The position numbers and the translations under genes are program-made. DNA of 64,000 nt from an uncultured Acidobacteriota bacterium (GTDB taxonomy: Bacteria > Acidobacteriota > Terriglobia > UBA7540). The DNA is taken from the NCBI GenBank assembly GCA_963804995.1, contig CAWDSK010000005.1, forward strand, positions 1,216,001-1,280,000. Reading direction: 5' to 3'. How positions within the stretch are numbered: the first letter of the stretch is position 1; the number at the start of each line of letters is the position of its first letter. Below the pieces are notes generated by a model. That model was not told where the DNA came from, made no database searches, and saw only the letters and a program-made list of their open reading frames with translations. Positions 1 to 64,000 of this stretch are shown one piece after another.

Positions 1-189
1 CCGGGAGATGGAAGAAACCATACGGAGTCTCCTCCCCCCCCAAGGCCGGCACGGATTCGAAGTTTGAGCCGGTTACACCATTATTAGCAATTCAATAGAG
101 GGCAAGCACATGGCAAACGCCATGGAGATGACCCACACGAGGTTCGAAGAATCCGCTCCCGTGCATCGCGGCGCAGAACGCCCCTCGCA

Positions 190-440
190 GGGGAAGATTT
201 GATCGTTGATGATGAGCAGACGATCAGAGAACTGCCCTCGAGTGCCTTGAGGTCAAAAGTCTTCGACTGCCGAAATTGTTTGCACGGTCGGAAACCCCGC
301 CATCCCTGGAACCGCAATCCTTCGACGAGGTGATTCCCGACCTTCATATGCGGGAAGTCGCTGGCCTGGACCTACTGCCACGGGTTCCCCGGACGCATCC
401 TCACATAGCGCTTCTGATGGCGCTGGCGAAGGTTGAGCAT
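190..440 (+). pseudogene. Degenerate response-regulator receiver domain remnant
   Basis: One frame reads LIVDDEQTIREL then stops; another reads SFDEVIPDLHMREVAGLDLL...HPHIALLMA. These are receiver beta1/beta3 motifs split by stops and frameshifts. Confidence 0.5.
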
Positions 441-980
441 CATTCGGGGGAGTTATTTCCAACCGCTGCAAATGGCAGTTCCCATTTGACCCCGCCAACG
501 ACTTCCTACCAATGGTGCCCTGTTTCACCAAGCCTGCCGGAGTGCTGCATCATGGTCATCTGGCTATTAAAGTATTACTTGCGGGGGCTGTGCCATCTTG
601 AGACACTTTCCAGCCCACGCGACACTTTGCGTGAAAAGCTGGACATAACGAAAGTTACGATTTCACTGTATTTAATAGAAAGCATAGCCTGCTAACGGCA
701 CTATTAAACACTTTCTAATAATGGAGAACCGCGTGCAATTGAGATAGGTCGTTCCCATGCACCCGCCGGGAGGTGCCACGCAAGATTCGCCGTTCGGCGG
801 AACCACTCATCTAAGTGGCAGGGGCGAAGCCATAACTCAGTTTGGAAATGCCCGCCCGGGGACTGCGGCAAGAGCTCACACAGAAGATGCTCGGGCCCGA
901 TTGTAGAATAATCTGAAGGACGTTCGGCGCAGTTTTCGCAGGCACGGGGCAATAATCAGCGAGCCTTTTTGTTCCTGGAT

Positions 981-2306
981 ATGTCCTCTATGACTATGTC
1001 GTGGGTTTCCTTGCGGAATTCCCTGGAAGGCAAGCTGATCCACCCTCTGGTCCGGAACACCCTTTGGTCGCTGGGCGGCTTTGGGATGCGCCTGCTGATT
1101 CAGGCCGCTTACTTCATCATTATGGCGCGCTGCCTGGGTCCGGGGCAGTATGGAGGGTTCATTGCTGCCACGGCACTCACGGCAGTGATCTCGCCTTTTG
1201 TCGGCCTGGGATATGGCTTCTTGCTCATCAAGAATGTGGCACGGGACAGGAACCTGTTCTCGGAGTACTGGGGCAACGGCCTGATGATGACACTCGTTTC
1301 AGGGAGCGTGCTTACCTTCCTCGCCATGGCACTCTGCCGGCTGGTCCTCCCTCGCTCAATTCCGATGCTTGTGATCACTCTCATCAGCGTTTCCGACCTC
1401 ATCTTTGTGAAATTCCTGGACATGGGAGCCTGGGCCTTTCAAAGCGTCGAACGTCTCTCGGGAAACGCCCAACTGAACGTCCTGGTAAGCCTGACCCGTC
1501 TCATCGGCATTGCGAGTTTGGCCCTCGCAGTTTCTCATCCCGGTGTTAAGGCCTGGTCAGCGGTTTACTTGGCGGGATCAATTCTGGCGGCACTGATTGC
1601 CGTTGCCTGGGTCACATCCAGCTTGGGAAAACCGAAACTTGCCCTGCATCGCATCCGGGGAGAAGGCGCCGAGGGCTTCTATTTCTCCGTCAGCCTCTCC
1701 GCTCAGTCCATCTACAACGATATCGACAAGACGATGGTAGCAAGGCTGGCCACCCTTGAGGCAGCGGGCGTCTATGCCGCGGCCTACCGCCTGATCGACG
1801 TTGCGTTTATCCCTGTGCGCGCCCTCTTGAGTGCCGCTTATCCCAGCTTCTTCCGCAATGGCAAGGACGGTTTGGGATCAACCCTTCGGTACAGCCGATG
1901 GTTGCTGATTCGGATCATTCCGTACTCACTGTTCACATTCATGGCTCTGCTGCTCGGCGCCCCCTTGGTACCGCGGATCCTCGGGCATCAATACGCCGAC
2001 GTTACAGAAGCCCTGCGCTGGCTCGCCCTGTTGCCGTTATTAAAAACACTGCACTATTTCATCGCTGATGCGCTTACTGGCGCGGGTCACCAAGGAACGC
2101 GAACACTCATCCAGATCGGTGTGGCCGTATTCAATATTCTTATCAATTTGTGGCTTATCCCGGCATACGGGTGGCGCGGCGCAGCTTGGTCGAGCATTGC
2201 CAGCGACGGACTTCTGGCTTTGAGCTTGTGGTTTATCGTGACCCTTTTGCACCGCCACGAGCGGTCCGCGTGCAGCCCAACGGCTGTTGCGGAGGTTCTC
2301 GCGTGA
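981..2306 (+). CDS. wzx: Wzx-type polysaccharide flippase (MOP/PST family)
   Basis: About 12 hydrophobic segments; ARCLGPGQYG, IYNDIDKTMV..AAGVYAAAYRL and LIPAYGWRGAAWS motifs. Start uncertain (ATG 981 chosen). Confidence 0.85.
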   Translation: MSSMTMSWVSLRNSLEGKLIHPLVRNTLWSLGGFGMRLLIQAAYFIIMARCLGPGQYGGFIAATALTAVISPFVGLGYGFLLIKNVARDRNLFSEYWGNGLMMTLVSGSVLTFLAMALCRLVLPRSIPMLVITLISVSDLIFVKFLDMGAWAFQSVERLSGNAQLNVLVSLTRLIGIASLALAVSHPGVKAWSAVYLAGSILAALIAVAWVTSSLGKPKLALHRIRGEGAEGFYFSVSLSAQSIYNDIDKTMVARLATLEAAGVYAAAYRLIDVAFIPVRALLSAAYPSFFRNGKDGLGSTLRYSRWLLIRIIPYSLFTFMALLLGAPLVPRILGHQYADVTEALRWLALLPLLKTLHYFIADALTGAGHQGTRTLIQIGVAVFNILINLWLIPAYGWRGAAWSSIASDGLLALSLWFIVTLLHRHERSACSPTAVAEVLA

Positions 2307-2384
2307 TTGACATTCGAAACACAAGGGAAGATCACCGTTCATTCCACGTCCCGATGGTAAACCACACCATTTATCCCAACTCCT

Positions 2385-3629
2385 ATGCTTAAACAAATCG
2401 AGAAAATATTCACGGTCGCCATGCTCCTTTATTGCACCGTGGGATTGCTCCCGGCTATTACCGGCGATCCCGGTGACACTGCGCAGGGGGGCGGGAATCC
2501 ACTTGAGTTGCCCGTCCAGGTGGCTTTCTATACTGTGGCGTTCTGTTTCATCGTCCCACACTGGCGAACAGTCATGCGGGGCGCGTGGAAAGCCAAGTGG
2601 ATCCTTCTGCTCGTCCTCGTCGCCGCACTATCCTCGGTCTGGTCGCAGTCCCCGCTCTTCACGCTGAGACGCAGCACGGTAATGCTCGCAACCACTGTGT
2701 TTGGGATCTATTTTGGGAGCCGCTTTACGGTTCCCCAGCAATTGCGTTTGCTGGGGTGGACCTGCGCGCTTATCGTCTTCTCGACCTTCTTCATCGCAAT
2801 CTTCCTTCCCCATTACGGGGTCGAACACGTTTGGTCCCCCGGCGCCTGGCGGGGAGCATTCATGCAAAAGAATGCGCTCGCAAGGGCTATGGTGCTCTCG
2901 ATACTCGTGTTTTACTTCGCGCGGCCGCCCGCCGGCTGGTGGGTACGCTGGGTGGGAATTGCTGGGGCTTTGTGCCTGCTCGTGCTTTCCAAATCGGCAA
3001 CCGGCGCCGTGGTGTTTTCGGTAATGGTTGCGACTCTGCCCTTGTACAGATTGGCGCGAACCAAGTTTACTTTCGCCATACCTGTATTCATTGTTGTGGG
3101 TGCTGCCGCCGTCGGATCGGGATTCCTGCTCTACACGATTCTGCCTTCACTGCTCGGGTTACTCCAACGAGACACCTCCCTGACGGGACGAACTGAAGTG
3201 TGGCATGCCCTCCTGCTCGCGGTCGCGAAGCGCCCCTGGCTCGGATATGGATTCAACGCCTTTTGGACGGCAGAAGGGGAATCCTCGATGGTAGTACAGC
3301 AGGTGAACTGGTTTGTGGGAGGCGGGCACAACGGATTCCTCGACGTAACACTTGACTTGGGCATCCTAGGGCTGAGCATATTTGTTGCGGGTTATGTCTC
3401 CATATGCCGCCGCGCCTTGCTTCTCATGCGGAAAACCACAGGCGCTGTTCCCATCTGGCTTTGCACGTATCTCGCTTTCATCCTCCTTTATAGTTTTACT
3501 GAAAGCACTGTCTTTCGCCAGACCAGTATCTTCTGGATCCTTTATACATCAACGGCAGTGTGCGTTTCTGTTTATGTCCCCACGTCCGCCCCACCAGCGA
3601 TCAATCTTGCACACCCAGAGGGAACATAA
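2385..3629 (+). CDS. Wzy/O-antigen ligase-like polysaccharide polymerase (ExoQ-like)
   Basis: Multi-TM protein with WRGAFMQKN, LSKSATG, LTGRTEVW, PWLGYG and HNGFLD motifs (Wzy_C). Confidence 0.85.
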   Translation: MLKQIEKIFTVAMLLYCTVGLLPAITGDPGDTAQGGGNPLELPVQVAFYTVAFCFIVPHWRTVMRGAWKAKWILLLVLVAALSSVWSQSPLFTLRRSTVMLATTVFGIYFGSRFTVPQQLRLLGWTCALIVFSTFFIAIFLPHYGVEHVWSPGAWRGAFMQKNALARAMVLSILVFYFARPPAGWWVRWVGIAGALCLLVLSKSATGAVVFSVMVATLPLYRLARTKFTFAIPVFIVVGAAAVGSGFLLYTILPSLLGLLQRDTSLTGRTEVWHALLLAVAKRPWLGYGFNAFWTAEGESSMVVQQVNWFVGGGHNGFLDVTLDLGILGLSIFVAGYVSICRRALLLMRKTTGAVPIWLCTYLAFILLYSFTESTVFRQTSIFWILYTSTAVCVSVYVPTSAPPAINLAHPEGT

Positions 3630-5038
3630 TGCTTTTCGATACGCCCATATTTTTCGTCTTTTTGACCCTGGTGGTGTCCGTCTATTGGAGATTCGGACGC
3701 AGAAAGCAGAACATATTTCTCCTCGCCGCCAGCTATTTCTTTTACGGATGGTGGGACTGGCGCTTCCTTTTTCTGATGGCAGGTTCGACGCTCATCGATT
3801 TCACCATCGCGAGGAAAATCGGCGGTAGCGCCAACCCAAAACTTCGAAAGGCCCTTCTTATCGCCTCCCTGTTTCTCAACTTCGGGTTCCTCTGTTATTT
3901 CAAATACCTTCATTTCTTCCTGGACTCGTTTTCGCGGCTGGTTTCAACCCTGGGGGTCCACAATATCCCCTTGGTCATGATGCAGATTATTCTTCCGCCC
4001 GCGATTTCTTTCTACACCTTCCAGGAGGTGGCGTATATCGTCGACGTGTATAAAGGCGAGATTGAACCCGCGGATTCGCTGGTCGACTACGCGTTGTTTA
4101 TCAGCCTGTTCCCGCACCTGATTGCCGGACCTATCCAGCGGCCTTCACATCTGTTGCCGCAGGTTCAGAGGCCGCGGGTCTTCCGGCCGGAGGCATTCTT
4201 TTCCGGGTGCCTTTTGATCATTTCCGGTCTGGTCAGAAAGTGCGTTGTTGCCGACAGTTGTGCCGTGCTTGCCAATGCGGCATTTGGCGGACAAATGGGC
4301 TTCGGGTGGGCGGCGACCGTGATCGGAACCTTGGCATTCGCATTCCAGATTTACGGCGACTTCAGCGGCTACAGTGATATAGCTCGGGGAGCTGCCCAAC
4401 TGATGGGGTTCCATTTCATGGTCAATTTCCGGCAGCCTTACCTGGCCACCAGCCTACAAGACTTTTGGAGACGCTGGCATATCAGCTTGAGCACCTGGCT
4501 GCGTGACTACCTCTACATCCCTCTGGGAGGCAACCGGAAGGGCGAACCCCGAACCTACATAAACCTGCTGATCACCATGCTGCTGGGGGGGTTATGGCAT
4601 GGAGCCAACTGGACGTTCGTCATCTGGGGTCTCCTCCATGGCGGAGCGCTCGCTGTTGAGCGGGCGATGGGTAGCGCTCGCCGCGAGGCCACAACCTCAA
4701 GCTGGTTCTGGCGCTGGGTTAAAAGAATCGTGGTCTTTCAATTCGTGTGCCTGACCTGGATTTTCTTCCGTGCCGCATCCCTGGGGGATGCCATTCAGTT
4801 CATCGGCAATCTGTTTCGAAGGTCGACAACTCCCGATCTCCTGCCCCCCTTCTTCTTCCTGGCGTTCTTCGTGGCCATCATCATGGCCATGGATCTAATG
4901 GTGGAGCAAAGCGGCGGAGAGTATGTCTTCCAAAACCTTTCGCCCCAGATCCAAATCGCCACGGCGGTTGCCGGACTCCTCATGGTCGCATTTCTTTCCA
5001 CCGGAGGAACAAGTGCATTCATCTATTTCCAGTTTTGA
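3629..5038 (+). CDS. MBOAT O-acyltransferase (AlgI/DltB-like)
   Basis: ISFYTFQ, FPHLIAGPI, QIYGDFSGYSDIA, FWRRWHISLSTWLRDYLYIPLGG, GLWHGANWTF. ATG overlaps the upstream TAA. Confidence 0.93.
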   Translation: MLFDTPIFFVFLTLVVSVYWRFGRRKQNIFLLAASYFFYGWWDWRFLFLMAGSTLIDFTIARKIGGSANPKLRKALLIASLFLNFGFLCYFKYLHFFLDSFSRLVSTLGVHNIPLVMMQIILPPAISFYTFQEVAYIVDVYKGEIEPADSLVDYALFISLFPHLIAGPIQRPSHLLPQVQRPRVFRPEAFFSGCLLIISGLVRKCVVADSCAVLANAAFGGQMGFGWAATVIGTLAFAFQIYGDFSGYSDIARGAAQLMGFHFMVNFRQPYLATSLQDFWRRWHISLSTWLRDYLYIPLGGNRKGEPRTYINLLITMLLGGLWHGANWTFVIWGLLHGGALAVERAMGSARREATTSSWFWRWVKRIVVFQFVCLTWIFFRAASLGDAIQFIGNLFRRSTTPDLLPPFFFLAFFVAIIMAMDLMVEQSGGEYVFQNLSPQIQIATAVAGLLMVAFLSTGGTSAFIYFQF

Positions 5039-5072
5039 GACTACCGAGTCTTACGGCGCCACAAGGGAGAGC

Positions 5073-5978
5073 GTGATCGAACACCGCCACGTGGTTCTAC
5101 TCCTTGCCGCCATCGCGATCATATGCACTCTGGTCGAATTGGCGACCAATGTGTGGTCACATTCCATTAACAAATATGGCCGGCAAGTGGAAGCGGAATA
5201 TGCTGAAGCCGTCGGCTTGCGCTCCGGCGCAGAGGGTATACAAAAGTCCGTGCTGATTGTGGGAAATTCAACTCTGCGCTGTGGGGTGGATGTCCGAGAT
5301 CTCCGCAATCAAGTCCAGCCGGACTTGGATGCTCACACCCTTTCACTCAACAGCACCCTGATTGAAGACTGGCATTTCGCCTTAAGAGAACTCTTTCGTA
5401 AGGGTGCGCGTCCCGATTTCGTAGTGCTGATGCTCCCGCCCAATCATGTTGGCTTCGTAGCGCCGATGCCGGAGGAAGCCACCTATTACCTGTTTGGCAT
5501 GCAGGATATCATGATGCTTCGAAGGGCTGAGGGGATCAGCCCCACGGCATTGTCCAACATCTTATTTGCACACTATAGCGCATTCTTTAGCCGCCGAACC
5601 CCTCTCCGACTCCGCGTAAAGAGTAGGCTGTTTCCAGGCTTTGAATCCGTGTCTCTCCGATACATGGTCAGAAGGCCCATTCCCGATTACCGTCCCGTCC
5701 CCAAGCGCTTCCGCGAGATCAAAACTTTGTGCGCTCAGAACGGAGCCCACCTTCTGTTCGTCATCCCCCCTACCCATCAAGAAAATGACGCTCTTGGAGC
5801 CCCGGTTGTTCTGGCAGCCGCTGAATCCGAAGGAATACCGGCATCCATGCCGGTGCCCAACGCTCAACTTAGCGGCGACAAGTATTCAGACGGCTACCAC
5901 CTCAACAGCGAAGGGCAAAAGATTTTCACGGCGGCCCTAGCCGAATTCCTCAGAAAGCAGGCTCGTCATGACCACTGA
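5073..5978 (+). CDS. SGNH-hydrolase-like partner of MBOAT (AlgJ/DltD-like)
   Basis: N-terminal TM anchor, IVGNST block I, C-terminal DGYHLN (DxxH); directly after the MBOAT gene. Confidence 0.7.
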   Translation: MIEHRHVVLLLAAIAIICTLVELATNVWSHSINKYGRQVEAEYAEAVGLRSGAEGIQKSVLIVGNSTLRCGVDVRDLRNQVQPDLDAHTLSLNSTLIEDWHFALRELFRKGARPDFVVLMLPPNHVGFVAPMPEEATYYLFGMQDIMMLRRAEGISPTALSNILFAHYSAFFSRRTPLRLRVKSRLFPGFESVSLRYMVRRPIPDYRPVPKRFREIKTLCAQNGAHLLFVIPPTHQENDALGAPVVLAAAESEGIPASMPVPNAQLSGDKYSDGYHLNSEGQKIFTAALAEFLRKQARHDH

Positions 5979-6963
5979 GCAATCAGCCCCCATCCAACCG
6001 GAAGACTTGCTGGAAGCTTCCGTGACCCTCATCCCTTTGCGGGCGCAGACGCAGATCGCAGTTTGCATCCCAACCTACAAGCGGCCGGAGGGTCTGCGCC
6101 GCTTGCTGGCGGCTCTTGAAACCCAGGAACCTTTGCCCGGCTGCCAGATCACCATCGTCGTCGTGGATAATGAAGCCTCCCCGCAAACGAAGGCAATCTG
6201 CGATGAATTTGCCGCCAGGTCGATGTATCCGCTTAACTATTGCGGCGAGCCGCGGCGGGGTATTTCCCATGTGAGGAACAAGTCTGTCGAGATTGCAGCG
6301 GGATTTGCCGATACACTTGTGTTTATCGATGATGACGAAGTGCCTTCCCCAGAGTGGCTAAGACATCTGGCAACTTGCCAGCGAACTTATGGAGCGGATG
6401 TGGTGTCCGGACCTGTCATCCCCCGCTTTATGTCCAAAGTCCCGCCATGGATCAGTGCAGGGAGATTCTTCGAGAGACCTCGTTACGCAACTGGTACGGC
6501 GCTGCCGGAGGCCCGCACTGGTAATGTGCTGATACGCATGGAGGTGTTTCGCCGCATCGGGCTTTTTGATGATCGTTTCGATCTAACCGGCGGTGAAGAC
6601 TGGGATTTCTTCGTGCGGCTCCATGAATCGGGGGGACTCATCTTCTGGGCCGACGAAGCAGTCGTAGATGAATGGGTTCCCCCTTCGCGTACCACGTTGA
6701 AATACGTTCTTCAGCGGGCGTACCGGACAGGAAGCGTTATTTCCTTTCGCACCTCCCAGTCACAATCCCATCTGCAAAAGTCGATCTCGGTCGCCCGTAG
6801 TATCCTTTGCGGCATTAAGAGGACTGGCCTTCTGATTGCCTCGCTTACACGCGACAGATCGGAAGTGGTTAAGGCTCTGCAAAATGTGTACTGCTGTGCT
6901 GGACTTGTCGCCGGTGCATTTGGGATGCGCTACGAACAGTATCGCACGGTCCATTCAGCCTGA
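5968..6963 (+). CDS. Glycosyltransferase family 2 (ExoM-like)
   Basis: CIPTYKRP, VVDN, FIDDDE, GGED motifs. Confidence 0.9.
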   Translation: MTTEQSAPIQPEDLLEASVTLIPLRAQTQIAVCIPTYKRPEGLRRLLAALETQEPLPGCQITIVVVDNEASPQTKAICDEFAARSMYPLNYCGEPRRGISHVRNKSVEIAAGFADTLVFIDDDEVPSPEWLRHLATCQRTYGADVVSGPVIPRFMSKVPPWISAGRFFERPRYATGTALPEARTGNVLIRMEVFRRIGLFDDRFDLTGGEDWDFFVRLHESGGLIFWADEAVVDEWVPPSRTTLKYVLQRAYRTGSVISFRTSQSQSHLQKSISVARSILCGIKRTGLLIASLTRDRSEVVKALQNVYCCAGLVAGAFGMRYEQYRTVHSA

Positions 6964-7168
6964 TTACTCCACCACAGCCAATTGAACCTCGGGGCTTAGT
7001 GCTTACCCGGGCTCTTCCTGATCGACAACCATCATCAAAGCACCACCACCCATCGAGAACAAGCTCAGGCTCTTAAAGCCATCTACGAACATGCGATCGA
7101 TGAACGTCGCCGCGCCGGAAAGACCGTGAAATCACGGTACCCGGAAATCTCCCACTGGAGTGCCACAC

Positions 7169-8095
7169 ATGAGTGAAAAACCATTAGTCAGTGCCGTCAT
7201 TCCCACATGCAACCGCCCCGACATGGTCAAGCGAGCTGTGCATTCAGCGCTAAACCAGACGTATCCCCATATGGAAGTCGTGGTGGTGATCGACGGTCCC
7301 GACGATTGCACCGGCAAGGAATTGGCAACGATTTCCGATTCTCGATTGCGCATTATTGAACTTCCCCAGCGAGTGGGCGGTTCCGATGCGCGCAATCGGG
7401 GGATGGAGTCTGCCCGCGGCGAGTGGCTTGCACTGCTTGATGACGACGACGAATGGCTGCCGGAGAAAACTGACGTTCAAATGAGGCTGGCGGAAAGATC
7501 GTCTTTTCGTTATCCCATTGTCAGTTCCAGGCTATACCTCCGGACATCCCAATACGAACAGGTATGGCCTCGCGATATCCCGTCCACACCGATCTGTGAA
7601 TACCTGTTCGTCCGCAAACAGTGGTCGTACGGGCGAGGTTTGCTTTCTACCATCACGCTGCTGTTCCCAAAGGACCTCTACAGGCTTGTGCCGTTCAAGA
7701 GCGGCCTGCCCCGGCACCAGGATCTCAACTGGCTGTTGCGAGCTACCCAAGAGGATGGAGCAGGAATCGAGTTTGCGCCCGAGCCACTGGCGGTTTGGCA
7801 CAGGGCAGAACACAGGAAGAGTGTTAGTTCCACCGCGAGCTGGCGGGGTTCATATGAATGGATCCATAGCGTCCGCGACATGATCACTCCGCGCGCGTAT
7901 GGAAGTTTTATTGCTTCCGACGTTGCATGGCAGGCCGCCGCCCAGCACGCCTGGGGCTCCTTTTTCCCCCTGCTGTGGGAAGCTTGGGGCCAGGGTAAGC
8001 TGAAGCCCGCCGACGTCATGCGGTACACGGGCTTCTGGCTGGCCCCCCCTGCGTTGCGCTCGGCCCTCAAATCACTCCTCCTTGCAGTCTGCTAA
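7169..8095 (+). CDS. Glycosyltransferase family 2
   Basis: SAVIPTCNRP, VIDG, ARNRG, LLDDDDEW, HQD. Confidence 0.9.
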   Translation: MSEKPLVSAVIPTCNRPDMVKRAVHSALNQTYPHMEVVVVIDGPDDCTGKELATISDSRLRIIELPQRVGGSDARNRGMESARGEWLALLDDDDEWLPEKTDVQMRLAERSSFRYPIVSSRLYLRTSQYEQVWPRDIPSTPICEYLFVRKQWSYGRGLLSTITLLFPKDLYRLVPFKSGLPRHQDLNWLLRATQEDGAGIEFAPEPLAVWHRAEHRKSVSSTASWRGSYEWIHSVRDMITPRAYGSFIASDVAWQAAAQHAWGSFFPLLWEAWGQGKLKPADVMRYTGFWLAPPALRSALKSLLLAVC

Positions 8096-8099
8096 TCAA

Positions 8100-9089
8100 A
8101 TGGCCCCTCTACTCACAGTTGGCATTCCCGTTTACAACGGCATGCCCTTCCTCCCGGAAGCAGTTGAGAGCATACTTAGCCAGCCTTTTGATGATTATGA
8201 GCTCCTCGTCATCAATGATGGCTCAACTGACGGCTCCTGGGATTACCTCAAATCTCTTCGCAACCCACACCTACGGCTGATCTCGCAGGACAACCGGGGC
8301 CTCACCGCAACATTGAATCGTATGCTTGAAGAGGCACGCGCCCCCTGGCTGGTAAGGCTGGACGCGGACGATGTCGCGTGCCCGAACCGCTTGCAACTCG
8401 TTGCCGAACACATAAACCGGCGGCCTGAAAGCGGAATGTTCTACTCGCGCGCCAGGCATCATCAACACGCCAGCGCCGTTTCCCTTGTACGTAGCACTGA
8501 AGCAACTTCATCAGAACTGCGTACCCAGACGCAAATGGGGTATTTATTATCGATCTGCCACTCCAGCGTGGTCTTGAATGTGCGGAAGGCACTATCGCTC
8601 GGCGGCTACCGGTTCAATCTGCAAATTGAGGATGTCGACCTGTGGTGGCGCATGGCCTTGACCTACGAAATGATTTTTATACCCGAAATTACTGTGGCTT
8701 ATCGCCTTAATGCGGGTAGCATTTGCGCCATACACCTGGGTGAGCTTGAATCCCACACACTTTTCGTACAGTACCTGCTTTTGTCGCAACTATGGAATGT
8801 GAAACCCCTCCCCTACATCCAGGTTCAGCCAGTCTTGCAGTCCTTCCTCCACCGGCGAAGGTTGATCTATCGCGAGCAAATGTGGCGGGCTGCCATATTA
8901 CTTAGTGCCCGGAAGTATGGACAAGCAGCGGGCCGTATGGCGGTTGCGGCATGCATCGCTCCAATTCGTTTTCTCCAGCGGACCCTTTATCCTCTACACC
9001 GGCCTTCAATGATCAGGATTGGCGAACCGCCTCAGGCTTTTCGAAGAATGCGCGGCCAACTCTGGCCAACGTCCGCCATCGAGGATTAA
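8100..9089 (+). CDS. Glycosyltransferase family 2
   Basis: IPVYNG, INDGSTD, RLDADD, IEDVDLW. Confidence 0.9.
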   Translation: MAPLLTVGIPVYNGMPFLPEAVESILSQPFDDYELLVINDGSTDGSWDYLKSLRNPHLRLISQDNRGLTATLNRMLEEARAPWLVRLDADDVACPNRLQLVAEHINRRPESGMFYSRARHHQHASAVSLVRSTEATSSELRTQTQMGYLLSICHSSVVLNVRKALSLGGYRFNLQIEDVDLWWRMALTYEMIFIPEITVAYRLNAGSICAIHLGELESHTLFVQYLLLSQLWNVKPLPYIQVQPVLQSFLHRRRLIYREQMWRAAILLSARKYGQAAGRMAVAACIAPIRFLQRTLYPLHRPSMIRIGEPPQAFRRMRGQLWPTSAIED

Positions 9090-9321
9090 GGTTAGCCTCG
9101 TTCCCCCTGAGAATTCCAATGAGTTGAGGTCAGAGGAAATACTATGATTTGCAAGCCAGCACGCCGAATCAGAAATTCCGTCACGGGACGCCTGGAGTTT
9201 ATCAGCCATTCGAAACTCAACCGCGGCGAAACGGAGTGTCGCGACTCACCTGGACGATTACACTCTTGCGTAATTCTTTTGAATGAATCTTGTTGTTGGG
9301 TAGCGCCTCCAGGGGAGGCCT

Positions 9322-10554
9322 ATGGCACTTGACACATCCCGCCCCAGACTCCCGGCTTTGACCGGTCTGCGGTTTTTTGCCGCACTCTACGTCGTTTTGT
9401 TCCACTTGAAGGCAACGAGAATTGCTTTCCAGAGCGGTTTGGCCGGTTCAATCATACAGTTGGGCTATACCGGTGTGAGCCTGTTCTTTGTGCTCTCCGG
9501 ATTCATCCTTGTTTACACCTACCAGGGACGGGGCATGCCACTTGGACAGTTCTTCCGGGCACGATTTGCCCGCGTTTATCCCGCCTATGCCTTCTCGCTG
9601 GTCGTGATGGCGCACGCCTTTTATCGTGGTATGTACTTCTTTAAGCCCGTACGCCTGACCTGGGGTGCATCCCATCCTCTAGTCTCAACGCTGAGTGTGC
9701 TCACGCTGGTGCAATCGTGGATTCCACTGGGAGCGTCAGCTTGGAACAACGTCGCGTGGAGCCTCTCCGTCGAAACATTCTTTTACTTGGCCTTCCCTTT
9801 CGTTTTAAGTTGGTTGGGGCGCCGCAACAAGTCTCATATCTTTCAATTACTGCTCCTTTTCTGGCTGGCCAGCCTTGCTGTTTCCACCAGCTACGTGTTG
9901 TTGAAGCCGGACGGCCTGGGGCTGACTGATTCGAGCGTGGTAAATGCGACGTGGCTGAACGTGGTCAAGTTCAATCCCTTGGCGCGGCTGCCAGAGTTTC
10001 TCATGGGTATGTGTGGCGCCATGCTGTTTCTGCGAAACGCAGTCAGCCGGAAGCTCGCTACCCCGTTGGTGCTGGGAGCATTGGCCGGACTCCTGGCGGT
10101 TGCCTATTTTTCGCCGGCGATTCCCTATCCGATTCTCCACACCGGATTATTGAGCGGTATCTTCGCCGCTTTGGTCTATGGTCTCGCTTTGGGTCCGAGT
10201 TGGACGAAATTCCTAAATGCCCGCATCCTGGCGGTCCTCGGGGATGCGAGTTATAGTCTTTATCTGCTGCACAACTACGTGCTGACACACATTCTCGTGC
10301 GGGAGCAGGGCCGCCTCCTGCATACCTCGGTGCCGTGGGTCGTTCTGGCGGTGGCGGTGGCGGTCGCCATGGCCATTGGCGTCTACGAATTCGTTGAGGA
10401 ACCGCTGCGGCGCAAACTGAACCCGCGCCGGCATCCAGGCCAAGTGGCGCAAGCCCAACCGGCCGAAGGAAAACGGCCCGCCATATCTGGCAGGTCGGGC
10501 GATAAACCCGTCGATGGCAACTCCCCTGGTTGCCTGGTTTCGAGCGGCGGGTAG
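9322..10554 (+). CDS. Acyltransferase family 3 (OafA/ExoZ-like)
   Basis: LTGLRFFAA, GVSLFFVLSGF, RFARVYP, WSLSVE, LGDASYSLYLLH, YEFVEEP. Confidence 0.92.
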   Translation: MALDTSRPRLPALTGLRFFAALYVVLFHLKATRIAFQSGLAGSIIQLGYTGVSLFFVLSGFILVYTYQGRGMPLGQFFRARFARVYPAYAFSLVVMAHAFYRGMYFFKPVRLTWGASHPLVSTLSVLTLVQSWIPLGASAWNNVAWSLSVETFFYLAFPFVLSWLGRRNKSHIFQLLLLFWLASLAVSTSYVLLKPDGLGLTDSSVVNATWLNVVKFNPLARLPEFLMGMCGAMLFLRNAVSRKLATPLVLGALAGLLAVAYFSPAIPYPILHTGLLSGIFAALVYGLALGPSWTKFLNARILAVLGDASYSLYLLHNYVLTHILVREQGRLLHTSVPWVVLAVAVAVAMAIGVYEFVEEPLRRKLNPRRHPGQVAQAQPAEGKRPAISGRSGDKPVDGNSPGCLVSSGG

Positions 10555-11092
10555 CTGGTAGCAGAACCTCATGTTAGTCTTCCCCTCTCTCCTTAGGAAT
10601 CGATCCCCAATAACATGTCCAGTTATGGAACACTTTCAGGCCCATTCGTACAGTGTGTCCAAGCTTCTCAGCCCTATCATTGAATTCTAACGGCTTGTAT
10701 ATCAGTGCGTTAATGAATTCTTTCGAAATCATCACAGATGGTGAATAACGTGCTCCTAGGGTAGGTGGGCACGAAATAGTTTACCGGATTTGCAAAACCT
10801 TTCGGCAGGGGCTCACGGCTAACTGAGCATGGCGAAGCCCTGCAATAATCCCCACAAGACGAGAGAAGGCCATCGAGTCGGCGTTCAATATCGAATGTCC
10901 CTTTCTGCATTGGCCCAGTGCTCACCTATTCACAGGAAAATGCTCATCCCGTCGGGGCCGCCGGAGTTTCGCTCATAAGTGCGAAACACTTCAACCTGCG
11001 TAGGCATGGACAACCTTAATCCAAAGTTCCACGTTCGGCCCATTAATTCAGTTCACGACAAGATTGAACGGCCGGTTTTCGAGGCGACAAAC

Positions 11093-11932
11093 ATGTCAAC
11101 CCAATTAAGCGTTACGCTCAACGCGGGCCTGACGCCCTCCAAGAGCGTGGATATCTGCCACGCTCATGTAAACATAACAACAATGCCGCATGCGGTTGCT
11201 CTTATTTCCAATTATGCGGCAACGTCGCCAGGACCGGCCTACGTTGTCACTCCCAATGCCCAGCATGTGGTCCTTCTCGAGAAAGATCAGCATTTCCGCG
11301 AGATTTACTCCCATGCCAGCTTGGTGCTACCGGATGGATTTTCCCTCCTACTTGCGGCCCGGCTTTTTGGAAAGAGATTGAAGGAGCGGGTGACCGGTGT
11401 GGATCTATTTCAGGCGCTCTGTGGACGTGCGGCAGAGATGGGATTGAGAGTTTATCTCATGGGCGGTCAGCCCGGCTCGGCGGCCCTCGCCGCCAGAAAG
11501 TTGAAGGGGGCATACCCCAATTTGATTGTGGCCGGAACCTATTGCCCAGCCTGGGGGTTTGAGAACGATTCGAGGCAGTTGGATGCCATGGCACGCATGA
11601 TCCGTAAAGCCAAGCCGCACATTCTGTTTGTTGGCCTCGGGGCACCCAAGCAGGAGAATTGGATCTACGAGCATGGTCTAAAGCTTGGCGTTCCAGTTTG
11701 TATGGGCATCGGGGGGTCGTTCGAGATGGTTGGGGGGATTACCACGCGAGCGCCACGGTGGCTGCAACGAGTGGGTTTGGAGTGGCTGTTCAGACTGGCG
11801 GTGGAGCCGCGCCGCATGTGGAAGCGTTACCTGATCGGAAACGTACAATTCATGGCCTTGGTTTTCGGGCAATTGCTGCACCCGACCCTCTACGAAGGAA
11901 ATGCGTGGCCTGCGGTAGGGGGGCGGCAATGA
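11093..11932 (+). CDS. WecB/TagA/CpsF family glycosyltransferase (GT26)
   Basis: VVTPN, PDG, RVTGVDL, FVGLGAPKQE, GLEWLFRL..EPRRMWKRY. Confidence 0.93.
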   Translation: MSTQLSVTLNAGLTPSKSVDICHAHVNITTMPHAVALISNYAATSPGPAYVVTPNAQHVVLLEKDQHFREIYSHASLVLPDGFSLLLAARLFGKRLKERVTGVDLFQALCGRAAEMGLRVYLMGGQPGSAALAARKLKGAYPNLIVAGTYCPAWGFENDSRQLDAMARMIRKAKPHILFVGLGAPKQENWIYEHGLKLGVPVCMGIGGSFEMVGGITTRAPRWLQRVGLEWLFRLAVEPRRMWKRYLIGNVQFMALVFGQLLHPTLYEGNAWPAVGGRQ

Positions 11933-13074
11933 CCAGGCGTGATGTGTTCAAACTTGCCCTCACGACGTGTGGCATAGCCGCGTGCGCGCACAGCCTGGAA
12001 CTGGCATCCCCTACGGCCGCTGTGACAGGAGTGGATTCATCCCATGCTTGGGGGTCGCTGCGAGAAATTGCGGCTTCCCGTGGGATCCTTTTTGGGTCGA
12101 TGGTACTGAAGAAAACGTTGGCTACGGATCCGAAATATACCGATCTGGTGGCACAACAATGCGGAATCATTGTGCCGGGACATGAGTTGAAGTGGGACGC
12201 GCTTCGTCCTGCACCCGACCAGTTTGATTTCTCAGAAGGCGATTGGATCGAACAATTCGCAAGGTCACACGGGATGCTGGTTCGCGGCCACACGCTGGTG
12301 TGGGAACAAGCCCTGCCTAAATGGTTCGCGACAACCGTCAATCTGGAGAACGCCAGGCGAATGTTGCTCAGCCACATATCTACGGTTGTCGGTCATTATG
12401 CGGGGCAAATGCATTCCTGGGATGTCGTGAACGAAGGCATCCAGATTGAGGATGGACGAGCTGATGGATTGAAAGTTACGCCCTGGCTTCTCTATCTCGG
12501 GCCCGAATACATTGACCTGGCCTTCCATGCCGCCCACCAAGCTGATCCGAAAGCGATGCTGGTCTTTAACGAAAACCGGATTGAGGCTGAAAACTCCGCG
12601 GCCGAGCGAAAACGGCAAGCCGTGTTGTCCCTGCTGACCCGTCTTGTCAGGAGAGGTGTTCCGATCCATGGTTTGGGAATTCAATCGCATTTCCCTGCGG
12701 AGACGGATGTGGCGGGGCCTGGTTTCAAGAGGTTTCTCCATGCCATTGAAGATCTGGGCCTCTCGATCCTGGTCACAGAAATGGATGTGTTCGATAACCT
12801 ATTGCCTGGAGACATCGCTATCCGAGATGGTCTGGTGGCCAAGCAATATTACAACTACCTCTCGTTCATTCTTCAATTCAAGTCAGTGAAAGCAGTGCTC
12901 ACCTGGGGTTTGAGCGACGTTTCCACCTGGATCACAATAGCCAGCCCGCGCGGAGACGGCCTGCCGGTCCGGCCACTGCTCTACGACGCCGAACTGCAAC
13001 CCAAGCCCGCGTTTGCCGCGGCCTGGCATGCGTTTAACGAAGCGCCCAAGCGCAGATGGGACGCTTCCAAATAG
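11929..13074 (+). CDS. Tat-exported glycoside hydrolase family 10 (endo-glycanase)
   Basis: MTRRDVFK twin-arginine leader; ELKW, RGHTLVW, WDVVNE (acid/base), GIQSH, VTEMDV (nucleophile). Confidence 0.9.
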   Translation: MTRRDVFKLALTTCGIAACAHSLELASPTAAVTGVDSSHAWGSLREIAASRGILFGSMVLKKTLATDPKYTDLVAQQCGIIVPGHELKWDALRPAPDQFDFSEGDWIEQFARSHGMLVRGHTLVWEQALPKWFATTVNLENARRMLLSHISTVVGHYAGQMHSWDVVNEGIQIEDGRADGLKVTPWLLYLGPEYIDLAFHAAHQADPKAMLVFNENRIEAENSAAERKRQAVLSLLTRLVRRGVPIHGLGIQSHFPAETDVAGPGFKRFLHAIEDLGLSILVTEMDVFDNLLPGDIAIRDGLVAKQYYNYLSFILQFKSVKAVLTWGLSDVSTWITIASPRGDGLPVRPLLYDAELQPKPAFAAAWHAFNEAPKRRWDASK

Positions 13075-13273
13075 TCGAGCGTTTGACGGGCGTCCGTCCC
13101 TTTGACCCCACGAGCGGTGGCATCCAATGAACCCATCGGAAGTGAGCGATCCGACGAGCTTTTGATCAAACACCCGGTGGTTAAAAGTAGTGTCTCCCGG
13201 GTCATGGAGTGCGTCTGCCGGCTGTCCAAGTTTTCAGAAGGAATTCCGTTAACAAAAAAGCGAGGTACCTGAG

Positions 13274-15596
13274 ATGTCTGACAATATTGTGCCGACGAGC
13301 GACCCGCAAAATGAGGATCGTCCGCCTTCCACCATTGTGCCGAGAGTGACACCGGTTTTCGCCAACAGCGAGCCTGTGGCAGAGGTTTCCTTTGCTGAAA
13401 TCTGGCGCATTCTGGTGAAGCGAAAATGGATTATTGCGGCAACGACTTGTGGCCTATTCGCTATAGGCCTTGCCTATTGTTTGATGAGCACGCCGAAATA
13501 CGAGTCGACCTCGACAATTCAATTCAACAGAGAGAACTCAGACTCACTCATGCCTGGGGATACCCATGCGATGCTCGGTGACGCGACCGCGATGGATTAT
13601 CATGTGACGCAACAAACGCAGGTTGACACCTTAAAGAGCGACACGCTCGCTCTGCAGGTGATCCGCGACTTGAAGCTTGAGAACCGCCCTGAGTTTTCAC
13701 CTAAGCCCTTGTGGGACAGCTTCGCCAAGTACCCCGACGAGTCCCAATTGCCGTTGGAGAAAGCTACCCACCGGCGGGCGAGGGTTCTGAAGGCTTACCA
13801 CAATAACCTCCGTGTGGATGTAGTAGACGGTACCCGGATGATCAAGATTTCGTTCCTAAGTCCCGATGCCGAAGTGGCAGCCGCCGTGGTGAACTCACTG
13901 GTCAGCAATTACCAGGAGCAGCAATTCAGAACCCGTTTCGCGGCAACGGCGCAAGTCTCGGACCGGTTATCGAAGCAGCTTGATGACCTCAAAAACCAGG
14001 TGGCAGCCTCACAGGAGGAGTTGGTTCGGTACCAGAAACAAGCAGGTATTCTTGGGACCGATGAGACGCACAACATCGTGATGACACGGCTGGAAGAAGC
14101 TGATAAGCAGGTCGTTGCCGCTGAAGGAGACCGGATTCTTGCACAAGCCGTTTGGCAGTTGGCCAAGAGTGGGAATCCGGAGTTGATTTCCGACTTGGCG
14201 GCCATGTCTTCCGCAACCAAGTCGCTGACAAATCCAAACTCGAGGTTATTGATCGAGAGTCTGCGCACTCAGCAAAGCCAGCTCAAGCTGGAGTACGCCC
14301 AAGCGGCAGCAAAGTATGGTTCATCGTACCCGAAGCTCATGCAAATGCAGAGTGAGCTGAGCCAGCTCGATGAGAACATCCAAACCGAGATTCAGAACCT
14401 CGCCACTCGTGCGCAGAACAATTACCTCACGGCCCAGCAAACCGAAAACGCCCTGCGGGCTTCTTTCGAGCGCGCAAAAGAAGATGCGAACATACTCAAT
14501 GACAGGAACGTCCAGTACTCCATCATGAAACACGAAGTAGAGTCGAAACGCGATCTCTATGACTCATTATTCAAACAACTGAAGGAGGCGGGGGTGCTGG
14601 CTGGGCTGCGGTCAACCAATATCGTGACAGTTGACCCCGCAAGGCCATCTGACCGGCCTGCCAAGCCCTTCGTGGCGTTGAATCTTGCCATAGCCTTGTT
14701 TGGCGGGTTGTTGTTGGGAGTTACGGGCGCGTTTGTCGCTGAGAATTGCGACGACACGATCACAACACCCGACGATGCCGAGCAGATAACCCTGGTGCCA
14801 TCACTGGGGTTAGTTCCTCGATGGAAGTTTCGGAAGCCGCCACCGCTTGCAACGAAGTCGATTAGGCCCACTTCCTCAGCCCCGTCCAAGGCGGCGGCTG
14901 TGGTTCTGTCTAGGCCGCACTCACAAATCGCTGAAGCATACCGCATCGTGCGGACTTCGATTCTCCAGGCAAGTCGACGGGGCGCGAGTAATGTCCTCCT
15001 CGTTACCAGCGCCTTGCCGGAAGAGGGAAAAACTACAACAGCCCTGAACTGCGCGGCGGCGCTCGCTCAGCAAGGTCAACGGGTACTGTTGGTTGAAGCC
15101 GACATGCGGCGGTCAAATCTGGAAAGCAAGTTGAATTTGAATGGCTGCGGAGGATTAAGCTCCCTCATCGCGGGTGGAACATCATCTATCGCGCCGGTGA
15201 AGATTCCCCTCCCTGCCGAACCTGTCGGTAATTCCTGCCGGTCCGCGGCCCTCCAATCCGGCCGAATTGCTGGGCTCGCCGCGCATGGCGGAACTTGTCC
15301 AGGAGTGGCGCTCGAACTATGACTTCATCATCCTGGACACGCCTCCAGTATTGTCAGTTACGGATGCAGTCGTTGTTTCCGCCCATTGCGATGCCGTGAT
15401 TCTTGTTGTCCGGTCTGGGGTTACAACGAAACAATCCCTCATTCGTGTCCGTGACCTCTTCATGCGATCGCGCAAACGGATTGCAGGCGTCGTCATGAAT
15501 GCCTTCGATCTGAAGTCTGTCGACCACTACCTGTACCTGGGGTATAAGTCCAATCCGAAGGACGGGCGTGGGTACTACAGCTCAGATGTCAATTAA
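13274..15596 (+). CDS. wzc: Wzc/GumC polysaccharide co-polymerase with BY-kinase domain; one extra C near 15206-15209
   Basis: Two TMs, coiled coil, TSALPEEGKTT Walker A. After the shift: NPAELLGS, IILDTPP and a Tyr-rich tail. Removing one C from ATTCCCCTCC restores KIPSLPNLSVIPAG. Confidence 0.88.
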
Positions 15597-15616
15597 AACA
15601 AAGAGGAGCATTTCCC

Positions 15617-16622
15617 ATGAGATTCATTTCACCGAGATTGATTTGCCGATTTTCCTTCTTGTTGACAATGACAGTTGCCTGCCTTGCGGGCGCTCGTGCT
15701 GAAGCAGGTCAAACACCGACTTCCCCCCGTGCTGCCGGCAGCCTGAATGCGACCCGCACCGCAAATGGTCCCGCGGAGGGAACGGCGCGCGAAGCCAGGG
15801 TGAAGATCGGACCGGGGGATCTGATCGAAGTGAATGTCTTCGATGAGGCGGAATTGCAGCAGACCATTCGACTCAACGATCTGGGAGACGGAACCCTCAG
15901 TTTCATCGGCAGCGTGCACCTTGCCGGGCTGACAACCGACCAGGCTGAGGCCCTTATTGCACGCAAACTGAAGGAGGGAAACTACCTCCTTGCCCCCCAA
16001 GTGGCAGTAATGATTCGTGAGTACAGTACTCAGGGGGTATCCGTATTGGGCGAGGTGAAAACACCTGGGGTTTACGGAGTAGTGGGGGGCCAGAGCTTGT
16101 TGGATGTTCTCGCTGCCGCAGGTGGAACAACACCCCTGGCAGGTGCCGAAATCACTATCCAGCGCGCCGGCGACGCCTCCACCCTTACTGTCCTTTTATC
16201 GAAAGATGCTCACCAGTCACTTTCGTCCAATGTACGGCTTTATCCCGGAGACAAGGTCATCATTCCGCGCGCCGGTCTGGTGTATGTACTGGGAGAAGTT
16301 GGCCGGCCAGGCGGGTTTGTCATGGAGAATGACGGGAAAATCACCCTGTTGCAAGCGCTCGCCATGGCGGGTGGAACCACTCACACTTCCAGCATGAATG
16401 GTTCGAGGCTTCTCCGCAAAGGACCTTCAGGCTACACGGATATTCATATAGAACTGAATAAGATGCTCAAAGGCCAAGAAGGGGACGTCCAACTACAGGC
16501 AGGAAGATATTCTGTATGTCCCCGGTAGTGCCATGAAATCCGCATTCGCCCGAGCCGTACCCGCGGTGTTGGCTGCATCCAGCGGCGCCGCAGGCGCGGC
16601 CGTATATCATATTACTTACTGA
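15617..16622 (+). CDS. wza: Wza/SLBB polysaccharide export protein; one extra G near 16502
   Basis: IGPGDL Poly_export motif and two SLBB repeats. Removing one G from GCAGGAAGAT gives LQAEDILYVPG...YHITY, TGA at 16620-16622. Confidence 0.85.
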
Positions 16623-16769
16623 GTGGAGAGGCTTGCCGGATAGCCTTCCGTTCCCCTGAGCCCCTGTAAAGGTCCCGTAAGGCGGAGTGAGCTGGTTACA
16701 GCACTGAACTCTGCCCTTCACGGTCCCAATGCCGTACGGTCCTGCAACAGCCCTCAAGCAACAACTCAT

Positions 16770-17672
16770 ATGGAAAGCATCTCGTGCATTTTCTGTGGTG
16801 TTGATGACTCGTTTCCGGTCATCCATGAGAACGGCTACACGGGAAGGAAGTGCCGCCGGTGCGGACTGATCTTCATCTCACCACGCCCCAGTCGTGAAGA
16901 TATCAGAAACCTCTATGCAGACGACCAAGCGGTTACTTCCTCCCAATGTCAGTTCGCCGCCGAGGCCTATAAGCGCCTCCATGCCCGGTTCACCATGAAG
17001 ATCCTGCGGGGGTATGCAAGCGGGGGAAAACTGCTGGAGATTGGTCCGGGGGGCGGTCTGTTTATGGACCAAGCCAGGGCGGATGGCTTCAAGCCTTGCG
17101 GTGTCGAACTCAATCTCATCCACGCCGAGTACATCCGAAACCGATGGGGACTTCCCTGCGAGTCTCGACAGTTAAGTGATGCATTTCCTGGTGAAATATT
17201 CGATGTTATTTATCATTGCGACGTGATCAGCCATTTGTATAACCCCTGCACTGAATTCAAGATCATGAGAGAACGCCTCACACCGCAGGGGATATTGATC
17301 TACGAAACAGGAAACATGGGTGATGTGCGTCCCGACCGGCTGGCCATGATCCCTCGATTTCAGTATCCTGATCATTTGTTCTTCTTCAGTTCCCGCAACC
17401 TTGAGTCGTTGCTGCAGTTATCGGGCTTTCGTCCGGTGCGTCAGTTCCGATTCTCAACGGTTCCCGAATTGCTGCTCCGTAAGGCCGTTTCAAGGTTCAA
17501 GTGCCGAAGAAATGGATCAAACGTCGCAGCTCCACGAGGAACGGATTCTGCCTCTTCCTCATTGTGGGTAAAATCTCGGATTGCCATGTTTGCCCGGTAC
17601 CGATTAGGCGCCTATCTCCCCATACCGGACCATCATCAGACGATCATTATGATCGCCAAGCCCAAACAGTAG
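16770..17672 (+). CDS. Class I SAM-dependent methyltransferase with N-terminal Zn finger
   Basis: CxxC...CxxC, LLEIGPGGG motif I, FDVI..DVISH, PDHLFFFS. Confidence 0.85.
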   Translation: MESISCIFCGVDDSFPVIHENGYTGRKCRRCGLIFISPRPSREDIRNLYADDQAVTSSQCQFAAEAYKRLHARFTMKILRGYASGGKLLEIGPGGGLFMDQARADGFKPCGVELNLIHAEYIRNRWGLPCESRQLSDAFPGEIFDVIYHCDVISHLYNPCTEFKIMRERLTPQGILIYETGNMGDVRPDRLAMIPRFQYPDHLFFFSSRNLESLLQLSGFRPVRQFRFSTVPELLLRKAVSRFKCRRNGSNVAAPRGTDSASSSLWVKSRIAMFARYRLGAYLPIPDHHQTIIMIAKPKQ

Positions 17673-17824
17673 TCGTTTGCGTTTGCGTTTCACCGCTCCG
17701 AGGGAGAACCCTTGGAAAGTCCCGCCGAAGGAACAGATCCTCGCGGAGTATCCCCGGCCGGAGCGGTTCTAGAACAAGCGAGGCACCTCCGCGCAGTGGG
17801 TCAGGCAGTGTAAGCAGGAGGGTG

Positions 17825-18317
17825 GTAGGGTCGGGGTCTGGCGCGGTGGCTCCGAAAGGCCTTCGGAGCCCCGTTTCCAGCCCCCGCCACATCACACGTA
17901 GCGTGCGGATTTCCCGCACTACGCGTTCCTGCACGCTTCACGACAAGGGTTATGGGGCCGATCGGGTCGGCGCGGCTGCCCAGGAGGGCGACTGATAGAC
18001 CACGCGGTACTCGTGGAAGAGCCCGAGCGGTCCATACAGCCACTCCTTACGCCACCGCTTCCATCCGAAACCTGGGCGTTGTCTGGCTCTCGCCAAGTGG
18101 CACCGAATCTTCTTCTCTACCCAGTCGCGGATATACGAGAAGCACCGGCTGGAGTGGCCCACCGCAAAGTAATTCACCCAGCCGCGCAGGATGGGATTGA
18201 TCGCCTCGATCAACCCCTTCACGGGCTGAGAGCGATAGCTTCGGAAAACCAGCTTGAGCTTGCGCAGCAGCGCCGTTCGCTTCTTGACCCGCGGCTTATG
18301 CAGCGGCATCCATCGTC
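17825..18317 (-). mobile_element. Group II intron 3' remnant (maturase X domain + domains V/VI)
   Basis: ORF 18309-17950 contains INPILRGWVNYF. It is followed by a DV-like GGAACGCGTAGTGCGGGAAATCCGCACGCTACGTG and ends CGACCCTAC at 17825. The 5' part is cut off by the IS at 18318. Confidence 0.85.
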
Positions 18318-19729
18318 CCCGTAGTATCCAAATACTGGATCCTTTTGAAAGCGCAGCTGGATAGTGAATCCGCTGACAGCGGGTGCGGGGGTGTCATGAC
18401 ACTTTGCCGCCGTGTTACGCTGACACGATGCGCCCGACGTTGGATTCCTTTCGACTGCTGCTGATTTTCCTCGCGGGCTGGCTGAACCCACAGCAGCAAG
18501 ACGTCATCGACTACCTCCAGGAAGAGAACCGAGTTCTTCGGGAACAACTCGGCGATCGACGGCTGCGCCTGAACGACGACCAGCGCCGGCGTTTGGCAGT
18601 CAAGGCCAAGAAACTGGGCCGCAGGGTGCTGCACGAACTGGCCACCCTCGTTACGCCGGAGACGCTCTTGGCTTGGCGCCGCAAGCTCATCGCCCGGAAA
18701 TACGATGGCAGCCAGCAGCGTGGCCCTGGTCGTCCGCGCACCCCAAACGAGATCCAACAGTTGGTGGTCCGCATGGCCACCGAGAACCGCGCTGGGGGCT
18801 ACCGGAGAATCCAGGGGGCGTTGGCCAACTTGGGGCACGAGGTCGCCCGCGGCACCATCTCCAACATTCTCAAGGAGCACGGTCTGGAGCCGGCGCCCGA
18901 GCGTAATCGGAAGACCACCTGGAAGGAGTTTCTGGCCCGGCATCGGGAGGTGATTGTGGCGGCGGACTTTTTCAGGATCGAGGCTTGGACGCGCCGGGGC
19001 TTGACGAGGTTCCTGGGGCTCTTCCTCATCGACTTGTCGAGTCGGCGGGTGGAGATCGCGGGAGTGGGGCGGCAGGCGAATGGACTTTGGATGAGTCAAG
19101 TTGCACGCAACCTCAGTGATGCTACGGACGGCTTCCTGGTCGGCAAACGATACCTGATCCATGACCGCGACCCGCTGTTCACGGCAGAGTTTCTGGAGAC
19201 CCTGGAGAGCAGTGGCGTGAAATCCGTGAAACTGCCGCCACGGGCACCCAATCTGAAGGCCCACGCCGAGCGATTCGTCAGAACCATCAAAGAGTCCTGC
19301 TTGAAACGGCTGATCCTGTTCGGGGAAGGCTCCTTGCGGAAGGCCATCCACGATTTCGTTATGCCTTATCATCACGAGCGCAACCACCAAGGGCTGGACA
19401 ACCAGTTGATCATTAAGGAAGAGTCTTACGTCAGTAGGGCGGGAGCGATCCAGCGCCGTCAGCGGTTGGGTGAAATGCTGAATTACTACTATCGCCAAGC
19501 GGCCTGAGGGAAGACGATCGAACTGTGAGGGGATGGCCACCGGCGAGTGTGTCGATCCTCACCGTAGCGCGGTGCACGAGCGCCGCCTGGGCTGATTACA
19601 GCGACCAAATCCATGCAGTCGCGTGGTCACCCTGCAGGCCCCCATAACAAAAACCATCCACCAACTCCCGAGAAGATCGCGTTCCTGGGCAAACCAACTG
19701 TCCCTCGTTTGAGTTCTTGGACCTTGCGC
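18318..19729 (+). mobile_element. IS with rve integrase-core transposase (IS481/IS3-superfamily-like)
   Basis: Left end CCCGTAGTATCCAAATACT is shared with the copy at 27696. An imperfect inverted end lies at about 19709-19729, so the right boundary is approximate. Confidence 0.75.
18428..19507 (+). CDS. Integrase-core (DDE) transposase
   Basis: [34 protein letters not shown]. Confidence 0.88.
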
Positions 19730-19895
19730 GGGTACCAGGACTCAATCTTTTCTGGAACCCGGCGGGGGAAGTGCAACCATAGAACCCTGACAGACTCGGG
19801 CAAAGGGCGTTGATGGTCGAATTTTTTATGAGTTTCGTTAGAGGGGCGGTGTATCTTGCGGTTAACAGCGAGTAATCTTCATTTAGGACGTCAAC

Positions 19896-21125
19896 TTATT
19901 TCTGGGCTCGGAAGTACTGTCGCCGGGGGTCCTGCGGTCCGCTACCGACGTCGATTAAAAGTCCACGTCTGACCAAATGGGCCAAACGCGTCCGTGTAGC
20001 GCACGGAGACAGAGAAATGGTCTCTGCGATCTCTGCTGTTGAGCGGCCAAGTCCATCTTCGAGGAGGTGTAGGATTAGCTGATCCACCTCATAAATGCGG
20101 ATCGGCCCGGTCCGCGTTGCTGATAGTATTACGCGGAAATGGGTCCCAATTTCCTCAAGAACCGGAATGGGCAAGCCCGCATCCTCGCAAGCCGCCGTCA
20201 TGCGCTGAATTCCACTTCCCCATTGCTCAATGAGGCCCAGTTCATGGAAGACACGGCCGATCACTCGGTTTCGCAGCCTCGATACGCCCCTGCGTATGTC
20301 CTCAATGGTAAGGCCGAAAGGCAGGATGCCGGGATTTTCCACTTCGATGCGGTCATCAAATACGGCCACGCGGATGGGAGCCCCTTTTTCAGCATAGTTG
20401 GCGTGTACGATGGCATTGATGATTGCCTCGCGAAGGGCAATCATTGGAACCGTCCAGCGATCAACACGGTGCGCTCCCGCGATCACCGCTTCGCGGCCCA
20501 GATGCTTCTGCACGAACGTGATTGCCTGGTCGGCGGCTTCTGGCAGGGGAGGCCGAATTTCGCTTGAGTCCAATATCCTCCCCCGGTCCTTCCCGGCGAA
20601 GCGACCCGCCTGCAACCACGCATCAGGGAAGCGGTCAAATCGGTTCTTTGCGAAAAGGAGAAATCCGCCGACGGTCGGAACTTCGCGTCCCTGGTATTCA
20701 GTAGTAACTCGCAGGTTGCGAAATGCAGATGGCGCCAGTTTCCGGACAGGTGCAAACAGCTCGGAAGCAGCTCGGAAGTTGAGCACTTCCGAGCTCAAAT
20801 CCGGGATGGGCTGCTCGTCAAACGATTCGAATTGGCCAAACCGACGCATTTCAGCAATTTGCGCCATGTCGGCACGCCGATTCGTGGATCCCAAGCGAAC
20901 GAAGACGCCCGCTTCCATCCCAAGACGCTCAAGGTAGTGGGGGCGCGCCGCACTTGGGTAAACTTGCACTACCAACACCTGAGCCTTTCGCCAAGGCACG
21001 ATTTCGATATCAGGAACCAGGCGCGGCCGGATCGAATCCGCGATCATGTTAGCCAGCCGCTCCTCGGCGTCGAGGACATCGGGAACGCCGGTCACACGTC
21101 TGGTCCTGTCCTCGATACCTATTGT
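19896..21125 (-). pseudogene. AlbA_2/Schlafen + RecG-C-like HATPase + HTH protein, N-terminus deleted
   Basis: IGIED..., REAIINAIVHANY, DRIEVENPG, IEQWGSGIQRM and a C-terminal HTH. It begins abruptly after the DUF559 fragment with no start codon or N-terminal AlbA helix. Confidence 0.75.
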
Positions 21126-21270
21126 TCACATTCTGGCATCTTGATGGGATAAAGCCCGCAAGATGGCATCCAGAACTTGGTTCGAGATACTTGCCAACGT
21201 CCTCGGCAAGGAATCGGAGAACCATGTAGCCTTTTTCCTGAAGCAAGGCATCTTTACGACGATCTCGGGA
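21126..21270 (-). pseudogene. C-terminal DUF559/Vsr-like fragment of a TOTE primase-helicase gene
   Basis: RDRRKDALLQEKGYMVLRFLAEDV, then shifted NQVLDAILRALSH. Confidence 0.7.
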
Positions 21271-21330
21271 CTTGCCGCTGTCCTTCTCAGACTTTCCTGC
21301 TCGCCATAACCACTCGCCACTTGTCACGGC

Positions 21331-21739
21331 TTTTCAATAACTCCCTTTCTTTTCATCAACATAATGGAGAGACGCGTCTAACTCGTTTATTTTCATAAAC
21401 ATCATGGAGAGGCTAAAAGCAGACATTTTTTCTATATGTGTTTTCAATAACATTCCGGCTTCATCCCCCCATTTTCGGGGGGGTTTTTTTTGTGACTCCC
21501 CGCCCCCTCAGAACAATCTAAATATTTTAGTTTCAATGACATAAGTTTTTTCAAAGTTTTCGCTATTCACCGCTAACCACTTTTGTTTCTGATACATAAT
21601 GGAGAGCCACGCCCTTCTTTTTCTTTCCGATCCCCGCATTTCAAGCTAACTATCTTTATTTGAATGAGATAAAGCTTTCAGGCATTTTTACTCAAAACGA
21701 CTAACCCCTTTTGTTTCTGACACATCTTGGAGAGCCACG
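21331..21739. repeat. AT-rich array of about 7 degenerate direct repeats (CTAAC-N-TTT-TTTCA-N-ACAT-NN-TGGAGAG)
   Basis: For example ctaaccacttttgtttctgatacataatggagagccacg (21573) vs ctaaccccttttgtttctgacacatcttggagagccacg (21701); related copies at 21337 and 21378. Confidence 0.7.
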
Positions 21740-22214
21740 ATGATCGGGCCATCGGACCATCGGGTCATGGGGCCATCTAAAACCATCTCCGTGGTCCTCC
21801 GATGGATCGATGAGCAGATGGGCCGTTGAGCCGATTTTGGGCCCTCCTCCGCATGAGCCTCGGATTTTCCTCCCTCGGACCCTGACGCCGGAATCTTGCC
21901 CTGCTGACTTCGTAGCTTGGATGGGCTCGGCTTCGAGAAGGTGGGAGATTTGCGCGCGGACATGGCTGCACCCCGCAGTAACACTTGGTTATTATATCAA
22001 CATACACTATGAAAATCAAGAGGATTCTACCAGCGTTAGAGGCTACAAAATGTCGCTGCCGGAAAGCCAGTGTAGCGGGGACCTGTTTTGGTCCGCGCCT
22101 TTTCACCATGTCATGTAAACTGCGCCGATATGTCAGTCGATCGGTTGCCGTGAATACTGGGAGGCAAATGTCGCAACGAGGCTTGGGGCGCATACATGTA
22201 CTGCGATGTATGCG

Positions 22215-22600
22215 CCACCCGCGAGTCGGCGATATAGAAATGCCTCGCTGGCGCTTCGCGCTCGATTGGCGCCCTCGGCATTCGGAGACGGCATTATGGC
22301 AACGTTAACAAACAGGTTTGCCAGGGGAGAATCTACCCCATCGCGCACCAAGCGACGCACGCTCAAGGCGTATTGGCTCTTCCACTCGGGATCGATGGGG
22401 AGAGGCACGTCCGCAGGCCAGCCGGGCACGGCGCTGCCCGGAAGCTGGATCCTGTAGCCAATCGCCTCATAGCCGCGACAACGGCGATCGAACATCCGCG
22501 CCAGCATCGGCACGTTGAGATCGGCGTAGTCGTAGACGCGCACTTCGCGCTTGCCGTCGTACAGGCGATGCAGCCTGCCCACGTATTGCGCGATGGTCCC
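22215..22600 (-). pseudogene. SF2 helicase C-terminal fragment of the TOTE primase-helicase gene
   Basis: GTIAQYVGRLHR (motif VI), VYDYAD..VPML.RMF.RR.RGY, RARSASEAFLYRRL. Confidence 0.75.
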
Positions 22601-22773
22601 GTGTTACGAAACAATTGCTCCAACCGGCAGGCTGGCTTTGCTTTCATTGCAAACTGAGATAATCTTGCCGCGCGCTGTTCGTCAGCCCGGTTCCGTTAGT
22701 GAAAACCGATCTGAGGGCCCAGCATGGGACAATGCGCCTCGAATTTCGAAGATGCAGCTGAAGGGAGGTTACC

Positions 22774-24609
22774 ATGGTAAGGAAGGAAGACTGCCTACGA
22801 GCTGTTAAGGCCTTCCGGGCAAAGCAGGGCATCGAGGCGAGTGACGACAATGTAATCGCCTCGATTCACCTCATGAATGCCCATGGTCTCGACATTGCCG
22901 CCGCTCTGGACCAGAGCTCGAGAGCTGGTGACGACCATGGAATCGACGCTTGGCATTACGATGATGCGAATCAGGAGCTCTTCATCTACCAAAGCAAGTT
23001 AAGCGAGAGCAAAAGCTTGGTGCTGCGAGGTTTGGACGACCTCGACAGAGCCCGACAGTGGCTTGAGCCTGTTGTCATCGATGGGGCGGTGGAAAAGGTC
23101 CCCAGCGATAACCACTGCCTATTCACCCTTTACACCCACTTGGCCGGCGTTCGGGCGAATCTGAGGCGGATTCGCTTCGCCCTTTTATCCCTTTTCGACA
23201 GGAACGAGCTTGAGGACACTGACGACTACGGCGAGTTCGAAAAAGCAATCATCGGCTCTAGGTTAAACGAGCATGTGAGAAGCAACCTGAGGGGGAAACT
23301 CGTCATTGACGCCATGCAATACAACCTTGAGCAAGGCGTTCCAGCCAAGGTAAAGGTTTATCCGATCTCTGTCATCCCAAATGCACGCTTATGCCTTAGA
23401 AGGACCGCTCACCTGGATTTGGCGTATATCAGTCTCTACGATCTCGTCCAGCTATACCGGCAAAGGGGGGACGTTTTGTTTGACAAAAACGTGAGGCTTT
23501 CCTTGATCGGCAGTAAGGAGGCTCGCCAGCGTCTAGTCCACCCTATGGAGGAAACCCTCGACCTCATCACCTCCGGGAAGCTCAATCCGAACATTTTCCC
23601 TTTTTATCATGTAGGTGTAACGATTGCCGCACCGGCTTCCGCACCCGAAGATTCGGACGTGCTCGGGTTAGAAGCGCCGAGCATCATCAACGGTTGTCAA
23701 ACGCTGGCAATCGCCAACGAATACTTGAAGCGGCTAGAGAGAGCCCAAAGCGATGGCGAGAGGATGCGACTTTTCAGAGACATAAAGGTCATTGCTAAAG
23801 TGGTTGTCGGAACATCTAATGAAGAGCTCAAGGAAATCACCAACTCGAATAACAGACAGAACCCGATCGAGAACTGGCAGCTTTTCTCAAATGAACCCCT
23901 ACATATCGAGATCGAGGCAGCCCTGAAGGAGATAGGGGTTTTCTACGAGCGCCAAAGAGGGAAGTTCGACGCAGTCATGAAGATCGCGGACAACGCCCAA
24001 CACTACTACGCGACGAACGGCACTTTCATTAAGGTCGTCGATCTTGGCCAAGTCGTTGCATTGTCCAGGGAGAATCTCCAATGGGCAGCGAAGCCCTCTG
24101 AGATTTTCCTCAATAAAGACAACCACGACAAAATATTTGAACGCTCAATCCCGAAGTATGGCCGTGACATTATTTTCGTTTCAAACCTCTTCAAGGCAAT
24201 GAAGAGGGCGCTTGATAATTACTTAAGCATGCCTGCTTACGCCGCCGACGGGGCCGCGCAGAACATCTTCAAGAAACAGATCGTCCGAATGCATGTCTTC
24301 GCTCTCGCCCTGCTACATTTCTATCAGAGCGATAGGCGTCGGGCTGTCCGGACGGACTTCTCCCACCGGCTGAATAAGATCGCGAGCCCCAACCTGACCA
24401 CGGAGATAGAGACCTTCTACCGACAGGTCATAGCCAAGGTCAAGAATTGGTACTTGACCGAATCCAATGGTCTCACACAAGAGGTATCCAATAGAAAGCT
24501 AGATGTTTTTTTCCAGCATTTGGCCGTTGAACTTGGTGTAGACGCCATCGAGGGCGCGAGACCGTTCTCTTCAACAAGTATAAAGTGGGCCGAGCACCAA
24601 GAGGCATAG
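22774..24609 (+). CDS. AIPR family protein (abortive infection phage resistance)
   Basis: N-terminal DHGIDA...IYQSK nuclease-like motif; NVRL, IINGCQT and NSNNRQN AIPR motifs; RBS GGAGG. Confidence 0.85.
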   Translation: MVRKEDCLRAVKAFRAKQGIEASDDNVIASIHLMNAHGLDIAAALDQSSRAGDDHGIDAWHYDDANQELFIYQSKLSESKSLVLRGLDDLDRARQWLEPVVIDGAVEKVPSDNHCLFTLYTHLAGVRANLRRIRFALLSLFDRNELEDTDDYGEFEKAIIGSRLNEHVRSNLRGKLVIDAMQYNLEQGVPAKVKVYPISVIPNARLCLRRTAHLDLAYISLYDLVQLYRQRGDVLFDKNVRLSLIGSKEARQRLVHPMEETLDLITSGKLNPNIFPFYHVGVTIAAPASAPEDSDVLGLEAPSIINGCQTLAIANEYLKRLERAQSDGERMRLFRDIKVIAKVVVGTSNEELKEITNSNNRQNPIENWQLFSNEPLHIEIEAALKEIGVFYERQRGKFDAVMKIADNAQHYYATNGTFIKVVDLGQVVALSRENLQWAAKPSEIFLNKDNHDKIFERSIPKYGRDIIFVSNLFKAMKRALDNYLSMPAYAADGAAQNIFKKQIVRMHVFALALLHFYQSDRRRAVRTDFSHRLNKIASPNLTTEIETFYRQVIAKVKNWYLTESNGLTQEVSNRKLDVFFQHLAVELGVDAIEGARPFSSTSIKWAEHQEA

Positions 24610-24659
24610 CAGAAGCCCCTCTGTGCAATGCGCGTGTTGTCATGCCTCATTGCGCGGCG

Positions 24660-25305
24660 GGGCCATAAGGTTGCCGAAGCCGCCTTGCGGAAGAGTATCT
24701 TGATTGGGAAAAAAACGGTCGTAGGAATCTAGCGCAATGTCGGGACGGCGTTCCATAGTTTCCGTCAGAATGTGCGCCCCCATCTTGCGCGCCAAGTTAG
24801 CAGGAACGGCTTCGTTGAAGAAGAACCAAATAGGCCCGCCTTTCCCTGACCGCGAACGCTCCAAGGCTACCGGCAAGTTCATCTGGCGGCAAGTTTCCAA
24901 GAACGTAGCGGCATCGTCTTGCCACGCCGCTTTGTCGAAATCGGCCGCCAGGAAGAAACAGGTTTCATCCAGAAGCATTGGATAGAGGCCCATAACGAAA
25001 TCACGGCCCTGGTTGTCTTGACCTCTCAGGTGCCACCGAATCGCATCGTCAGTTACGGGAAGAAAACGCTGGTGGGGGCATTCGGAACATTTGATTCTGG
25101 GCTTTTCGCAGATTCCCTGAACCCATTCATTGCCACACACCGGCGAATAGCCGGCCCTGCCCGTCTTGCGGCTTTCGAAACGGCGCGGGTAAACATCTTC
25201 GCGCCCACGAAACAGGGAACGGAAGAGGGCGATCTTGGCCTCGGCGGGGGAACGTTGATTCACGCCAATGTGCGCCAAGTCAGGAAGCCGGACAGGTGTA
25301 TCCAC
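24660..25305 (-). pseudogene. TOTE-type archaeo-eukaryotic primase N-terminal fragment
   Basis: KIALFRSLFRGREDVY, GYSPVCGNEW, FLAADFD, ERSRSG, FPNQD..P.GGFGNL, then truncated. Confidence 0.8.
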
Positions 25306-25606
25306 AACCCTATTCTACATTCGCATCTCCCGTGGGGTTCAAGCACAATCGGATGCCCAGCGGAGCCACTGGCCGAAGTGGGGGTTGGTGTGTGCGGAGT
25401 CCATCACGGAGGATTTGCCCCGACAGCTAATCTGAGATGTCGTGCTCCTATTGGATACTGGCTACTCCATGCGGTGAATTGAGTGGTAAAGCGTCCGGGT
25501 TCCAACCCGAAGGCCGACCCGATGCTGAACGAATTCACAAGCACTTAACGGAGTTAGCAGCCCCCGTGAGCACCTGTAAGTTATGGAAACATCAATGGAC
25601 TGCGGA

Positions 25607-25644
25607 TTGACACGGTAGAGGTCTGCGGTTCAAGATCGCTCGCC
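25607..25644 (+). other. Degenerate 3' half of tRNA-Val(GAC); probable att-site remnant
   Basis: TTGACAC anticodon loop, GGTAG, AGGTC variable loop, TGCGG-TTCAAG T-arm; no 5' half. Confidence 0.6.
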
Positions 25645-25738
25645 TAGCATCTGCCAGCGAATGCGGCCCATGGATGCTTGAGAAGCTGAATTGCGGCGAA
25701 GGCGAGGCGCACGCGTGCGTGAGAACAGACATACGACT

Positions 25739-26538
25739 TCACCAAGAATTCAGTTCGTGCTTCCGATCCAATACGGACGCAGGCTTTTCCGAGACAAACG
25801 GGTCGATCCGGTCGGCCTGCTTTGTCGCCCACTCGATCCATGCCTTATAATGCGGCTGCTTCTCGGCAGACAAGGAACGGGTTTTCTCGGCATAAGCTGA
25901 AATGAATCGACGCAGCCGTTCCGCACGCTCCCACAGATCGACCCACTTGTTGAATTGCTCCAGCTTCTTCTCCTCTTCTTCGATGTCTTTCCGGAGATGC
26001 GCCCTCTCCTGCGCACGTTTTTGCTGTTCGGCCTCGCGCTTTTTGCGCTCCTCCTCTTGGCGCCGTTGCGCGACAGCGGTTCGCATCAGTCCGGCCACGA
26101 AATCCGCGACGTGGTTCTCGATCCGCTTGACTTTTGCGTCACTCCATCTTGCCCGTTGTTCGTAATGTACCCATGTCTCCGAGTGAATGACCAGCGCGAG
26201 CTTTCCCCCGGGTTCATGTGTCACGATTTCGTCGTAATCCCATCGATCGGTCGGATTGGGCACTCGCGGCTTCTGTGTAACGACTCTCCGGATTGGCTCC
26301 TCGATCCCGAAGGACACGTGCTCACCATCGATCAAGGCCGTTGTGCGGCCTTGCTCCGAGATTTCAACACTGGCGCCCTGCCGTTCCAGCACAGCCAAGA
26401 CCTGGGCCATTAGGAGCAAGGCACGTTCCAGCGTTCCCTCGCTCACCTTCACGTCAAGACCACTTGCCTCTCGCGGCAGGAGGATGCCGTGTTCATCCTT
26501 GCGGCTGCGACTTCGCAAGAGGCTTGCGGTGTGCCGAA
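25739..26538 (-). pseudogene. Hypothetical protein with C-terminal coiled coil, N-terminally truncated
   Basis: Long ORF ending WIEWA.KQADRIDP; its frame begins at the AbiEii break point with no RBS. Confidence 0.55.
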
Positions 26539-26922
26539 TCAGCGGATTGGGAATCGCAAGCCGTGTGCGGGCGCTCCCGTCGCTGCTTCTGTTGGTTCAC
26601 TGACTTGGAACTCAAACCAGTCGTCAAAGACAAGGGAAGCCACCCCTCGGAGATGGGCGGTAGTCTCTTCACGGGTCCAGCGGTTGGTTGCCGAAACGTC
26701 GATATCTTTGGTCGTTCGGGCCCGAGTGCCGAGCCGCAGTTGGAGAGCAAATCCGCCCTTGACGATCCATGCTTCAGGCTCCTTCTTTGCCAGCCGAGCC
26801 AAGAAGCGGTCGAACGCGACTATCTTCCGCAGGCGCGTCAATGGCTGTCCGCCTTCGAGGCTCTGTTGCCGAAACCGTTCTTCCAAGGCACGACGGAATG
26901 CCGCTGATGTTTTGTATTTCAC
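26539..26922 (-). pseudogene. abiEii: AbiEii nucleotidyltransferase toxin, truncated
   Basis: FDRFLARL, WIVKGGFAL...RTTKDID; only 127 aa. Confidence 0.82.
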
Positions 26923-27524
26923 GAATGATCTTTTGTCGATTTCGAATAAGACTTGATTAGACGGGCGGCCCGGCCTCCCCGATGCCTCACTTCAGCCGCG
27001 AGCGCTTGGCTCGTGGTGAGTCCGCGTTCGAGCGCTTCCCGTATGGCGCGGGCAACATGATCTTCAGAAAGCCCTGCCTTGGCCACATCGGCTATAGTGC
27101 GTGGGACTGAAGTAACCTGCAGCCCTTCGCGCTTCACGAGATTAGCAGGCGACAGGCGATTCGTGTGCAGGCGAAATCCCTTTCGTCTGCGCGAGGCGGT
27201 ACGTGGAACGGTGACATGAACTTCCCCAGGGAGGACGTCAGACAGGTCGTACAGGGCAAGGGCGCTTTCGTGCGAGATGGCAGACTTCGGGCCACACTTC
27301 AGCCAAGCCACAAATAGATCCTCGAATTGGGAAGAAGGAAATTGGGCCAGGCGATATACTCCATGCGCGACCCTTTGGAAGCGTCCATTTTTCGAATAAT
27401 CGCTCAGACGCTCCCCCGAGAAGCCCACCCTGGCCGCCTGACGAGCGGTGAAGTATCCTGCCTGCTGCTCCGCGAGATGATAGAGAGCATCGTGATCGGG
27501 CGTTTTCTTGGCCACGGTTGTCAT
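26919..27524 (-). CDS. abiEi: AbiEi type IV TA antitoxin / transcriptional regulator
   Basis: AEQQAGYFTARQA, RVAHGVYRL, ISHESAL, VTSVPRTIAD; 4-nt overlap with abiEii. Confidence 0.88.
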   Translation of the reverse strand: MTTVAKKTPDHDALYHLAEQQAGYFTARQAARVGFSGERLSDYSKNGRFQRVAHGVYRLAQFPSSQFEDLFVAWLKCGPKSAISHESALALYDLSDVLPGEVHVTVPRTASRRRKGFRLHTNRLSPANLVKREGLQVTSVPRTIADVAKAGLSEDHVARAIREALERGLTTSQALAAEVRHRGGRAARLIKSYSKSTKDHS

Positions 27525-27593
27525 TGTGTGCAAAACCTTCGGAAATACCTAAGTTTCTGCACACATTATGCCCGAATAAAGCATGCTCGTCCA
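27525..27593 (-). promoter_or_regulatory. abiE promoter with inverted-repeat operator
   Basis: TGGACG-N17-CATAAT on the minus strand; TGTGTGCA (27525-27532) / TGCACACA (27558-27565) inverted repeat between the -10 and the ATG. Confidence 0.65.
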
Positions 27594-27695
27594 GCCTGTT
27601 TAACGCCGCGTTTTCAGGTTTCAGAGTAGATTTATCTGGATCCTCGTTACTTCCTCTGCTGTCGTGGCCGCTGCCGCGCTTCTGGCCAGCTACAT

Positions 27696-28178
27696 CCCGT
27701 AGTATCCAAATACTGGATCCTTTTGAAAGCGCAGATGGATAGTGAATCCGCTGACAGCGGGTGCGGGGGTGTCATGACACTTTGCCGCCGTGTTACGCTG
27801 ACACGATGCGCCCGACGTTGGATTCCTTTCGACTGCTGCTGATTTCCCTCGCGGGCTGGCTGAACCCCCAGCAGCAAGACGTCATCGACTACCTCCAGGA
27901 AGAGAACCGAGTTCTTCGGGAACAACTCGGCGATCGATGGCTGCGCCTGAACGACGACCAGCGCCGGCGTTTGGCAGTCAAGGCCAAGAAACTGGGCCGC
28001 AGGGTGCTGCACGAACTGGCCACCCTCGTTACGCCGGAGACGCTCTTGGCTTGGTGCCGCAAGCTCATCGCCCGGAAATACGATGGCAGCCAGCAGCGTG
28101 GCCCTGGTCGTCCGCGCACCCCAAACGAGATCCAACAGTTGGTGGTCCGCATGGCCACCGAGAACCGCGCTGGGGGCT
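27696..28178 (+). mobile_element. Truncated second copy of the rve IS
   Basis: Near-identical to 18318-18800, breaking at GCGCTGGGGGCT. Confidence 0.9.
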
Positions 28179-28994
28179 TATGTCGCGACACCCATCGAGG
28201 TCGCAGGAGCTTATACGATTTTCGCCGATCGCGGTGAGTACGTCGCACCCCGGTGCATTGTGGCCGTCGCCGACGCCCACGGCCGCACCGTTTGGAACAA
28301 TCCTGTCAGCGCCCGCCGGGTGCTTGATTCGCGCGTCAGTTATTTGATGGTGAGTTTGCTCGAAAGCGTCATCAACAACGGCACTGGGGCAGGCGTGAGG
28401 GCCCGTGGCTTCAACCTTCCTGCCGCAGGGAAGACCGGCACTTCACATGACGGCTGGTTTGCCGGATTCACCTCGAACCTCCTCGCCGTGGTTTGGGTTG
28501 GCTACGACGACGACCGCGACCTGAAAATGACCGGCGCGCAGTCCGCTCTGCCCGTCTGGGCCGAATTCATGAAGCGGACGACTGAATTATCCCTTTACAA
28601 GACCTCACAACCCTTCAATAAGCCTGAAGGGATAGAGATGGCCGAGATTGACAATCTCACCAACCTTGTAGCGCTCGCCGATCCAATCTTGACGCACAGC
28701 GAGGTGTTCATTGCGGGTACGGAGCCGTTCCCACCCGTTCAGCAAGAACCAGCGGACATAGCTCTGGGGCCGCTGGGCTACCCCTCGACTACACTGGCGA
28801 GGAAGGAATCACCGCAGCGGGCGGACGGGATTGTCCTGATTTCCGACGCGCAGGGGCATAAGGTTTACGTCAATGGCGGAGACCTGCTCTCCCCCCGGCC
28901 CGAGCATCGGCTCGCGCCCGCTTGCCCCCACCCCGCCCTCGGTGGCTTGATAGGAATCGCAGGTGCGACCGACGCTCAAGCTTGTCCAAATTAG
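28167..28994 (+). pseudogene. Class A penicillin-binding protein transpeptidase C-terminal fragment
   Basis: [35 protein letters not shown]...VWVGYDD. Confidence 0.85.
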
Positions 28995-29034
28995 CAAATT
29001 CCACGAGCGGTCAGCGGGCTGGACCCTGGCACGC

Positions 29035-29075
29035 ATTCAGCCACTAAGTGGCTGAATTCTGGAGTTTGTACATTT
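29035..29075 (-). repeat. 41-bp inverted repeat, left end of the 29.0-39.7 kb cassette
   Basis: Reverse complement AAATGTACAAACTCCAGAATTCAGCCACTTAGTGGCTGAAT matches 39623-39663 at 38/41; contains the palindrome ATTCAGCCACT-N-AGTGGCTGAAT. Confidence 0.85.
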
Positions 29076-29174
29076 CGGATGTGGATTTCGCCGCCTCGGC
29101 CCCCATCACGGCCCACCCCAGAAGCGCGGTTCGGGCGTTTCTCGTCAAAGTGAATTATATCCGTGCGGATCGTC

Positions 29175-30596
29175 TCATCGTGCTCTTAAGAGCGCGCTCG
29201 AATCCGGCCGAGTACCAGTGACTTCAATGCCGTAGGTATCGCCAAGCGCGATTAGTTCCGGAAACTGACATTCGGGGTGGCAGGGTTTGAACTCTGGAGG
29301 TTCCATGTGGCTCCCGACGAAGTGGTAGAGTTGCGCCCCTGGGTTGGACAGATTCAATGGGGCCAGGGTCAGCGCAAGCATTTGAAGCATCTGCATGCTG
29401 GCGCAGGACATCGAAAAAGCAAAAACGTTCTCTCGGACTTTTAAGGGATGGTCGTTAAGCAAGCCTTCAATGTAAGTGGGGTCGTCGAGGAACCCCTCGC
29501 GTTCGGCTTGAACTAGCCCGGGATCGTACTGCCGGTGGCATTGCAAGCAACGGCGTCCGATTGTCGCTGTGTGCGCTTTCCAGTCGGCTGCGACCAGCTT
29601 CCCGAAACGATTGGTTCTGACGCCGATTCCGCCGTCAATGACCGGTATCAGGTGAGCGTAGGCGATGAGGTTCAAGACGTAGCGGCCCCATGGTCGATCC
29701 ACACACGAAAAGATAACATCACTATCGAGCGCAGCGCGAAAGCCATCTTCCTCATAGACGGCGGCTGCAACGGGATCAGGGCGGAAGCGCTTCGTCGTTG
29801 CCCGCGCCGATAGATGCTCGGTCTCAACGTCGACCTTGAGGCGGCCAATGTCCTTTCGGGTGGCATAAACCAGCCGGTCCAGGTTATGCCGTTTGACATG
29901 GTCGAAGTCAATCAAGATTATGTTTTCGAAGCCGGTGCGAGCTAACGCCTCAGCGACCATACCGCCGACACTTCCGGCACCCACGATCGCGATTCGGAGC
30001 CGGACAAGATCAGTGTGTGCCTGCTCACCCCATGCAGATACGGTTCGGACCTGCTCCTCACTGGATTCTGGGGGCCTTGCCAACCTATCCATGTAGGTAA
30101 CCATAAGGCGCTCGCCGACTATACGCACAGTGGCGCAGTGCCGCCGCAGGTAGGTCCGAGGGGCGCTCCGCTCCCAGAACCTGGCGCTCCAGGCGCCATC
30201 GCCGGCCAAGGTTAAACCTACAAGCGGAAGCCGCGTGGCGCCGAAGACCGCAGGGGCGAGACTCTGCTCGGTTGTGATGTCATCGAAGCTCATCCCCTGC
30301 CACTTGATTCCGTTGGGATGGCTGTGCATGAGTGCAAGCCCACCAGCTTCAGACGTGGCCTCAGCTAGTGCCCGCTGAAAGAAGACCGTCTCAAGACTGG
30401 CATTGCCGTGAATGTTGCGATCTCCGTTGCCTGGAAGAATGAGACGTTTGACCAGCGCGGTTTTCCGCTCCCGTCCCCTGCTCGGGCACCATATGGCGAA
30501 GCAGAGGTCTTCCTGACCGTCCCAGCGTAGGAGGTGGTCGCGAGCGACTTGATTGATCGCCGTTGTCATTGCGGAACTGTGTGCGGCACGGCTCAT
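29175..30596 (-). CDS. JAB-peptidase + ThiF/E1 fusion (BubCD-like)
   Basis: N-terminal QE...HSHP...S..D JAB motif; GAGSVG, DFD.VKRHNLDR, SCVD, CLQC and C-terminal CHPEC; ATGA-coupled to the upstream gene. Confidence 0.88.
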   Translation of the reverse strand: MSRAAHSSAMTTAINQVARDHLLRWDGQEDLCFAIWCPSRGRERKTALVKRLILPGNGDRNIHGNASLETVFFQRALAEATSEAGGLALMHSHPNGIKWQGMSFDDITTEQSLAPAVFGATRLPLVGLTLAGDGAWSARFWERSAPRTYLRRHCATVRIVGERLMVTYMDRLARPPESSEEQVRTVSAWGEQAHTDLVRLRIAIVGAGSVGGMVAEALARTGFENIILIDFDHVKRHNLDRLVYATRKDIGRLKVDVETEHLSARATTKRFRPDPVAAAVYEEDGFRAALDSDVIFSCVDRPWGRYVLNLIAYAHLIPVIDGGIGVRTNRFGKLVAADWKAHTATIGRRCLQCHRQYDPGLVQAEREGFLDDPTYIEGLLNDHPLKVRENVFAFSMSCASMQMLQMLALTLAPLNLSNPGAQLYHFVGSHMEPPEFKPCHPECQFPELIALGDTYGIEVTGTRPDSSALLRAR

Positions 30597-31414
30597 TGGG
30601 TTTCCCATAAGGAATAGATGTGGCTCATATAGGCAACCGTCGTCTTCTTGCTGGTTGCCCAGTCTGGGTATGGGCGCGACCAGTACTCCCAATCTCCGCC
30701 CGTACCCTGCTGGAAGGCTCCTGACTGCGATTCGTGGACGCCTCCTAGCGGATGGCCAACGTCGGCGGCGGGGTGAGCAGGATAGATACGTGGGGAGACG
30801 TGGGGACCGGTCGGTGTAGTCATGGGAAAATCGGACGGCACGACGAAGCCTAGTCGCACCGAGCGGCCGCTGAAGCGACCGCTCGGAACGGGGTAATCAA
30901 GAACGACGTGGTTGGGTTTACCCTGCAGAAGCTTCGGGTTATATCCCATTGCGCGTAGCCCGTCCAAAAAGACCTCGACGCCAGTGAGGATCGGACCGTA
31001 AGAAACGGGTTTCGGCCCCGTGGAGACGATCTGAAAGTTCATGCAGTTGTGCATTTTGATTGGCACGCCGCCTTTACCCTGGTAACTCTCGGTATGGCCG
31101 GCAATGATCTGAACGAGATAGTGGTCTGCAGGGTCTTTCTTGCCGAACTCCACAATGATTTGGTTCGGGGTAAGCTCGTGTTTTGTTGTCTCGCAGGGCT
31201 CACCGTCAACTTCGAAATGAATTTCCTGGTGGTGGTGCTCCTCTGCTTCGTGAATCTCTTGCGCTGCCGCCTCAATTTCACGTGCGGCGATTTTTTCAGC
31301 TCCTTGCGCGGCTGTCAGATCTGCTTCCGCCTGCTGTAAGTGCGCCTCTGCCATCTGGAGCTCAGTGCGTGTATCCCGGCCCTCATTCCTGCTAACATCT
31401 TGATTTTCTGGCAT
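30593..31414 (-). CDS. Coiled coil + ubiquitin-like (multiubiquitin) + E2/UBC-like fusion
   Basis: Ala/Glu heptads; IHFEVDGE...LTPNQI...YLVQ...F..VSTGPKPVS beta-grasp; then VPSDFP..P.GPH...WEYWSRP E2-like domain with no Cys; RBS AAGGAG. Confidence 0.78.
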   Translation of the reverse strand: MPENQDVSRNEGRDTRTELQMAEAHLQQAEADLTAAQGAEKIAAREIEAAAQEIHEAEEHHHQEIHFEVDGEPCETTKHELTPNQIIVEFGKKDPADHYLVQIIAGHTESYQGKGGVPIKMHNCMNFQIVSTGPKPVSYGPILTGVEVFLDGLRAMGYNPKLLQGKPNHVVLDYPVPSGRFSGRSVRLGFVVPSDFPMTTPTGPHVSPRIYPAHPAADVGHPLGGVHESQSGAFQQGTGGDWEYWSRPYPDWATSKKTTVAYMSHIYSLWETQ

Positions 31415-31479
31415 GTTATTCTCCTTTTTCGTACCGGTGGTAGACCCGCCTTCAATACTCAATCGGTTTGGCCGGAGTT

Positions 31480-31501
31480 TTTCGGCCACCGGTGGCCGAA
31501 A
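31480..31501. promoter_or_regulatory. Perfect 22-bp palindrome in the divergent promoter region
   Basis: TTTCGGCCACCGGTGGCCGAAA. Confidence 0.7.
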
Positions 31502-31556
31502 TTTCTTGGGTCGACCGACTAACTATTAGGGGTGTGACTTTCGGTTACTGAAAAGA

Positions 31557-32159
31557 ATGGCGGCAGGCACTTCACCTCGGAACCCGGAGACGATCGATTG
31601 GCGGCTGCTGATGAAGCGACTGCATGGAGCTGCCGTTCGCCTCGTCGGCAGCAGCAACCGTTTGATCGATTGCGGGGGATCCTCCGCGAAGGACCTCGTT
31701 TCCGAGGTGCTTGAAGAGTTCTTTAACTCTCCGAATGGATGCGGCTGGGATGGCACCGAGGCTGGGTTGACCCGATTGCTGTGCAAAATGATTGAATACA
31801 GGTTTATCGACCACGTACGCCGTGACGGCAAGGTCGCGATCGACTCCGAAACCCCACTTGCGACCGCGATATGTCATGATTTAGGGCCCGACGAGCAAGC
31901 AGCCAGCGATCAACTGCGCAGTAGAATGTTCGATGCTGTGAAAGGTCACCCGAAGGAAGCCGAGTTACGGGACTTCATCCAAGCCGCGGCGATGATTAGC
32001 GATGGAAGTATGGTTGATAAACAGATGGCAGAGTTGCTCGAAATTAGGGTGGGCGAAGTGCGTAATCGTAGAAAGATGCTCCGGCGAATCGCCAGTATTC
32101 AACAGCTCGGAATTATTATGTTAGGCGGACCACATGAAGACAAAGAAGGGCAAGCATGA
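31557..32159 (+). CDS. ECF-like RNA polymerase sigma-70 factor
   Basis: Region 2-like SAKDLVSEV...WD...L..LLCKM..YRFIDHVRR; region 4-like MAELLEIRVGEVRNRRKMLRR. Confidence 0.7.
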   Translation: MAAGTSPRNPETIDWRLLMKRLHGAAVRLVGSSNRLIDCGGSSAKDLVSEVLEEFFNSPNGCGWDGTEAGLTRLLCKMIEYRFIDHVRRDGKVAIDSETPLATAICHDLGPDEQAASDQLRSRMFDAVKGHPKEAELRDFIQAAAMISDGSMVDKQMAELLEIRVGEVRNRRKMLRRIASIQQLGIIMLGGPHEDKEGQA

Positions 32160-32574
32160 GGCACTCGACCGCCAGTTGAAAGCGCTGTTCGGCGATCCGT
32201 TGTCGGTCGATACCTCGGAACTCGACAATATCAGCGAGGAAACCGGCGACGGTTCCGATCTCGTTCAGATCGCGTACGACCTTGCCGCTCGCGCGGCCCA
32301 ACAATCTCGCTTGGAAGGTAAACCCGTGCCGCCGCATGTTCAGACGGCTCTGGCTCAGATTAAGGAAGCCAACACGTTGGAAGGCGCGACTTCAGCCGAG
32401 CTTGCTGAGATCGTGGACTGGGTTCTGAAGCCGTTTCGCGGCCCGACTGAGAAGCTCGCGTTCAATCATCATCGGTTGACTGATAAGTCGGAGAAGGATG
32501 AGCGGCTGTTGCAGCAGTTGGGTGAGGAGGTGAAACAGGACTGGACAAAGGAGGATGAAAGTGAACGCGGTTGA
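32134..32574 (+). CDS. Small soluble protein, candidate anti-sigma / IrrE substrate
   Basis: 146-aa helical ORF overlapping both the sigma and peptidase genes; function inferred from position only. Confidence 0.6.
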   Translation: MKTKKGKHEALDRQLKALFGDPLSVDTSELDNISEETGDGSDLVQIAYDLAARAAQQSRLEGKPVPPHVQTALAQIKEANTLEGATSAELAEIVDWVLKPFRGPTEKLAFNHHRLTDKSEKDERLLQQLGEEVKQDWTKEDESERG

Positions 32575-33415
32575 AGAGCTCGCAGAGTTACTCGCAGAAC
32601 GGTTGGCACCAAACGGAGTACCCGATTTACCTTTCATCGCAGGTCAAATCGGCCTTCGGATTAGGGAAGTTGAAGCGGATGGCTTCGATGGTACGCTGGT
32701 GCGAGCGCAGGACGCTGCGAAAGGAATCATCGCGGTCAACTCCGCGATCCGTGAGTACACTCGCAAGCGATTTACCATCGGGCACGAAATCGGTCACTAT
32801 CTGATTCCGCATCACCGGGGGCTGCAGAACGTCTGCCGGTCCGACGACATCGAGCGATGGCATTCCGCCATTGCTACAACTGAGCGAGAAGCTAACCAGT
32901 TCTCGGCAGAGTTGCTCCTCCCTCGTAGGGTGGTCAGTCCTCGCCTCGGCTTAGATAATCCGTCGCTTCGGAGGATTAGCGAAGTTGCTCGCGAATTTTC
33001 AACCAGCCTATCTGCCACGATTTATCGGTATCTGGACCTTACTGAGCTGGCGTGCTGCATGGTTTGGAGCGAAAGCGGTCGAGCGAAGTGGTACGTACAT
33101 AGTGACAGCTTTTCGCTTCCCTTGCCCATCCAAGAACTGCCTTCGGCGGGATCTTGGGCCGCGAAACTATTTGCGGACCAACCAGTGCCCAATGATCTGG
33201 TAGAGGTTCCTTCCGACGCTTGGTTAAATCGGTGGGACACGAGCAGAGTCAGCCGGGTTCTCGAGCACTCCATTCCTCTTCCGTCGTACGGTGCCGTTAT
33301 ATCATTTCTGGAATTGGAGTTAGAGGCTTCGGAAAACCGCGAAGAAGAGGATGAAGCGCTCTTGCAGGAGTTGGACCCAAACAGATTCGACAGTCGCTCG
33401 CGGCGCAATCGCTGA
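32561..33415 (+). CDS. ImmA/IrrE (CapP-like) zinc metallopeptidase
   Basis: GFDGTL, RKRFTIGHEIGH (HExxH), EREANQFSAELLLP, F.TSLSA and a C-terminal GAF-like region. RBS AAGGAGG favours GTG 32561. Confidence 0.92.
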   Translation: MNAVEELAELLAERLAPNGVPDLPFIAGQIGLRIREVEADGFDGTLVRAQDAAKGIIAVNSAIREYTRKRFTIGHEIGHYLIPHHRGLQNVCRSDDIERWHSAIATTEREANQFSAELLLPRRVVSPRLGLDNPSLRRISEVAREFSTSLSATIYRYLDLTELACCMVWSESGRAKWYVHSDSFSLPLPIQELPSAGSWAAKLFADQPVPNDLVEVPSDAWLNRWDTSRVSRVLEHSIPLPSYGAVISFLELELEASENREEEDEALLQELDPNRFDSRSRRNR

Positions 33416-33560
33416 TATTGCGGTACTTGGAACGGCTTGTCGACGGGGTGGCTGGCGCAGATCGAGCGCAGATCTGCGCCAGCCACCCCGACTCGTTCGA
33501 CTTGCACCAAATCGCACGGCTTCGCTCGCCATGCGCCAGCCTGCCATTGCCCAGCCACAG

Positions 33561-34649
33561 TTATACTCTACAAATGCTGGAATGCGTGAAGGCCCCGTGC
33601 AAAACACTCGCTACCGCAGCAGCTTTTGCCCATGCACTCTGATTTCTATCAAGCCTGAGGTCACAATATGATTGGGGTGGCCTCAAATCCGCTTGAAGTC
33701 CCAGCAGATACGAAATCTGTGAAATGGAAACAGGCTCTTTGTAAGGGAAAACGTTATCCAGTTCGATTGCGTTAACTTCTGCAGACTGACCTACGTAGGC
33801 CGAAAACTCGTCGCGAGTACATCCTAGACCTGCATGGAATCTCGTCCATATGGCCTCTGGAGTACCCTTGGTGATTGAGCACACGGTGGCTTCACCAACG
33901 AGCGCCTTTTGAGGGGTGGAGGAGTACAGCACCACCTTACAGCCAATCCATTTTTCCGAAAACTTCTTTCGGATTTCAACCATTTTGGAGCCGGAAAGGA
34001 TACGCTCCGCATACTGAGGTTTCATACTAACCAATAAGTCGCCTCCGAGAGAGTACCCACTCACATTGAATTTCCTCGCCAGCGCCGGCAGACGTTCTAA
34101 AGCGGCAAGGCGCACAAGCTTATGAGGCGCCGAACATATCAACTCGTCTTCCCCAGTGCGATATTGTCTCTCCGACTTGGCTGGCTGCATGAATCCGAAA
34201 GATTGGAAAAAGCTCGCTCTTGTCTCCCACAGGCTTTCTGGAAGAGTGAAGTGAATCTCCTTCGCGATATGCCTTGTCTCCAGAGTCATTTGGGTGAAGA
34301 AGAGCTGTCCGAGGTCCATATCTTGAAAATCGCGCTTGATTCGTAGATGGCAAAACTTTGCCTCTTTGCCTATCTTCAGAATCGCAGTCGCGATCGGCTC
34401 TTCGCCTTCGTATGCCACCCAGGCGGCTCGCTCAGAGGTTATTAGACCCGGAACAACCTTCTCTCGCAGCCACCGGTGAATGCCCGGATACATATCTTCG
34501 CTGGCGCCGACAAGGTTCATGAGTGTTTTTAGCTGGTCCGAATTAAGCCGAGCATCCGCCTTTCCCAGCTTCACGATCCTGAAATTTGCCGCCAGTGGAA
34601 ATAACGAATCGGATCGCTCATTTAATCGCTGCTTCAATATTGCCATCAT
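33561..34649 (-). CDS. GNAT acetyltransferase + ASCH (PUA-like) domain fusion
   Basis: YPGI.RWL..KV, IATAILK, KFCHLRI...FQDMDLG (GNAT); SMKPQYAERILSGSKMVEIRK...LYSSTP (ASCH GxKxxExR). Confidence 0.8.
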   Translation of the reverse strand: MMAILKQRLNERSDSLFPLAANFRIVKLGKADARLNSDQLKTLMNLVGASEDMYPGIHRWLREKVVPGLITSERAAWVAYEGEEPIATAILKIGKEAKFCHLRIKRDFQDMDLGQLFFTQMTLETRHIAKEIHFTLPESLWETRASFFQSFGFMQPAKSERQYRTGEDELICSAPHKLVRLAALERLPALARKFNVSGYSLGGDLLVSMKPQYAERILSGSKMVEIRKKFSEKWIGCKVVLYSSTPQKALVGEATVCSITKGTPEAIWTRFHAGLGCTRDEFSAYVGQSAEVNAIELDNVFPYKEPVSISQISYLLGLQADLRPPQSYCDLRLDRNQSAWAKAAAVASVLHGAFTHSSICRV

Positions 34650-34662
34650 TACCTCTCAGACG

Positions 34663-35841
34663 TTAAGTCCAATTTGCAAAGAAGTTCGAAAGCTTGAGAT
34701 CCTGGCTTCCGTAACCCTTTGCTTCTTCCTTTTGCTCTTCTTCGTTCAGTGTTGGTGCATCCTCTGACATCCGATAAAATATGAGATTAGCCATTTTCTC
34801 GCCGTTTGCAAGGCTAACCGGAACCTGATGGCCACGCACCTCAAATATCAGAGGAGTTCCCTTCTTTCCGTCCTCTCGGTAAAGACCGAAGTGGGGATGC
34901 ACGAAACCCGCATAGTGAATCCGCATCTCTCCCATTGTTTCATCGCTGGCGCGGCAATAGATCGCGATGCCTTTCGGCACGTGTAGCTTCTCCCTTGATC
35001 TCAATATGTAGAAAATGTCAGGCTCAATAACCAAGCGACTGTTTTTATCTACATGCTCAATGTCCCAATACGCGCTGGGGTCGGTCTTCTCATCCTGCTT
35101 CCAGAGTGGAACCGGACCGCGTATATCATTTGGAGCATCTACTCGCCTCGAACGAAATGCAACTCCCCGAATCGCGACTCCTTCAGAATCACCTATCGTA
35201 GCATTAGCCAGATTTACGGTCAGGCTTTCATTTCTGTGGCCGGTATCACGAAAAATAGTGTTAAACAATTCCGTTCCTCGAACGATTAGGTCATCGGGTT
35301 TGCCGTAGAAAAACCGAAGCTGACTAAGCGAGGTATTTGTCTTGACCCTTACATCAAACGTTATCGGGGTGATTTCGAGAAACATGTCCCCGGAGCCTTT
35401 TGATACGCGTGTGTCAAAGCATTCGTACGTCTCCATCCCGTCCACTATAAGGCGGGCAAGAACGTCCACGCGCCCGACTGAACTCTTGGCAGTCGCTTGT
35501 CCGTAAATCACCTGTGAGTTGCGCAACCCAGCTTCCAGTCTCTCCTGAAGCCTGAATACATATGTCTTTTGCCGTTTTAGGTCATAAATACCATCAGTGG
35601 GTTTGCGCATTTTCTGTGCAAGCTTATATTTCTCCGTAATGAACCAGCCGTATGGGCTCTGTGACGGTTTCACAGACCCTTCTAACATCTCGTACGCATC
35701 ATCGGCTAGCGAAAGGTCCATAGAGGAGTGGCCAATCTTGGGCCTCGATCCGGCGTGAGTGATGAACCCCTCGTCCACTAGTTTTCCCATTTGGGGTTTA
35801 TTTAATGCTCCCGGTGCCCATTCGTCCCACGGATATCCCAT
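34663..35841 (-). CDS. dcd: 2'-deoxycytidine 5'-triphosphate deaminase (two-domain DCD, dUTPase fold)
   Basis: SSMDLSL, AKSSVGRVDVLARL, LSQLRF, GEMRIHYAGFVHPHFG, FEVRGH, YGSQDLKLS; RBS AAGGAGG. Confidence 0.85.
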   Translation of the reverse strand: MGYPWDEWAPGALNKPQMGKLVDEGFITHAGSRPKIGHSSMDLSLADDAYEMLEGSVKPSQSPYGWFITEKYKLAQKMRKPTDGIYDLKRQKTYVFRLQERLEAGLRNSQVIYGQATAKSSVGRVDVLARLIVDGMETYECFDTRVSKGSGDMFLEITPITFDVRVKTNTSLSQLRFFYGKPDDLIVRGTELFNTIFRDTGHRNESLTVNLANATIGDSEGVAIRGVAFRSRRVDAPNDIRGPVPLWKQDEKTDPSAYWDIEHVDKNSRLVIEPDIFYILRSREKLHVPKGIAIYCRASDETMGEMRIHYAGFVHPHFGLYREDGKKGTPLIFEVRGHQVPVSLANGEKMANLIFYRMSEDAPTLNEEEQKEEAKGYGSQDLKLSNFFANWT

Positions 35842-36334
35842 TGAATTACGATCCCTCCTTGCAGGACTGTAAATCGCTCGGCTCCATAATGGGGCCGACA
35901 CCGAATTGAGACAAGCATCTTTTCGGCACGCATCGCCTAGACACTCCGCCTGACATAAAAATAAGAATATCTGATTCAGAGGGAAAATGGCGAATACAAA
36001 GCGAAACTAAGAATTCAAACTAAAAGTGCCATGTGTACCCAGGAGCTTGTCCCGGACGAGCTTGGGACGACGATTCTGCGTTGCGTCCAATGCTATCAGC
36101 CCAGCCTCGCGGTGTACGGTTTACCGATTCCCCGTCACTTGGTTGTATAGTCGCCAAACCGCTCCTCTGTTGTAGGCACCCGCTTAGAAACGTAGAAATC
36201 TGAACGCAGGCCGAGGATTGAGAGCGAGTCATCCTCATCGCCGCAGGCGGCTTTGGCTTTAAATATCATCGCCGCAGGCGCGTTCGGAGACGGCGGGATT
36301 TGGTAGGATGAGTTCCTGGAGATGTAAGAAGGAG

Positions 36335-36365
36335 AACCCCGGTTGTTTGCCCAACCGGGGTTTTT
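36335..36365 (+). terminator. Intrinsic terminator inside the IS21 left end
   Basis: AACCCCGGTTG-TTTGCC-CAACCGGGGTTTTT. Confidence 0.65.
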
Positions 36366-36460
36366 CATTGGTGGCCCCGGTCAAAGGACCTCCAAGTTCG
36401 TCAGCGAGAGTCATCCTGCCATGATCGTCGCCGGTTGTCCAGTGCCCTCTCTCGAAACCG

Positions 36461-36913
36461 GTGCCGGTTGCTTGTTCCGCTGTTTTTCGCCAGCGCGTGT
36501 GTCACTTTCCTCCCTGTGGCGCGGTGTTTTATCTCTGCCAGCGCTGTGACCGCGGCCAGCGTTATTGCCGTCCCCATTGCCGGGAAAAGTCCCGCCGTCT
36601 CCAGCGCCGCGAGGCTAACCGCCGCTATCAACAAAGTCTCGGCCTGGAGGGGCGCCTCGATCATCGCCAGCGCCAACGCGAGTATCGCCAGCGCTTAAGA
36701 GCTCGCGTGACAGATCAATCTTCCCTTCGTGCTTCCCCCTGTGTGAACCTGACAGCGCCTCCGGCTCCGGAGCCGGCCGAAGCCCCTCCGGCGGCAGTTT
36801 TTTCCCCGGGGTCGGACGCCGAGCACGCGGCGAGCTGGGTCATCTGTCAGATTTGCGGACGCCGGGGGCGTTGGATCAATCCTTTTCCCGAGGTGAAGTA
36901 TGATTGCCGATGA
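36461..36913 (+). CDS. Cys-rich Zn-finger accessory protein of IS21
   Basis: C-x4-C...[14 protein letters not shown], Arg-rich helix, C-terminal CQICG; overlaps the istA start. Confidence 0.65.
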
Positions 36914-38402
36914 ACAAGTCGCTCAAATCCGTCACCTGTTTCACGCCGAGCATTGGAAGATCGGCACGATTGCGGCGGAACTGCACCTGCATCCCGATAC
37001 CGTGCGCGCCGCGCTCGAAACCGATCGCTTCCGTAGCCATCCCCGGCTGCGCGATCGTCTCACCGATCCTTACCTCGACTTCCTGCGCCAGACCTTGCAG
37101 CAATATCCTCGCCTGCGCGCTACCCGCCTCCTGCAGATGATCCGCTCGCGCGGCTACCCCGGCAGCATCAACCAACTCCGCCGTGTTGTGGCCGAACTAC
37201 GCCCGCCCCAGGGTGAAGCTTTTCTTCGTCTGCGCACGTTCCCCGGCGAGCAAGCACAGGCCGATTGGGCCCACTTCGGGGAAGTGACCATCGGTCGCGC
37301 CCGCCGTCGTTTGTCCGGCTTCGTCCTCACCCTCTCCTACAGCCGCGCTTTGTGGCTGGAGTTCTTCCTCGACCAAACCCTGGAGAATTTTCTCCTCGGT
37401 CACGTCCATGCCTTCGCCGATTGGGGTGGGGCCGCCCGAACCGTTTTGACCGACAATCTGCGCAGCGTGGTCTTGGAACGCAGTGGAGAGGCCATCCATT
37501 TCCACCCCCGTTTTCTCGAACTTTCGGCCCACTACCATTTCGCCACTCGGCCCTGCCGTCCTGCCCGGGGCAATGAAAAAGGCCGCGTGGAGCGCGCCAT
37601 TCAATATGTCCGTCACAACTTTTTCGCCGCCCGTCCCTTCACCACCCTGGCCGATTTCAACCGTCAGGCTCTCGACTGGCGCAACCAGGTCGCTCATCAG
37701 CGCCCCTGGCCCGGTGACGACTTCCGCACTGTCGCTCAGGTTTTCGAGGAAGAGAAACCGCGCCTGCTGCCACTTCCTGCCCATCCTTTCTCCTGCGACT
37801 TGACCACCACCGTGCGCGCCGATAAAACCCTCTGGGTCCGCTTCGACCTCAACGACTATTCCGTGCCGCCCCAGGCCTTGGGCCGCACGCTGACCTTGGT
37901 GGCTTCCCCTACCCGCGTGCGCCTCCTCGATGGCGCCACTGAAATCGCTTCCCACCCCCGCTCCTATGACCGGCATGAACTCGTCGACGAACCCGCACAC
38001 CATCAGGCCTTGCGGGAACAAAAACGCAAGGCTTTGGGTTCCACCGCGGGAGGTCGGCTGGCCATCCTGGTCCCGGAAAGCCCGGCCTTTCTTCAAGCCG
38101 CCTTTGAGCGCGGTGAATCCACCGCTCGGCTGACCGTGCAACTTCTCCGCCTGCTCGATGACTATGGGCCTGCGGAACTGAGCGCCACCCTCCGGGAAGC
38201 TCTCGACCGTCACACCCCGCGCCTTTCCTCCGTGGCCTTTATCCTGGCGCGCCGCCATCGCCAACGCCGGCAACGCGCTCCCTTGCCCGTCAATCTCTCC
38301 CGCCGCCCCGATCTGGAAAACTTGACCGTCTCAAATCCTTCTCTGGAGGCTTACGATGAACTCACCCAGGACCCCGACGAAGAACCCGAGCCCGAATCAT
38401 GA
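36900..38402 (+). CDS. istA: IS21 transposase
   Basis: [30 protein letters not shown]. Confidence 0.95.
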
Positions 38403-39174
38403 TCTGGCCGCGCAACTGAGCCATATCGGCCTGCTCGTCACCGCCCAAGGTCTGGATGATCTCCTGGCCCGCGCCTCGACTCAGCCCTGGAGTCCCCGCC
38501 AGTTATTGGAAGAAATCGCCCGCTCCGAAACCGAAGACCGGGCTCGCCGCAGCCTTGAACGCCGTCTCGCCCAAGCCCGCCTCGGCCGCTTCAAACCTCT
38601 GGCCGATTTCGATTGGCACTGGCCCAAGAAGATTGACCGCCCCTTAATCGAACGTGCCCTCACCTTGGACTTCCTCGCCTCCGGCCGCAATCTCATCCTC
38701 TGCGGCACGAACGGGCTGGGCAAAACCTTAATTGCCAAAAACATCGCCCATGCCGCCGTGCTCGCCGGCCACTCGGTCCTGTTCCGCACCGCCGCCGATC
38801 TGCTCGCCGATCTCGATGGCGATTCCCCCGGCTTACGTCGCCGTAAGTTCCGCTTCTACGCCCGCCCCACTCTGCTGGTAATTGACGAATGTGGATATCT
38901 GGCTTACGACGCCCACGCCGCCGACCTGCTCTTCGAAGTGATTAACCACCGCTATGAGCGCAATTCTATTCTGCTGACTACCAACAAGGCTTTCAAAGAC
39001 TGGAACACCGTTTTCCCCAACGCCACCTGCATCGCCGCGCTGCTGGATCGCCTCACTCATCATGCCGACGTAACCTTGATTGAAGGCACTTCCTACCGCG
39101 TCCGGGAAAGCGAACTGGAAGCCGCCGCGCACAAGAAAAACTCCGAAAGGAGCCCCCGTGCCCACCGCTCTTGA
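38356..39174 (+). CDS. istB: IS21 helper AAA+ ATPase
   Basis: [29 protein letters not shown]...GTSYR. Confidence 0.95.
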
Positions 39175-39505
39175 AACCTATCGCCAAACGTTAATCGATC
39201 TCTATCTCCGCCTGCCCGATACCCCGCGCCGTCTGAGCCGCTTCGACCTGCGTCTGGTCCGCCAACTTTGGCAGCGCCAGATTCCCCTGACGACCGTGGA
39301 AACAGCCTTCTTGTTAGCCTCATCGCGCCGCGCGGCTCGTCGCCCCGACGCCGTGCCCCTCGGACCTATTCGCTCCCTACATTACTTCCTGCCCGTCATC
39401 GAAGAACTGCTCGCCCAGGCGGTCCCTGAGTCTTATCTTGCCTACCTGCGCAGCAAAGTCCCCGTCCACCCCGCAACCGGCAAAACCGCCGCCACCACGG
39501 ACTGA
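39158..39505 (+). CDS. Hypothetical IS21 accessory protein
   Basis: Y..LPDTP.R....[15 protein letters not shown]; lies inside the IS ends, overlapping istB. Confidence 0.6.
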
Positions 39506-39622
39506 CGTTAAACCCCACGCCGCAAAACCGGCCTCTGTTCAAATTTCTACGTTTTTAAATGGGCGCCGACATCTGTCACCCTGCGGGAATCGGGGGCCTG
39601 GCGCGGGGGGAGTTCGCATACA

Positions 39623-39663
39623 AAATGTAGAAACTCCAGCATTCAGCCACTGAGTGGCTGAAT
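39623..39663 (+). repeat. 41-bp inverted repeat, right end of the cassette
   Basis: AAATGTAGAAACTCCAGCATTCAGCCACTGAGTGGCTGAAT; partner of 29035-29075. Confidence 0.85.
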
Positions 39664-39850
39664 TGAGGTGTGGAAGGGCGTTTGCCGTTCCCGGTCCCTC
39701 CGGGACGTGGACATGCCGGCCGGCTGGCGCAGAGCAACGCTCTGCGGTTTGATTTCTCCGTAAGCGTACGGTCAGGGCCGTCTCGACGAATCTAGAATAG
39801 GTGGGCATTCTCCAGATGGACACACTGATGGTGTCCACTTGGAGAAACAG

Positions 39851-40258
39851 ATGGACACTTCCCGTCCCGCAGCGATCGATCCCGTTGCCTCGCGCAAGGC
39901 ACTCCCCGAAAGGAAAAGACAACATCGCAGCCCGGAGCTGAAGCGCCAGATTGTGGAAGAGACCCTGGCACCCGATGCGTCCGTAGCCCGCGTGGCCCGG
40001 GCGCATGGCGTGAACGCCAACCAAGTATTCGCTTGGCGACGGCAGTATCGCCAGGGGATCTTGGAATCTGGGAAAGGGGGGATGCCCGGGTTGCTGGCGG
40101 TGCGTGTGGCGGAAGCGGGGGCGCAGGCGAGAGACGTGCCCATACGCCGAACCCCCTCCGGGACGATTCAGATCGAGCTAGCGAAAGGGCAGTTGCGACT
40201 TAGGGGCGTGGTGGATACGGAAGCCCTGCGCGTGGCCCTGAAAGAGTTGCTGGCATGA
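39851..40258 (+). CDS. tnpA: IS66 TnpA
   Basis: KRQIVEETL..ASVARVARAHGVNANQVFAWRR. Confidence 0.9.
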   Translation: MDTSRPAAIDPVASRKALPERKRQHRSPELKRQIVEETLAPDASVARVARAHGVNANQVFAWRRQYRQGILESGKGGMPGLLAVRVAEAGAQARDVPIRRTPSGTIQIELAKGQLRLRGVVDTEALRVALKELLA

Positions 40259-40602
40259 TCGGCCTGGCGGCGGGGACCCGGATCTGGATCGTGGCGGGCG
40301 TGACGGATATGCGGCGGGGGTTTTTGGGACTGAGCGGAATGGTACAGACGGCCTTGGAGGAGAATCCGTTTTCCGGGCAGGTGTTTGTGTTTCGCGGGCG
40401 GCGTGGTGACCTGATCAAAGTGCTCTGGTGGGATGGCGACGGACTGTGTCTGTTTGCCAAGCGGCTGGAGCGCGGCCGATTCATCTGGCCCCAAGCCAGC
40501 AGTGGGGTGGTCTCCCTGACGCCGGCGCAGCTTGCCATGCTGCTGGAAGGGATCGACTGGCGGCGTCCGGTGCGCAGCTACACGCCGCAGATGGCGGTGT
40601 AA
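40255..40602 (+). CDS. tnpB: IS66 TnpB accessory protein
   Basis: TDMRRGF.GL, FVFRGRRGDLIKVLWWDG. Confidence 0.93.
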   Translation: MIGLAAGTRIWIVAGVTDMRRGFLGLSGMVQTALEENPFSGQVFVFRGRRGDLIKVLWWDGDGLCLFAKRLERGRFIWPQASSGVVSLTPAQLAMLLEGIDWRRPVRSYTPQMAV

Positions 40603-40701
40603 ACCAGAAACGTTTCCTCTTGCGTATTTTGTTTGCAGATATTGCACTTTCGTGCGTTTTCTTCTTGCATATCAAAGAATATCTGGCATACTGTGGGCAC
40701 G

Positions 40702-42306
40702 ATGACGGCGCGCACCACCCTTCCGGATCTCAAGACGCTCAACTCCCAAGCCTTGAAAGCTCTCATCCGCGCCCAACACCGAAGGCTGGCCTCGCAGGAG
40801 GAAGAACTCCACTCCAAAGACGAGCAACTGGCTTGGCGCCAAGCCGAGATCGAACGATTGAAGCTGCTGATTGCCAAGCTGCGGCGGATGCAGTTCGGGC
40901 GTCGGTCGGAAAAGCTGGAACGGCAGATCGAGCAGTTGGAGTTGCAGTTGGACGAGCTGGCCACCGCACAGGCAGAGAAAACGGTTGCTTCTCCGACGGC
41001 GGGGGCTGCCGCGTCGGCGGTGGATATGGGAAAGCCCGTGCGGCGGCTGCTGCCGGCCCATCTGCCGCGCCAGGTGCGGAAAATCCTGCCCCAGGAAGCC
41101 GCCTGTCCGGATTGCGGTGGTGAGTTGAAGGCCTTGGGCGAAGATATCTCCGAGATGCTGGAATACGTTCCGGCCCACTTCCAAGTGATCCGGCAGGTGC
41201 GGCCGAAGCTGGCCTGCTCCCGCTGTGACAAGATTGTGCAGGCCGATGCCCCGAGCCGTCCCATCGCCCGGGGCTTGGCAGGACCGGGGCTCTTGGCGCA
41301 TGTCGTCGTGTCGAAATACTGCGACCACCTCCCTCTGTACCGACAGGAGGAGATTTACGCGCGGGAAGGGGTGGAGCTGGAGCGCACTACGTTGGCGGAC
41401 TGGGTGGGCGGGGCGAGCCGGTTGCTGGCGCCGTTGGTGGAGACGCTGCGGCGTCACGTGATGAGTGCCACGAAACTGCACGCCGACGACACGCCGGTGC
41501 CCGTACTGGAACCCGGCCTGGGAAAAACCAAAACCGGGCGGCTGTGGACGTACGTTCGTGATGACCGGCCGGCCGGAGACCTCACCCCGCCGGCGGTGTG
41601 GTTCGCGTACTCACCCGATCGAAAGGGGGAACATCCCCAAGGTCACTTGCGCCCCTTCGCGGGAACGCTGCAGGCGGATGCCTATGCCGGGTTCGACCCC
41701 CTCTATGAAACGGGACGCATTCGCGAGGCCGCGTGTTGGGCGCATGTCCGAAGAAAGTTCTACGATCTTCAGGTCGCTCATAAGTCGCCGGTTGCCCAAG
41801 AAGCTCTCGAACGGATCGCCGCTCTGTACGCGACTGAGAGAGAGATCCGCGGGCGTCCGCCCAATGAGCGGCGCGAGGTCCGGCAAGCCCGGGCGCGGCC
41901 CCTGCTGGAATCGCTCCACGAGTGGCTCGAAAACTGTCTAACCAAGCTGTCGCAGAAATCCGATACGACGGCAGCGGTGAAGTATGCGCTGGGCCGCTGG
42001 GAGGCGCTGACGCGTTACGCAGAGGATGGTTCCCTGGAGATCGACAACAACGCCGCCGAACGGGCGCTGCGTGCTGTCGCCTTGGGACGCAAGAACTATC
42101 TCTTTGCAGGCTCCGATGCGGGTGGTGAGCGCGCCGCTACCCTCTACAGTCTCATCGGCACCGCGAAACTAAACAGCCTGGATCCGGAGAGCTACCTGCG
42201 CGACGTGCTCTCCCGCATCGCCGACCATCCCATCAACCACATCGAGGAGTTGCTGCCCTGGAACTTCGCCAAACAAGGCGCCGACTTCCGCTCCGACCCC
42301 CAGTAA
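40702..42306 (+). CDS. tnpC: IS66 TnpC DDE transposase
   Basis: FGRRSEK, CPDCG, KYCDHLPLYRQ, HADDTP, DNNAAER. Confidence 0.95.
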   Translation: MTARTTLPDLKTLNSQALKALIRAQHRRLASQEEELHSKDEQLAWRQAEIERLKLLIAKLRRMQFGRRSEKLERQIEQLELQLDELATAQAEKTVASPTAGAAASAVDMGKPVRRLLPAHLPRQVRKILPQEAACPDCGGELKALGEDISEMLEYVPAHFQVIRQVRPKLACSRCDKIVQADAPSRPIARGLAGPGLLAHVVVSKYCDHLPLYRQEEIYAREGVELERTTLADWVGGASRLLAPLVETLRRHVMSATKLHADDTPVPVLEPGLGKTKTGRLWTYVRDDRPAGDLTPPAVWFAYSPDRKGEHPQGHLRPFAGTLQADAYAGFDPLYETGRIREAACWAHVRRKFYDLQVAHKSPVAQEALERIAALYATEREIRGRPPNERREVRQARARPLLESLHEWLENCLTKLSQKSDTTAAVKYALGRWEALTRYAEDGSLEIDNNAAERALRAVALGRKNYLFAGSDAGGERAATLYSLIGTAKLNSLDPESYLRDVLSRIADHPINHIEELLPWNFAKQGADFRSDPQ

Positions 42307-42469
42307 CCTTATCTGAATTCCCAAGTGTCCACCCGGATCTATAAGTGGACACTTACGCTCACACATCAACCTGTCAAGACGGCCAACTTCGGACGCTTAC
42401 CAAATAACGACAAAGTCCGGAACTTATTCAGCGGTAGAAGGTTGAGCCGCACGTCGAAAGATTTACAAT

Positions 42470-42499
42470 TTGCAATCAAGTCCATTTCTTTGTTATAAG
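42470..42499 (+). promoter_or_regulatory. sigma70-type promoter of tRNA-Gly
   Basis: TTGCAA-N18-TATAAG with an extended TG, 15 nt upstream of the tRNA. Confidence 0.6.
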
Positions 42500-42514
42500 T
42501 AGGTGGCATTGCGA

Positions 42515-42589
<75 letters not shown>

Positions 42590-42734
42590 TCCTTTCAACA
42601 ACCAAATCCTCCTTCAAAAGCGAATGCCGTTCGTATCCCCATTAGATGACCGCGAAGGATGTTGTGCCGCGCGGCGGGGCCGCAACCAAAACGAAACTCT
42701 CTTGGTCCTACGTGCCTCTCAAGCTCGCGTCCCC

Positions 42735-42775
42735 ATCTGCCGATAACCGTAGCGGGGAAGTGCGTCACGGCCGGG
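42735..42775 (+). repeat. 41-bp site A (family shared with 54836-54876 and 54962-55002)
   Basis: ATCTGCCGATAACCGTAGCGGGGAAGTGCGTCACGGCCGGG; 37/41 to the reverse complement of 54962-55002. Confidence 0.85.
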
Positions 42776-43279
42776 GTGGGTCGGTAAGCGCGCCCGTTAC
42801 TCTTAACTCATAACTTGTCACTGCCCTTAGCCAAGCCCGCAAGGCAACCTTGGTCACAGATGACCAGGGGACTTCGAGCGCGGGGGCACTGCCCTCAAAA
42901 TCCTTTGGGTCGGAAGTCGCACGTTGTAGCTTGGGTGTCCCCACCCGCGATTCGTTGCTGTAGCGGCGCTCGGCCCCGATGATCAATTTGGAAATAACGT
43001 GCTATCGGGGCTCGGTGCCTGCCCCGCCCCAGCGGGGAGCGCCGGCTTTTGGAGTAGTCCAGACTTGCCCTTGAAGACTGCGGCCCTTACTGGGTCAAGC
43101 CAAGAGCCGTGGAGTCAAAGGGAACTCCGCCCTGCGCTTTCTGCAAATGCAATCTGAGGGCGCATACGCTTTACCACTGAACTCCTTACACCTCCATTTA
43201 CTTAGATGTACAATGGCTCCGCATTGGGGGTCTTATACTCTCTAAAGACGGCGGGTTTATCTCGTCGAGGTGAGTCAAA

Positions 43280-44884
43280 TTGCCAGGTAACCACAACGAA
43301 ATTGAGAAGCGTCTTTGGAGTGCGGCCGACGAGCTGCGCGCCAATTCCAAGTTGAAATCTTCTGAGTACTCCGTCCCGGTTCTGGGGCTAATCTTTCTTC
43401 GCTACGCCGACCACAAGTTCACTCAAGCTGAAAAAGAGCTGGCAAACAAGGGTTCGCAGCGGCGCTTTGTGAACAAGACGGATTATCAAGCGCGGGGCGT
43501 GATGTACCTTCCGCCCACGGCGCGTTTTTCCCATCTCTTGAAATTGCCTGAGGGTGCGGATACCGGCAAAGCCATCAACGAGGCGATGAAGGCTATCGAG
43601 GCCGACAACGAAGACCTGAAGGACGTGCTTCCCAAGACTTACAACCGCCTGGAAAACTCCACGCTGGTCGAGCTGCTGAAGACCATGAGTTCGATTCCCA
43701 TGGATATTGAGGGCGACGCCTTTGGGAAGATTTACGAATACTTCCTGGGAAAATTTGCGTTGAGTGAAGGCCAAAAGGGCGGCGAATTTTTTACCCCAAC
43801 ATCGCTGGTGAAGCTCATCGTCGAGGTCATTGAGCCTTACCACGGGCGCATTTTTGATCCCGCCTGCGGCTCGGGCGGCATGTTTGTGCAGAGCGCGCGG
43901 TTTGTAGAGAACCACAAGAAGAACCCCGGCGCGGAAATCATGGCCTACGGGCAGGAGCGCGTTGCCGAAACCATTCGGCTCTGCAAGATGAACCTGGCGG
44001 TGCACGGCCTCTCCGGAGACATTCGCCAGGCCAACACATACTATGAGGACATCCACCAAAGCGTGGGCAAGTTTGACTTCGTGATGGCCAATCCGCCCTT
44101 CAACGTGGACAAGGTGGATAAGGAAAAGATCAAGGACGATCCCCGCTTTCCCCTCGGCATGCCCAAGGCGGATAACGCCAATTATCTTTGGATTGAAATC
44201 TTTTTCAGCGCCTTGAGCGCCAAGGGGCGGGCGGGTTTCGTGATGGCGAATTCCGCCGCCGACGCGCGGGGCACGGAATTGGAGATTCGCAGGAAGCTGA
44301 TCGAATCGGGCGTGGTGGATGTGATGATTTCCATCGGCTCCAATTTCTTTTACACCGTCACGCTGCCCTGTACGTTGTGGTTTTTGGATCGGGGTAAAGC
44401 TGCGCCAGCCCCGGGCGCGAAGAACAAAGAGGGCAGGGCGACCTGTCCCGGCCCAGCCGGGAGCCCAGCCCCTACGAAAGATACGGTGCTGTTTATCGAC
44501 GCCCGGCAGACATTTACGCAGATTGATCGTGCCCACCGCGAATTTACGGAAGAGCAAATCCAGTTCCTCGCCAACATTGTGAGGCTGTACCGCGAGGAGC
44601 CGCTGGCGGCGTTTATTGATGCGGAGACCAAAAAGCATTTCCCCAAGGGCAAGTACAAGGATGTGTCCGGCCTGTGCAAGGAGGCGACAGTTAAGGAAAT
44701 TGAGGCGCAGGGTTGGAGCCTGAATCCCGGTCGATACGTGGGCGTGACCGAGCGCGCGGCGGATGATTTTGATTTCAAGGAACGATTGGAAGAATTGAAC
44801 GAGGAACTCGAAACCTTGAACGCCGAAGCGCGCGAACTGGAAGAACGCATCGCCGAAAACGTGGCGCAACTATTGGATGAGTAG
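43280..44884 (+). CDS. hsdM: Type I R-M methyltransferase subunit
   Basis: [33 protein letters not shown] start with RBS GAGGTG. Confidence 0.95.
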
Positions 44885-44891
44885 GCCCTCC

Positions 44892-45043
44892 TTGGAGTGC
44901 GGTAGCAGCAGCTACCGCCTTTCGTTGTTACGCGGCGCGATCTTGCCGTATGAATCGAAGGTGGAAGCCCTCGCTATTTCGGGCGCATACTTCGCGGTTC
45001 TTAGCGCGTTCGGAAGGCGGTAGCTGCTGCTACCGCACTCCAA
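44892..45043. repeat. REPIN-like element, 30-bp perfect inverted arms
   Basis: TTGGAGTGCGGTAGCAGCAGCTACCGCCTT (44892-44921) and its reverse complement (45014-45043). Confidence 0.9.
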
Positions 45044-45080
45044 AGGGGGGCGAGCCGTCCCGCCTAATAGACACGTTGAA

Positions 45081-46307
45081 ATGACAAGTCACGCCAGACC
45101 AGAATGGACCGCCAAGCGGCTCGACGAGCTGGGATTCGTTGGGAGAGGGAAGTCGCGCCATCGCCCCCGGAATGACGAGCGTCTTTACGGCGGCCCTTAT
45201 CCATTCGTGCAGACGGCTGACATCATGGCAGCGGACCCTTACATTTCCAGTTACTCTCAGACCTACAGCGAGTTCGGACTCCAACAAAGCAAGATATGAC
45301 CGGCAGAGACTCTTTGCATGACGATCGCAGGTGCGAATACAGCAAGGACTGCGATTCTTAAAATCGAAGCGTGCTTCCCGGACAGCGTGGTGGGGTTCAT
45401 TCCTGATCCGCTCAAAGCCGACCTTTGTTTTGTCAAATACTCACTCGACTTGATGAGGAACCGATTTCTCGCTGTGAGCCGCGGCGCAACGCAAGACAAT
45501 CTTAGCTTGGATAAGCTTCTTTCGTTCCCAATCATAACGCCAGGCATAGATGCGCAACGCCGCATAGGGGCCATCCTTTCCGACTACGACGACCTGATTG
45601 AAAACAACACCCGGCGGATCAAGATTCTGGAAGAGATGGCGCAGGCGCTCTACCGCGAGTGGTTCGTCCACTTCCGCTTTCCGGGGCATGAGAAGGTTAA
45701 GATGGTGGCGTCGGCCCTTGGGCCGATTCCGCAGGGGTGGGAACTCAAGCGGTTGGGAGACGTTGCGCAAATTGTGATGGGCCAGTCGCCCAAATCTGAG
45801 TTTTACAACGAACGAGGCGAGGGCCTACCATTCCACCAAGGCGTGACCAACTTTGGCGCTCATTTCCCGACGCACCGAGTTTATTGTACTGCTGAGAACC
45901 GGCTCGCCGAGGCGGGCGATGTATTGCTAAGTGTTCGGGCACCCGTGGGCCGAATTAATGTGGCTAACGGTCGGATGGTGATTGGACGTGGCCTCGCCGC
46001 TGTCCGTGGCCGTCATGGCCATCCATGTTACTTGCTTTATCAGCTCAAACATTGTTTCAGGGAAGAGGACACGATGGGGGGAGGGACGATTTTTAAGGCC
46101 GTAACGAAGGATGATGTTCACAGCATCGAATTAATACGACCTGAGAGAGATCTCGTTGGTGGGTTCGAAGGACACTGCGCACCGCTCATGCGGCAACTCG
46201 CGACCCTCACCAACAAAAACAGCAACCTCCGCCGCACCCGCGACCTGCTGTTACCCAAGCTGATCTCGGGCGAAATTGATGTGTCGAATCTCGACATCCG
46301 GACGTAG
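45081..46307 (+). pseudogene. hsdS: Type I R-M specificity subunit with in-frame TGA at 45297-45299
   Basis: Two TRDs plus conserved regions (QRRIGAILS.YDDLIENN.RRI.ILEEMAQ.LYREWFV; RDLLLPKLISGE). ORFs 45081 and 45318 share a frame, separated by one stop. Confidence 0.88.
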
Positions 46308-46378
46308 GGGTAGGGCTTGCCTTACCCCTGGCGGGCCACTGGCCCGCTGAACTGTAGCGCGGGTGTCCCCACCCGCGC

Positions 46379-48141
46379 CTGGCCTTTGGCCTTTTGCAGT
46401 TCAAGCATTGGCGTAGCAGAGGGCGGAGGCGAGGGGGAAGGTACAATTCTGGGGCTTCGTTGTAGAGGGTTGGGGAGGCGCGAAGCCGGAGAAATGATCG
46501 AGACCCAGTCCCCGGCCCCAGACCTCGGCGCGCAGTTGATGGATGGCGTGTTGGGTGGAGATGCGGGCAGTGGGGGCAGCGTGGATCCACTTGGGGCGCG
46601 GCAGCAGGCCGTGGCGGGTACGGGCGAAGGCGCGATGGGTAGCGAGGAGCAAGAGGGCATAGGCGGCCACGGTGAAGGCGGGGGCAGACTCGACCGAATG
46701 GGGGGAGCGGACCTGGGCTTGGCCCACTCCCAGCAGAGTTTTTTCATCGCGGAAATTAACTTCAATGTCCCAGCGTTGGAAGTAAGTTGTGATGAGGAGT
46801 TGGGGGTTGAGGTTTTCGTCGGTGCAGAGGAGGAAGGCGGGTTGGCGATAGAGCAGCTTGGAACCTTGGCGCAGACGATAGGCGAGCGGCGCGATGACGA
46901 CAAGTTGCAGGAATTGGTGGGCGCCGGCGGCACGCCACAGGAGGCCGGTGCGGCGCTTGAAGCGGAGTTGATGGGGAATGCCGTGATGGGTAAAGGTCAA
47001 GGTCTGCCAGGGAGCATCGTCGGTGCGGACCTGCTCGGGAGTGGGAGCGGGAGGCCCGTAGCAGAGACGGCGACCGCGCGCCTTTTGGGTTTGGGGATCG
47101 GGCCGGAACAGCAACTGAGCATCTTTGCGGAGCCGGCCGATGGCGGTGGTATGGGGAGGAAGGCGTTTGAGGACGGTGCGGTTGGTGTATCCGCCATCGA
47201 AGGCGACGAGGAGAAGGCGCGAAGCGGAGGCGGGATCGGAGTCAAGGGCCGCACGCAGATCGTGGATCTGTTCGCTGGCGCGTTGACCGAGGCGGGCAGC
47301 GCGCGCTTGGGTGCGGTACTGCTGCTGCTCGGCGGCGGGGGCCTGCCGGGAAGGCTTGCGGGGCGTGGGGGCATGGCGGAAAGCAATGGGGAGCAAGCGG
47401 CAGGAGCCGTCGGGAGTGGGGAGCGCGAGGGAGGTTTGAAGAAAACGCTGGGCGCGCACGAAGTTGGTTTGAAAGCGCGGGCCCAGCGGGTCGCGGCGCC
47501 AAGCCACCCCGGGAGTGCGCCGACCGGAACGACGCAACAGCGAGTCATCGAGGAGGGCGCAGACGGGAGCGCCGGGTGCGAGTTCGCTCACCACCGCGCG
47601 GCGCACCACGGAGAAGAGCGCCTCAACCCGCAGACGGTGCTGGGAGAAGAGCCGGTAACTGGAGGTCCAGTCACGGAACTGCAGGCCGCAAGTGGTGAGC
47701 AGACCGGTCACGGTATGGCGTCCCAGACAAAGCAAGGTGCTCAGCGCGAGGGCTTGGGCGTGCGCGGCAACGCGGCGCTGGCGGAAGCCCGGGAAACATT
47801 GGCTCCAGAGTTGTTCGAGTTCGGCGAGGACGCCGGTAGAGTTTTTTTTAGCACGGAAGGCGGCGGCGAGGCTCGTCGCAGGGCCAGCAGACCTTTGTTT
47901 TCGACGAACCATTCGACCGATTCGCCGCGCGCAAACTCCATGGCTTGGGCGAGGGCGGAAGGAAAGTTGATGTACCACTGCTCGCTCGCCTGGCGTTTGA
48001 TAAGCTGTACTTTGGTAGGGAACCCCATGAGAAAAGCCTCCTTGAGGAATATCTAGTCATATAACTAGATATCAGAAGACTGGCTTTTCTGCAAGTAAAT
48101 ACTTTCCGACAGCCTTTATCTAGTTAAAGGCCAAAGTCCAG
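46379..48141 (-). mobile_element. IS4-superfamily (IS701/IS4-like) element, copy 1, 1763 bp, 22-bp target duplication
   Basis: IRs CTGGCCTTTGGCCTTT / CTGGACTTTGGCCTTT; flanked by GCGCGGGTGTCCCCACCCGCGC at 46357-46378 and 48142-48163. Confidence 0.92.
46401..48028 (-). CDS. AbrB-like domain + DDE transposase, fused by predicted -1 frameshift at the A8 run (47842-47849)
   Basis: orfA KVQLI...QWYINFPSALAQAMEFARGESVEW; orfB LDDS, FDGGY, YFQRWDIEVNFRDEK (Y-2-R-3-E-6-K). Confidence 0.82.
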
Positions 48142-48176
48142 GCGCGGGTGTCCCCACCCGCGCACGAATTCAACAA

Positions 48177-48200
48177 CGCGGGTGGGGACACCCGCGCTAC
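48177..48200 (-). repeat. GTAG-type REP, inverted partner of the REP targeted by IS copy 1
   Basis: CGCGGGTGGGGACACCCGCGCTAC; further copies near 42926 (degenerate), 54337 and 54363. Confidence 0.85.
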
Positions 48201-48258
48201 AGCGGGCGGGACGCCCGCGTTACGACGATGGCGATGGCCCAGAGAGGGATAACGAAAA

Positions 48259-48507
48259 ATGAACGTACGTCTACATCCCCACGCGCAGGAACGAATCGCC
48301 GAGCGGGGCGCCACGGAAGAGGAAGTTGTGGCCACGGTGCTTGAAGGGGAGACCTTTCCCGCTAAATTCGGACGGACAGGTTTCCGCCGCAATTTTGCTT
48401 TTGACGGCGAGTGGCTGGGCCGCCGGTACGCCACCAAGCAGGTGGAAGCCTATGCCGTTGAAGAAGATGGCTGGCTTGTGATCACGGTTATTGTAAAATA
48501 CTTCTGA
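48259..48507 (+). CDS. DUF4258-like putative RelE-fold toxin
   Basis: HPHAQERIAERG.TEEEV...VITV; upstream of a DUF2283 gene. Confidence 0.7.
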   Translation: MNVRLHPHAQERIAERGATEEEVVATVLEGETFPAKFGRTGFRRNFAFDGEWLGRRYATKQVEAYAVEEDGWLVITVIVKYF

Positions 48508-48525
48508 AGGATGGTGAGTTCCGCC

Positions 48526-48786
48526 ATGAAATTAACCTACGACCCTCGCTATAACATCGCGTATCTCCGTTTTCAGGAAAAGACCGCTCAGGTGGAAACG
48601 CTGCATCTCAGCGACGCCCTGAATGTCGATATGGCCCCGGATGGGACCGTCTATGGGATTGAAATGCTGAACGCGGATCAGCAACTCCGGGCGGAGGACA
48701 ACGGAGACTTCGTCATCGTGAACGAGGCGCTGGCGCAAAGGCAGGTCGTCCGCCTTGCCAAATCGGAGGGGAAAGGTACGCCTTGA
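48526..48786 (+). CDS. DUF2283 putative antitoxin
   Basis: MKLTYDP..NIAYLRF...VD...DG..YGIE.LNA. Confidence 0.8.
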   Translation: MKLTYDPRYNIAYLRFQEKTAQVETLHLSDALNVDMAPDGTVYGIEMLNADQQLRAEDNGDFVIVNEALAQRQVVRLAKSEGKGTP

Positions 48787-48989
48787 GGAAGCGACGTAAG
48801 CCGGCGAAGCGCTTCGACTGTATCGAATTCAAGCGCCAGGCACAGGCGGAGATTTACCAGGAAATCAAAGGGCTCACGCCCGAAGAGGAAATCGAATATT
48901 TCCGCCGGCAGGTCGCTGCCGGTCCTTTCGGCAAGTTGTGGAAGTCCCTCGAAGATCGCTCGCGGGCCGCGGCTTGGCACCCTTCATGA
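48783..48989 (+). CDS. Small hypothetical protein
   Basis: FDCIEFKRQAQ.EIY.EIKGLT.EEEIEYF; coupled to the upstream stop. Confidence 0.55.
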   Translation: MRKRRKPAKRFDCIEFKRQAQAEIYQEIKGLTPEEEIEYFRRQVAAGPFGKLWKSLEDRSRAAAWHPS

Positions 48990-49003
48990 GATTTCGCGCA
49001 GCG

Positions 49004-49123
49004 TTTGGACTGCGGCCGCGAAGCTGCCGCTTTCCAATTTGGCGCCGAAGTTGACCCCAGCCACAACCGCTATGTTATGGCTGACGATGAGGCAAAGCGG
49101 CAGCTTCGCGGCCGCAGTCCAAA
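49004..49123. repeat. REPIN-like element, 30-bp perfect inverted arms
   Basis: TTTGGACTGCGGCCGCGAAGCTGCCGCTTT (49004-49033) and its reverse complement (49094-49123). Confidence 0.9.
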
Positions 49124-49144
49124 GCGGCTGCGCCGCACACGCCA

Positions 49145-52100
49145 ATGAAAACCACGGACTACTCCGAAGATGCGCTCGTTGAGCAGCCCGCCATTGAGCT
49201 GTTTGGCAAACTGCGGTGGGAGACGGCGAACTGTTTCCATGAGTTCGATCACGGCCCGAGTCCCCTGGGCCGGGACTCAAAAGGCGAGGTCGTCCTGGTT
49301 CCCCGCCTGCGGGCCGTGCTTAAGCTCCTCAATCCCAAGCTTCCAGAAGAAGCAATCAATCTCGCCATTGAAGAGCTCACCCGTGGCCGCAGCACTATGA
49401 GCGCGGCAGCAGCCAACCGTGAAATCTACCGCCTGTTGAAAGACGGCGTAAAGGTAACGTACAAAACCGACGACGGCGAAGACTCGAGCGACACGGTAAG
49501 GGTGATCGACTGGAATTCTCCCCGCAATAACGACTTCTTTCTCGCTTCCCAATTCTGGATTATGGGGGAGATGTACGAGCGCCGAGCGGACCTGGTGGGA
49601 TTCGTCAACGGATTGCCGCTGGTCTTTGTCGAACTCAAAGCCGCTCACAAAGCCGTGGAGTCAGCCTATCAGAACAACCTGCGCGATTACCGCGACGCCA
49701 TTCCGCACGTCTTCTGGTACAACGCCGTCACCATTCTCTCCAATGGAAGCGAAAGCCGCATCGGCAGCATGACGGCGGAATGGGAACACTTTGCCGAATG
49801 GAAACGAATCAACGAGGAAGGCGAACAGGGAATCGTGTCGCTCGAGACCATGATCCGGGGAACGTGCGACAAGGTAAAGCTGCTCGACCTGGTGGAAAAT
49901 TTTACGGTGTTCGAGGAAAAGGGTGGCGGACTGGCGAAAAAAATCGCCAAGAACCACCAGTACCTGGGCGTAAACAATGCCATCCACGCCCTTCTCGCCA
50001 TCCATAACAACCAAGGTAAGTTAGGGGTCTTCTGGCACACGCAGGGTAGCGGCAAAAGCGTTTCCATGGTGTTCTTTGCCCAAAAGGTGCTGCGCAAGTT
50101 GCCGGGCAACTGGACGTTTGTGATTGTCACTGACCGGAAAGACTTGGACGAGCAGATTTACAAGAATTTCGCCAATGTCGGCGCGGTAACCGAAAAGGAG
50201 GCCCATGCGGAGAGCGGCAAAGGGCTGCAACGCTTGCTACAGGAGGACCACCGCTACGTCTTTACCCTTATTCAGAAGTTTGGGACGGAAAAAGGGCAGA
50301 AGTACCCGAAGCTCTCCGACCGTCCCGACATTATCGTAATGACGGATGAGGCGCATCGTAGCCAGTACGACACGTTTGCCTTGAACATGCGGAATGCTCT
50401 GCCTAATGCTTCGTTTATCGGCTTTACGGGAACGCCGCTGATGAAGGTGGGGGAAGAAAAGACCCGTGAAGTGTTCGGCGGTTACGTCAGCATTTACAAC
50501 TATCAGCAGTCGACGGAGGATGGGTCCACCGTTCCCCTCTTCTACGAAAACCGTATTCCCGAACTTCAGCTTACCAATCAGGATTTGAATGACGACATCT
50601 ATGAAGTGGTGGAAGGCGCGGAGCTCGACGAGGACCAGGAAAAGAAGCTGGAACGGGAATTTGCCCGCCAATACCACCTGATCACGCGCGACGACCGCCT
50701 GGAGAAAATTGCCGCCGACCTCGTGGAGCACTTCATGGGCCGGGGCGAGATGGGCAAGGCCATGGTGGTTTGCATCGATAAGGCGACCGCCGTCAAGATG
50801 TACGATAAGGTGCAGAAATATTGGAAGGCGCACCTCGCGAAGCTTCGCGGCGAATTGGCGCAGGCAAAGCAAAGCGAACGGCCCCTGCTGGAAAATAAAA
50901 TCCGCTACATGCAGGAAACGGATATGGCCGTGGTGGTGTCGCAGTCGCAAAACGAAATCAAAGAGATGAAGAAGAAGGGAGTGAACATTGAACCACACCG
51001 CAAGCGCATGGTGAAGGAGGACCTGGACACGGAATTCAAGAAGGACGATAGCATCTTCCGGATCGTTTTCGTCTGCGCCATGTGGATGACGGGGTTTGAC
51101 GTGCCCTCCTGCTCCACCATCTATCTCGACAAACCGATGCGCAATCACACCCTGATGCAAACCATCGCGCGGGCAAACCGGGTGTTCCGCGATAAGGTGA
51201 ACGGCTTGATTGTGGATTATGTGGGAGTCTTTCGCGACTTGCAGAAGGCGCTGGCCATCTATGCTCCTAGCACCGCCGGCGCTGGCGGTCCGGTGAAGGG
51301 CAAATCAGAATTGGTGGCCTTGCTTAAACAGGCCATCGAGGCGGCCACCGCATTCTGCGAGGGACTGGGAATCAGCGTGAACAGCATTATTGGGGCCCAG
51401 GGCTTTTCACGGGTGAAGCTCCTGGACGACGCGGTGGCGGCCATTCTGGTGAATGATGAGACAAAACGGAAATACCACTTGCTCACCGAGGATGTGGTGA
51501 GGATGACAAAGGCGGTTAAACCCGATCCCGCGATTAATGAGTTTCTGCCCCTCAGCGTCCTATTTGCCGTAATCGATGAGACGATTCGCTCCAAGAGCAA
51601 ATCGGCGGACATCTCCACCGTCATGGCAGGCATTGAACAGGTCCTGGACAAGTCGATAGCCGCTGAGGGCTATGTGATTGAGGCGGAAACGCCCCTGGAC
51701 TTGAGCAAGTTGGATGTGGACAAGCTAAAGGCCAGGTTTGCCAAGGGCCGCAAGCAGATTGAGGCGGAAAAGCTTCGGGGAGCGCTCGAACAGCAAACTT
51801 CAGAAGCTGATTAAATTCAATCGCACGCGGATAGATTATCTGGACAAGTTCCAGAAGATGATCGATGAGTACAACGCTGGAAGTTTGAATATCGAAGAGT
51901 TCTTTAAGCAGCTCGTCGCCTTCACCAAGGATTTGAACGAAGAGGAAAAGCGTGGGATCGCCGAAAATCTGACCGAGGAAGAGTTGGCCATCTTCGACCT
52001 GCTCACCCGGCCGGAAATGAAGTTAAGCAAGAAAGAAGAACAACAGGTCAAAAAGGTGGTTAAGGACCTCATTCAAAAACTCAAGACGGAAAGGTTTGTT

Positions 52101-52283
52101 TTAGACTGGCGAAAACGGCAGCAATCCAGGGCGGCGGTTCGCGTTTGCATTGGAGAGGTCCTCGACCACCTGCCTCGGGTGTACACGCCTGAGGTTTACC
52201 AACAAAAATGTGAGCTGACCTACCAACACGTTTACGATTCGTACTTTGGGTTAGGTAGTAGCGTATACGAGAACCGGGTATAG
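49145..52283 (+). CDS. hsdR: Type I R-M restriction subunit; +1 frameshift near 51790
   Basis: RADLVGFVNGLPLVFVELK, WHTQGSGKS, TDEAHRSQ, FTGTP, MWMTGFD; C-terminal domain continues in the +1 frame (KLIKFNRTR...YQHVYDSY). Confidence 0.92.
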
Positions 52284-52527
52284 CAGCAGGCATGGCGCGA
52301 ACTTGTTCCGTAGGCCCGCGGCCTTCAAGGTTAAATCCTCCCGGTCTCTTCGGCTGGCAAGCGCACGCGGTCAAAGGTTGCGTGTAGCTACGGTGTCGTT
52401 GCGGCGACCTCTTGCGCATGGCCTTTTCTCCCGCCCGAGGCCCCACGGTAGCTAACAGCTAAAAGCTAACAGCTCTCAGCTTTCAGCTCTCAGTTTTCTG
52501 TTGTAGCGCGGGTGTCCTCACCCGCGT

Positions 52528-54290
52528 CTGGCCTTTGGCCTTTTGCAGTTCAAGCATTGGCGTAGCAGAGGGCGGAGGCGAGGGGGAAGGTACAATTCTG
52601 GGGCTTCGTTGTAGAGGGTTGGGGAGGCGCGAAGCCGGAGAAATGATCGAGACCCAGTCCCCGGCCCCAGACCTCGGCGCGCAGTTGATGGATGGCGTGT
52701 TGGGTGGAGATGCGGGCAGTGGGGGCAGCGTGGATCCACTTGGGGCGCGGCAGCAGGCCGTGGCGGGTACGGGCGAAGGCGCGATGGGTAGCGAGGAGCA
52801 AGAGGGCATAGGCGGCCACGGTGAAGGCGGGGGCAGACTCGACCGAATGGGGGGAGCGGACCTGGGCTTGGCCCACTCCCAGCAGAGTTTTTTCATCGCG
52901 GAAATTAACTTCAATGTCCCAGCGTTGGAAGTAAGTTGTGATGAGGAGTTGGGGGTCGAGGTTTTCGTCGGTGCAGAGGAGGAAGGCGGGTTGGCGATAG
53001 AGCAGCTTGGAACCTTGGCGCAGACGATAGGCGAGCGGCGCGATGACGACAAGTTGCAGGAATTGGTGGGCGCCGGCGGCACGCCACAGGAGGCCGGTGC
53101 GGCGCTTGAAGCGGAGTTGATGGGGAATGCCGTGATGGGTAAAGGTCAAGGTCTGCCAGGGAGCATCGTCGGTGCGGACCTGCTCGGGAGTGGGAGCGGG
53201 AGGCCCGTAGCAGAGACGGCGACCGCGCGCCTTTTGGGTTTGGGGATCGGGCCGGAACAGCAACTGAGCATCTTTGCGGAGCCGGCCGATGGCGGTGGTA
53301 TGGGGAGGAAGGCGTTTGAGGACGGTGCGGTTGGTGTATCCGCCATCGAAGGCGACGAGGAGAAGGCGCGAAGCGGAGGCGGGATCGGAGTCAAGGGCCG
53401 CACGCAGATCGTGGATCTGTTCGCTGGCGCGTTGACCGAGGCGGGCAGCGCGCGCTTGGGTGCGGTACTGCTGCTGCTCGGCGGCGGGGGCCTGCCGGGA
53501 AGGCTTGCGGGGCGTGGGGGCATGGCGGAAAGCAATGGGGAGCAAGCGGCAGGAGCCGTCGGGAGTGGGGAGCGCGAGGGAGGTTTGAAGAAAACGCTGG
53601 GCGCGCACGAAGTTGGTTTGAAAGCGCGGGCCCAGCGGGTCGCGGCGCCAAGCCACCCCGGGAGTGCGCCGACCGGAACGACGCAACAGCGAGTCATCGA
53701 GGAGGGCGCAGACGGGAGCGCCGGGTGCGAGTTCGCTCACCACCGCGCGGCGCACCACGGAGAAGAGCGCCTCAACCCGCAGACGGTGCTGGGAGAAGAG
53801 CCGGTAACTGGAGGTCCAGTCACGGAACTGCAGGCCGCAAGTGGTGAGCAGACCGGTCACGGTATGGCGTCCCAGACAAAGCAAGGTGCTCAGCGCGAGG
53901 GCTTGGGCGTGCGCGGCAACGCGGCGCTGGCGGAAGCCCGGGAAACATTGGCTCCAGAGTTGTTCGAGTTCGGCGAGGACGCCGGTAGAGTTTTTTTTAG
54001 CACGGAAGGCGGCGGCGAGGCTCGTCGCAGGGCCAGCAGACCTTTGTTTTCGACGAACCATTCGACCGATTCGCCGCGCGCAAACTCCATGGCTTGGGCG
54101 AGGGCGGAAGGAAAGTTGATGTACCACTGCTCGCTCGCCTGGCGTTTGATAAGCTGTACTTTGGTAGGGAACCCCATGAGAAAAGCCTCCTTGAGGAATA
54201 TCTAGTCATATAACTAGATATCAGAAGACTGGCTTTTCTGCAAGTAAATACTTTCCGACAGCCTTTATCTAGTTAAAGGCCAAAGTCCAG
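52528..54290 (-). mobile_element. IS4-superfamily element, copy 2, 1763 bp, 22-bp target duplication
   Basis: Near-identical to copy 1 (one substitution seen, 46808/52957); flanked by GCGCGGGTGTCCTCACCCGCGT at 52506-52527 and 54291-54312. Confidence 0.92.
52550..54177 (-). CDS. AbrB-like + DDE transposase, copy 2 (-1 frameshift at 53991-53998)
   Basis: Same as copy 1. Confidence 0.82.
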
Positions 54291-54422
54291 GCGCGGGTGT
54301 CCTCACCCGCGTCTTCGAGGTAACGAGACACGTAAAGCGCGGGTGGGGACACCCGTATTAAACGCGGGTGGGGACACCCGCGCTACAAGCCCACGGCTCA
54401 CCGCCGACAGATGGGACCGGGT

Positions 54423-54665
54423 TTAGGGATTAGGGGCTAGGATTCAGGATAACTCCTGGCTTCTGGCTCCTGGCTCCCAGCTCCTAGCTTCTAACTCCTG
54501 GCTTCTGGCTCCTGGCTTCTATCCCCCAGCCCCGTATCCCGAGTCGCGAATCCCGATTCCAGATTCCAGATTTGAGATTGCCAAGTCCCGAATCCCGTAT
54601 CCCGTGTCCCGTATCCCCAGTCCCGTATCCCGTGTCCCGAACCCCGTATTCCGGCTCCCGAGCCC
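54423..54665. repeat. Degenerate heptamer tandem repeats
   Basis: (CTCCTGG/CTTCTGG)n then (ATCCCGT/GTCCCGT)n; similar short tracts at 52450-52497 and near 61310. Confidence 0.85.
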
Positions 54666-54835
54666 TCGCCCCTCGGACATTATGACCCACCGGGGTTGTC
54701 CCAGAAGTAGCCCATAGCGGGGTGTAGCGAGCGAGGTCCCACCAAAAAGCCCCTATGTGGGACTGGCAGTACCCCGCACGGAGATTTCCGGACGCCAGAA
54801 GCATTCAGCCGTCGTCACCCACCTGACCGACTTCG

Positions 54836-55002
54836 CTCGCCCGTGACACACTTCCCCATATCGGATATCGGCAGGTCTGCGACGCAGGATGAAGTCGAAG
54901 AGACTGGGCGAAAGGTTCGCCGCAGGGAGGACTAGGCAGTGCCACCCCTGACTGATTGGGACCCGGCCGTGACACACTTCCCCGTATCGGTTATCGGCAG
55001 AT
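54836..55002 (-). repeat. Two tandem copies (B and C) of the 41-bp site family
   Basis: CCGTGACACACTTCCCC(A/G)TATCGG(A/T)TATCGGCAG at 54841 and 54967. Confidence 0.85.
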
Positions 55003-55079
55003 CGATGCCCGACCCTGAGCTCGCCAATCAAATTGGAATTTGGCAATCGCTCAATCGCCCGATGAACTGATGAGTCCGC

Positions 55080-56162
55080 CTATCGTTTGATGCGCGCCGA
55101 TCCACCCTTCATCACGTGCTTCACTTCCTCCAGGGTGATCATGCTGGTGTCGCCGCGCGTCGATTGCAACAGCGCGCCGTGTGCCGCGCCCATGTCCACT
55201 GCTTCCTGCGGGGTCATGCCGCCGAGCAGGGCCAGAACGGTGCCGCTGCAGAAACCGTCGCCGCCACCCACGCGGTCTTCGATCTCCAGACCTTCGTAGC
55301 GTTTCGATTGATAAAACTGGCCCTCGAAGTAGAGGATGGCGGACCAGTTGTTCACGAGGCCACTCACCACTTCGCGTAGTGTGGTGCCCACGGCCTGGAT
55401 GTGCGGGTACTTGCCCACCACCTGCTCAACCATGCGCTTGTAGCCTTCAATGGGCAGCTTCTTCAGCGACTCGTCCACGCCTTCAACTTTGAAGCCCAGA
55501 ACTTTTTGGAAATCCTCTTCATTGCCGATCAGCACATCAATGAAGGGCACCAGTTCTTTGGTGACCGCGATAGCTTTCTCACTCGACCAGAGCTTGCTGC
55601 GGAAGTTGAGGTCGTAGCTGACCACGGTTCCGGCCGCGTGGGCCGCTTGCATGGACTCCTTGGTCACGGCGGCGCTGGAGTCGCTGAGCGCCGTGCAGAT
55701 GCCGCCCGTGTGATACCACCGCACCCCGCGCCCGAAAATCTTCTTCCAATCGACTTCGCCCGGCTGGATGTGCGAGGCGGCGGAGTGGCCGCGGTCATAC
55801 AGAGTCACACTGCCGCGCACGCCGATGCCAACCTCGGTGAAATTCAACCCAATGCGGTCGGCCTTGCCCACGCCGTCGTAGGGTACCCAGACGACGTCAC
55901 TGATATCCATTCCTGAGGCGCGAGCGTGGTTGCGGATGAACGCTCCCAGCGGATTCTCAACCAGGCGCGAGATCCACGAGGTGCGCAGGCCCAAGCGGCT
56001 GAGGGCGTAGCTGACGTTGTACTCACCGCCCCCCACCCAGGCTTCAAAATACGGTGTCAGCTCGATTCGTTGGTGGCCCGGCGGGCTCAGGCGAATCATG
56101 CACTCGCCGAAAGTCAGGACATCCAGTTGGCATTCGCTTGCGGCTTTCAGTTTCAAAGGCAT
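55080..56162 (-). CDS. kdgK: PfkB family sugar kinase, 2-keto-3-deoxygluconate kinase-like
   Basis: FGECMIRL, GGGEYNV, SYDLNFRSKLWS, GNEED, DRVGGGDGF. Confidence 0.85.
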   Translation of the reverse strand: MPLKLKAASECQLDVLTFGECMIRLSPPGHQRIELTPYFEAWVGGGEYNVSYALSRLGLRTSWISRLVENPLGAFIRNHARASGMDISDVVWVPYDGVGKADRIGLNFTEVGIGVRGSVTLYDRGHSAASHIQPGEVDWKKIFGRGVRWYHTGGICTALSDSSAAVTKESMQAAHAAGTVVSYDLNFRSKLWSSEKAIAVTKELVPFIDVLIGNEEDFQKVLGFKVEGVDESLKKLPIEGYKRMVEQVVGKYPHIQAVGTTLREVVSGLVNNWSAILYFEGQFYQSKRYEGLEIEDRVGGGDGFCSGTVLALLGGMTPQEAVDMGAAHGALLQSTRGDTSMITLEEVKHVMKGGSARIKR

Positions 56163-56334
56163 GAAAAATCCTCCATCCAGGAATTATGGCGTAAAAGAAT
56201 GCTCCAGCGGGGAAGTGGATTCAAGACAAGACTGCGAGGAATCCTACGCCTTTCCCGCGCAGAATTGAATAGCACAATCTCACGAAGTTGAGAAGCCACT
56301 CGCACGCGGATCCCGCACGCCGGGGCAAAGCATC

Positions 56335-57267
56335 TCATGAGGTCGGGATGTAGTTCTGCACCTGTTTCTTAGCCACCCTCGCCATCACCCATTTGTCGAC
56401 AGCCAATATGGCGGTCAGGAAGATCACGACCACCACGGCTGAAGCCGCATCGGGCGGCGCCTCACCCGGGCTCGTGTCCGGCTTGGTAATCCCCAGGGCG
56501 ACCAGAATCCAAAAGACCATCGCGAAAAACACGATGGCTTCCACCAGGAAATGGGCGAGTCCGAGGAACGGGTGGCCGGTGTAGAAGAAGCCACCACCGG
56601 GAATCAGGATGGAGCGCCATAGCGCTTGCTTCTCGTCTTTGAAAGTGAGGCGGCACCTGGGGCATTCGTAGACACTCGGCGTGAGCACCGCGCGGCACTC
56701 CGGACAGACGCTGGTTACGGACAACGCGGGAGAGGTCTCGCTGGTCGCAGAGGGAAGCAGCGCCTCCAGCAGAACCTTAATCTTATTCGAGTCGTCCCGG
56801 ATCATGCCCCAATAGACTTCCTTTTTGCCGTTGCGATACTTGATGTCAAGCTTGGCGGCCAGCCATCCCTTTACCTTGGCCTCTTCCATGTCGCCCCAGC
56901 GGGCGCTGCGCACCCCTCTTTTCCAAGTGCCATTGGATTGCACAAACAATTGCAGGAGTCGCCGATTGGTCAAGACGAGCATGGAGGGAGGAGCCAGGTA
57001 ATAGGCATGCCATCCCAGAAAGTAGCGCTCAACGCCAGCCAGCATGATCTGGCCGCGGGCGATATACAGGACCGCCTCTTCGGGTTCCAGGAATTTACGT
57101 AGGGGCTCCTGCAGCTTATCGATGGCCTGCTCCGCGCGCTTGCGGATGCCCTTCTTCTCACCCCCCTTGGAGTTCGTAAACGCGGTGTCCTCCCGCACTA
57201 GCACGCCGAAGTGGGAGGAAAGCCGCACGGGCTGCTCGGTGTGTACAGGAATCTGGGCACTGGGCAC
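56335..57267 (-). CDS. Hypothetical membrane protein (PH-like N-domain, Zn ribbon, C-terminal TMs)
   Basis: LVLTNRRLL, CPEC..CPRC, IPGGGFFYTG; RBS GAGGTG. Confidence 0.7.
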   Translation of the reverse strand: MPSAQIPVHTEQPVRLSSHFGVLVREDTAFTNSKGGEKKGIRKRAEQAIDKLQEPLRKFLEPEEAVLYIARGQIMLAGVERYFLGWHAYYLAPPSMLVLTNRRLLQLFVQSNGTWKRGVRSARWGDMEEAKVKGWLAAKLDIKYRNGKKEVYWGMIRDDSNKIKVLLEALLPSATSETSPALSVTSVCPECRAVLTPSVYECPRCRLTFKDEKQALWRSILIPGGGFFYTGHPFLGLAHFLVEAIVFFAMVFWILVALGITKPDTSPGEAPPDAASAVVVVIFLTAILAVDKWVMARVAKKQVQNYIPTS

Positions 57268-57583
57268 ATGTCACCTCTCGAAACGGAGGATAGGAAAATA
57301 CCGGGATGAACCGCATTCTATTTCGAAGCGGATAGCACCGCAATGATGATTGTGACCGGTTGTAGGGGCGCTTCGGGACCTGTCCCGCTGGCTGGCGCAG
57401 ACCCTTGTTTTTGAGGGTCTGCGCTGCCCTGAAGGGGCAGGCAAGATCTGGCAACTCGATGAATCAGGCCAGGACTGTAAGTGCGCTTCTGGAACGGAAT
57501 GCCGCTGAAGAATCTATACTTGAGAATGACTTGCCGGAAAGTGTCCATTTGGGACATCGCAGACCCCAACGTGCAGGGGTCTG

Positions 57584-59496
57584 GTGCGCCGGGATAAACC
57601 GGCAGAAAGCAGAGAATGAAAATTTCTCACGAGGAAGGAGCAGCGATCCACTCGGCCCCGAGTTTTGCGCTGGGCGTCGTGAGGCGCACGGTGAAGCGTA
57701 AACAGGGGAATAGGTGGGCTGGGTATTGAGCTTCGAAAATGTCCAATCAGGACGCCGACGTTTTCAGACTAAACGGAAGGCAACATGAGGCCGGGACGCC
57801 AACGCGAGTTCCGGCACAGTCCTGCGTAGTCGTAGACCCCAGACACGCCTAGACACTTTCTGCACGAGAACCGGGAGACCTCGGAGGCGCCGGCCGCCGT
57901 AGATCGTGGCCGGACGGCGGGAAAAGGCGATGGCCGTACAGCCCGCCTGCACGCTTTCGAGGAGTCGGACAGCGGAACAGTACCGATGAATCATTTGAAC
58001 AAAGACGGGAAGCCGTTGGCGGAGAATGAGGAGGGAAGGCCGCTGATCAAGGAGAACACCCGTTGGCCTAACACGCACCCGACACAGAGCGGGGCACGCG
58101 TGTCCCAGGGACTCGCGGGTGTGCGGAAAGCCGCGAAGGAACACAGGGAGATGAAGTTCACGGCCTTGCTCCACCACTTAACGGTCGATCTGCTGCGGGA
58201 AAGCTTTTACGCCTTGAAGCGAAAAGCTGCACCGGGAGTAGACGGCATGACGTGGCAGGAGTATGAAAGCGGGCTGGAAGGTCGACTCGTCGATCTGCAC
58301 AGCCGGGTCCACCGTGGAGCATTCCGAGCGAAGCCCTCGCGAAGGGCGTATATCCCGAAAGGCGACGGGCGGCAACGTCCGTTGGGGGTTGCGGCACTGG
58401 AGGACAAGATCGTCCAACAGGCCGTGGTCACCATCCTCAATGCGATTTACGAGGAAGACTTTCTGGGCTTCTCGTATGGCTTTCGACCGGGATGCAGCCA
58501 GCATCAAGCGCTGGACGCGCTCTCGTACGCGCTCACGGTGAAGCACGTGAACTACGTTCTTGACGCGGACATTCGTGGATTTTTCGATTCGATATCCCAC
58601 GAATGGATGCTCAAGTTCGTGCAGCATCGCGTCGCCGACCCCCGGATTCTCCGGCTCATCCAGAAATGGCTGAAAGCCGGGGTGAGGGAGGAAGGCGAAT
58701 GGTCGGAGACGGAGATGGGTACGCCACAAGGGGCGGTGGTCTCGCCCCTGCTGGCGAATATCTATCTGCACTACGTCTTTGACCTGTGGGTGCAGGCGTG
58801 GCGCAAGAAGCACGCCCGGGGAGACGTGGTCGTGGTGCGGTATGCCGACGATACGGTCCTTGGATTCCAATCGCAGACGGAAGCCGACCGCTTTCTGGAG
58901 GATTTCCGGGAGCGGGTGGGGAAGTTTGGATTGGAACTGCATCCTGACAAAACGCGCCGGATCGAGTTCGGGCCGTTTGCCGAACTTTACCGGAAACGGA
59001 GAGGAGAAGGTAAGCCGGAGACGTTCGACTTTCTGGGCTTCACGCATATCAGCGGGAAGAACCGGAGGGGGCAATTTACCGTGAAGCGGAAGACGATCAG
59101 CAAGCGCCTGCGGGGGAAGTTGCAGGAACTCAAGCAACAACTCCGGCAGCGTCGGCACGATCCCATCGCGGATACGGGTAAATGGCTCCGGTCGGTCGTG
59201 CAAGGCTACTTCAACTATCACGCGGTACCGGGAAACCTCGACCGCCTGCGAATCTTTCGGGAACGGTTGACCCGACTGTGGCGAACACAACTGCGTCAAC
59301 GCAGTCAACGCCACCGCCTCAACTGGGACCGACTGGGGAAGCTTGCGGCCTGCTGGTTGCCTGCTCCGCACGTTGTGCATCCTTGGCCATCCCAACGGTT
59401 CGCCGCCACACATCCGAGATAAGAGCCGTATGCGCTAACCAGCGCACGTACGGATCCGTGCGGGGGGTACCGGGTAACCGGTATCCCTACCGCAAC
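57584..59496 (+). mobile_element. Complete group II intron
   Basis: 5' GTGCG at 57584; EBS1 CAGACT (57765-57770) in a CGTTT/AAACG stem-loop pairs with 5' exon GGTCTG; DV GAGCCGTATGCG...CACGTACGGATC; ends CCCTACCGCAAC. Confidence 0.9.
57986..59422 (+). CDS. ltrA: Group II intron reverse transcriptase/maturase (no endonuclease domain)
   Basis: APGVDG, RPLG, SYGFRPG, DADIRGFFD, GTPQG, RYADD, FDFLGF, GYFNYH; start uncertain. Confidence 0.93.
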   Translation: MNHLNKDGKPLAENEEGRPLIKENTRWPNTHPTQSGARVSQGLAGVRKAAKEHREMKFTALLHHLTVDLLRESFYALKRKAAPGVDGMTWQEYESGLEGRLVDLHSRVHRGAFRAKPSRRAYIPKGDGRQRPLGVAALEDKIVQQAVVTILNAIYEEDFLGFSYGFRPGCSQHQALDALSYALTVKHVNYVLDADIRGFFDSISHEWMLKFVQHRVADPRILRLIQKWLKAGVREEGEWSETEMGTPQGAVVSPLLANIYLHYVFDLWVQAWRKKHARGDVVVVRYADDTVLGFQSQTEADRFLEDFRERVGKFGLELHPDKTRRIEFGPFAELYRKRRGEGKPETFDFLGFTHISGKNRRGQFTVKRKTISKRLRGKLQELKQQLRQRRHDPIADTGKWLRSVVQGYFNYHAVPGNLDRLRIFRERLTRLWRTQLRQRSQRHRLNWDRLGKLAACWLPAPHVVHPWPSQRFAATHPR

Positions 59497-59826
59497 CGCC
59501 AGCCTCCGGGTGGAATCCTCTTTACGGAATCATTGTCATGACCGACGTAGTGGCGCGCGACCTGTCCCGAACTGATCGCGAAGCATCGTGGCGAAAACCT
59601 GACAGATGCGACAAACTTACCCAGGTGTCAGATGATTCCCAAAACTTTGCACCCCAAAGCGGTAACTTTTAGTTAGAATGGTGGGCCCGAGTTTGAAGTT
59701 CGGGAGTGGTACGATCCTGCTGATACGCTTTCGGCCCCGGAAGGGTTGGAGGCGGGCCCGTTCTGCAAGCGAGCCCCGCGTTGGACAAGTACCCGAAGCG
59801 CTCCAACAAATTTGCCAGGAGGTAAT

Positions 59827-61284
59827 ATGCCAAGTGCAAGTTGCGACATCGGACTGATTGGTCTGGCTGTCATGGGCCAGAACCTTGTCTTGAATATGAA
59901 CGACCACGGTTACAAGGTGGCCGTGTTTAATCGCACCGTATCCAAGGTGGATGACTTTATCAAGAATGAAGCCGCGGGTACCGAGGTAGTGGGAACGCAC
60001 TCGATGGCCGAATTGGCTCAGGTGCTCAAGCGCCCCCGCCGCGTGATGCTGATGGTCAAGGCCGGTGAGGCCGTTGACAAGATGATTGAAGATCTTCTGC
60101 CCCACCTCGAAGCGGGCGACATCATCATCGACGGCGGCAACTCGCATTGGCCGGACACCAGCCGCCGCACCAAATACCTTGCGGGAAAGGGGTTCCTCTA
60201 CATCGGCACTGGCGTTTCGGGTGGCGAGGAAGGCGCGCGCAATGGGCCGTCCATCATGCCCGGTGGGAATCCCGCCGCCTGGCCGCATGTGAAGGCCATC
60301 TTCCAGGCCATCGCTGCCAAGGTTGAGGACGGCTCGCCCTGCTGCGATTGGGTGGGCGAGGATGGCGCCGGGCATTATGTGAAGATGGTGCACAACGGTA
60401 TTGAGTACGGCGACATGCAACTGATCTGCGAGGCCTACCAGGTGATGAAAGACGCCTTGGGCCTCACCCCCGATGAATTGCACGAGGTCTTTTCCGAGTG
60501 GAACAAGGGCGAGCTCGACAGTTACCTCATCGACATCACCAGCCAGATCTTTGCCAAGAAGGATGACGATGGCACTCCGATGGTCGACAAGATCCTCGAC
60601 ACCGCCGGCCAGAAAGGCACCGGCAAGTGGACCTGCCTCAGCGCGCTCGACCTCGGCATGCCCGTGACTTTGATTGGCGAAGCCGTATTCTCACGCTGTC
60701 TATCGGCCATCAAGGCTGAACGCGTGGCCGCCTCAGCCGTCCTGCCCGGACCCAAGTACACTGTGACCGAGGACCGCAAGGCTTTTATCGAAGATGTGAG
60801 GCGCGCGCTTTATTGTTCCAAGATTATTTCCTACGCGCAGGGTTACATGCTTCTGCGCGAGGCGGCAAAGGACCAGGGCTGGAACCTCAACTTCGGCGGC
60901 ATCGCGCTCATGTGGCGCGGCGGGTGCATCATCCGCAGCCGCTTCCTAGGCAAGATCAAGGAAGCCTTCGATAAGAATCCCAAACTCACCAACCTGCTGC
61001 TGGATGAGTTCTTCACCAAAGTGCTGGTTGATTATCAGGCGGCATGGCGGAGAGCCATCATGCAGGCCATCCAATGCGGAGTGCCGACGCCTGCCTTCAC
61101 CACGGCGCTGGCGTTCTACGATGGTTACCGCACCGGTCGCCTGCCTGCCAACCTGCTCCAGGCGCAGCGGGATTTCTTTGGGGCCCACACCTATGAGCGC
61201 GTCGACAAGCCGCGCGGCCAGTTCTTCCACACTAACTGGACAGGACATGGCGGCAAGGTGGCCTCCGGCGTTTATAACGTGTAG
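59827..61284 (+). CDS. gnd: 6-phosphogluconate dehydrogenase, decarboxylating
   Basis: GLAVMGQNL, MVKAG, KMVHNGIEYGDMQ, QKGTGKW, QRDFFGAHTY. Confidence 0.97.
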   Translation: MPSASCDIGLIGLAVMGQNLVLNMNDHGYKVAVFNRTVSKVDDFIKNEAAGTEVVGTHSMAELAQVLKRPRRVMLMVKAGEAVDKMIEDLLPHLEAGDIIIDGGNSHWPDTSRRTKYLAGKGFLYIGTGVSGGEEGARNGPSIMPGGNPAAWPHVKAIFQAIAAKVEDGSPCCDWVGEDGAGHYVKMVHNGIEYGDMQLICEAYQVMKDALGLTPDELHEVFSEWNKGELDSYLIDITSQIFAKKDDDGTPMVDKILDTAGQKGTGKWTCLSALDLGMPVTLIGEAVFSRCLSAIKAERVAASAVLPGPKYTVTEDRKAFIEDVRRALYCSKIISYAQGYMLLREAAKDQGWNLNFGGIALMWRGGCIIRSRFLGKIKEAFDKNPKLTNLLLDEFFTKVLVDYQAAWRRAIMQAIQCGVPTPAFTTALAFYDGYRTGRLPANLLQAQRDFFGAHTYERVDKPRGQFFHTNWTGHGGKVASGVYNV

Positions 61285-61361
61285 CCAAGAGCCGGCAGCT
61301 AACAGTTGGACGCTTTGGCTGTGAGCTGTCGGCTGTCAGCTTAAAATCACAAGGAGCGTAT

Positions 61362-62444
61362 ATGAAGTACGGCTTAAACATTCTTCCCAGCGGTGCCCTG
61401 GATTTCTTATCCCTGGGCGCCCTGGTGCATCGACTCGATCCAGGAATCATCCCCTTCCGCAAAGCTACCGAATGCAAGATTCATGTCAGCGGCGGGGAGT
61501 TCAATTGCGCTGCTAACCTGGCGGACTGCTTCCGAATGCAAACTGGCGTGGCGACCGCCATGGTGGACTATCCCATCGGCGATTTGATTGCCGAGCGGGT
61601 GCGCGCCATGGGCGTGAAGCCTTTTTACAAGCACTTCAAGCACAACGGCGTTACGGGGCCGAACATGGCTACCGTCTACAGCGACCGCGGCCAGGGCGTG
61701 CGCGGGCCGGTGGTTTTCTACAACCGCTGCAATGAAGCCGGCGCCATGCTCAAGCCCGGTGACTTCGACTGGAAAGCCATCTTCAGCGGCGGGGTGCGCT
61801 GGTTCCATAGCGGTGGCATCTTCGCAGCCTTGTCTCAAACCACTGGCGAGTTGATCCAGGAAGGGATGCAGGCTGCGAAGGCGGCGGGCGCCATAACTTC
61901 GTTCGATCTGAACTATCGCGCCAAGCTCTGGAACATCTGGGGCGGCCACGAACGGGCGCTGTCCGTCATTGCCGGAATCGTCAAGCACGTCGACGTCCTG
62001 GTGGGCAACGAAGAAGACCTCCAGATGGGGCTGGGAATTCCGGGTCCGGAAGTCGCGGCGAAGTCCAAGCTCGACCCCAGCGCTTTCTTTGGCATGATCG
62101 ACAAGGTGATAGCCAAATACCCCCATGTCAAGATTGTCGCCACCACGCTGCGGGAGGTCCATTCCAGCAACCGGCACAGTTGGAGTGCGGTGGCTTGGAT
62201 CGACGGCAAGACTTACGTGGCCCCGACGGCCGAACTTGATGTCCTCGATCGCGTGGGCGGCGGAGACGGCTATGCCTCCGGCTTCTTCTACGGCCTGCTG
62301 ACCGGCGAGGAACCGGAGGAAGCCGTGAAGCTCGGCTGGGCGCATGGAGCACTGATCACCACCTTCCCGGGTGACACGACCATGTCCACTGTCGAGCAGG
62401 TGCGAGCCTTTGCCAAAGGCGGCTCAGCGCGCATCCAGCGATAA
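61362..62444 (+). CDS. PfkB family sugar kinase, KdgK-like paralog
   Basis: SGGEFNCA, FDLNYRAKLW, GNEEDL, DRVGGGDGY. Confidence 0.85.
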   Translation: MKYGLNILPSGALDFLSLGALVHRLDPGIIPFRKATECKIHVSGGEFNCAANLADCFRMQTGVATAMVDYPIGDLIAERVRAMGVKPFYKHFKHNGVTGPNMATVYSDRGQGVRGPVVFYNRCNEAGAMLKPGDFDWKAIFSGGVRWFHSGGIFAALSQTTGELIQEGMQAAKAAGAITSFDLNYRAKLWNIWGGHERALSVIAGIVKHVDVLVGNEEDLQMGLGIPGPEVAAKSKLDPSAFFGMIDKVIAKYPHVKIVATTLREVHSSNRHSWSAVAWIDGKTYVAPTAELDVLDRVGGGDGYASGFFYGLLTGEEPEEAVKLGWAHGALITTFPGDTTMSTVEQVRAFAKGGSARIQR

Positions 62445-62901
62445 ATAGGTCTGTACAAAACCTCTGCGGTGACGCCAGGTTCCGCCTCCCGGGGCCGGCG
62501 TCGCCGTCGCACACTCTGGTGCGTATGGATCGTCCGCGAGCCGCGTGCCAGGCGTAGTCAGAATCTCATCAAGCCCGCAAGTATTGAACAACCCTAACCT
62601 GTGCTCGCCATCGATCCGGCACCCGCATCGTAGGAGACGGACCCAGAGCGTTTGGAATTCACTTTGCCAGTGCAACCTGGACGCAGCAGGTTAAGGGAAT
62701 ATGAAATTTTCTTTACGATTGGGAAATCTTCAACTTCCTGCAATCTTGTGTTGCAACAGTATATAATTTGGGATTCCGGTCGGCTCCTTTCTGGCTTTGG
62801 TGGCATCTAAATTGTTGTGGGGAATTCGAAAGGCCTGAGCAGGGGACTATCGGATTGCTGGGTGTTCTTAATCCGTCATATTCCTGTGGAGGACTAATCT
62901 C

Positions 62902-64000
62902 TTGGAAGGTCAAACCGCTACTTCAACCTCGAAATCCAGCCTGAGTCCGGCGCAGCTCGATCAGCTTTGCATCAATACCATTCGATTCCTTGCAGTTGAC
63001 GGTGTGCAGAAGGCCAACTCCGGCCACCCTGGTATGCCGATGGGGGCCGCGCCCATGGCATATGTGCTTTGGACTCGCTTCCTGCACCACGATCCCTTGA
63101 AGCCTGCCTGGCCGAATCGTGATCGGTTTGTGCTCTCCGCCGGCCACGGCTCGATGCTGCTTTACGGTTTGCTGCACCTGACGGGCTATGACATGCCGAT
63201 CTCGGAACTCGAGCAGTTCCGCCAGTGGGGAAGCAAAACGCCGGGGCACCCCGAGCATTGGCTGGTTCCGGGAATCGAAACCACCACGGGTCCTCTGGGG
63301 CAAGGTTTCGGCAACGGCGTGGGCATGGGGATTGCGCAAAAATATCTTGCCGCACACTTCAATCGCCCGGGCCACGAGATTGTTGATTACAAGATTTATG
63401 CCATCGCAGGCGACGGCGATCTGATGGAGGGTGTTTCCTCGGAGGCCGCCTCGCTGGCAGGCCATCTGAAGCTCGACAACCTGATCTATTTTTACGACAA
63501 CAATCATATCTCCATCGAAGGTTCAACTGACCTCGCATTCACAGAAGACCGTGGCAAGCGCTTCGAGGCTTACGATTGGTTCGTTCAGAAGGTCAGCGAC
63601 GGAAACGATCTTGAGGCGATTGATGCGGCCATTCGCGCCGCCCAAGCTGAGCGCGGACGGCCGTCCATCATCATGGTCCGCACCCACATCGGTTACGGCA
63701 GCCCCAACAAGCATGACACCGCGGAAGCCCACGGCTCGGCGCTCGGTGTGGAGGAAGTCAAACTCACCAAGCAGAATCTCGGCTGGCCACTGGCGCCGGC
63801 ATTCTTGGTTCCGGACGAAGCACGTGACCATTTCCGCATGGCTATCGAAAAAGGGGAGAAAGCTGAGGCTGAATGGCAGGGCCGGTTAGCCGCCTATCGC
63901 CAGGCTTTTCCCGAACTCGCCGCGGAGTGGGACCGATTCATCAAGGGTGAGCTGCCCGCGGGATGGCAGGCCAAGATTCCGACTTTCAGCCCTACGGATA
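62902..64000 (+). CDS. tkt: Transketolase (runs off the window end)
   Basis: TTG start after [57 protein letters not shown]. Confidence 0.96.

Follow-up and report, generated by a model that had tools for sequence, protein, structure and literature searches.

Among the bacterial ubiquitin-like systems described so far, the closest to the operon analyzed here is Type I Bub, which is defined as BubAB, BubCD, and BubE (Ye et al., PMC11601596) and for which the 6E.1 operon of Citrobacter sp. RHBSTW-00271 serves as the reference (PDB 9ea4 and 9eae; PMC11601596). There, the JAB peptidase cuts the BubAB polyprotein after Gly229, and conjugation needs Tyr370 of the E1 and Ser333/His335 of the E2 (PMC11601596). 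Type II Bub (6E.2; BubA, BubBD, and BubE), with E. coli ZDHYS365 as the reference, is built around an E2-E1 fusion. The 6e operon class, with either a fused or a separate Cys-less E2, goes back to Iyer et al. 2006 (PMC1779556). The Type I and Type II Bil systems (BilABCD) share with our operon the presence of Ubl, E2, JAB, and E1 in a single operon, the maturation of the Ubl by the JAB, and the lack of an E3, but they employ Cys thioesters, are encoded by separate genes, and tag phage tail proteins (as summarized in PMC11601596).

Our analysis covered a window of 64,000 nucleotides from an uncultured Acidobacteriota bacterium (contig CAWDSK010000005.1, assembly GCA_963804995.1). An initial annotation of this window had noticed a two-gene Ubl system, and both genes are located exactly where it placed them and are as it described them. 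Gene 1 (30593..31414, minus strand; 273 amino acids, 79 homologues) encodes a BubAB-like polyprotein consisting of a coiled coil, a Ubl, and an E2, and is preceded by a Shine-Dalgarno sequence, AGGAG (31421..31425, minus strand), 6 nt ahead of its ATG. Gene 2 (29175..30596, minus strand; 473 amino acids) encodes a BubCD-like JAB-E1 fusion and is translationally coupled to gene 1, the stop codon of which overlaps its start codon as ATGA. In PADLOC, gene 1 had no match, and the matches of gene 2 were all of the generic E1-E2 kind.

The operon has in common with Type I Bub a Ubl-E2 fusion followed by an intact JAB-E1 fusion, the lack of a catalytic Cys, a Tyr in the crossover loop of the E1, and a Ser in place of Cys within a W-S-R motif of the E2; a frequent link to CapP and variable Ubl N termini, including coiled coils (PMC11601603), are also shared. 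It differs from Type I Bub in lacking BubE, the Gly end (as judged by conservation and register), and the His/Asp helpers of the E2. With Type II Bub it shares a Ser-ended Ubl and, by analogy, Tyr/Ser oxyester chemistry, the Ser end as a Type II trait being our observation on control loci and not a published criterion; in contrast, the E2-E1 fusion of Type II, which usually lacks a JAB and keeps BubE, is not found here, and its Ubl end at F+8 (see below for the count), its Lys and His helpers, and its distant E1 set it further apart. We therefore consider it likely that the operon is a Bub-type bacterial ubiquitin-like tagging machine that belongs to a separate, BubE-less branch, probably with a Ser-ended tag. 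The novelty lies in this BubE-less, probably Ser-ended JAB-E1 branch, since polyprotein processing and a Cys-free design have already been published for Type I Bub. No description of such a branch was found in the literature searched, to which the journal version of Ye et al. and the rest of its Table S1 may have something to add.

In the AlphaFold2 model (pLDDT 91, pTM 0.56), the gene 1 product consists of a 50-residue helix, a beta-grasp domain, and a UBC fold spanning residues 141-273. A coiled coil, a beta-grasp domain, and a Cys-free E2 with a WSR motif had been proposed from the letters of the sequence, with beta-grasp and UBC folds as the expected structures; AlphaFold2 and VIA-align agree with this reading, both folds appear in the model, and residues 139-273 are free of Cys. 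The N-terminal helix (31235..31384, minus strand; residues 11-60) is a predicted coiled coil with apolar residues at 11 of its 14 a/d positions and appears to be accessory, being found at about 20 of 74 loci. Coiled-coil Ubls are already known, and one of two that were tested dimerized (PMC11601603). The beta-grasp Ubl (31019..31228, minus strand; residues 63-132) superimposes in VIA-align on a bacterial multi-Ubl, 9d5b_A, with a Z score of 11.3 and an rmsd of 1.4 over 67 aligned residues, and Multi_ubiq matches were obtained for 7 of 77 homologues. The Prok-E2_E-like E2 occupies 30596..31000 (minus strand; residues 139-273). Gene 1 gave no useful match to solved structures by sequence and none at E <= 0.001 in Foldseek; in VIA-align, the top fold match for residues 145-273 is the Citrobacter BubB (9eae_C; Z 10.4, rmsd 3.5, 114 aligned residues), ahead of the next E2 at Z 9.2, and it is from this match that the assignment to BubB follows.

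The resemblance of gene 2 to the Citrobacter BubCD extends along its entire length and is evident both by sequence (E 7.5e-24; 7e-40 with a profile) and by fold (Foldseek 1.7e-34; Z 39.9 and rmsd 3.1 over 428 aligned residues, with the next family at Z 26.1). Its JAB/JAMM peptidase domain (30093..30596, minus strand) has E29, H91, H93, S103, and D106 intact, and the E1 adenylation domain (29217..30074, minus strand) carries GxGxxG, R241, and the Zn cysteines C350/C353/C439/C443. In an alignment of 72 rows, comprising the window protein and those from 71 of 75 loci (three broken genes and one truncated gene were left out), E29, H91, H93, D106, R241, C350, C353, and Y375 are invariant. The initial annotation was thus right in describing a JAB and a ThiF domain with a loop Tyr and no obvious catalytic Cys: Tyr375 of the DDPTY motif (29472-29474, minus strand) is present in 72/72 rows, and crossover loop residues 354-391 contain no Cys. 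C398, just past the loop, is conserved in just 38 of 72 rows, and C298 is a motif residue also found in the Citrobacter BubCD; neither qualifies as the catalytic Cys. The catalytic Cys characteristic of Bil is accordingly absent from the E2, and none is conserved in the E1 loop. Tyr375 and the Citrobacter Tyr370 have a Y-I-x-G motif in common, but Tyr375 is shifted relative to Type I by about 5 residues toward the start of the loop, and the profile alignment pairs it with Y362.

Since the E1 also matches the ThiF Pfam family and, weakly, MoeB/ThiF families of NCBIfam, a sulfur-carrier system of the ThiS/MoaD type, or some other metabolic system not involved in tagging, was considered. The NCBIfam matches all fall far under the cut-off, however, and BubCD matches far better (Z 39.9 versus 26.1); moreover, the operon includes an E2, its Ubl has no Gly-Gly end, its distribution is patchy, and CapP is encoded alongside. 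We regard a metabolic role as very improbable and retain the tagging machine as our reading.

The putative nucleophile of the E2 is Ser246 (30677-30679, minus strand), which lies in W245-S246-R247 as part of a WSRP motif, with the conserved His221 and His205 alongside. The register of the E2 columns was taken from an alignment with a listed Type I BubB (L079), in which Ser246 aligns with the Ser of WSRH. As the 75-locus set had been gathered with patterns that included WSRP or FQ...GPxP, counts of E2 motifs on this set would be circular, and they were redone on sets not so selected. Among 77 homologues not chosen on the motif, S246-R247 is present in 75, the other two being gapped; 72 have Pro and none has His at position 248, and the column equivalent to Asp299 of Type I (position 202) is Asp in 0/77. 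WSRH is likewise found in 0/13 readable fused representatives. The site thus departs from that of Type I, reading S-R-P without the Asp where Type I has S-R-H plus Asp. His221 is present in 77/77 and His205 in 70/77 homologues, and there is about an even chance that one or both stand in for the Type I His/Asp helpers.

With both Type I helpers (His335 and Asp299, described as invariant there) missing, Ser246 may be poorly reactive. The E2 could then be a dead adaptor, with the tag passing from Tyr375 of the E1 straight to the target or to other tags, or being only adenylated. This would be in line with the additional absence of the Lys that Type II has two residues past the Ser, as well as with the first prediction for family-E E2s, which was that they are inactive (PMC1779556). 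Yet S246-R247 in 75/75 ungapped rows, along with His221 in 77/77 and His205 in 70/77, looks like an active site, and a shared Ser flanked by different helpers is already known from Types I and II (PMC11601596). A dead adaptor therefore seems to us unlikely, and an E2 acting through Ser246 is the reading that we follow below.

The position at which the tag ends was approached by scanning species genomes, which yielded 75 loci. With the window counted in, a Ubl is present at 74 loci (two run into contig ends), of which 47 are split and 27 fused, with a frameshift further on in two of the fused ones. Tail positions are numbered relative to F127 (F), the Phe in the last strand. In the window protein, the tail reads G133-PKPV-S138 (31001..31018, minus strand), Ser138 (31001-31003) being the presumed mature C terminus and JAB cut site. 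Ser stands at F+11 in 74/74 tails, whereas Gly at F+6 is found in 69 of 74, the other 5 having E, A, T, K, or R at this position (Gly133 is conserved in 75/77 homologues). Among the stand-alone Ubls, 35 of 47, with 27 distinct tails, stop directly after the Ser, and 12 of 47 add 1-5 variable residues. A broader set of 150 diverse representatives, drawn from 611 matches at E <= 0.001, with F placed by a tail-free model, gave the same picture: of its 117 stand-alone Ubls, 82 end at F+11 and none earlier, and 82 end in Ser and 3 in Gly, while 19 have no tail Gly. The profile used to rank these representatives includes the tail but not the stop positions.

The structural register agrees with these counts. 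Gly133 corresponds to residue 73 of ubiquitin and falls four residues short of the position of BubA Gly229, and F127 corresponds to the position ten residues ahead of the latter. The Type I controls (L079 and L102) have their Gly end at F+10 and the Type II controls their Ser end at F+8 (7/7). Ser138 is one residue past the longest characterized tail (F+11 versus F+8 to F+10), which speaks against it, as does the good conservation of Gly133. From register and control tail lengths alike, Gly133 appears to be too short and Ser138 to be the likely end; relative to Type I, a P-V-S end at F+11 would thus replace Gly at F+10. On these comparisons, which are of sequence and register, the JAB very probably cuts after Ser138.

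The cut had initially been placed, as probable, after the Gly, and the tail counts argue against that placement, the Ser being invariant in 74/74 tails, 35/47 stand-alone Ubls stopping right after it, and the Gly being replaceable. The corresponding alternative is ordinary Type I chemistry, in which the JAB would cut after Gly133 and remove a conserved PxPVS propeptide, the cut acting as an activation switch. Gly133 in 69/74 loci, Gly somewhere from F+5 to F+7 in 126 of 149 representatives, the Type I precedent of a JAB that cuts after Gly (PMC11601596), and a JAB that is intact even where the Ubl stops at Ser, as expected if a propeptide were always trimmed, are all compatible with such chemistry. 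It fits less well with the replacement of the Gly in 5/74 loci next to an invariant Ser, or with the lack of a tail Gly in 19/117 stand-alone Ubls and in the Ala-ended plasmid relatives L077 and L078; furthermore, no stand-alone Ubl ends at F+6, which is shorter than the characterized tails. We give a Gly end little credence and prefer the cut after Ser138. A Ser end is not unique to this branch, as Type II BubA ends in Ser too. The Ser-ended BubA of E. coli Type II (Table S2) formed conjugates in vitro (PMC11601596), which supports the chemistry and at the same time lowers its novelty.

Gene 1 contains no stop codon that would separate Ubl from E2, and the fusion, for which a check in homologues had been suggested, is seen at 27 of 74 loci. 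We considered whether a stop codon at Tyr139, whose TAC is one base off, might be masked by a sequencing error, and rejected this: close homologues with Asn or His at this position are fused as well, and the next Met is not reached before residue 155. Several split loci have the arrangement PVS-stop-x-x-x-Met/Val with the E2 in frame, and the linker of the fused loci reads PVS-D/N/Y-G-P-I/M. With the E2 of split loci in frame three codons past the stop, matching the fused linker, the fusion looks like the loss of a stop after the Ser.

The initial annotation had further assumed that proteolysis serves as an activation switch, a claim that we find weak, as the protease is encoded together with its substrate and 47 of 74 relatives are not fused. 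Moreover, 30 minutes of incubation sufficed for the Citrobacter JAB to cut BubAB, and no trigger was supplied (PMC11601596). We therefore regard the cut as an unlikely on-switch and polyprotein cleavage as probably routine maturation.

A bubE gene was found at 0/79 test loci, an HMM derived from 19 control loci returning nothing at E < 10; at least 600 bp follow the operon in 73 of 75 fetched loci. Across loci, no conserved gene was detected downstream of the operon, and PF20137 gave nothing above cut-off in the 92%-complete genome of the window. DUF6527 occurs elsewhere in the genome for 14 of 75 locus genomes, most of which are incomplete assemblies. The published list of Bub systems was built from DUF6527-containing operons (PMC11601596) and would therefore have missed a BubE-less branch. 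In a tree of 62 E1 rows (44 of the 72 gene 2 rows plus 18 controls and further loci), all 48 members with a PVS or PVA end form one branch (100/97), apart from the BubE-bearing Type I (70/87) and from Type II (100/100). The fused members fall into one sub-branch (97/82) that also contains four split loci; with Type II as the outgroup, in a tree that has no external root and carries a long-branch warning at the Type II join, the Ubl-E2 fusion looks secondary.

Downstream of gene 2, the window has a fragment of a penicillin-binding protein and other debris, which indicates that the local context is disrupted. One might hence suppose that a Type I operon merely lost bubE here through an adjoining rearrangement. 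Such a loss is, however, at odds with the absence of bubE from all 79 loci, the lack of a conserved downstream gene, and a branch apart from BubE-bearing Type I; these findings already largely refute it, and we deem it extremely improbable. The window operon is better read as a member of a BubE-less branch.

Taking these data together with the relay established for Citrobacter, we propose the following course of events. The JAB of gene 2 would cut the gene 1 polyprotein after Ser138 and free a Ser-ended Ubl, whose C terminus would be adenylated by the E1, as carried over from Citrobacter. The tag may then pass, by the same analogy, as an ester of E1 Tyr375 and next of E2 Ser246, possibly activated by His221 or His205, to the target. 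The JAB may also take the tag off again. Cys-independent Tyr/Ser chemistry and processing of the polyprotein by the JAB had both been proposed initially, and we judge both to be right: they have been shown experimentally for Type I Bub (PMC11601596) and would apply here by homology, so that the mechanism put forward at the outset is in essence the published one. As for tag removal, the JAB is fully conserved where the Ubl needs no trimming, and BubE is absent, which inclines us somewhat toward the JAB doubling as tag remover in place of BubE. Against this, the Citrobacter JAB seemed not to remove conjugates (PMC11601596).

Upstream of gene 1, and divergent from it, lies a module that may offer a different means of control. 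The intergenic region (31415..31556) contains a 22-bp inverted repeat (31480-31501) that is partly conserved in two related loci; a promoter and terminator scan of the sequence gave numbers at chance level (4 versus 2.0 and 4 versus 4.8). Then follow, all on the plus strand, a sigma-70-like gene (31557..32159; TIGR02937 E 6e-6, a weak match under the family cut-off), a gene for a 146-amino-acid protein in the CapH position (32134..32574), and one for a CapP/IrrE-type M78 peptidase (32555..33415; PADLOC capP E 1.3e-52; PF06114). The 146-amino-acid protein has no Pfam, PADLOC, or NCBIfam match and fell only into unnamed Atlas clusters (0.85-0.86); it is possibly an anti-sigma. An IrrE/CapP-like peptidase was found upstream in 61 of 74 loci with a self-seeded HMM, and the sigma-like/partner/CapP arrangement also occurs at L002 and L020 and is annotated on the plasmid of L077. 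CapH+CapP drives adjoining operons on DNA damage (10.1101/2022.04.27.489752; PMC13373217), and 24 CBASS cases with a sigma-70 gene have been reported (10.1101/2022.04.27.489752). Our operon shares with the CapH+CapP regulator a divergent CapP peptidase upstream, but the gene in the CapH position differs in that no helix-turn-helix family was detected in its product by Pfam, PADLOC, NCBIfam, or Atlas. Given the CapP module upstream and the induction of adjoining operons by CapH+CapP on DNA damage, transcriptional control is the likelier switch, and we lean toward the operon being controlled by transcription on DNA damage, via the sigma-like/partner/CapP module, and not by the cut. The initial annotation had passed over this adjoining module, along with the lack of BubE and the different E2 site.

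In its most far-reaching form, our reading would make these loci a third Bub type, spread over many phyla, in which a JAB-E1 matures, writes, and erases a Pro-Val-Ser-ended tag, with the JAB cutting after the Ser and the E2 working through Ser-Arg with His221/His205. With two genes, no Bub circuit would be smaller; here it would be turned on by a private sigma freed by CapP, and the type would have been missed through bubE-based cataloguing. We see the odds for and against this combination as balanced. If it is true, cleavage after Ser and tag removal by one JAB, together with a third kind of Ser site in the E2, would broaden the chemistry of ubiquitin-like conjugation. In any case, the two-gene, BubE-less branch offers a simpler test system for Bub biology.

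As to its role, the antiphage function that had initially been called likely is plausible from context; no Bub operon was found to protect E. coli from phage (PMC11601596), as is repeated in PMC13373217 (2026). Cloned Bub operons may look silent because their expression seems to be tied to the CapP switch. Within the genus, 2 of 28 other genomes have the operon, as do 4 of 60 relatives, a patchy pattern. The region around it is mobile and carries AbiEi/AbiEii, an AIPR/AbiU-like gene, type I restriction-modification, and IS elements. A defense or stress role, which we moderately favor, fits both this patchy presence and a mobile neighborhood with AbiE, an AIPR/AbiU-like gene, and restriction-modification.

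In all seven Type II Bub control loci (L104, L110, and L113 to L117), the ubiquitin-like protein (Ubl) ends in a serine at F+8, counting residues from the phenylalanine of the last Ubl strand. The Ubl of Escherichia coli BubA, as listed in Table S2 of Ye et al. (PMC11601596), likewise ends in a serine at F+8, and we found no comment on this serine end in the available portion of that paper's preprint text. Within the branch of the E1 tree that contains the window operon, two loci on actinobacterial plasmids (L077 and L078) and a third locus (L125) encode a Ubl with a P-V-A C terminus and a tail free of glycine; their E2 motif reads H-S-R-D or M-S-R-P.

A haloarchaeal plasmid locus (L080), placed as sister to the window operon's branch with support of 99/84 in an E1 tree that has no external root, carries a Ubl gene, an E2-like gene, and a JAB-E1 gene without the DUF6527 gene bubE, and its Ubl has a C-terminal serine at F+11. 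In L107 and L108, genes for a Gly-ended Ubl, E2, and JAB-E1 are followed by a 500-amino-acid gene of unknown function and then a DUF6527 gene. The E2 of both loci retains a cysteine (PDCFW), and their JAB-E1 has a loop tyrosine and lacks a loop cysteine. The relay is possibly a mixed Tyr-ester/Cys-thioester one. A third fusion pattern is found in a Thermoplasmata metagenome-assembled genome (L065:6236-8092), where a single 618-amino-acid frame joins E2 to JAB-E1.

Directly after JAB-E1, four relatives (L007, L009, L010, and L051) share a gene of up to approximately 1,030 amino acids, which starts a few bases past the operon end in at least three of them and whose N terminus, judged by eye, looks caspase-like. 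Eleven other loci, mostly from Bacteroidota (L043, L053, L057, L059 to L063, L066, L067, and L072), share a divergent upstream protein of approximately 205 amino acids that differs from that of the window and looks sigma-like by eye; an IrrE-type peptidase is encoded near it.

In the window itself, past the IrrE/M78 peptidase gene CapP, lie a GNAT-ASCH gene (similar to PADLOC PDC-M11B) and a dCTP deaminase-like gene, at 33561-35901 on the reverse strand. Since the same pair adjoins the operon in L015, it may travel with the operon cassette. The surrounding stretch (17953-52280) is rich in mobile and defense genes, namely, a group II intron maturase remnant, IS21, IS66, an AIPR/AbiU-like gene, a TOTE primase fragment, AbiEi with a truncated AbiEii, and a type I restriction-modification system, and it includes a tRNA-Gly (42515-42589). 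A class A penicillin-binding protein is represented by a C-terminal fragment (28083-28994, forward strand), which converges with the JAB-E1 gene and looks like a pseudogene. A surface-polysaccharide cluster (969-17669) comprises a flippase, a Wzy-like protein, glycosyltransferases, Wzz, and an export protein, with a GH10 glycosidase among its genes.

Follow-up and report, generated by a model that had tools for sequence, protein, structure and literature searches.

A CapP-type peptidase, a predicted soluble anti-sigma factor and an ECF-type sigma factor facing a Bub-like operon: a candidate activating switch for bacterial defence

All three damage-sensing controllers of bacterial defence described so far, namely CapW, CapH+CapP and also CapK+CapS, work by releasing a repressor (PMC13228613). 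In CapH, the bond that is cleaved is F82|R83. CapW and CapH+CapP, and no sigma factor, are given as the regulators of Type I Bub operons (10.1101/2024.11.21.623953), and Bub operons are so far without a demonstrated anti-phage effect. The gene arrangement that we describe here, a sigma factor gene two genes upstream of a peptidase gene (the triad), has already been noted by Lau et al. (10.1101/2022.04.27.489752), who found capH and capP beside a predicted sigma70-family factor in 24 of 408 CBASS systems; where that paper takes up the arrangement it gives it one sentence, calls the middle gene capH and leaves the 24 systems unstudied.

The first-pass annotation of our locus had taken the release of a dedicated sigma factor by cleavage of its anti-sigma to be an undescribed way of controlling defence genes. 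This was too strong, since the logic is known from CalpL-CalpT-CalpS, Csx29/Csx30/CASP-sigma and DdvS/DdvA. The first two (10.1101/2024.05.08.593097) resemble the triad in encoding a protease, a soluble anti-sigma and an ECF-like sigma in three genes, but their proteases are Lon-SAVED or TPR-CHAT proteins switched by cA4 or target RNA after CRISPR recognition. Cleaved CalpT stays on its sigma until it is degraded by way of a new C-degron (10.1101/2024.05.08.593097). The triad instead has an M78 protease of the ssDNA-sensor type and no CRISPR link was seen, its likely targets being the adjacent operon and the triad itself. In DdvS/DdvA of Myxococcus xanthus (PMC11506125), an ECF sigma and an anti-sigma that binds sigma2/sigma4 likewise exert positive control, over a CBASS/CRISPR island; unlike ORF2, however, DdvA sits in the membrane, has a zinc-binding domain as well as a periplasmic TPR-CHAT sensor, and is released by RseP. 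IrrE/DdrO and ImmA/ImmR share with the triad an M78 peptidase directed against the C-terminal dimerisation region of a regulator after DNA damage, but their substrates are Xre-HTH repressors and IrrE lacks the cysteine switch.

The closest relative is CapH+CapP (10.1101/2022.04.27.489752; PMC13228613). It shares with our locus an M78 peptidase of the CapP type that has the cysteine switch and the residues of the ssDNA groove, a substrate gene directly upstream whose product has an F|R site followed by a helix, and CBASS or Bub operons placed head-to-head. Unlike CapH, ORF2 has no HTH and is about 40 aa longer, and its N-terminal half is predicted to bind an ECF sigma encoded beside it. The region shared with the divergent operon also differs in carrying two sigma-type promoter-like elements, and the output would be activation.

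The triad and the divergent operon

The window, a stretch of 64,000 nucleotides, contains the following features:

29175..30596, minus strand: JAB-E1 fusion (BubCD-like), without bubE after it
30593..31414, minus strand: Ubl-E2 fusion (BubAB-like), which opens the putative target operon
31461..31487, minus strand: leftward mirror promoter-like element, towards the Ubl operon (GGCCGAAA, 13 nt, CCGATT)
31494..31520, plus strand: rightward bipartite promoter-like element, towards the sigma triad (-35-like GGCCGAAA, 13 nt, -10-like CCGACT)
31557..32159, plus strand: ORF1, divergent ECF-type sigma factor with sigma2 and sigma4 only, 200 aa
32134..32574, plus strand: ORF2, soluble all-helical sigma partner, predicted anti-sigma with CapH-like C-terminal tail, 146 aa
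32461..32475, plus strand: ORF2 codons F110-N-H-H-R114, candidate CapP cut site H112|H113
32555..33415, plus strand: ORF3, CapP/IrrE-family M78 zinc peptidase with cysteine switch, 286 aa

The three overlapping genes of the first-pass annotation exist, with overlaps of 26 bp (ORF1/ORF2) and 20 bp (ORF2/ORF3), and since Ubl-E2 starts at 31414 on the minus strand, the head-to-head gap (31415-31556) is indeed 142 bp. The start of ORF3 is more probably the GTG at 32561, 6 bases 3' of AGGAGG. The reported lack of an Xre-HTH repressor also stands: of the 573 window ORFs that reach 40 aa, none matched at E 1 a profile built from two CapH proteins, and a Pfam search at E 0.01 gave nothing for the 53 further ORFs that are 45-200 aa long and lie between 27500 and 36400.

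ORF1 is an ECF-type sigma factor of about 200 aa that consists of sigma2 and sigma4 only. It has no Pfam match of its own, and its match to NCBIfam sigma70-ECF (E 6e-6) lies below that family's cut-off. Sigma70_r2, however, is matched by 38 of 56 homologues, and the sigma2/sigma4 fold proposed for ORF1 is supported by a family profile that matches a SigH/SigE chimera across both domains (E 5e-6) and by a structural model (pLDDT 83) for which Foldseek ranks 1-12 are all ECF sigmas (best E 3.5e-3). A search of plasmids gave no match to ORF1.

ORF2 contains no Cys and is soluble and all-helical. It matches no Pfam family and no PDB sequence, its Atlas matches (0.85-0.86) are to unnamed clusters, and none of 67 family members matches Xre/HTH_3 Pfam families. 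Modelled alone it gave low confidence (pTM 0.29), with a best structural Z of 5.9 to unrelated helical hairpins. PADLOC capH is weakly matched by 10 of 70 family members, in alignments that all end at profile positions 99-102, the best score being 9e-4 as against 1e-20 and 1e-23 for the true CapH proteins of loci L170 and L179. The tail motif is the best-conserved part of ORF2 and D122 is kept in all 70 members. The candidate site suggested earlier near LAFNHHR (residues 108-114) coincides, in the alignment, with the family's CapH-like F/Y-R position ahead of a C-terminal helix: column 112 holds F in 37, Y in 20 and H in 7 of the 70 aligned members (F/Y in 57) and column 113 holds R in 55 and H in 15, where the present copy has His-His. 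We consider ORF2 a probable new anti-sigma fold.

The role of ORF2 as sigma partner, for which a complex prediction had been proposed, is suggested by the modelled contact with ORF1. The complex scored 0.65 against 0.01 for the best of three controls; among solved complexes 116 of 157 reach this mark, and among mismatched pairs 2 of 215, although the score may partly reflect likeness, because many ECF/anti-sigma complexes have already been solved. In the model, ORF2 residues 7-79 wrap both sigma2 and sigma4, and runs agree on at least 87% of contacts, with a partner pLDDT of at least 58. The lowest-error contacts centre on ORF1 residues 49-57, the helix of the DL..E motif, which, from sigma70 work, we take to be the core-polymerase-binding element.

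ORF3 is a CapP peptidase in which residues of the zinc site, the cysteine switch and ssDNA binding are present, and its response to ssDNA is predicted from these. It matches Peptidase_M78 (2e-14) and PADLOC capP (1.3e-52 over positions 3-241 of 242); the best PDB match is CapP 7t5t (1.8e-12), ahead of IrrE matches of 4e-7 and 6e-6, and domain searches gave no SAVED or Lon match. HExxH and a third Glu ligand are present as H77, E78, H81 and E110, HEIGH being residues 77-81, and the overall architecture is that of CapP. Matching by spacing (PMC13228613) and by alignment to 7t5t places R70, K178, W179 and Y245 at the ssDNA-binding R90, K195, W196 and Y264 of E. coli CapP, and C94, D97 and D98 at C114, D117 and D118 of its cysteine switch; it gave no counterpart in ORF3 of W280.

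The divergent operon is related to Type I Bub (10.1101/2024.11.21.623953), with which it shares Ubl-E2 and JAB-E1 fusions, a crossover-loop Tyr and a head-to-head damage-sensing regulator. Ubl-E2 matches Multi_ubiq/Prok-E2_E clusters of the Atlas at 0.95 and Pfam Prok-E2_E at just E 0.017, and shows 41% and 36% identity to genes of Ubl and E2 size that are separate at locus L121. JAB-E1 matches ThiF (6e-29), and both its HSH..S..D JAB motif and its crossover-loop Tyr have aligned counterparts in Type I BubCD of loci L124 and L144. The operon differs from Type I in its E2 Ser-Arg-Pro, where BubB has Ser-x-His, and in bubE: no ORF after JAB-E1 matches DUF6527, and four DUF6527 proteins gave no tblastn match (E 0.01) in the 92%-complete genome.

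Mirror-image elements in the shared control region

The 142 bp gap, which had been singled out for a reporter assay, does look like a control region, as judged from sigma-type elements that point both ways. These two mirror-image bipartite elements have ECF spacing and occur nowhere else in the genome. The rightward one, with 16 nt from the first hexamer to CG, has a leave-one-out matrix p of 0.020; the leftward one has a p of 0.025 with a matrix trained solely on the opposite strand. Between them, 13 of 14 block positions match, against 4 of 14 in the spacers. The ORF1 triad is thus preceded by its own bipartite promoter-like element, a putative promoter, as ECF autoregulation expects.

The same design recurs. 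With a fixed matrix, back-to-back twin elements were found in 19 of 44 triad regions and in none of 53 controls. On the held-out strand the spacing was fixed: 19 of 44 regions had CG where it was expected, against 1-7 at shifts of 1-4 nt. The two -10 copies of a locus covary (32/36, 14.7 expected). The fixed matrix found twin elements in none of 8 further genome loci; a motif-free mirror-element test was positive in 7 of these 8 and in 5 of 52 controls, a result that was not blind, because the test was written after other-sequence mirror elements had been sighted by eye, and the test missed 23 of the 44 triad regions. Across the genome, looser promoter patterns showed no enrichment (4 as against 1-9, and 23 as against 26-37, with shifted spacers), and therefore no wider regulon was detected.

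The -35-like blocks of the gap form a perfect 22-bp palindrome (31480-31501). A scan called it terminator-like; we reject this as its main meaning, because it is created by two -35-like blocks lying 6 bp apart, which at other loci can be separated by as much as 31 bp of unrelated sequence. A palindrome would also suit an operator: ORF1 could be a sigma-derived DNA-binding protein that, with the dimerisation tail of ORF2, forms a split repressor on the inverted elements, and cutting of the tail by CapP would then be ordinary derepression. The retention of a CapH dimerisation/cleavage tail in ORF2 would fit, as would the fact that tail loss would leave the ORF1 interface untouched. However, across 19 loci the two blocks lie anywhere between 6 and 31 bp apart, whereas the -35/-10 spacing stays the same, and two promoters therefore fit better than one operator. 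The gap, moreover, holds no sigma70-consensus site to repress, and sigma2 with its DL..E motif is conserved. We regard the split repressor as unlikely and favour two sigma-dependent promoters.

A proposed switch and its alternatives

We think it probable that the triad is a portable, positively acting defence switch with its own back-to-back promoters, which probably turns on neighbouring anti-phage genes by activation and not by removal of a repressor. Its computed basis consists of folds and families, conserved gene order, the mirror elements and the predicted sigma:ORF2 contact; activation by ssDNA, cleavage, a second step, reading of the elements by the sigma and a defensive role of the operon are what we infer. 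At rest, the N-terminal helices of ORF2 would wrap sigma2 and sigma4 of ORF1 and hold the sigma. ssDNA from damage or infection would open the cysteine switch of ORF3, which would then dock on the CapH-like C-terminal helix of ORF2 and cut at F/Y|R, here H112|H113. The first-pass annotation had this cleavage free the sigma in one step, which is doubtful: the predicted cut lies about 30 residues past the confident interface, far downstream of the predicted sigma-binding part (7-79), so that cleavage alone would probably be insufficient. Since the 1-112 fragment still has that part, it would probably be removed in a second step, by degradation from the new C-terminus or through lost tail-mediated dimerisation; cut-then-degrade release has a precedent in CalpT. 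Freed ORF1 would join core RNA polymerase and fire both promoters, one driving the Ubl-E2/JAB-E1 operon and the other the triad itself, giving positive feedback that new ORF2 would damp.

As unlikely as the split repressor is a variant of this switch in which ORF2 is the anti-sigma but CapP answers to another cue, zinc or redox via C94, or acts on ORF2 with no cut at F/Y|R. In favour of such a variant, a link between IrrE activity and free zinc is described (PMC13228613), the clade shows little conservation of the acidic switch-loop residues (D in 7 of 62 at position 97 and in 13 of 62 at position 98), and two ORF2-CapP fusions have no clear F/Y-R. Against this, R70 (60/62), W179, Y245 and C94 (61/62 each) are conserved, and so, above all other stretches of ORF2, is the tail motif. 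Still less likely, in our view, is a family that works but a present copy that is detuned or dead, its His-His being poorly cut and its bubE-less operon decaying among the IS, transpeptidase and TOTE fragments that flank the locus. The five genes are all intact, as are both promoter-like elements, which match each other, and the close ORF2 clade as a whole has Y/H at P1 and H/R at P1', which suggests co-adaptation with its own CapP. The sign of regulation is not given by a predicted interface, and the sigma might require ORF2 as a chaperone or co-activator, with CapP cleavage turning the operon off; we give this the least credence, as the lowest-error contacts fall on the DL..E-motif helix and all described CapP/IrrE systems are damage-induced.

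Recurrence and significance of the triad

Returning to the activating switch, the arrangement of its genes is not due to chance, because, of 52 loci for which the peptidase was the sole selection criterion, 46 have a sigma two genes upstream, although locus counts overstate independence because the loci are related. In a sample of 401 genomes of the phylum the triad was present at 10 of 13 full-length CapP matches (2 of the 10 judged by eye), and a sigma-profile search of these genomes returned mostly ordinary ECFs, with a triad only at L003 among six top loci inspected. A scan of the genome contigs with a narrow sigma alignment gave 1 locus, and broader profiles found either partner at none of 67 viral loci with distant M78 peptidases. 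Triads face Bub-, Bil- and CBASS-type operons. In the survey of neighbours that had been suggested, the divergent genes were of the Ubl-conjugation or CBASS type in 20 of 43 loci; in 16 of the 43 no class was assigned, and the triad at L034 faces a secreted FN3 protein, a non-defence gene. In a quick-search CapP tree (60 rows) two HTH-linked rows sit on long branches, and sigma-linked CapPs may have one origin or several. Term searches found no entry for a sigma in two Bub tables and none for M78/IrrE/ImmA/DUF955 in the supplement of the ECF re-classification.

On balance, we lean towards seeing in the triad one more class of controller that ties bacterial immunity to DNA damage, and the first of them to activate, in which an anti-sigma fold that is soluble and new has acquired a CapH cleavage tail, so that the ssDNA sensor CapP licenses a private sigma. 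The sigma and its twin promoters would co-drift to distinct specificities, the cassette would be swapped among Bub, Bil, CBASS and nuclease operons as the commoner wiring of CapP in the phylum sample, and many published 'CapH+CapP' entries beside a sigma may be the same system. If this is true, the sensor that releases a repressor in described controllers here releases an activator with positive feedback, and toxic operons would default to silent even on loss of the regulator genes. For the 24 sigma-linked CBASS systems that the sentence of Lau et al. leaves unexplained, the model gives a reading that can be tested. The triad may also serve as a marker for finding new defence operons, as a natural induction route for Bub operons and, taken across loci, as a set of orthogonal damage-inducible sigma/promoter pairs.

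The triad and the divergent Ubl operon

The first-pass annotation had described three overlapping genes head-to-head with the Ubl operon across 142 bp and lacking an Xre-HTH repressor, and both observations hold. ORF1 and ORF2 overlap by 26 bp and ORF2 and ORF3 by 20 bp, the latter probably starting at GTG 32561, and the first opposite-strand gene starts at 31414, leaving a gap of 142 bp. No Xre-HTH gene was found: none of the 573 window ORFs matched the CapH profile, and none of the 53 small ORFs in 27500-36400 matched Pfam.

31557-32159, + strand, ORF1, predicted sigma factor, 200 aa
32134-32574, + strand, ORF2, predicted anti-sigma, 146 aa
32555-33415, + strand, ORF3, CapP-type peptidase, 286 aa

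By family profile and structural model, ORF1 is an ECF-type sigma factor, as had been proposed earlier. Alone it gave an NCBIfam match under the cut-off (6e-6) and no Pfam match. Its relatives number 99 among 1.84 billion representatives; in an alignment of ORF1 with the 55 near-full-length ones, 38 of 56 rows matched Sigma70_r2. The family profile hits SigH/SigE and SigL chains from mycobacteria, and its best match covers both sigma2 and sigma4. ECF sigmas hold Foldseek ranks 1-13 among the matches listed for the model (pLDDT 83), none reaching E 0.001.

Sequence comparison identifies ORF3 as CapP (PADLOC capP, 1.3e-52; best PDB match, 7t5t). H77, E78, H81 and E110 are present, as are a switch cysteine, C94, with D97/D98, and R70, K178, W179 and Y245; by spacing they correspond to residues of E. 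coli CapP in the available part of PMC13228613. Of 62 homologues, 60-61 share R70, C94, W179 and Y245; the two acids are far less common, at 7 and 13 of 62.

The first opposite-strand gene encodes a fusion of Ubl and E2 (Atlas, 0.95 to the Multi_ubiq/Prok-E2_E clusters; Pfam by itself weak, E 0.017) and is followed by a JAB-E1 fusion (ThiF 6e-29 plus motifs). The pair matches the Type I Bub layout, here without bubE, in the accessible text of 10.1101/2024.11.21.623953, where no phage blocking by Bub operons is demonstrated. In the Ubl-E2 gene (30593-31414, - strand), a predicted coiled-coil and a His-rich stretch lie ahead of Ubl, and the E2 has Ser-Arg-Pro in place of Ser-x-His. Locus L121 carries this operon too, with Ubl and E2 split into two genes and without a DUF6527 match, which suggests a bubE-less Bub subtype.

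The stretch 22774-27533 encodes an AIPR protein (AbiU-like, 4e-20), a TOTE primase that is truncated, and an AbiEi antitoxin accompanied by a short piece of an AbiEii toxin, which places the locus inside an IS-broken defence island. Directly after the Ubl operon (28083-28994, + strand), a lone C-terminal penicillin-binding transpeptidase fragment is fused to an IS-like one and may be the edge of an insertion. A dCTP deaminase gene and then a GNAT-ASCH fusion (PADLOC PDC-M11B, 7e-27; 33561-35901, - strand) converge on the triad and could form a defence pair that depletes or modifies nucleotides.

ORF2, its predicted complex and its tail

ORF2 was predicted to bind the sigma, in line with the earlier proposal of an anti-sigma. 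ORF1 8-190 and ORF2 4-140, each with its own alignment, scored 0.65, and the best of three controls 0.01; in the benchmark, 116 of 157 solved complexes and 2 of 215 mismatched pairs scored at or above the mark. Since solved ECF/anti-sigma pairs exist, likeness to them may help this score. Runs shared at least 87% of contacts, with partner pLDDT at least 58. The confident interface joins ORF2 7-79 to sigma2 (10-29, 45-66, 76-84), the linker and sigma4 (140-157, 172-179); ORF2 80-140, absent from it, is uncertain rather than free. The tightest contacts fall on ORF1 49-57, the DL..E helix known as the core-polymerase contact.

On its own, ORF2 gives an all-helical model with poor packing (pTM 0.29; highest structural Z 5.9). 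None of 67 members matched an Xre-HTH family, and none matched the PDB by sequence. Its conserved part is the tail: F or Y (57/70) and R (55/70), then an invariant Asp (D122, 70/70) and an amphipathic helix. PADLOC capH was weakly matched by 10 of 70 members (best 9e-4; true CapH, 1e-20 and 1e-23), and all ten alignments run to the C-terminal end of the profile. Cleavage of CapH falls at F82|R83 (10.1101/2022.04.27.489752, in part), and the helix after the cut is modelled as gripped by CapP (PMC13228613). The candidate site previously placed near LAFNHHR is retained in position, the family F/Y-R bond falling within this motif, but the window copy reads H112|H113; in its close clade, Y or H is followed by H or R. 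Two natural ORF2-CapP fusions (locus L034, 8519-9787, and protein P0202) show no evident F/Y-R motif.

The idea that cleavage frees the sigma stands only in part: ORF2 is predicted to embrace sigma2, linker and sigma4, yet in the model a cut at 112 would keep this binding half whole. In the available text of 10.1101/2024.05.08.593097, cleaved CalpT leaves its sigma bound until a new C-degron triggers degradation, and by analogy we infer a second step of this kind. Across the family, the predicted cuts would leave new ends such as YAF, PAF or AYF as candidate degrons.

Twin promoter-like elements and a probable mechanism

The gap holds a 22-bp palindrome and no sigma70-consensus site. A matrix built from the sigma-facing strand only, GGCAAAAA-13 nt-TCGnAT, places two elements there:

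31494-31520, + strand, rightward promoter-like element
31487-31461, - strand, leftward promoter-like element

Their block bases match at 13/14 positions and their spacer bases at only 4/14; the 7.55 Mb genome has two instances of the shared pattern, both of them in the gap. With the locus under study left out, the matrix recovered the rightward element in 31 of the 44 regions, and on the strand that had played no part in training the motif appeared in 23; both stood back-to-back in 19/44 triad regions versus 0/53 control regions. When sites were picked by the -35 block alone, CG lay at the expected place in 19/44, while shifted spacings gave 1-7. The dinucleotides that follow CG vary among loci, yet agree within a locus in 32/36 against 14.7 expected (18 loci, three near-duplicates dropped). 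On more distant genome loci the matrix failed (8/8); a motif-free test, devised after inspection of these eight, found twins in 7/8, in 21/44 regions and in 5/52 controls. Five distant triads (L182, L184, L186, L189, L190) keep the mirror geometry upstream of sigma with quite different sequences (TGTCCG-type first block). Sequence comparison suggests that the sigma and its promoter specificity drift together.

Across loci the two -35 blocks lie 6 to 31 bp apart, a variation that favours two promoters over one operator. A split repressor is improbable. We consider it likely that ssDNA would open CapP, which would cut the ORF2 tail; after removal of the remnant, the sigma would fire both promoters and thereby induce itself along with the operon. 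A different trigger or mode of action is about as improbable as a split repressor. That the window holds a decayed copy is less probable again, and ORF2 as a co-activator is the least credible reading.

At its input the triad resembles CapH+CapP and at its output CalpT-CalpS, yet it is a member of neither. Its control logic had been thought undescribed, which is too broad: protease/anti-sigma/sigma defence cascades (CalpL-T-S, Csx29/Csx30/CASP-sigma; 10.1101/2024.05.08.593097, in part) and ECF activation of a CBASS-CRISPR island by DdvS/DdvA (PMC11506125, in part) are known. In full-text literature with few subscription journals, plus supplements PMC11601596, PMC13373217 (in part) and PMC7826278, we found no study of a CapP-cleaved anti-sigma. 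Lau et al. (10.1101/2022.04.27.489752), in whose accessible text 'sigma factor' occurs once, report capH and capP adjoining a predicted sigma70-family factor in 24 of 408 CBASS systems; as three triad loci are CBASS, these 'capH' genes are by analogy likely ORF2-like.

Distribution and cargo of the cassette

Starting from the peptidase alone, a scan of metagenomes confirmed 494 relatives. From the best 80 of these, 28 loci with less than 1000 bp upstream were set aside, leaving 52 (including one near-identical pair), and 46 carried a sigma-profile match two genes upstream. The other six comprise two with a weaker sigma plus partner, one that ends early, one ordinary CapH+CapP and two broken up by integrase or toxin-antitoxin genes. 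A search of 401 genomes from the host's phylum with the capP model yielded 14 full-length matches; with one unpublished genome removed, sigma and partner lay beside 10 of 13 (two by eye), an HTH gene beside two and neither beside one. Broader profiles detected neither partner at any of 67 viral loci that have distant M78 peptidases. Homologues bear the labels Terriglobia, Bryobacteraceae and Planctomycetota.

With one duplicate removed, 43 metagenome triads had 500 bp or more upstream; being kin, they are not independent trials. On the divergent side, 16 have Ubl-conjugation operons (Bub I, Bub II, Bil-like, E2-E1+JAB), 3 have CBASS cyclase operons, 1 has a TRIP13 ATPase and 7 have small nucleases, DUF3892 or TIR genes; 16 received no class. 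Locus L033 (G370:C20, 1469-9571) pairs a triad with a Type II Bub operon on an element that also carries VirB6- and VirB4-like genes (by eye) and an AbiE pair, and its genome holds a second, distant triad, L182. An exception is L034, where a sigma and the ORF2-CapP fusion face a secreted FN3 protein whose gene neighbours are polysaccharide and Tad pilus genes.

The triad is a real, conserved regulatory cassette. It is also portable, since close relatives in the tree face different cargo (L109/L110 Bub II, L113 DUF3892; L111, L116, L117 and L119 all differ). Genes without a class in the controlled-operon position (L174 4533-5513, L181 421-1425, L165 1-419, L177 6087-6662, L164 458-1260, L129 1708-1983 and L178 6206-6664) are candidates for new defence or stress genes.

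Follow-up and report, generated by a model that had tools for sequence, protein, structure and literature searches.

A gene for a DCD-family dCTP deaminase and a gene for a GNAT-ASCH fusion protein constitute a real operon, a tightly linked, mobile, low-GC two-gene module, in the DNA analyzed here (64,000 nucleotides from an uncultured Acidobacteriota bacterium, hereafter the window). Our preferred reading, which we put at somewhat less than an even chance, is that the pair may act against phages by depleting dCTP, under the control of a pseudo-GNAT/ASCH protein that would serve as sensor-antitoxin. The sequences show the linkage, patchy spread and low GC of the pair, a separate DCD branch in which the deaminase residues are kept and, in the partner, an acidic CoA loop and an intact Lys/Glu pair of the ASCH half; defence and gating are predictions.

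The two-gene operon

The features of the pair and of its immediate surroundings are collected in Table 1. The first-pass annotation had described a two-gene operon that is more AT-rich than its flanks, and both ORFs were found as described, with 13 bp between them and a GC content of 0.496 for the pair against 0.570 and 0.608 in the 5-kb flanks. The genome mean is 0.585 +/- 0.022, and equally low GC was seen in 2 of 3308 genome windows of the same size. No promoter or terminator signal of the pair rose above shuffled sequences.

Table 1. Features of the operon and its surroundings (positions in the window)
Feature	Position	Strand	Description
DCD gene	34663-35841	minus	ATG start, 392 aa; two-domain dUTPase-fold dCTP deaminase, accessory branch; predicted effector
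GNAT-ASCH fusion gene	33561-34649	minus	362 aa; predicted sensor/antitoxin
Shine-Dalgarno-like AAGGAGG	35854..35860	minus	12 nt ahead of DCD ATG, from sequence
Vestigial DCD tail, 14 codons	34618..34662	minus	beyond TAA stop of DCD
GNAT-fold domain	34119..34586	minus	residues about 22-177; acidic CoA loop QDMDLG
ASCH domain	33585..34043	minus	residues about 203-355; octapeptide G220-x-K222-x-x-E225-x-R227
Cassette left end	29033..29092		58-nt inverted arm 29035-29092
Cassette right end	39572..39671		58-nt inverted arm 39606-39663
IS21 element	36170-39571		inserted just inside cassette right end

The spacing seen in the window is unusual for the family. Naive first-start calls gave overlapping DCD and GNAT-ASCH genes in 39 of 42 non-redundant pairs, and most relatives translate a DCD tail that overlaps the next gene. 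In the window this usual tail can still be read for 14 codons past the TAA. Since overlap is the rule and a copy of the tail persists behind the stop codon, the 13-bp gap looks like a derived state.

Linkage, distribution and decay of the pair

A metagenome scan with a DCD alignment confirmed at least 401 relatives among at least 594 pattern matches, and the best 80 were kept. GNAT-ASCH was located directly downstream on the same strand in 76 of these 80 DCD loci (the best 80 of at least 401); in the remaining four the sequence ends 1-28 bp past the DCD match. The reverse search gave nine loci through GNAT-ASCH. All seven cellular or proviral loci among them have DCD upstream, truncated by an insertion in one and cut by the contig end in another. 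The two loci without DCD are phage fragments: L095 contains T4-like portal and capsid genes and a full GNAT-ASCH in a record that is 20% complete, and L094 contains the GNAT part only in a phage record that is 9% complete. DCD was thus found directly ahead of GNAT-ASCH in every readable related cellular or proviral copy, and the conservation of the pairing, proposed earlier as a check, is borne out.

At 95% DCD identity the 86 loci examined form 67 groups. No conserved third gene was found among these 67 locus groups; the commonest neighbour, an unannotated protein of ~200 aa encoded directly downstream, occurs in five. The spread of the pair is patchy. Full-length GNAT-ASCH is present in one of 401 genomes of the phylum, the window's own, and in four of 29 genomes of the genus, where one copy is frameshifted. 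The pair is inserted at different sites, among them one behind fabF and one ahead of a type III RM system, and its GC content is below that of its flanks in all 28 loci whose flanks extend to 2 kb or more. The correlation between DCD and GNAT pairwise distances is only 0.34.

Broken copies were seen more often for DCD. In the set of 87 loci, six have a broken DCD, with a partner that is intact in four of them and runs into the contig end in two. Only one locus shows the opposite, a broken partner next to an intact DCD (L205, frameshift), and in one more both genes are broken. With this 6:1 split the evidence leans towards DCD being the costlier gene of the pair, although few loci are involved and assembly errors may account for some of the breaks. 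Unless the L205 frameshift is itself such an error, an intact DCD beside a frameshifted partner disfavours strict antitoxin control.

The deaminase

Assignment of the first gene to the dUTPase-fold DCD family proved correct. Pfam DCD_N (residues 11-180 of DCD) and DCD_C were matched above cut-off, and PDB 2r9q from Agrobacterium was matched both by sequence (E 3e-28) and by Foldseek with the predicted structure (pLDDT 85.8; E 1.6e-26, TM 0.74/0.85). According to Pfam and the fold match, both halves of the protein are dUTPase-fold domains. KSSxGR lies in the N domain and His309 and Glu334 lie in the C domain, an arrangement that points to an active site composed of both domains.

The paired DCD is a second, non-housekeeping predicted dCTP deaminase. 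A single-domain housekeeping dcd is present on another contig of the genome (161 bits, over the TIGR02274 cut-off). Against PRK07559, the NCBIfam equivalog of the housekeeping two-domain DCD, the window protein scored 178.6 bits, under the 283-bit cut-off, and its identity to PRK07559 / 2r9q is ~29%. In a quick tree, paired DCDs (n=42) split from canonical DCDs (n=11, including S. meliloti and Paracoccus copies) with SH-aLRT 100, so that a grouping with housekeeping copies, which the first-pass annotation had wanted to be checked, was not seen. The DCD had no match in the phage collection and none to PADLOC models, and plasmid matches to it were housekeeping-type DCDs only. As weak evidence, no DCD fusion protein was found in the size range of 763-2175 aa.

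Residue mapping was checked against single-domain Dcds, and we take the roles of Ser, Arg, His and Glu in deamination to be those assigned from E. coli Dcd. The corresponding residues S120, R124, H309 and E334 are kept in all 42 paired and all 11 canonical DCDs; the window protein retains K119-S120-S121/R124, H309 and E334. The Asp of motif 3 is present in all 11 canonical DCDs and is replaced by His in all 42 paired ones (His315 in the window), and C296, D300 and E301 are newly invariant in the paired branch. In dUTPases the motif-3 Asp is described as catalytic for dUTP hydrolysis (PMC4827122). From the full retention of the deamination residues, the motif-3 change and the new invariant residues, it is likely that deamination is intact and that the chemistry at the sugar site is altered. 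With His in place of Asp, the enzyme could also be weakened or redirected.

The GNAT half of the partner

Pfam scores of the partner for GNAT and ASCH are slightly below cut-offs, but its identity as a GNAT and ASCH protein, as annotated at first, is clear by fold. The predicted structure (pLDDT 79.5, pTM 0.59) consists of a GNAT domain that matches RimI (Z 14.9, rmsd 5.4, 150 aligned) and an ASCH domain that matches ZmASCH (Z 18.7, rmsd 2.7, 141 aligned). Searches with the partner returned generic GNAT clusters only from the ESM Atlas and generic GNAT and ASCH proteins only from the viral fold collection.

The CoA pyrophosphate loop of active GNATs has the motif [QR]xxGx[GA]. We aligned 165 GNAT-ASCH sequences (120 database clusters, 42 loci and three distant relatives, the last a group that is under-sampled) and found the canonical loop in none. 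The rule is QDxDLG, with Asp112 in 145 of 165. The degenerate loop FQDMDLG noticed earlier in the window protein was confirmed, acidic residues replacing the pyrophosphate-loop Gly. Small free-standing GNATs match the GNAT half at 95.7-96.7%; the four that were aligned, two of them from jumbo phages, all keep the loop Gly (QxxGxG). Such a small GNAT is found with plasmid-borne GNAT-EVE/ASCH operons (L128, L189) and also in 23 phage records, those listed all being jumbo phages of 223-469 kb such as 201phi2-1 and RSL2. Because the loop is acidic and non-canonical in 165 of 165 paired proteins while the nearest free-standing relatives keep the Gly, a role as acetyl writer is unlikely, and the GNAT half is likely to be a pseudo-acetyltransferase. 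Of the two roles that the first-pass annotation had considered for this domain, the writer is weakened and the sensor fits better.

Other features indicate that the GNAT half may still be an enzyme. K98, C100, H101 and G114 are invariant in all 165 sequences, this part is the most conserved of the module (mean identities: GNAT 60%, DCD 58%, ASCH 53%), and GevT, an annotated toxin, likewise has a non-canonical CoA loop. A plain GevT homologue was considered for GNAT-ASCH and rejected, since the match was 2.6% with a single sequence and 20% with a profile of 14 sequences.

The same invariant residues could be explained by a reversed arrangement, in which the GNAT would be an active toxin that works by a Cys-His mechanism or with an unusual acyl donor, ASCH its eraser in cis and DCD a nucleotide sensor or antitoxin instead of the effector. 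GNAT domains are typically toxins, and GNAT-EVE/ASCH operons are predicted toxin-antitoxin systems (PMC7641849). The loss of the motif-3 Asp from DCD and the two phage fragments with GNAT or GNAT-ASCH and no DCD agree with this arrangement, although the phage records are far from complete. We nevertheless consider it improbable: acidic residues stand in place of the loop Gly, the four deamination residues are kept in every paired DCD, and the six loci with a broken DCD beside a partner without visible break would not be tolerated by a toxic GNAT.

The ASCH half of the partner

The analogy with YqfB, drawn in the initial reading, has to be changed. The ASCH octapeptide is of the Glu type, with Lys222 and Arg227 each conserved in 163 of 165 sequences and Glu225 in 164, and it is not of the Thr/Ser type of YqfB (GK[T/S]R). 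YqfB was also absent among PDB sequence matches of the ASCH half. This half matches PDC-M11B, a PADLOC candidate defence family (7e-27), and a lambdoid phage gene annotated as 'GevA antitoxin' (GenBank PV340567, 99.4%) that adjoins one annotated as 'GevT toxin'. A PADLOC scan of reference proteins identified GevT as PDC-M11A and GevA as PDC-M11B. Octapeptide and matches together place the ASCH half with GevA, PDC-M11B and ZmASCH and apart from YqfB. The antitoxin role of GevA is itself a GenBank annotation, for which no paper was found.

ASCH proteins are reported to strip ac4C from tRNA in vitro in 19 of 19 cases tried, ZmASCH among them being active on tRNA ac4C and inactive on the free ac4C nucleoside; in Glu-type proteins the Lys/Glu pair is given as the catalytic dyad for ac4C removal, and N4-acetylcytidine hydrolysis is also reported for some of them (10.64898/2026.02.27.708502). 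With activity on tRNA in all 19, a role of the present ASCH half as ac4C eraser or reader is, by analogy, possible. A convergence of all three activities on cytosine N4, as proposed at first, is conceivable.

An eraser could also work in series with the deaminase. ASCH would then deacylate cytosine N4 in a nucleotide or nucleic acid modified by the phage, and the altered DCD would deaminate the product or the modified dCTP itself, with no antitoxin control; the targets of such a defence would be phages with modified bases. The near-invariant Lys222 and Glu225, the motif-3 change together with C296, D300 and E301, and the DCD of L205, which lacks an intact partner, are consistent with such a relay. 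Its likelihood is lowered by the inactivity of ZmASCH, the closest solved relative, on the free nucleoside (10.64898/2026.02.27.708502), by the highly conserved GNAT half, which it leaves without explanation, and by the lack of a known modified substrate here. We regard it as unlikely, at about one chance in a handful.

Genomic neighbourhood

In the window the pair is part of a defence island with an AlbA_2-ATPase, AIPR, an AEP-TOTE fragment, AbiEii/AbiEi, an E1 + E2-like pair, a CapP-like peptidase and a type I RM system; IS21, IS66 and tRNA-Gly are also present. The pair does lie inside a repeat-bounded cassette, as stated in the first-pass annotation, and both inverted arms were located (Table 1). 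The same ends were also found around four further stretches, whose cargo is unrelated, and the cassette was rejected as a functional unit. As the other neighbours of the pair are unconserved, the cassette is incidental context and not part of the module.

To quantify the neighbourhood, we took the 29 non-redundant loci whose flanks reach 6 kb or more, and removal of the window and the two DCD-less phage loci left 26. Neighbour ORFs of 140 aa or longer were scanned up to a distance of 7 kb (267 in total), with Pfam hits of E 1e-12 or better being counted; a chosen subset of 125 of the 267 neighbour ORFs and four reference proteins were scanned with PADLOC. Gene labels were the analyst's own. 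Twelve hand-spaced 14-kb windows, all from one genome, served as controls and gave none with defence genes and four with mobile-element genes. Of the 26 loci, 10 have defence genes at this distance, compared with 0 of 12 controls (one-sided Fisher by hand, ~0.01). Five of the loci have established defence genes (type ISP RM in L018, HNH + CD-NTase in L045, Z1-type RM in L051 and L067, HerA-SIR2 in L080), and five have candidates (DUF5131 in L003, L070 and L075, CapP in L007, E1/E2 in L058). Mobile-element genes are near 9 of 26 loci, defence or mobile-element genes near 14, and neither near 12. With such labels and a control from one genome, the association with defence genes can be called moderate. 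The enrichment expected earlier is suggested when all defence genes are counted, whereas the established systems by themselves (5 of 26 against 0 of 12) gave a value of ~0.13.

The 12 loci that lie among housekeeping genes only could be explained if the pair had no part in defence and were a selfish addiction module or a horizontally moving unit for clean-up of the nucleotide pool or of damage. The freely variable insertion sites and the absence of a PADLOC model match for DCD would agree with this. On the other hand, a housekeeping dcd is already present in the genome, a candidate defence family is matched by the ASCH half, and the low GC in every locus with sufficient flank and the 10 loci with defence neighbours fit defence cargo. 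A non-defence role appears rather unlikely, to much the same degree as the relay.

Possible mechanism

In the preferred reading, that of a gated dCTP-depletion module, DCD would turn dCTP into dUTP, by which phage DNA synthesis would be starved and uracil possibly loaded; dCTP depletion as such is a proven defence strategy (10.1101/2021.04.26.441389). GNAT-ASCH would hold DCD off until infection is sensed. Since the motif-3 Asp is missing, DCD would presumably act on dCTP without going on to hydrolyze dUTP. The GNAT half would have lost acetylation and would serve as a binding module or decoy, and the ASCH half would read or remove an N4-acyl mark on cytosine in nucleic acid. The module may have originated from a GNAT-EVE/ASCH (PDC-M11, GevTA) operon in which a small GNAT was fused to the ASCH gene, DCD now occupying the upstream toxin slot. 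The trigger could be phage-borne acetylation or a phage GNAT; this is the weakest step of the proposal.

A more specific version, which we consider a long shot, is a guard against phage acetylation. Here a dead copy of the GNAT carried by jumbo phages, fused to an N4-acetylcytosine reader or eraser, would detect the phage enzyme or its mark, upon which the re-tooled DCD would drain dCTP or modified dCTP. Phages with GNAT or GNAT-ASCH alone would use it as an antidote.

No description of the pair was found in the literature searched on ASCH/GNAT/dCTP deaminase, GNAT-EVE, GevT/GevA and PDC-M11, although Iyer et al. 2013 (PMC3763556) or the supplements of PMC7641849 might list the pairing; no mention of it was seen in PMC12839542. 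If the proposal is true, immunity by dCTP depletion has drawn on a second enzyme fold, unrelated to the first, and the pair offers a two-protein test case for how dCTP-depleting deaminases are switched on. The ASCH proteins that are widespread in GNAT-EVE operons would also gain a function, and there would be a hint at what the matching jumbo-phage GNATs do. The module is compact and easily cloned, and four point mutants would tell the rival mechanisms apart.

Comparison with known systems

AvcID is a dCTP-deaminating defence system in which a kinase is fused to a zinc-dependent deaminase. The antiphage dCTP deaminase of E. coli AW1.7 (10.1101/2021.04.26.441389) has the same build, and the present DCD would share its strategy, dCTP deamination during infection, as far as this can be predicted; both are accessory genes on top of housekeeping metabolism. 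The present DCD has neither a kinase nor a zinc deaminase domain, and its separate GNAT-ASCH partner distinguishes the pair from AW1.7-type fusions.

The GevTA/PDC-M11/(PIN)-GNAT-EVE + ASCH operons carry an ASCH protein of the same subfamily as the present partner, and in both the upstream gene overlaps the ASCH-bearing downstream gene. In addition, the GevTA-type operons L128 and L189 hold the small GNAT that matches the present GNAT half. The GNAT-EVE toxin is absent here (PDC-M11A 1.5e-3; GevT profile 20%, E 0.001). Its upstream slot is taken by DCD, and the ASCH domain, stand-alone or HTH-fused in GevTA/PDC-M11, is located behind a small GNAT with an acidic CoA loop in the window and its relatives.

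The housekeeping DCD represented by PRK07559 / 2r9q has the same fold, domain order and KSSxGR, HYAG and E-x-R motifs. The present DCD differs in its separate branch, in the Asp to His change and in being tied to GNAT-ASCH and not to metabolic genes. ZmASCH (PDB 5guq/5gus) has the ASCH fold and the Glu-type octapeptide in common with the partner, to which the GNAT fusion is particular. YqfB shares the ASCH fold, with Thr at the octapeptide position where the present ASCH half has Glu.

Genomic surroundings of the module

In the genome that contains the window, five stretches of 5-10 kb were found to be flanked by the same left and right end sequences. Their cargo is unrelated and includes a helicase, Zeta and PIN toxin genes, DUF6088 and unknown proteins. 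The stretches appear to be members of one cargo-cassette family that lacks its own transposase.

Within the window the genes for an E1 (ThiF) protein, the N-terminal part of which is unannotated, and an E2-like protein point away from the sigma70-like, 146-aa and CapP/IrrE peptidase genes. This arrangement resembles that of bacterial ubiquitination-like operons with CapP regulators. An E1/E2 pair akin to that of the window adjoins the module of dCTP deaminase (DCD) and GNAT-ASCH genes at locus L058.

A palindromic REP-like element with many copies across the genome separates CapP from GNAT-ASCH (33444-33550), and short repeated units at 21345-21739 have copies on several contigs. A type I RM system (43280-52283) is broken by an IS copy at approximately 46376-48144, and its hsdR is split into two ORFs. 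A reverse transcriptase gene (RVT_1) is located at 57986-59422.

Coordinates of features in the window, in its genome (G000) and at other loci
Feature	Location	Strand	Remark
E1 (ThiF) and E2-like proteins	window 29175-31489	-	
sigma70-like gene, 146-aa gene, CapP/IrrE peptidase	window 31557-33415	+	
Left end sequence	window 29059-29163		recurs at other bracketed stretches in genome
Right end sequence	window 39572-39719		as above
Bracketed stretch	G000 C6:1672248-1682131		bracketed by window's left and right end sequences
Bracketed stretch	G000 C6:1026896-1031991		as above
Bracketed stretch	G000 C3:826489-835457		as above
Bracketed stretch	G000 C1:444888-451209		as above
~200-aa protein	L060:12313-13035	GNAT-ASCH strand	unannotated
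~200-aa protein	L080:6581-7180	GNAT-ASCH strand	unannotated
~200-aa protein	L015, L016, L078	GNAT-ASCH strand	unannotated
Full GNAT-ASCH, phage fragment	L095:9965-11023		flanked by T4-like head genes
GNAT-only copy, phage fragment	L094:5393-6082		74% identical to window's GNAT
Small GNAT, jumbo phage	L187:2435-2884		canonical CoA loop
Small GNAT, jumbo phage	L188:2561-2941		canonical CoA loop

Relatives at other loci and in phages

The ~200-aa protein is encoded directly after GNAT-ASCH on the same strand in five locus groups; no convincing match to it was found in Pfam or PADLOC.

Neither of the phage fragments L095 and L094 carries DCD, and their GNAT-ASCH and GNAT-only copies are possible antidotes. 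The small GNATs of jumbo phages form one family with the GNAT accessory of GNAT-EVE/ASCH operons. In a lambdoid phage, genes annotated as GevT and GevA, which correspond to PADLOC PDC-M11A/B, directly follow cI (L098:1944-3372), and relatives of GevT are present in 58 viral loci.

At one locus an AAA_18 kinase-like gene was observed downstream of the DCD/GNAT-ASCH pair (L051:12364-12960). It is reminiscent of the AAA_17 accessory in GNAT-EVE operons (PMC7641849).

Follow-up and report, generated by a model that had tools for sequence, protein, structure and literature searches.

An insertion sequence of an uncultured Acidobacteriota bacterium and its related elements duplicate whole target hairpins

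The analysed window is a stretch of 64,000 nucleotides from the genome of an uncultured Acidobacteriota bacterium. It contains two copies of an insertion sequence (IS) that differ at a single base (Table 1). Both are flanked by exact 22-bp direct repeats, identical within each copy and different at two positions between the copies. All repeats begin at the last G of GTAG and fold into one hairpin, with a 4-nt loop and a stem of either 9 bp or 8 bp plus a G-T pair. These coordinates bear out the preliminary description of the locus, which had reported two 1763-bp copies between exact repeats equal to a REP hairpin. A composite transposon with hsdR between the copies is ruled out by the separate duplication of each copy.

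Table 1. Positions of the IS copies, their open reading frames and their target repeats in the window
Feature	Position	Strand	Basis or remark
GTAG of the REP entered by copy 1; the duplication begins with its last G	46354..46357	+	sequence
Left target duplication, copy 1: entire REP hairpin, 22 bp	46357..46378	.	computed
IS copy 1, 1763 bp, one of 10 full-length genome copies	46379..48141	-	computed
Right terminal inverted repeat, copy 1, 16 bp	46379..46394	-	computed
ORF B, body of the DDE transposase, no ATG of its own; Tn5-like fold	46401..47849	-	computed
ORF A, 95 aa; N-terminal ~62 aa AbrB/MazE-like	47741..48028	-	weak Pfam, Atlas cluster
A8 slippery tract where ORF A overlaps ORF B (-1 frame)	47842..47849	-	sequence
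Conserved palindrome 5' of ORF A, candidate operator	48049..48072	.	similar motif in 57/60 metagenome loci examined
Left terminal inverted repeat, copy 1, 16 bp	48126..48141	-	15/16 match with the right one
Right target duplication, copy 1, 22 bp	48142..48163	.	computed
Partner inverted REP of the doublet struck by copy 1	48177..48200	-	computed
GTAG (52503-52506) with the left repeat of copy 2, a variant hairpin of 22 bp (52506-52527)	52503..52527	+	computed
IS copy 2, 1763 bp; own duplication, independent insertion	52528..54290	-	computed
Right target duplication, copy 2, 22 bp	54291..54312	.	computed
Two more inverted REPs, one of them degenerate, in the cluster struck by copy 2	54337..54386	-	computed

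ORF B has the catalytic residues D102/D103, D219 and E364 and the YREK signature Y357-R360-E364-K371 (numbering of window:46404-47852). R360, E364 and K371 are invariant in 81 sequences, and Y357 is nearly so. Tn5 is the sole clear fold match of the transposase (TM ~0.49). The signature and the fold suggest cut-and-paste release via a hairpin-ended intermediate; no end-to-end joint was seen in the contigs of four sequencing runs, which cannot show its absence. The A8 tract is retained in all ten genome copies, and the -1 frame, the A-run and the missing ATG recur in 80 of 84 homologous loci. Thus ORF A and ORF B are probably fused by a -1 frameshift into a predicted product of ~542 aa. No strong structure was found after the slippery tract, which makes transcriptional slippage and ribosomal frameshifting equally possible. 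The match of ORF A to Pfam PF04014 is weak and below cut-off (E=0.027); the ORF matches an Atlas cluster at 0.93, and PF04014 occurs in 17% of the cluster members.

The term IS4-like, used previously, holds at the level of the superfamily. The best family model is NF049999 (IS701_3), with 182.7 bits against a cut-off of 170. The best IS4 family model (43 bits, cut-off 250), the main IS701 model (52 bits, cut-off 150) and the IS1634 model (27 bits, cut-off 100) are not reached. The IS30 model was absent from the matches of the transposase at E<=1 and from those of the 81 members, and the IS1182 model was found neither for the transposase nor in the 81 members. A second element of the same genome, a 40%-identical relative, scores 132 bits with IS701_3, under the cut-off. 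As for the traits of the IS4 family in the strict sense, the DDE triad and Y(2)R(3)E(6)K are present, the single-ORF transposase is contradicted by the ORF A and ORF B layout, and the duplication of 7-13 bp fits two plain 7-bp sites, with the 17-29 bp at hairpins falling outside. The element also departs from the IS701 traits of a 4-5-bp duplication, an incomplete YREK and a size of 1400-1550 bp.

The rhizobial relatives (L087-L090; 25% identity, 311 bits) have 5-bp repeats in three of four loci. The IS701_3 rhizobial group is the nearest outgroup of the hairpin clade in a tree built from a quick search, which gives the hairpin group an open base. The element is an IS4-superfamily DDE element whose clade is adjacent to the IS701_3 (5-bp) group. 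At E<=1e-10 the clade is represented by 4582 protein clusters or more, a number that may include non-hairpin relatives; the best match in a plasmid collection has 25% identity. No publication on this clade was found in a literature search with ISfinder and most subscription journals outside its range; clade members may be listed among the IS701 clusters of PMC2266710, additional file 8.

Repeats of 18-27 bp flank eight of the ten genome copies, and every one is a different or variant hairpin. The 40%-identical relative likewise duplicates hairpins, and on one REP the two transposases produced an identical 22-bp repeat. Among 117 loci, with element ends set by an anchored end finder, we found 55 repeats of 17-29 bp (17-25, 27 and 29 bp, without helical periodicity). 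All 55 are centred on a hairpin, and their ends mostly lie 1 nt beyond the stem. A hairpin adjoins 224 of 241 element ends, as against 248 of 40000 random genome positions (0.6%). Ends are undefined for L063, L065, L043 and the contig-edge loci. In metagenome and viral loci matching repeats were seen in only 8 of 61, yet 99 of 111 ends adjoin a hairpin; the shortage of matching repeats is probably due to collapsed short-read assembly. The one near-identical holder in the sequencing runs has a flank already present in the source genome and was excluded as an independent case.

The 55 repeats represent 45 distinct sequences, each identical within its own locus. Repeat length follows hairpin length (r=0.83 for 44 of the 45, one imperfect hairpin excluded), the check proposed in the preliminary description. 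Position 2 of the repeat forms a Watson-Crick pair in 43 of 45, and position 1 is unpaired or G-T in 30 of 45. Within a single REP family, an 8-bp stem goes with a 21-bp repeat and a stem that extends further with one of 27 bp. The register is loose: offsets 0, -1, +2, -2 and -4 all occur, and one REP yields both 21-bp and 25-bp repeats. In this genome, the other multi-copy elements whose ends can be read have short, near-fixed repeats of approximately 4, 7, 8, 9 and 11 bp. Hairpin duplication is therefore not a host effect, and the specificity is that of the enzyme.

The origin of the repeats is seen in empty alleles. Thirteen empty copies of an ISKra4-like element contain the 21-bp target hairpin once. 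One of the ten genome copies lies at a site without a hairpin and has a 7-bp repeat, and this site is uninterrupted in 5/5 sister loci; the 7-bp value is based on two plain sites only. The flanking genes of the 27-bp site are adjacent in eight of nine loci of sister species; as an empty allele the site is uninformative, since the REP itself is missing there. Finally, the regenerated hairpin was used again as a target at seven ends. The earlier proposals that the repeat is target-derived, that targeting is structure-guided and that the insertion regenerates its own target all stand, while one of the refuting cases named with them, a short repeat at a non-palindromic site, does occur at a low rate.

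We consider the following account probable. The transposase would choose GC-clamped hairpins of any sequence, with stems of 6-13 bp and loops of 3-4 nt, and the target palindrome would be held as a cruciform, which either supercoiling would extrude or the enzyme would stabilise. Since stems of 6-8 bp are short to extrude unaided, the enzyme may need to induce the cruciform. Each transposon 3'-OH would be linked to one strand of the target, at the 5' foot of the hairpin formed by that strand, usually 1 nt beyond the stem, so that the two strand transfers lie diagonally across the cruciform. The entire hairpin would then form a single-stranded gap on either side, copied by host gap filling, and therefore the repeat would measure the hairpin plus about 2 nt. 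Every insertion would turn one target into two, and at plain sites an enzyme of this type would produce the 7-bp stagger.

One alternative has the same joints made on single-stranded hairpins, at a replication fork or in a transcription bubble, with the strands attacked singly and duplex DNA forming no four-way junction. Short stems fold readily in single-stranded DNA, and the register at the stem foot is predicted equally well. However, the centring of all long repeats needs mirror cuts on both strands in one event, both target orientations are in use, and enzymes of the Tn5 type, whose fold the transposase shares, act on duplex targets. We regard this reading as unlikely, if worth a hearing. 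Fold-back repair synthesis, copying the arms after a short loop stagger as in ISRm22 or ISPsy8, is largely refuted and has very little left in its favour. Though a 7-bp stagger is known in the clade and insertion into REPs at the loop axis is on record in passages of PMC1525189, it predicts perfect complements, whereas non-complementary outer bases are the same on both sides in 30 of the 45 distinct repeats and L156 retains internal mismatches; other ISs of the host do not display it. Still more remote is an element that carries its own REP and moves by homologous or site-specific crossover, or that acquired REPs at its ends later. The two repeats of the window do belong to one REP family; against it stand the number of distinct repeat sequences, the empty alleles with a single hairpin, and a DDE enzyme with terminal inverted repeats.

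A further alternative is targeting specific to REPs, with GTAG or a REP-bound protein (e.g. RAYT) guiding the transposase and fixing the register. Two GTAG-REP families, ~7% of the non-coding hairpins in the genome, received 7 of 16 hairpin insertions there (nominal p 5e-5, the sites not being independent). Y1 genes adjoin GTAG hairpins in this genome, and the final G of GT[AG]G is the first base in nine of the 45 distinct repeats; one of the nine is L139, whose stem extends 4 bp further. On the other hand, 32 of the 45 have no such motif nearby, one target is the coding hairpin inside the ISKra4-like element, and repeated and rare hairpins are used about proportionally (11/14 vs 836/1221, p 0.31). 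GTAG-REPs are entered in either orientation. REPs dominate among the targets largely because they make up most of the non-coding hairpins. Thus REP-specific guidance is quite improbable, and the fixed 22-bp duplication in a register defined by REP and GTAG, as suggested before, is ruled out by the range of lengths and by the repeats without the motif. The excess in the two families, together with zero insertions in the two commonest arm types, means that some preference beyond shape remains.

The rule is exact and can be tested: length follows the hairpin, the cut lies at the stem foot, and the 7-bp fallback and the 5-bp sister group are built-in controls. Maps of insertions would also reveal the places at which short palindromes extrude in vivo, and insertion into any designed 20-bp hairpin, which is preserved, might become a useful tool for integration. 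A wider reading, somewhat short of an even chance, is that of a large undescribed IS family with a Tn5-fold, junction-reading integrase, which would bind or induce a four-way junction and make a resolvase-like diagonal cut 1 nt 5' of each stem. The family would have given up a 5-bp sequence target in favour of shape recognition, keeping the 7-bp fallback, with swappable AbrB-like or HARE-HTH-like N-terminal partners, and would multiply its landing sites in a RAYT-REP landscape. Such an enzyme would amount to a portable integrase programmed by shape and, in vivo, to a natural reporter of cruciform formation.

Hairpin duplication itself is not unprecedented. IS1630 of Mycoplasma fermentans, an IS30 family element, is an earlier case, reportedly described by Calcutt, Lavrrar and Wise in 1999; it had not been cited in the preliminary description. 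Its transposase is of an unrelated family, whereas the clade considered here is Tn5-fold, IS701-adjacent and two-ORF. In spacer integration by Cas1-Cas2, the two borders of a palindromic 25-40-bp unit are attacked with a stagger, and the whole unit is doubled; that enzyme is unrelated, and it acts on a fixed repeat measured from the leader, not on any hairpin.

The end signature of the IS701_3 group resembles that of the clade. IS701 elements, according to the passages on them in PMC2266710, have a single ORF, 1400-1550 bp, 4-bp repeats and mostly no Y of YREK, whereas clade members have 1.75-2.0 kb, an additional ORF, full YREK in most cases and 17-29-bp repeats. IS1549 and IS1634 are likewise IS4-related with long variable duplications (8-514 bp); the corresponding passages mention no hairpin rule and give no model, and state that long variable duplications by DDE transposases have had none so far (PMC2266710). 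The R of YREK is mostly absent in the IS1634 family and invariant (R360) here. ISRm22, ISPsy8 and IS1397 also reside in REPs, and the available account has ISRm22 (6 bp) and ISPsy8 (3 bp) cutting at the symmetry axis and breaking the REP (PMC1525189), whereas the clade cuts at the stem foot and doubles the hairpin. For IS1272/TnSha1 (IS1182 family), passages of PMC5678879 and PMC4923244 likewise describe hairpins chosen by structure, without sequence consensus and in both orientations; there the hairpin is deleted or replaced and not duplicated. The duplication geometry of the present clade was drawn by Wan et al. 2017 (Fig. 13, pathway b) as a hypothetical alternative. The clade thus provides a real case of a pathway only hypothesised for IS1272, so that duplicating, deleting and loop-cutting outcomes can be compared.

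The two copies of the 1763-bp element in the window differ by a single base; their terminal inverted repeats, 16 bp long, match at 15/16 positions. On either side of each copy stands an exact 22-bp direct repeat whose first base is the last G of a GTAG motif. The repeat folds into a single hairpin and is the same within a copy and different between copies; the preliminary description of these features was accurate on re-examination. Both copies lie in REP clusters of a type I restriction operon, one 3' of hsdS and the other 3' of hsdR, and are separate insertion events. Both hsdR frames carry T1RH-like_C, the cause of the split being a frameshift or an assembly error. The small gene pair between hsdS and hsdR is presumably of the toxin-antitoxin type.

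Features of the window, in window coordinates
Feature	Position	Remark
IS copy 1	46379-48141	1763 bp
IS copy 2	52528-54290	1763 bp
hsdR, first of two overlapping frames	49145-51814	889 aa
hsdR, second frame	51738-52283	181 aa
Small two-gene pair	48259-48786	second gene with DUF2283
Further long REP-like inverted doublets of the restriction operon	44875-45060, 49004-49123	free of the element
Degenerate 7-bp tandem repeats	52450-52495, 54450-54661	on both sides of copy 2
rve_3/HTH element, two copies	18318 and 27696	
Mu-C-domain transposase	36900-38402	
IS66	40633-42306	
Group II intron reverse transcriptase	57986-59422	

Ten full copies of the element were found in the source genome. Eight have exact repeats (22, 22, 21, 18, 21, 19, 27 and 21 bp), every one a hairpin, and these hairpins stem from several unrelated sequence families. 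The flanks of the remaining two (C2:760070 and C1:277250) are swapped; paired crosswise, they yield one 21-bp REP hairpin and one hairpin-less 7-bp repeat. The swap is the trace of a rearrangement of the genome, either by intramolecular transposition or by recombination of two copies; it may also be a misassembly. The 7-bp site is real, since its flanks are contiguous around a single 7-bp copy in all five sister-genome loci fetched; the surrounding reading frame, judged from its translation, is presumably PIN-like. A second element of this genome (1830 bp, 40% identical, seven copies) has exact 18-22-bp hairpin repeats in six copies, the seventh being off by one base beside the end. At the same REP variant it produced a 22-bp repeat identical to that of window copy 2. 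The other multi-copy elements with readable ends have short repeats of about 4, 7, 8, 9 and 11 bp (23 repeat families were listed, with ends unreadable in many). Therefore the long hairpin repeat is a property of the transposase. Four Y1 transposase genes of the same genome (L220, L222, L223, L229) have GTAG hairpins alongside and are RAYT-like; at L229 four identical hairpins are spaced about 165 bp.

The copy at C3:276534 is inserted in a hairpin of a 14-copy element, which is ISKra4-like by model score (194 bits, under the cut-off of 205). The 13 other, uninterrupted copies carry this 21-bp hairpin once, with the same flanks. Thus the repeat arises upon insertion and is target-derived, as previously proposed. 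The hairpin falls within the coding region of the ISKra4-like element, so a REP, the target initially suggested, is not obligatory. A second family end lies straight behind the hairpin at 7 of 235 ends (8 matches, one false), showing that regenerated targets are used again.

Homologues were taken from genomes (53 loci), metagenomes (the best 80 of 536), viral contigs (1) and relatives; the named records are chiefly from Acidobacteriota, and also from Bacteroidales and Chthonomonadaceae. At the protein level, 8000 clusters were scored, and at least 4582 of them reached E<=1e-10. The final set comprises 127 loci with paired ends; it excludes unpaired loci, duplicates (L091, L187, L203, and further copies from the source genome), false pairs (L092, L128, L140, L201, L211, L217), and the outgroup-like L204 and L058. 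Of the 117 loci whose flanks each measure 17 nt or more, 56 show exact repeats of at least 6 bp. By group, with short-flank loci included in the totals, they occur in 14/17 loci of the source genome, 25/34 genome loci, 9/15 relatives and 8/61 metagenome or viral loci. Fifty-five repeats, representing 45 distinct sequences, are 17-29 bp long (mode 21-22), L188 and L200 possibly being one site, and all 55 are hairpin-centred. The sole short one is the 7-bp repeat of L159, at a plain site. Non-palindromic sites with short repeats, named at the outset as evidence against hairpin targeting, thus exist at L159 and at the 7-bp site of the source genome, beside 55 hairpin-centred ones.

At face value, the low metagenome and viral rate counts against hairpin duplication. 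The flanks of metagenome loci are mostly two differing hairpins, which would be expected if short-read assembly collapsed a multi-copy element. Taken singly, 224 of 241 ends adjoin a hairpin; random positions do so in 248 of 40000 cases, and eight bases outward the signal drops to 5/240. One end of L210 (G206:C37) lies 1 nt off a perfect palindrome, at the foot of its stem of about 24 bp, a hint of repeats of >50 bp; its flanks are swapped with those of L206, hence there is no partner. Another insertion, of ~1.6 kb, interrupts the family member at L216 (G201:C5), whose exact 29-bp hairpin repeat is preserved nonetheless. Imperfect repeats at L004, L014 and C5:393729 of the source genome have one more REP unit or differ by 1-2 mismatches along one edge, which suggests slippage or repair during gap filling.

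Repeat length, which the preliminary description proposed to compare with hairpin length, is correlated with it (r=0.83 for 44 sequences without L156, r=0.66 with it). Of the 45 distinct repeats, 43 have a position 2 that forms a Watson-Crick pair with its mirror; positions 3 and 4 do so in every repeat, and position 1 in only 15. G or C occupies position 2 at 83/90 ends. The overhang past the stem is 1 nt in 28 repeats and 0 in 8; it ranges from -4 to +2 in the rest, apart from one imperfect hairpin. A register set by GTAG is not supported: only 9/45 repeats have the last G of GT[AG]G as their first base, and 32/45 lack this motif in their vicinity. Both orientations of GTAG-REPs serve as targets. 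Repeated hairpins make up 836 of the 1221 hairpins that lie outside long reading frames in the source genome, and 11 of the 14 targets scored (p 0.31). Two REP families, however, account for 7/16 sites (nominal p 5e-5), so that some preference among hairpins remains to be accounted for.

DDE enzymes form the duplication between two staggered joints. Here the joints are mirror-symmetric, and their spacing varies over more than a full helical turn in step with the hairpin, which is most simply explained by looped-out DNA. The segment between the joints would be extruded as a cruciform, each strand would be attacked at the 5' foot of its own hairpin, and gap filling would then copy the hairpin, creating the duplication. 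Both the cruciform and the way in which the donor is released are inferred, and the substrate could also be single-strand hairpins at a fork. In 30/45 repeats the two sides have identical outer bases that are not complementary, which rules out fold-back repair. Of the cruciform cutting proposed initially, structure guidance is retained (55/55 hairpin-centred) and the GTAG register (9/45) is abandoned.

The best model for the transposase is NCBIfam IS701_3 (182.7 bits, cut-off 170); the IS4 and IS1634 family models score far under cut-off. The catalytic triad and the full Y-R-E-K motif are conserved across 81 sequences. The only clear match of the AlphaFold model (pLDDT 86) is the Tn5 transposase (TM about 0.49, E 1e-9). 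ORF B, the transposase body, has no ATG and overlaps the upstream, weakly AbrB-like ORF A at an A8/A9 tract, in the -1 frame (80/84 loci), implying that a frameshift would yield a fusion protein of about 542 aa. In the second element and L041, the upstream ORF is HARE-HTH-like instead (score under cut-off), and the transposase ORF has its own ATG. The nearest outgroup, rhizobial IS701_3 elements (25% identity), has the end signature in common, 5-bp repeats in 3/4 loci, and no Y and K of the motif. The distant relative L204 (28% identity) shares this end signature and probably has a 4-bp repeat; its upstream ORF is of another kind. In a quick tree, with the base of the group unresolved, L159 is sister to L156, which duplicates hairpins; hence 7 bp is an alternative outcome and does not mark a separate lineage.

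No account of this clade was found in the literature, most subscription journals and ISfinder being outside the search. In published descriptions, IS1272 targets hairpins and removes them (PMC5678879; PMC4923244), whereas the clade duplicates them; duplication of a complete hairpin appears in Wan et al. as their hypothetical pathway b (PMC5678879). For ISRm22 and ISPsy8, the cut in the REP lies at its axis and the repeats measure 6 and 3 bp, respectively (PMC1525189); IS701 has 4-bp repeats, and IS1549/IS1634 have repeats of 8-514 bp, presented there without a model (PMC2266710). The clade is related to IS701_3, departs from IS701 and from IS4 in features that define each of them, and works like IS1630. 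The hairpin duplication is real, family-wide and sharply ruled, and is not a new category of behaviour.
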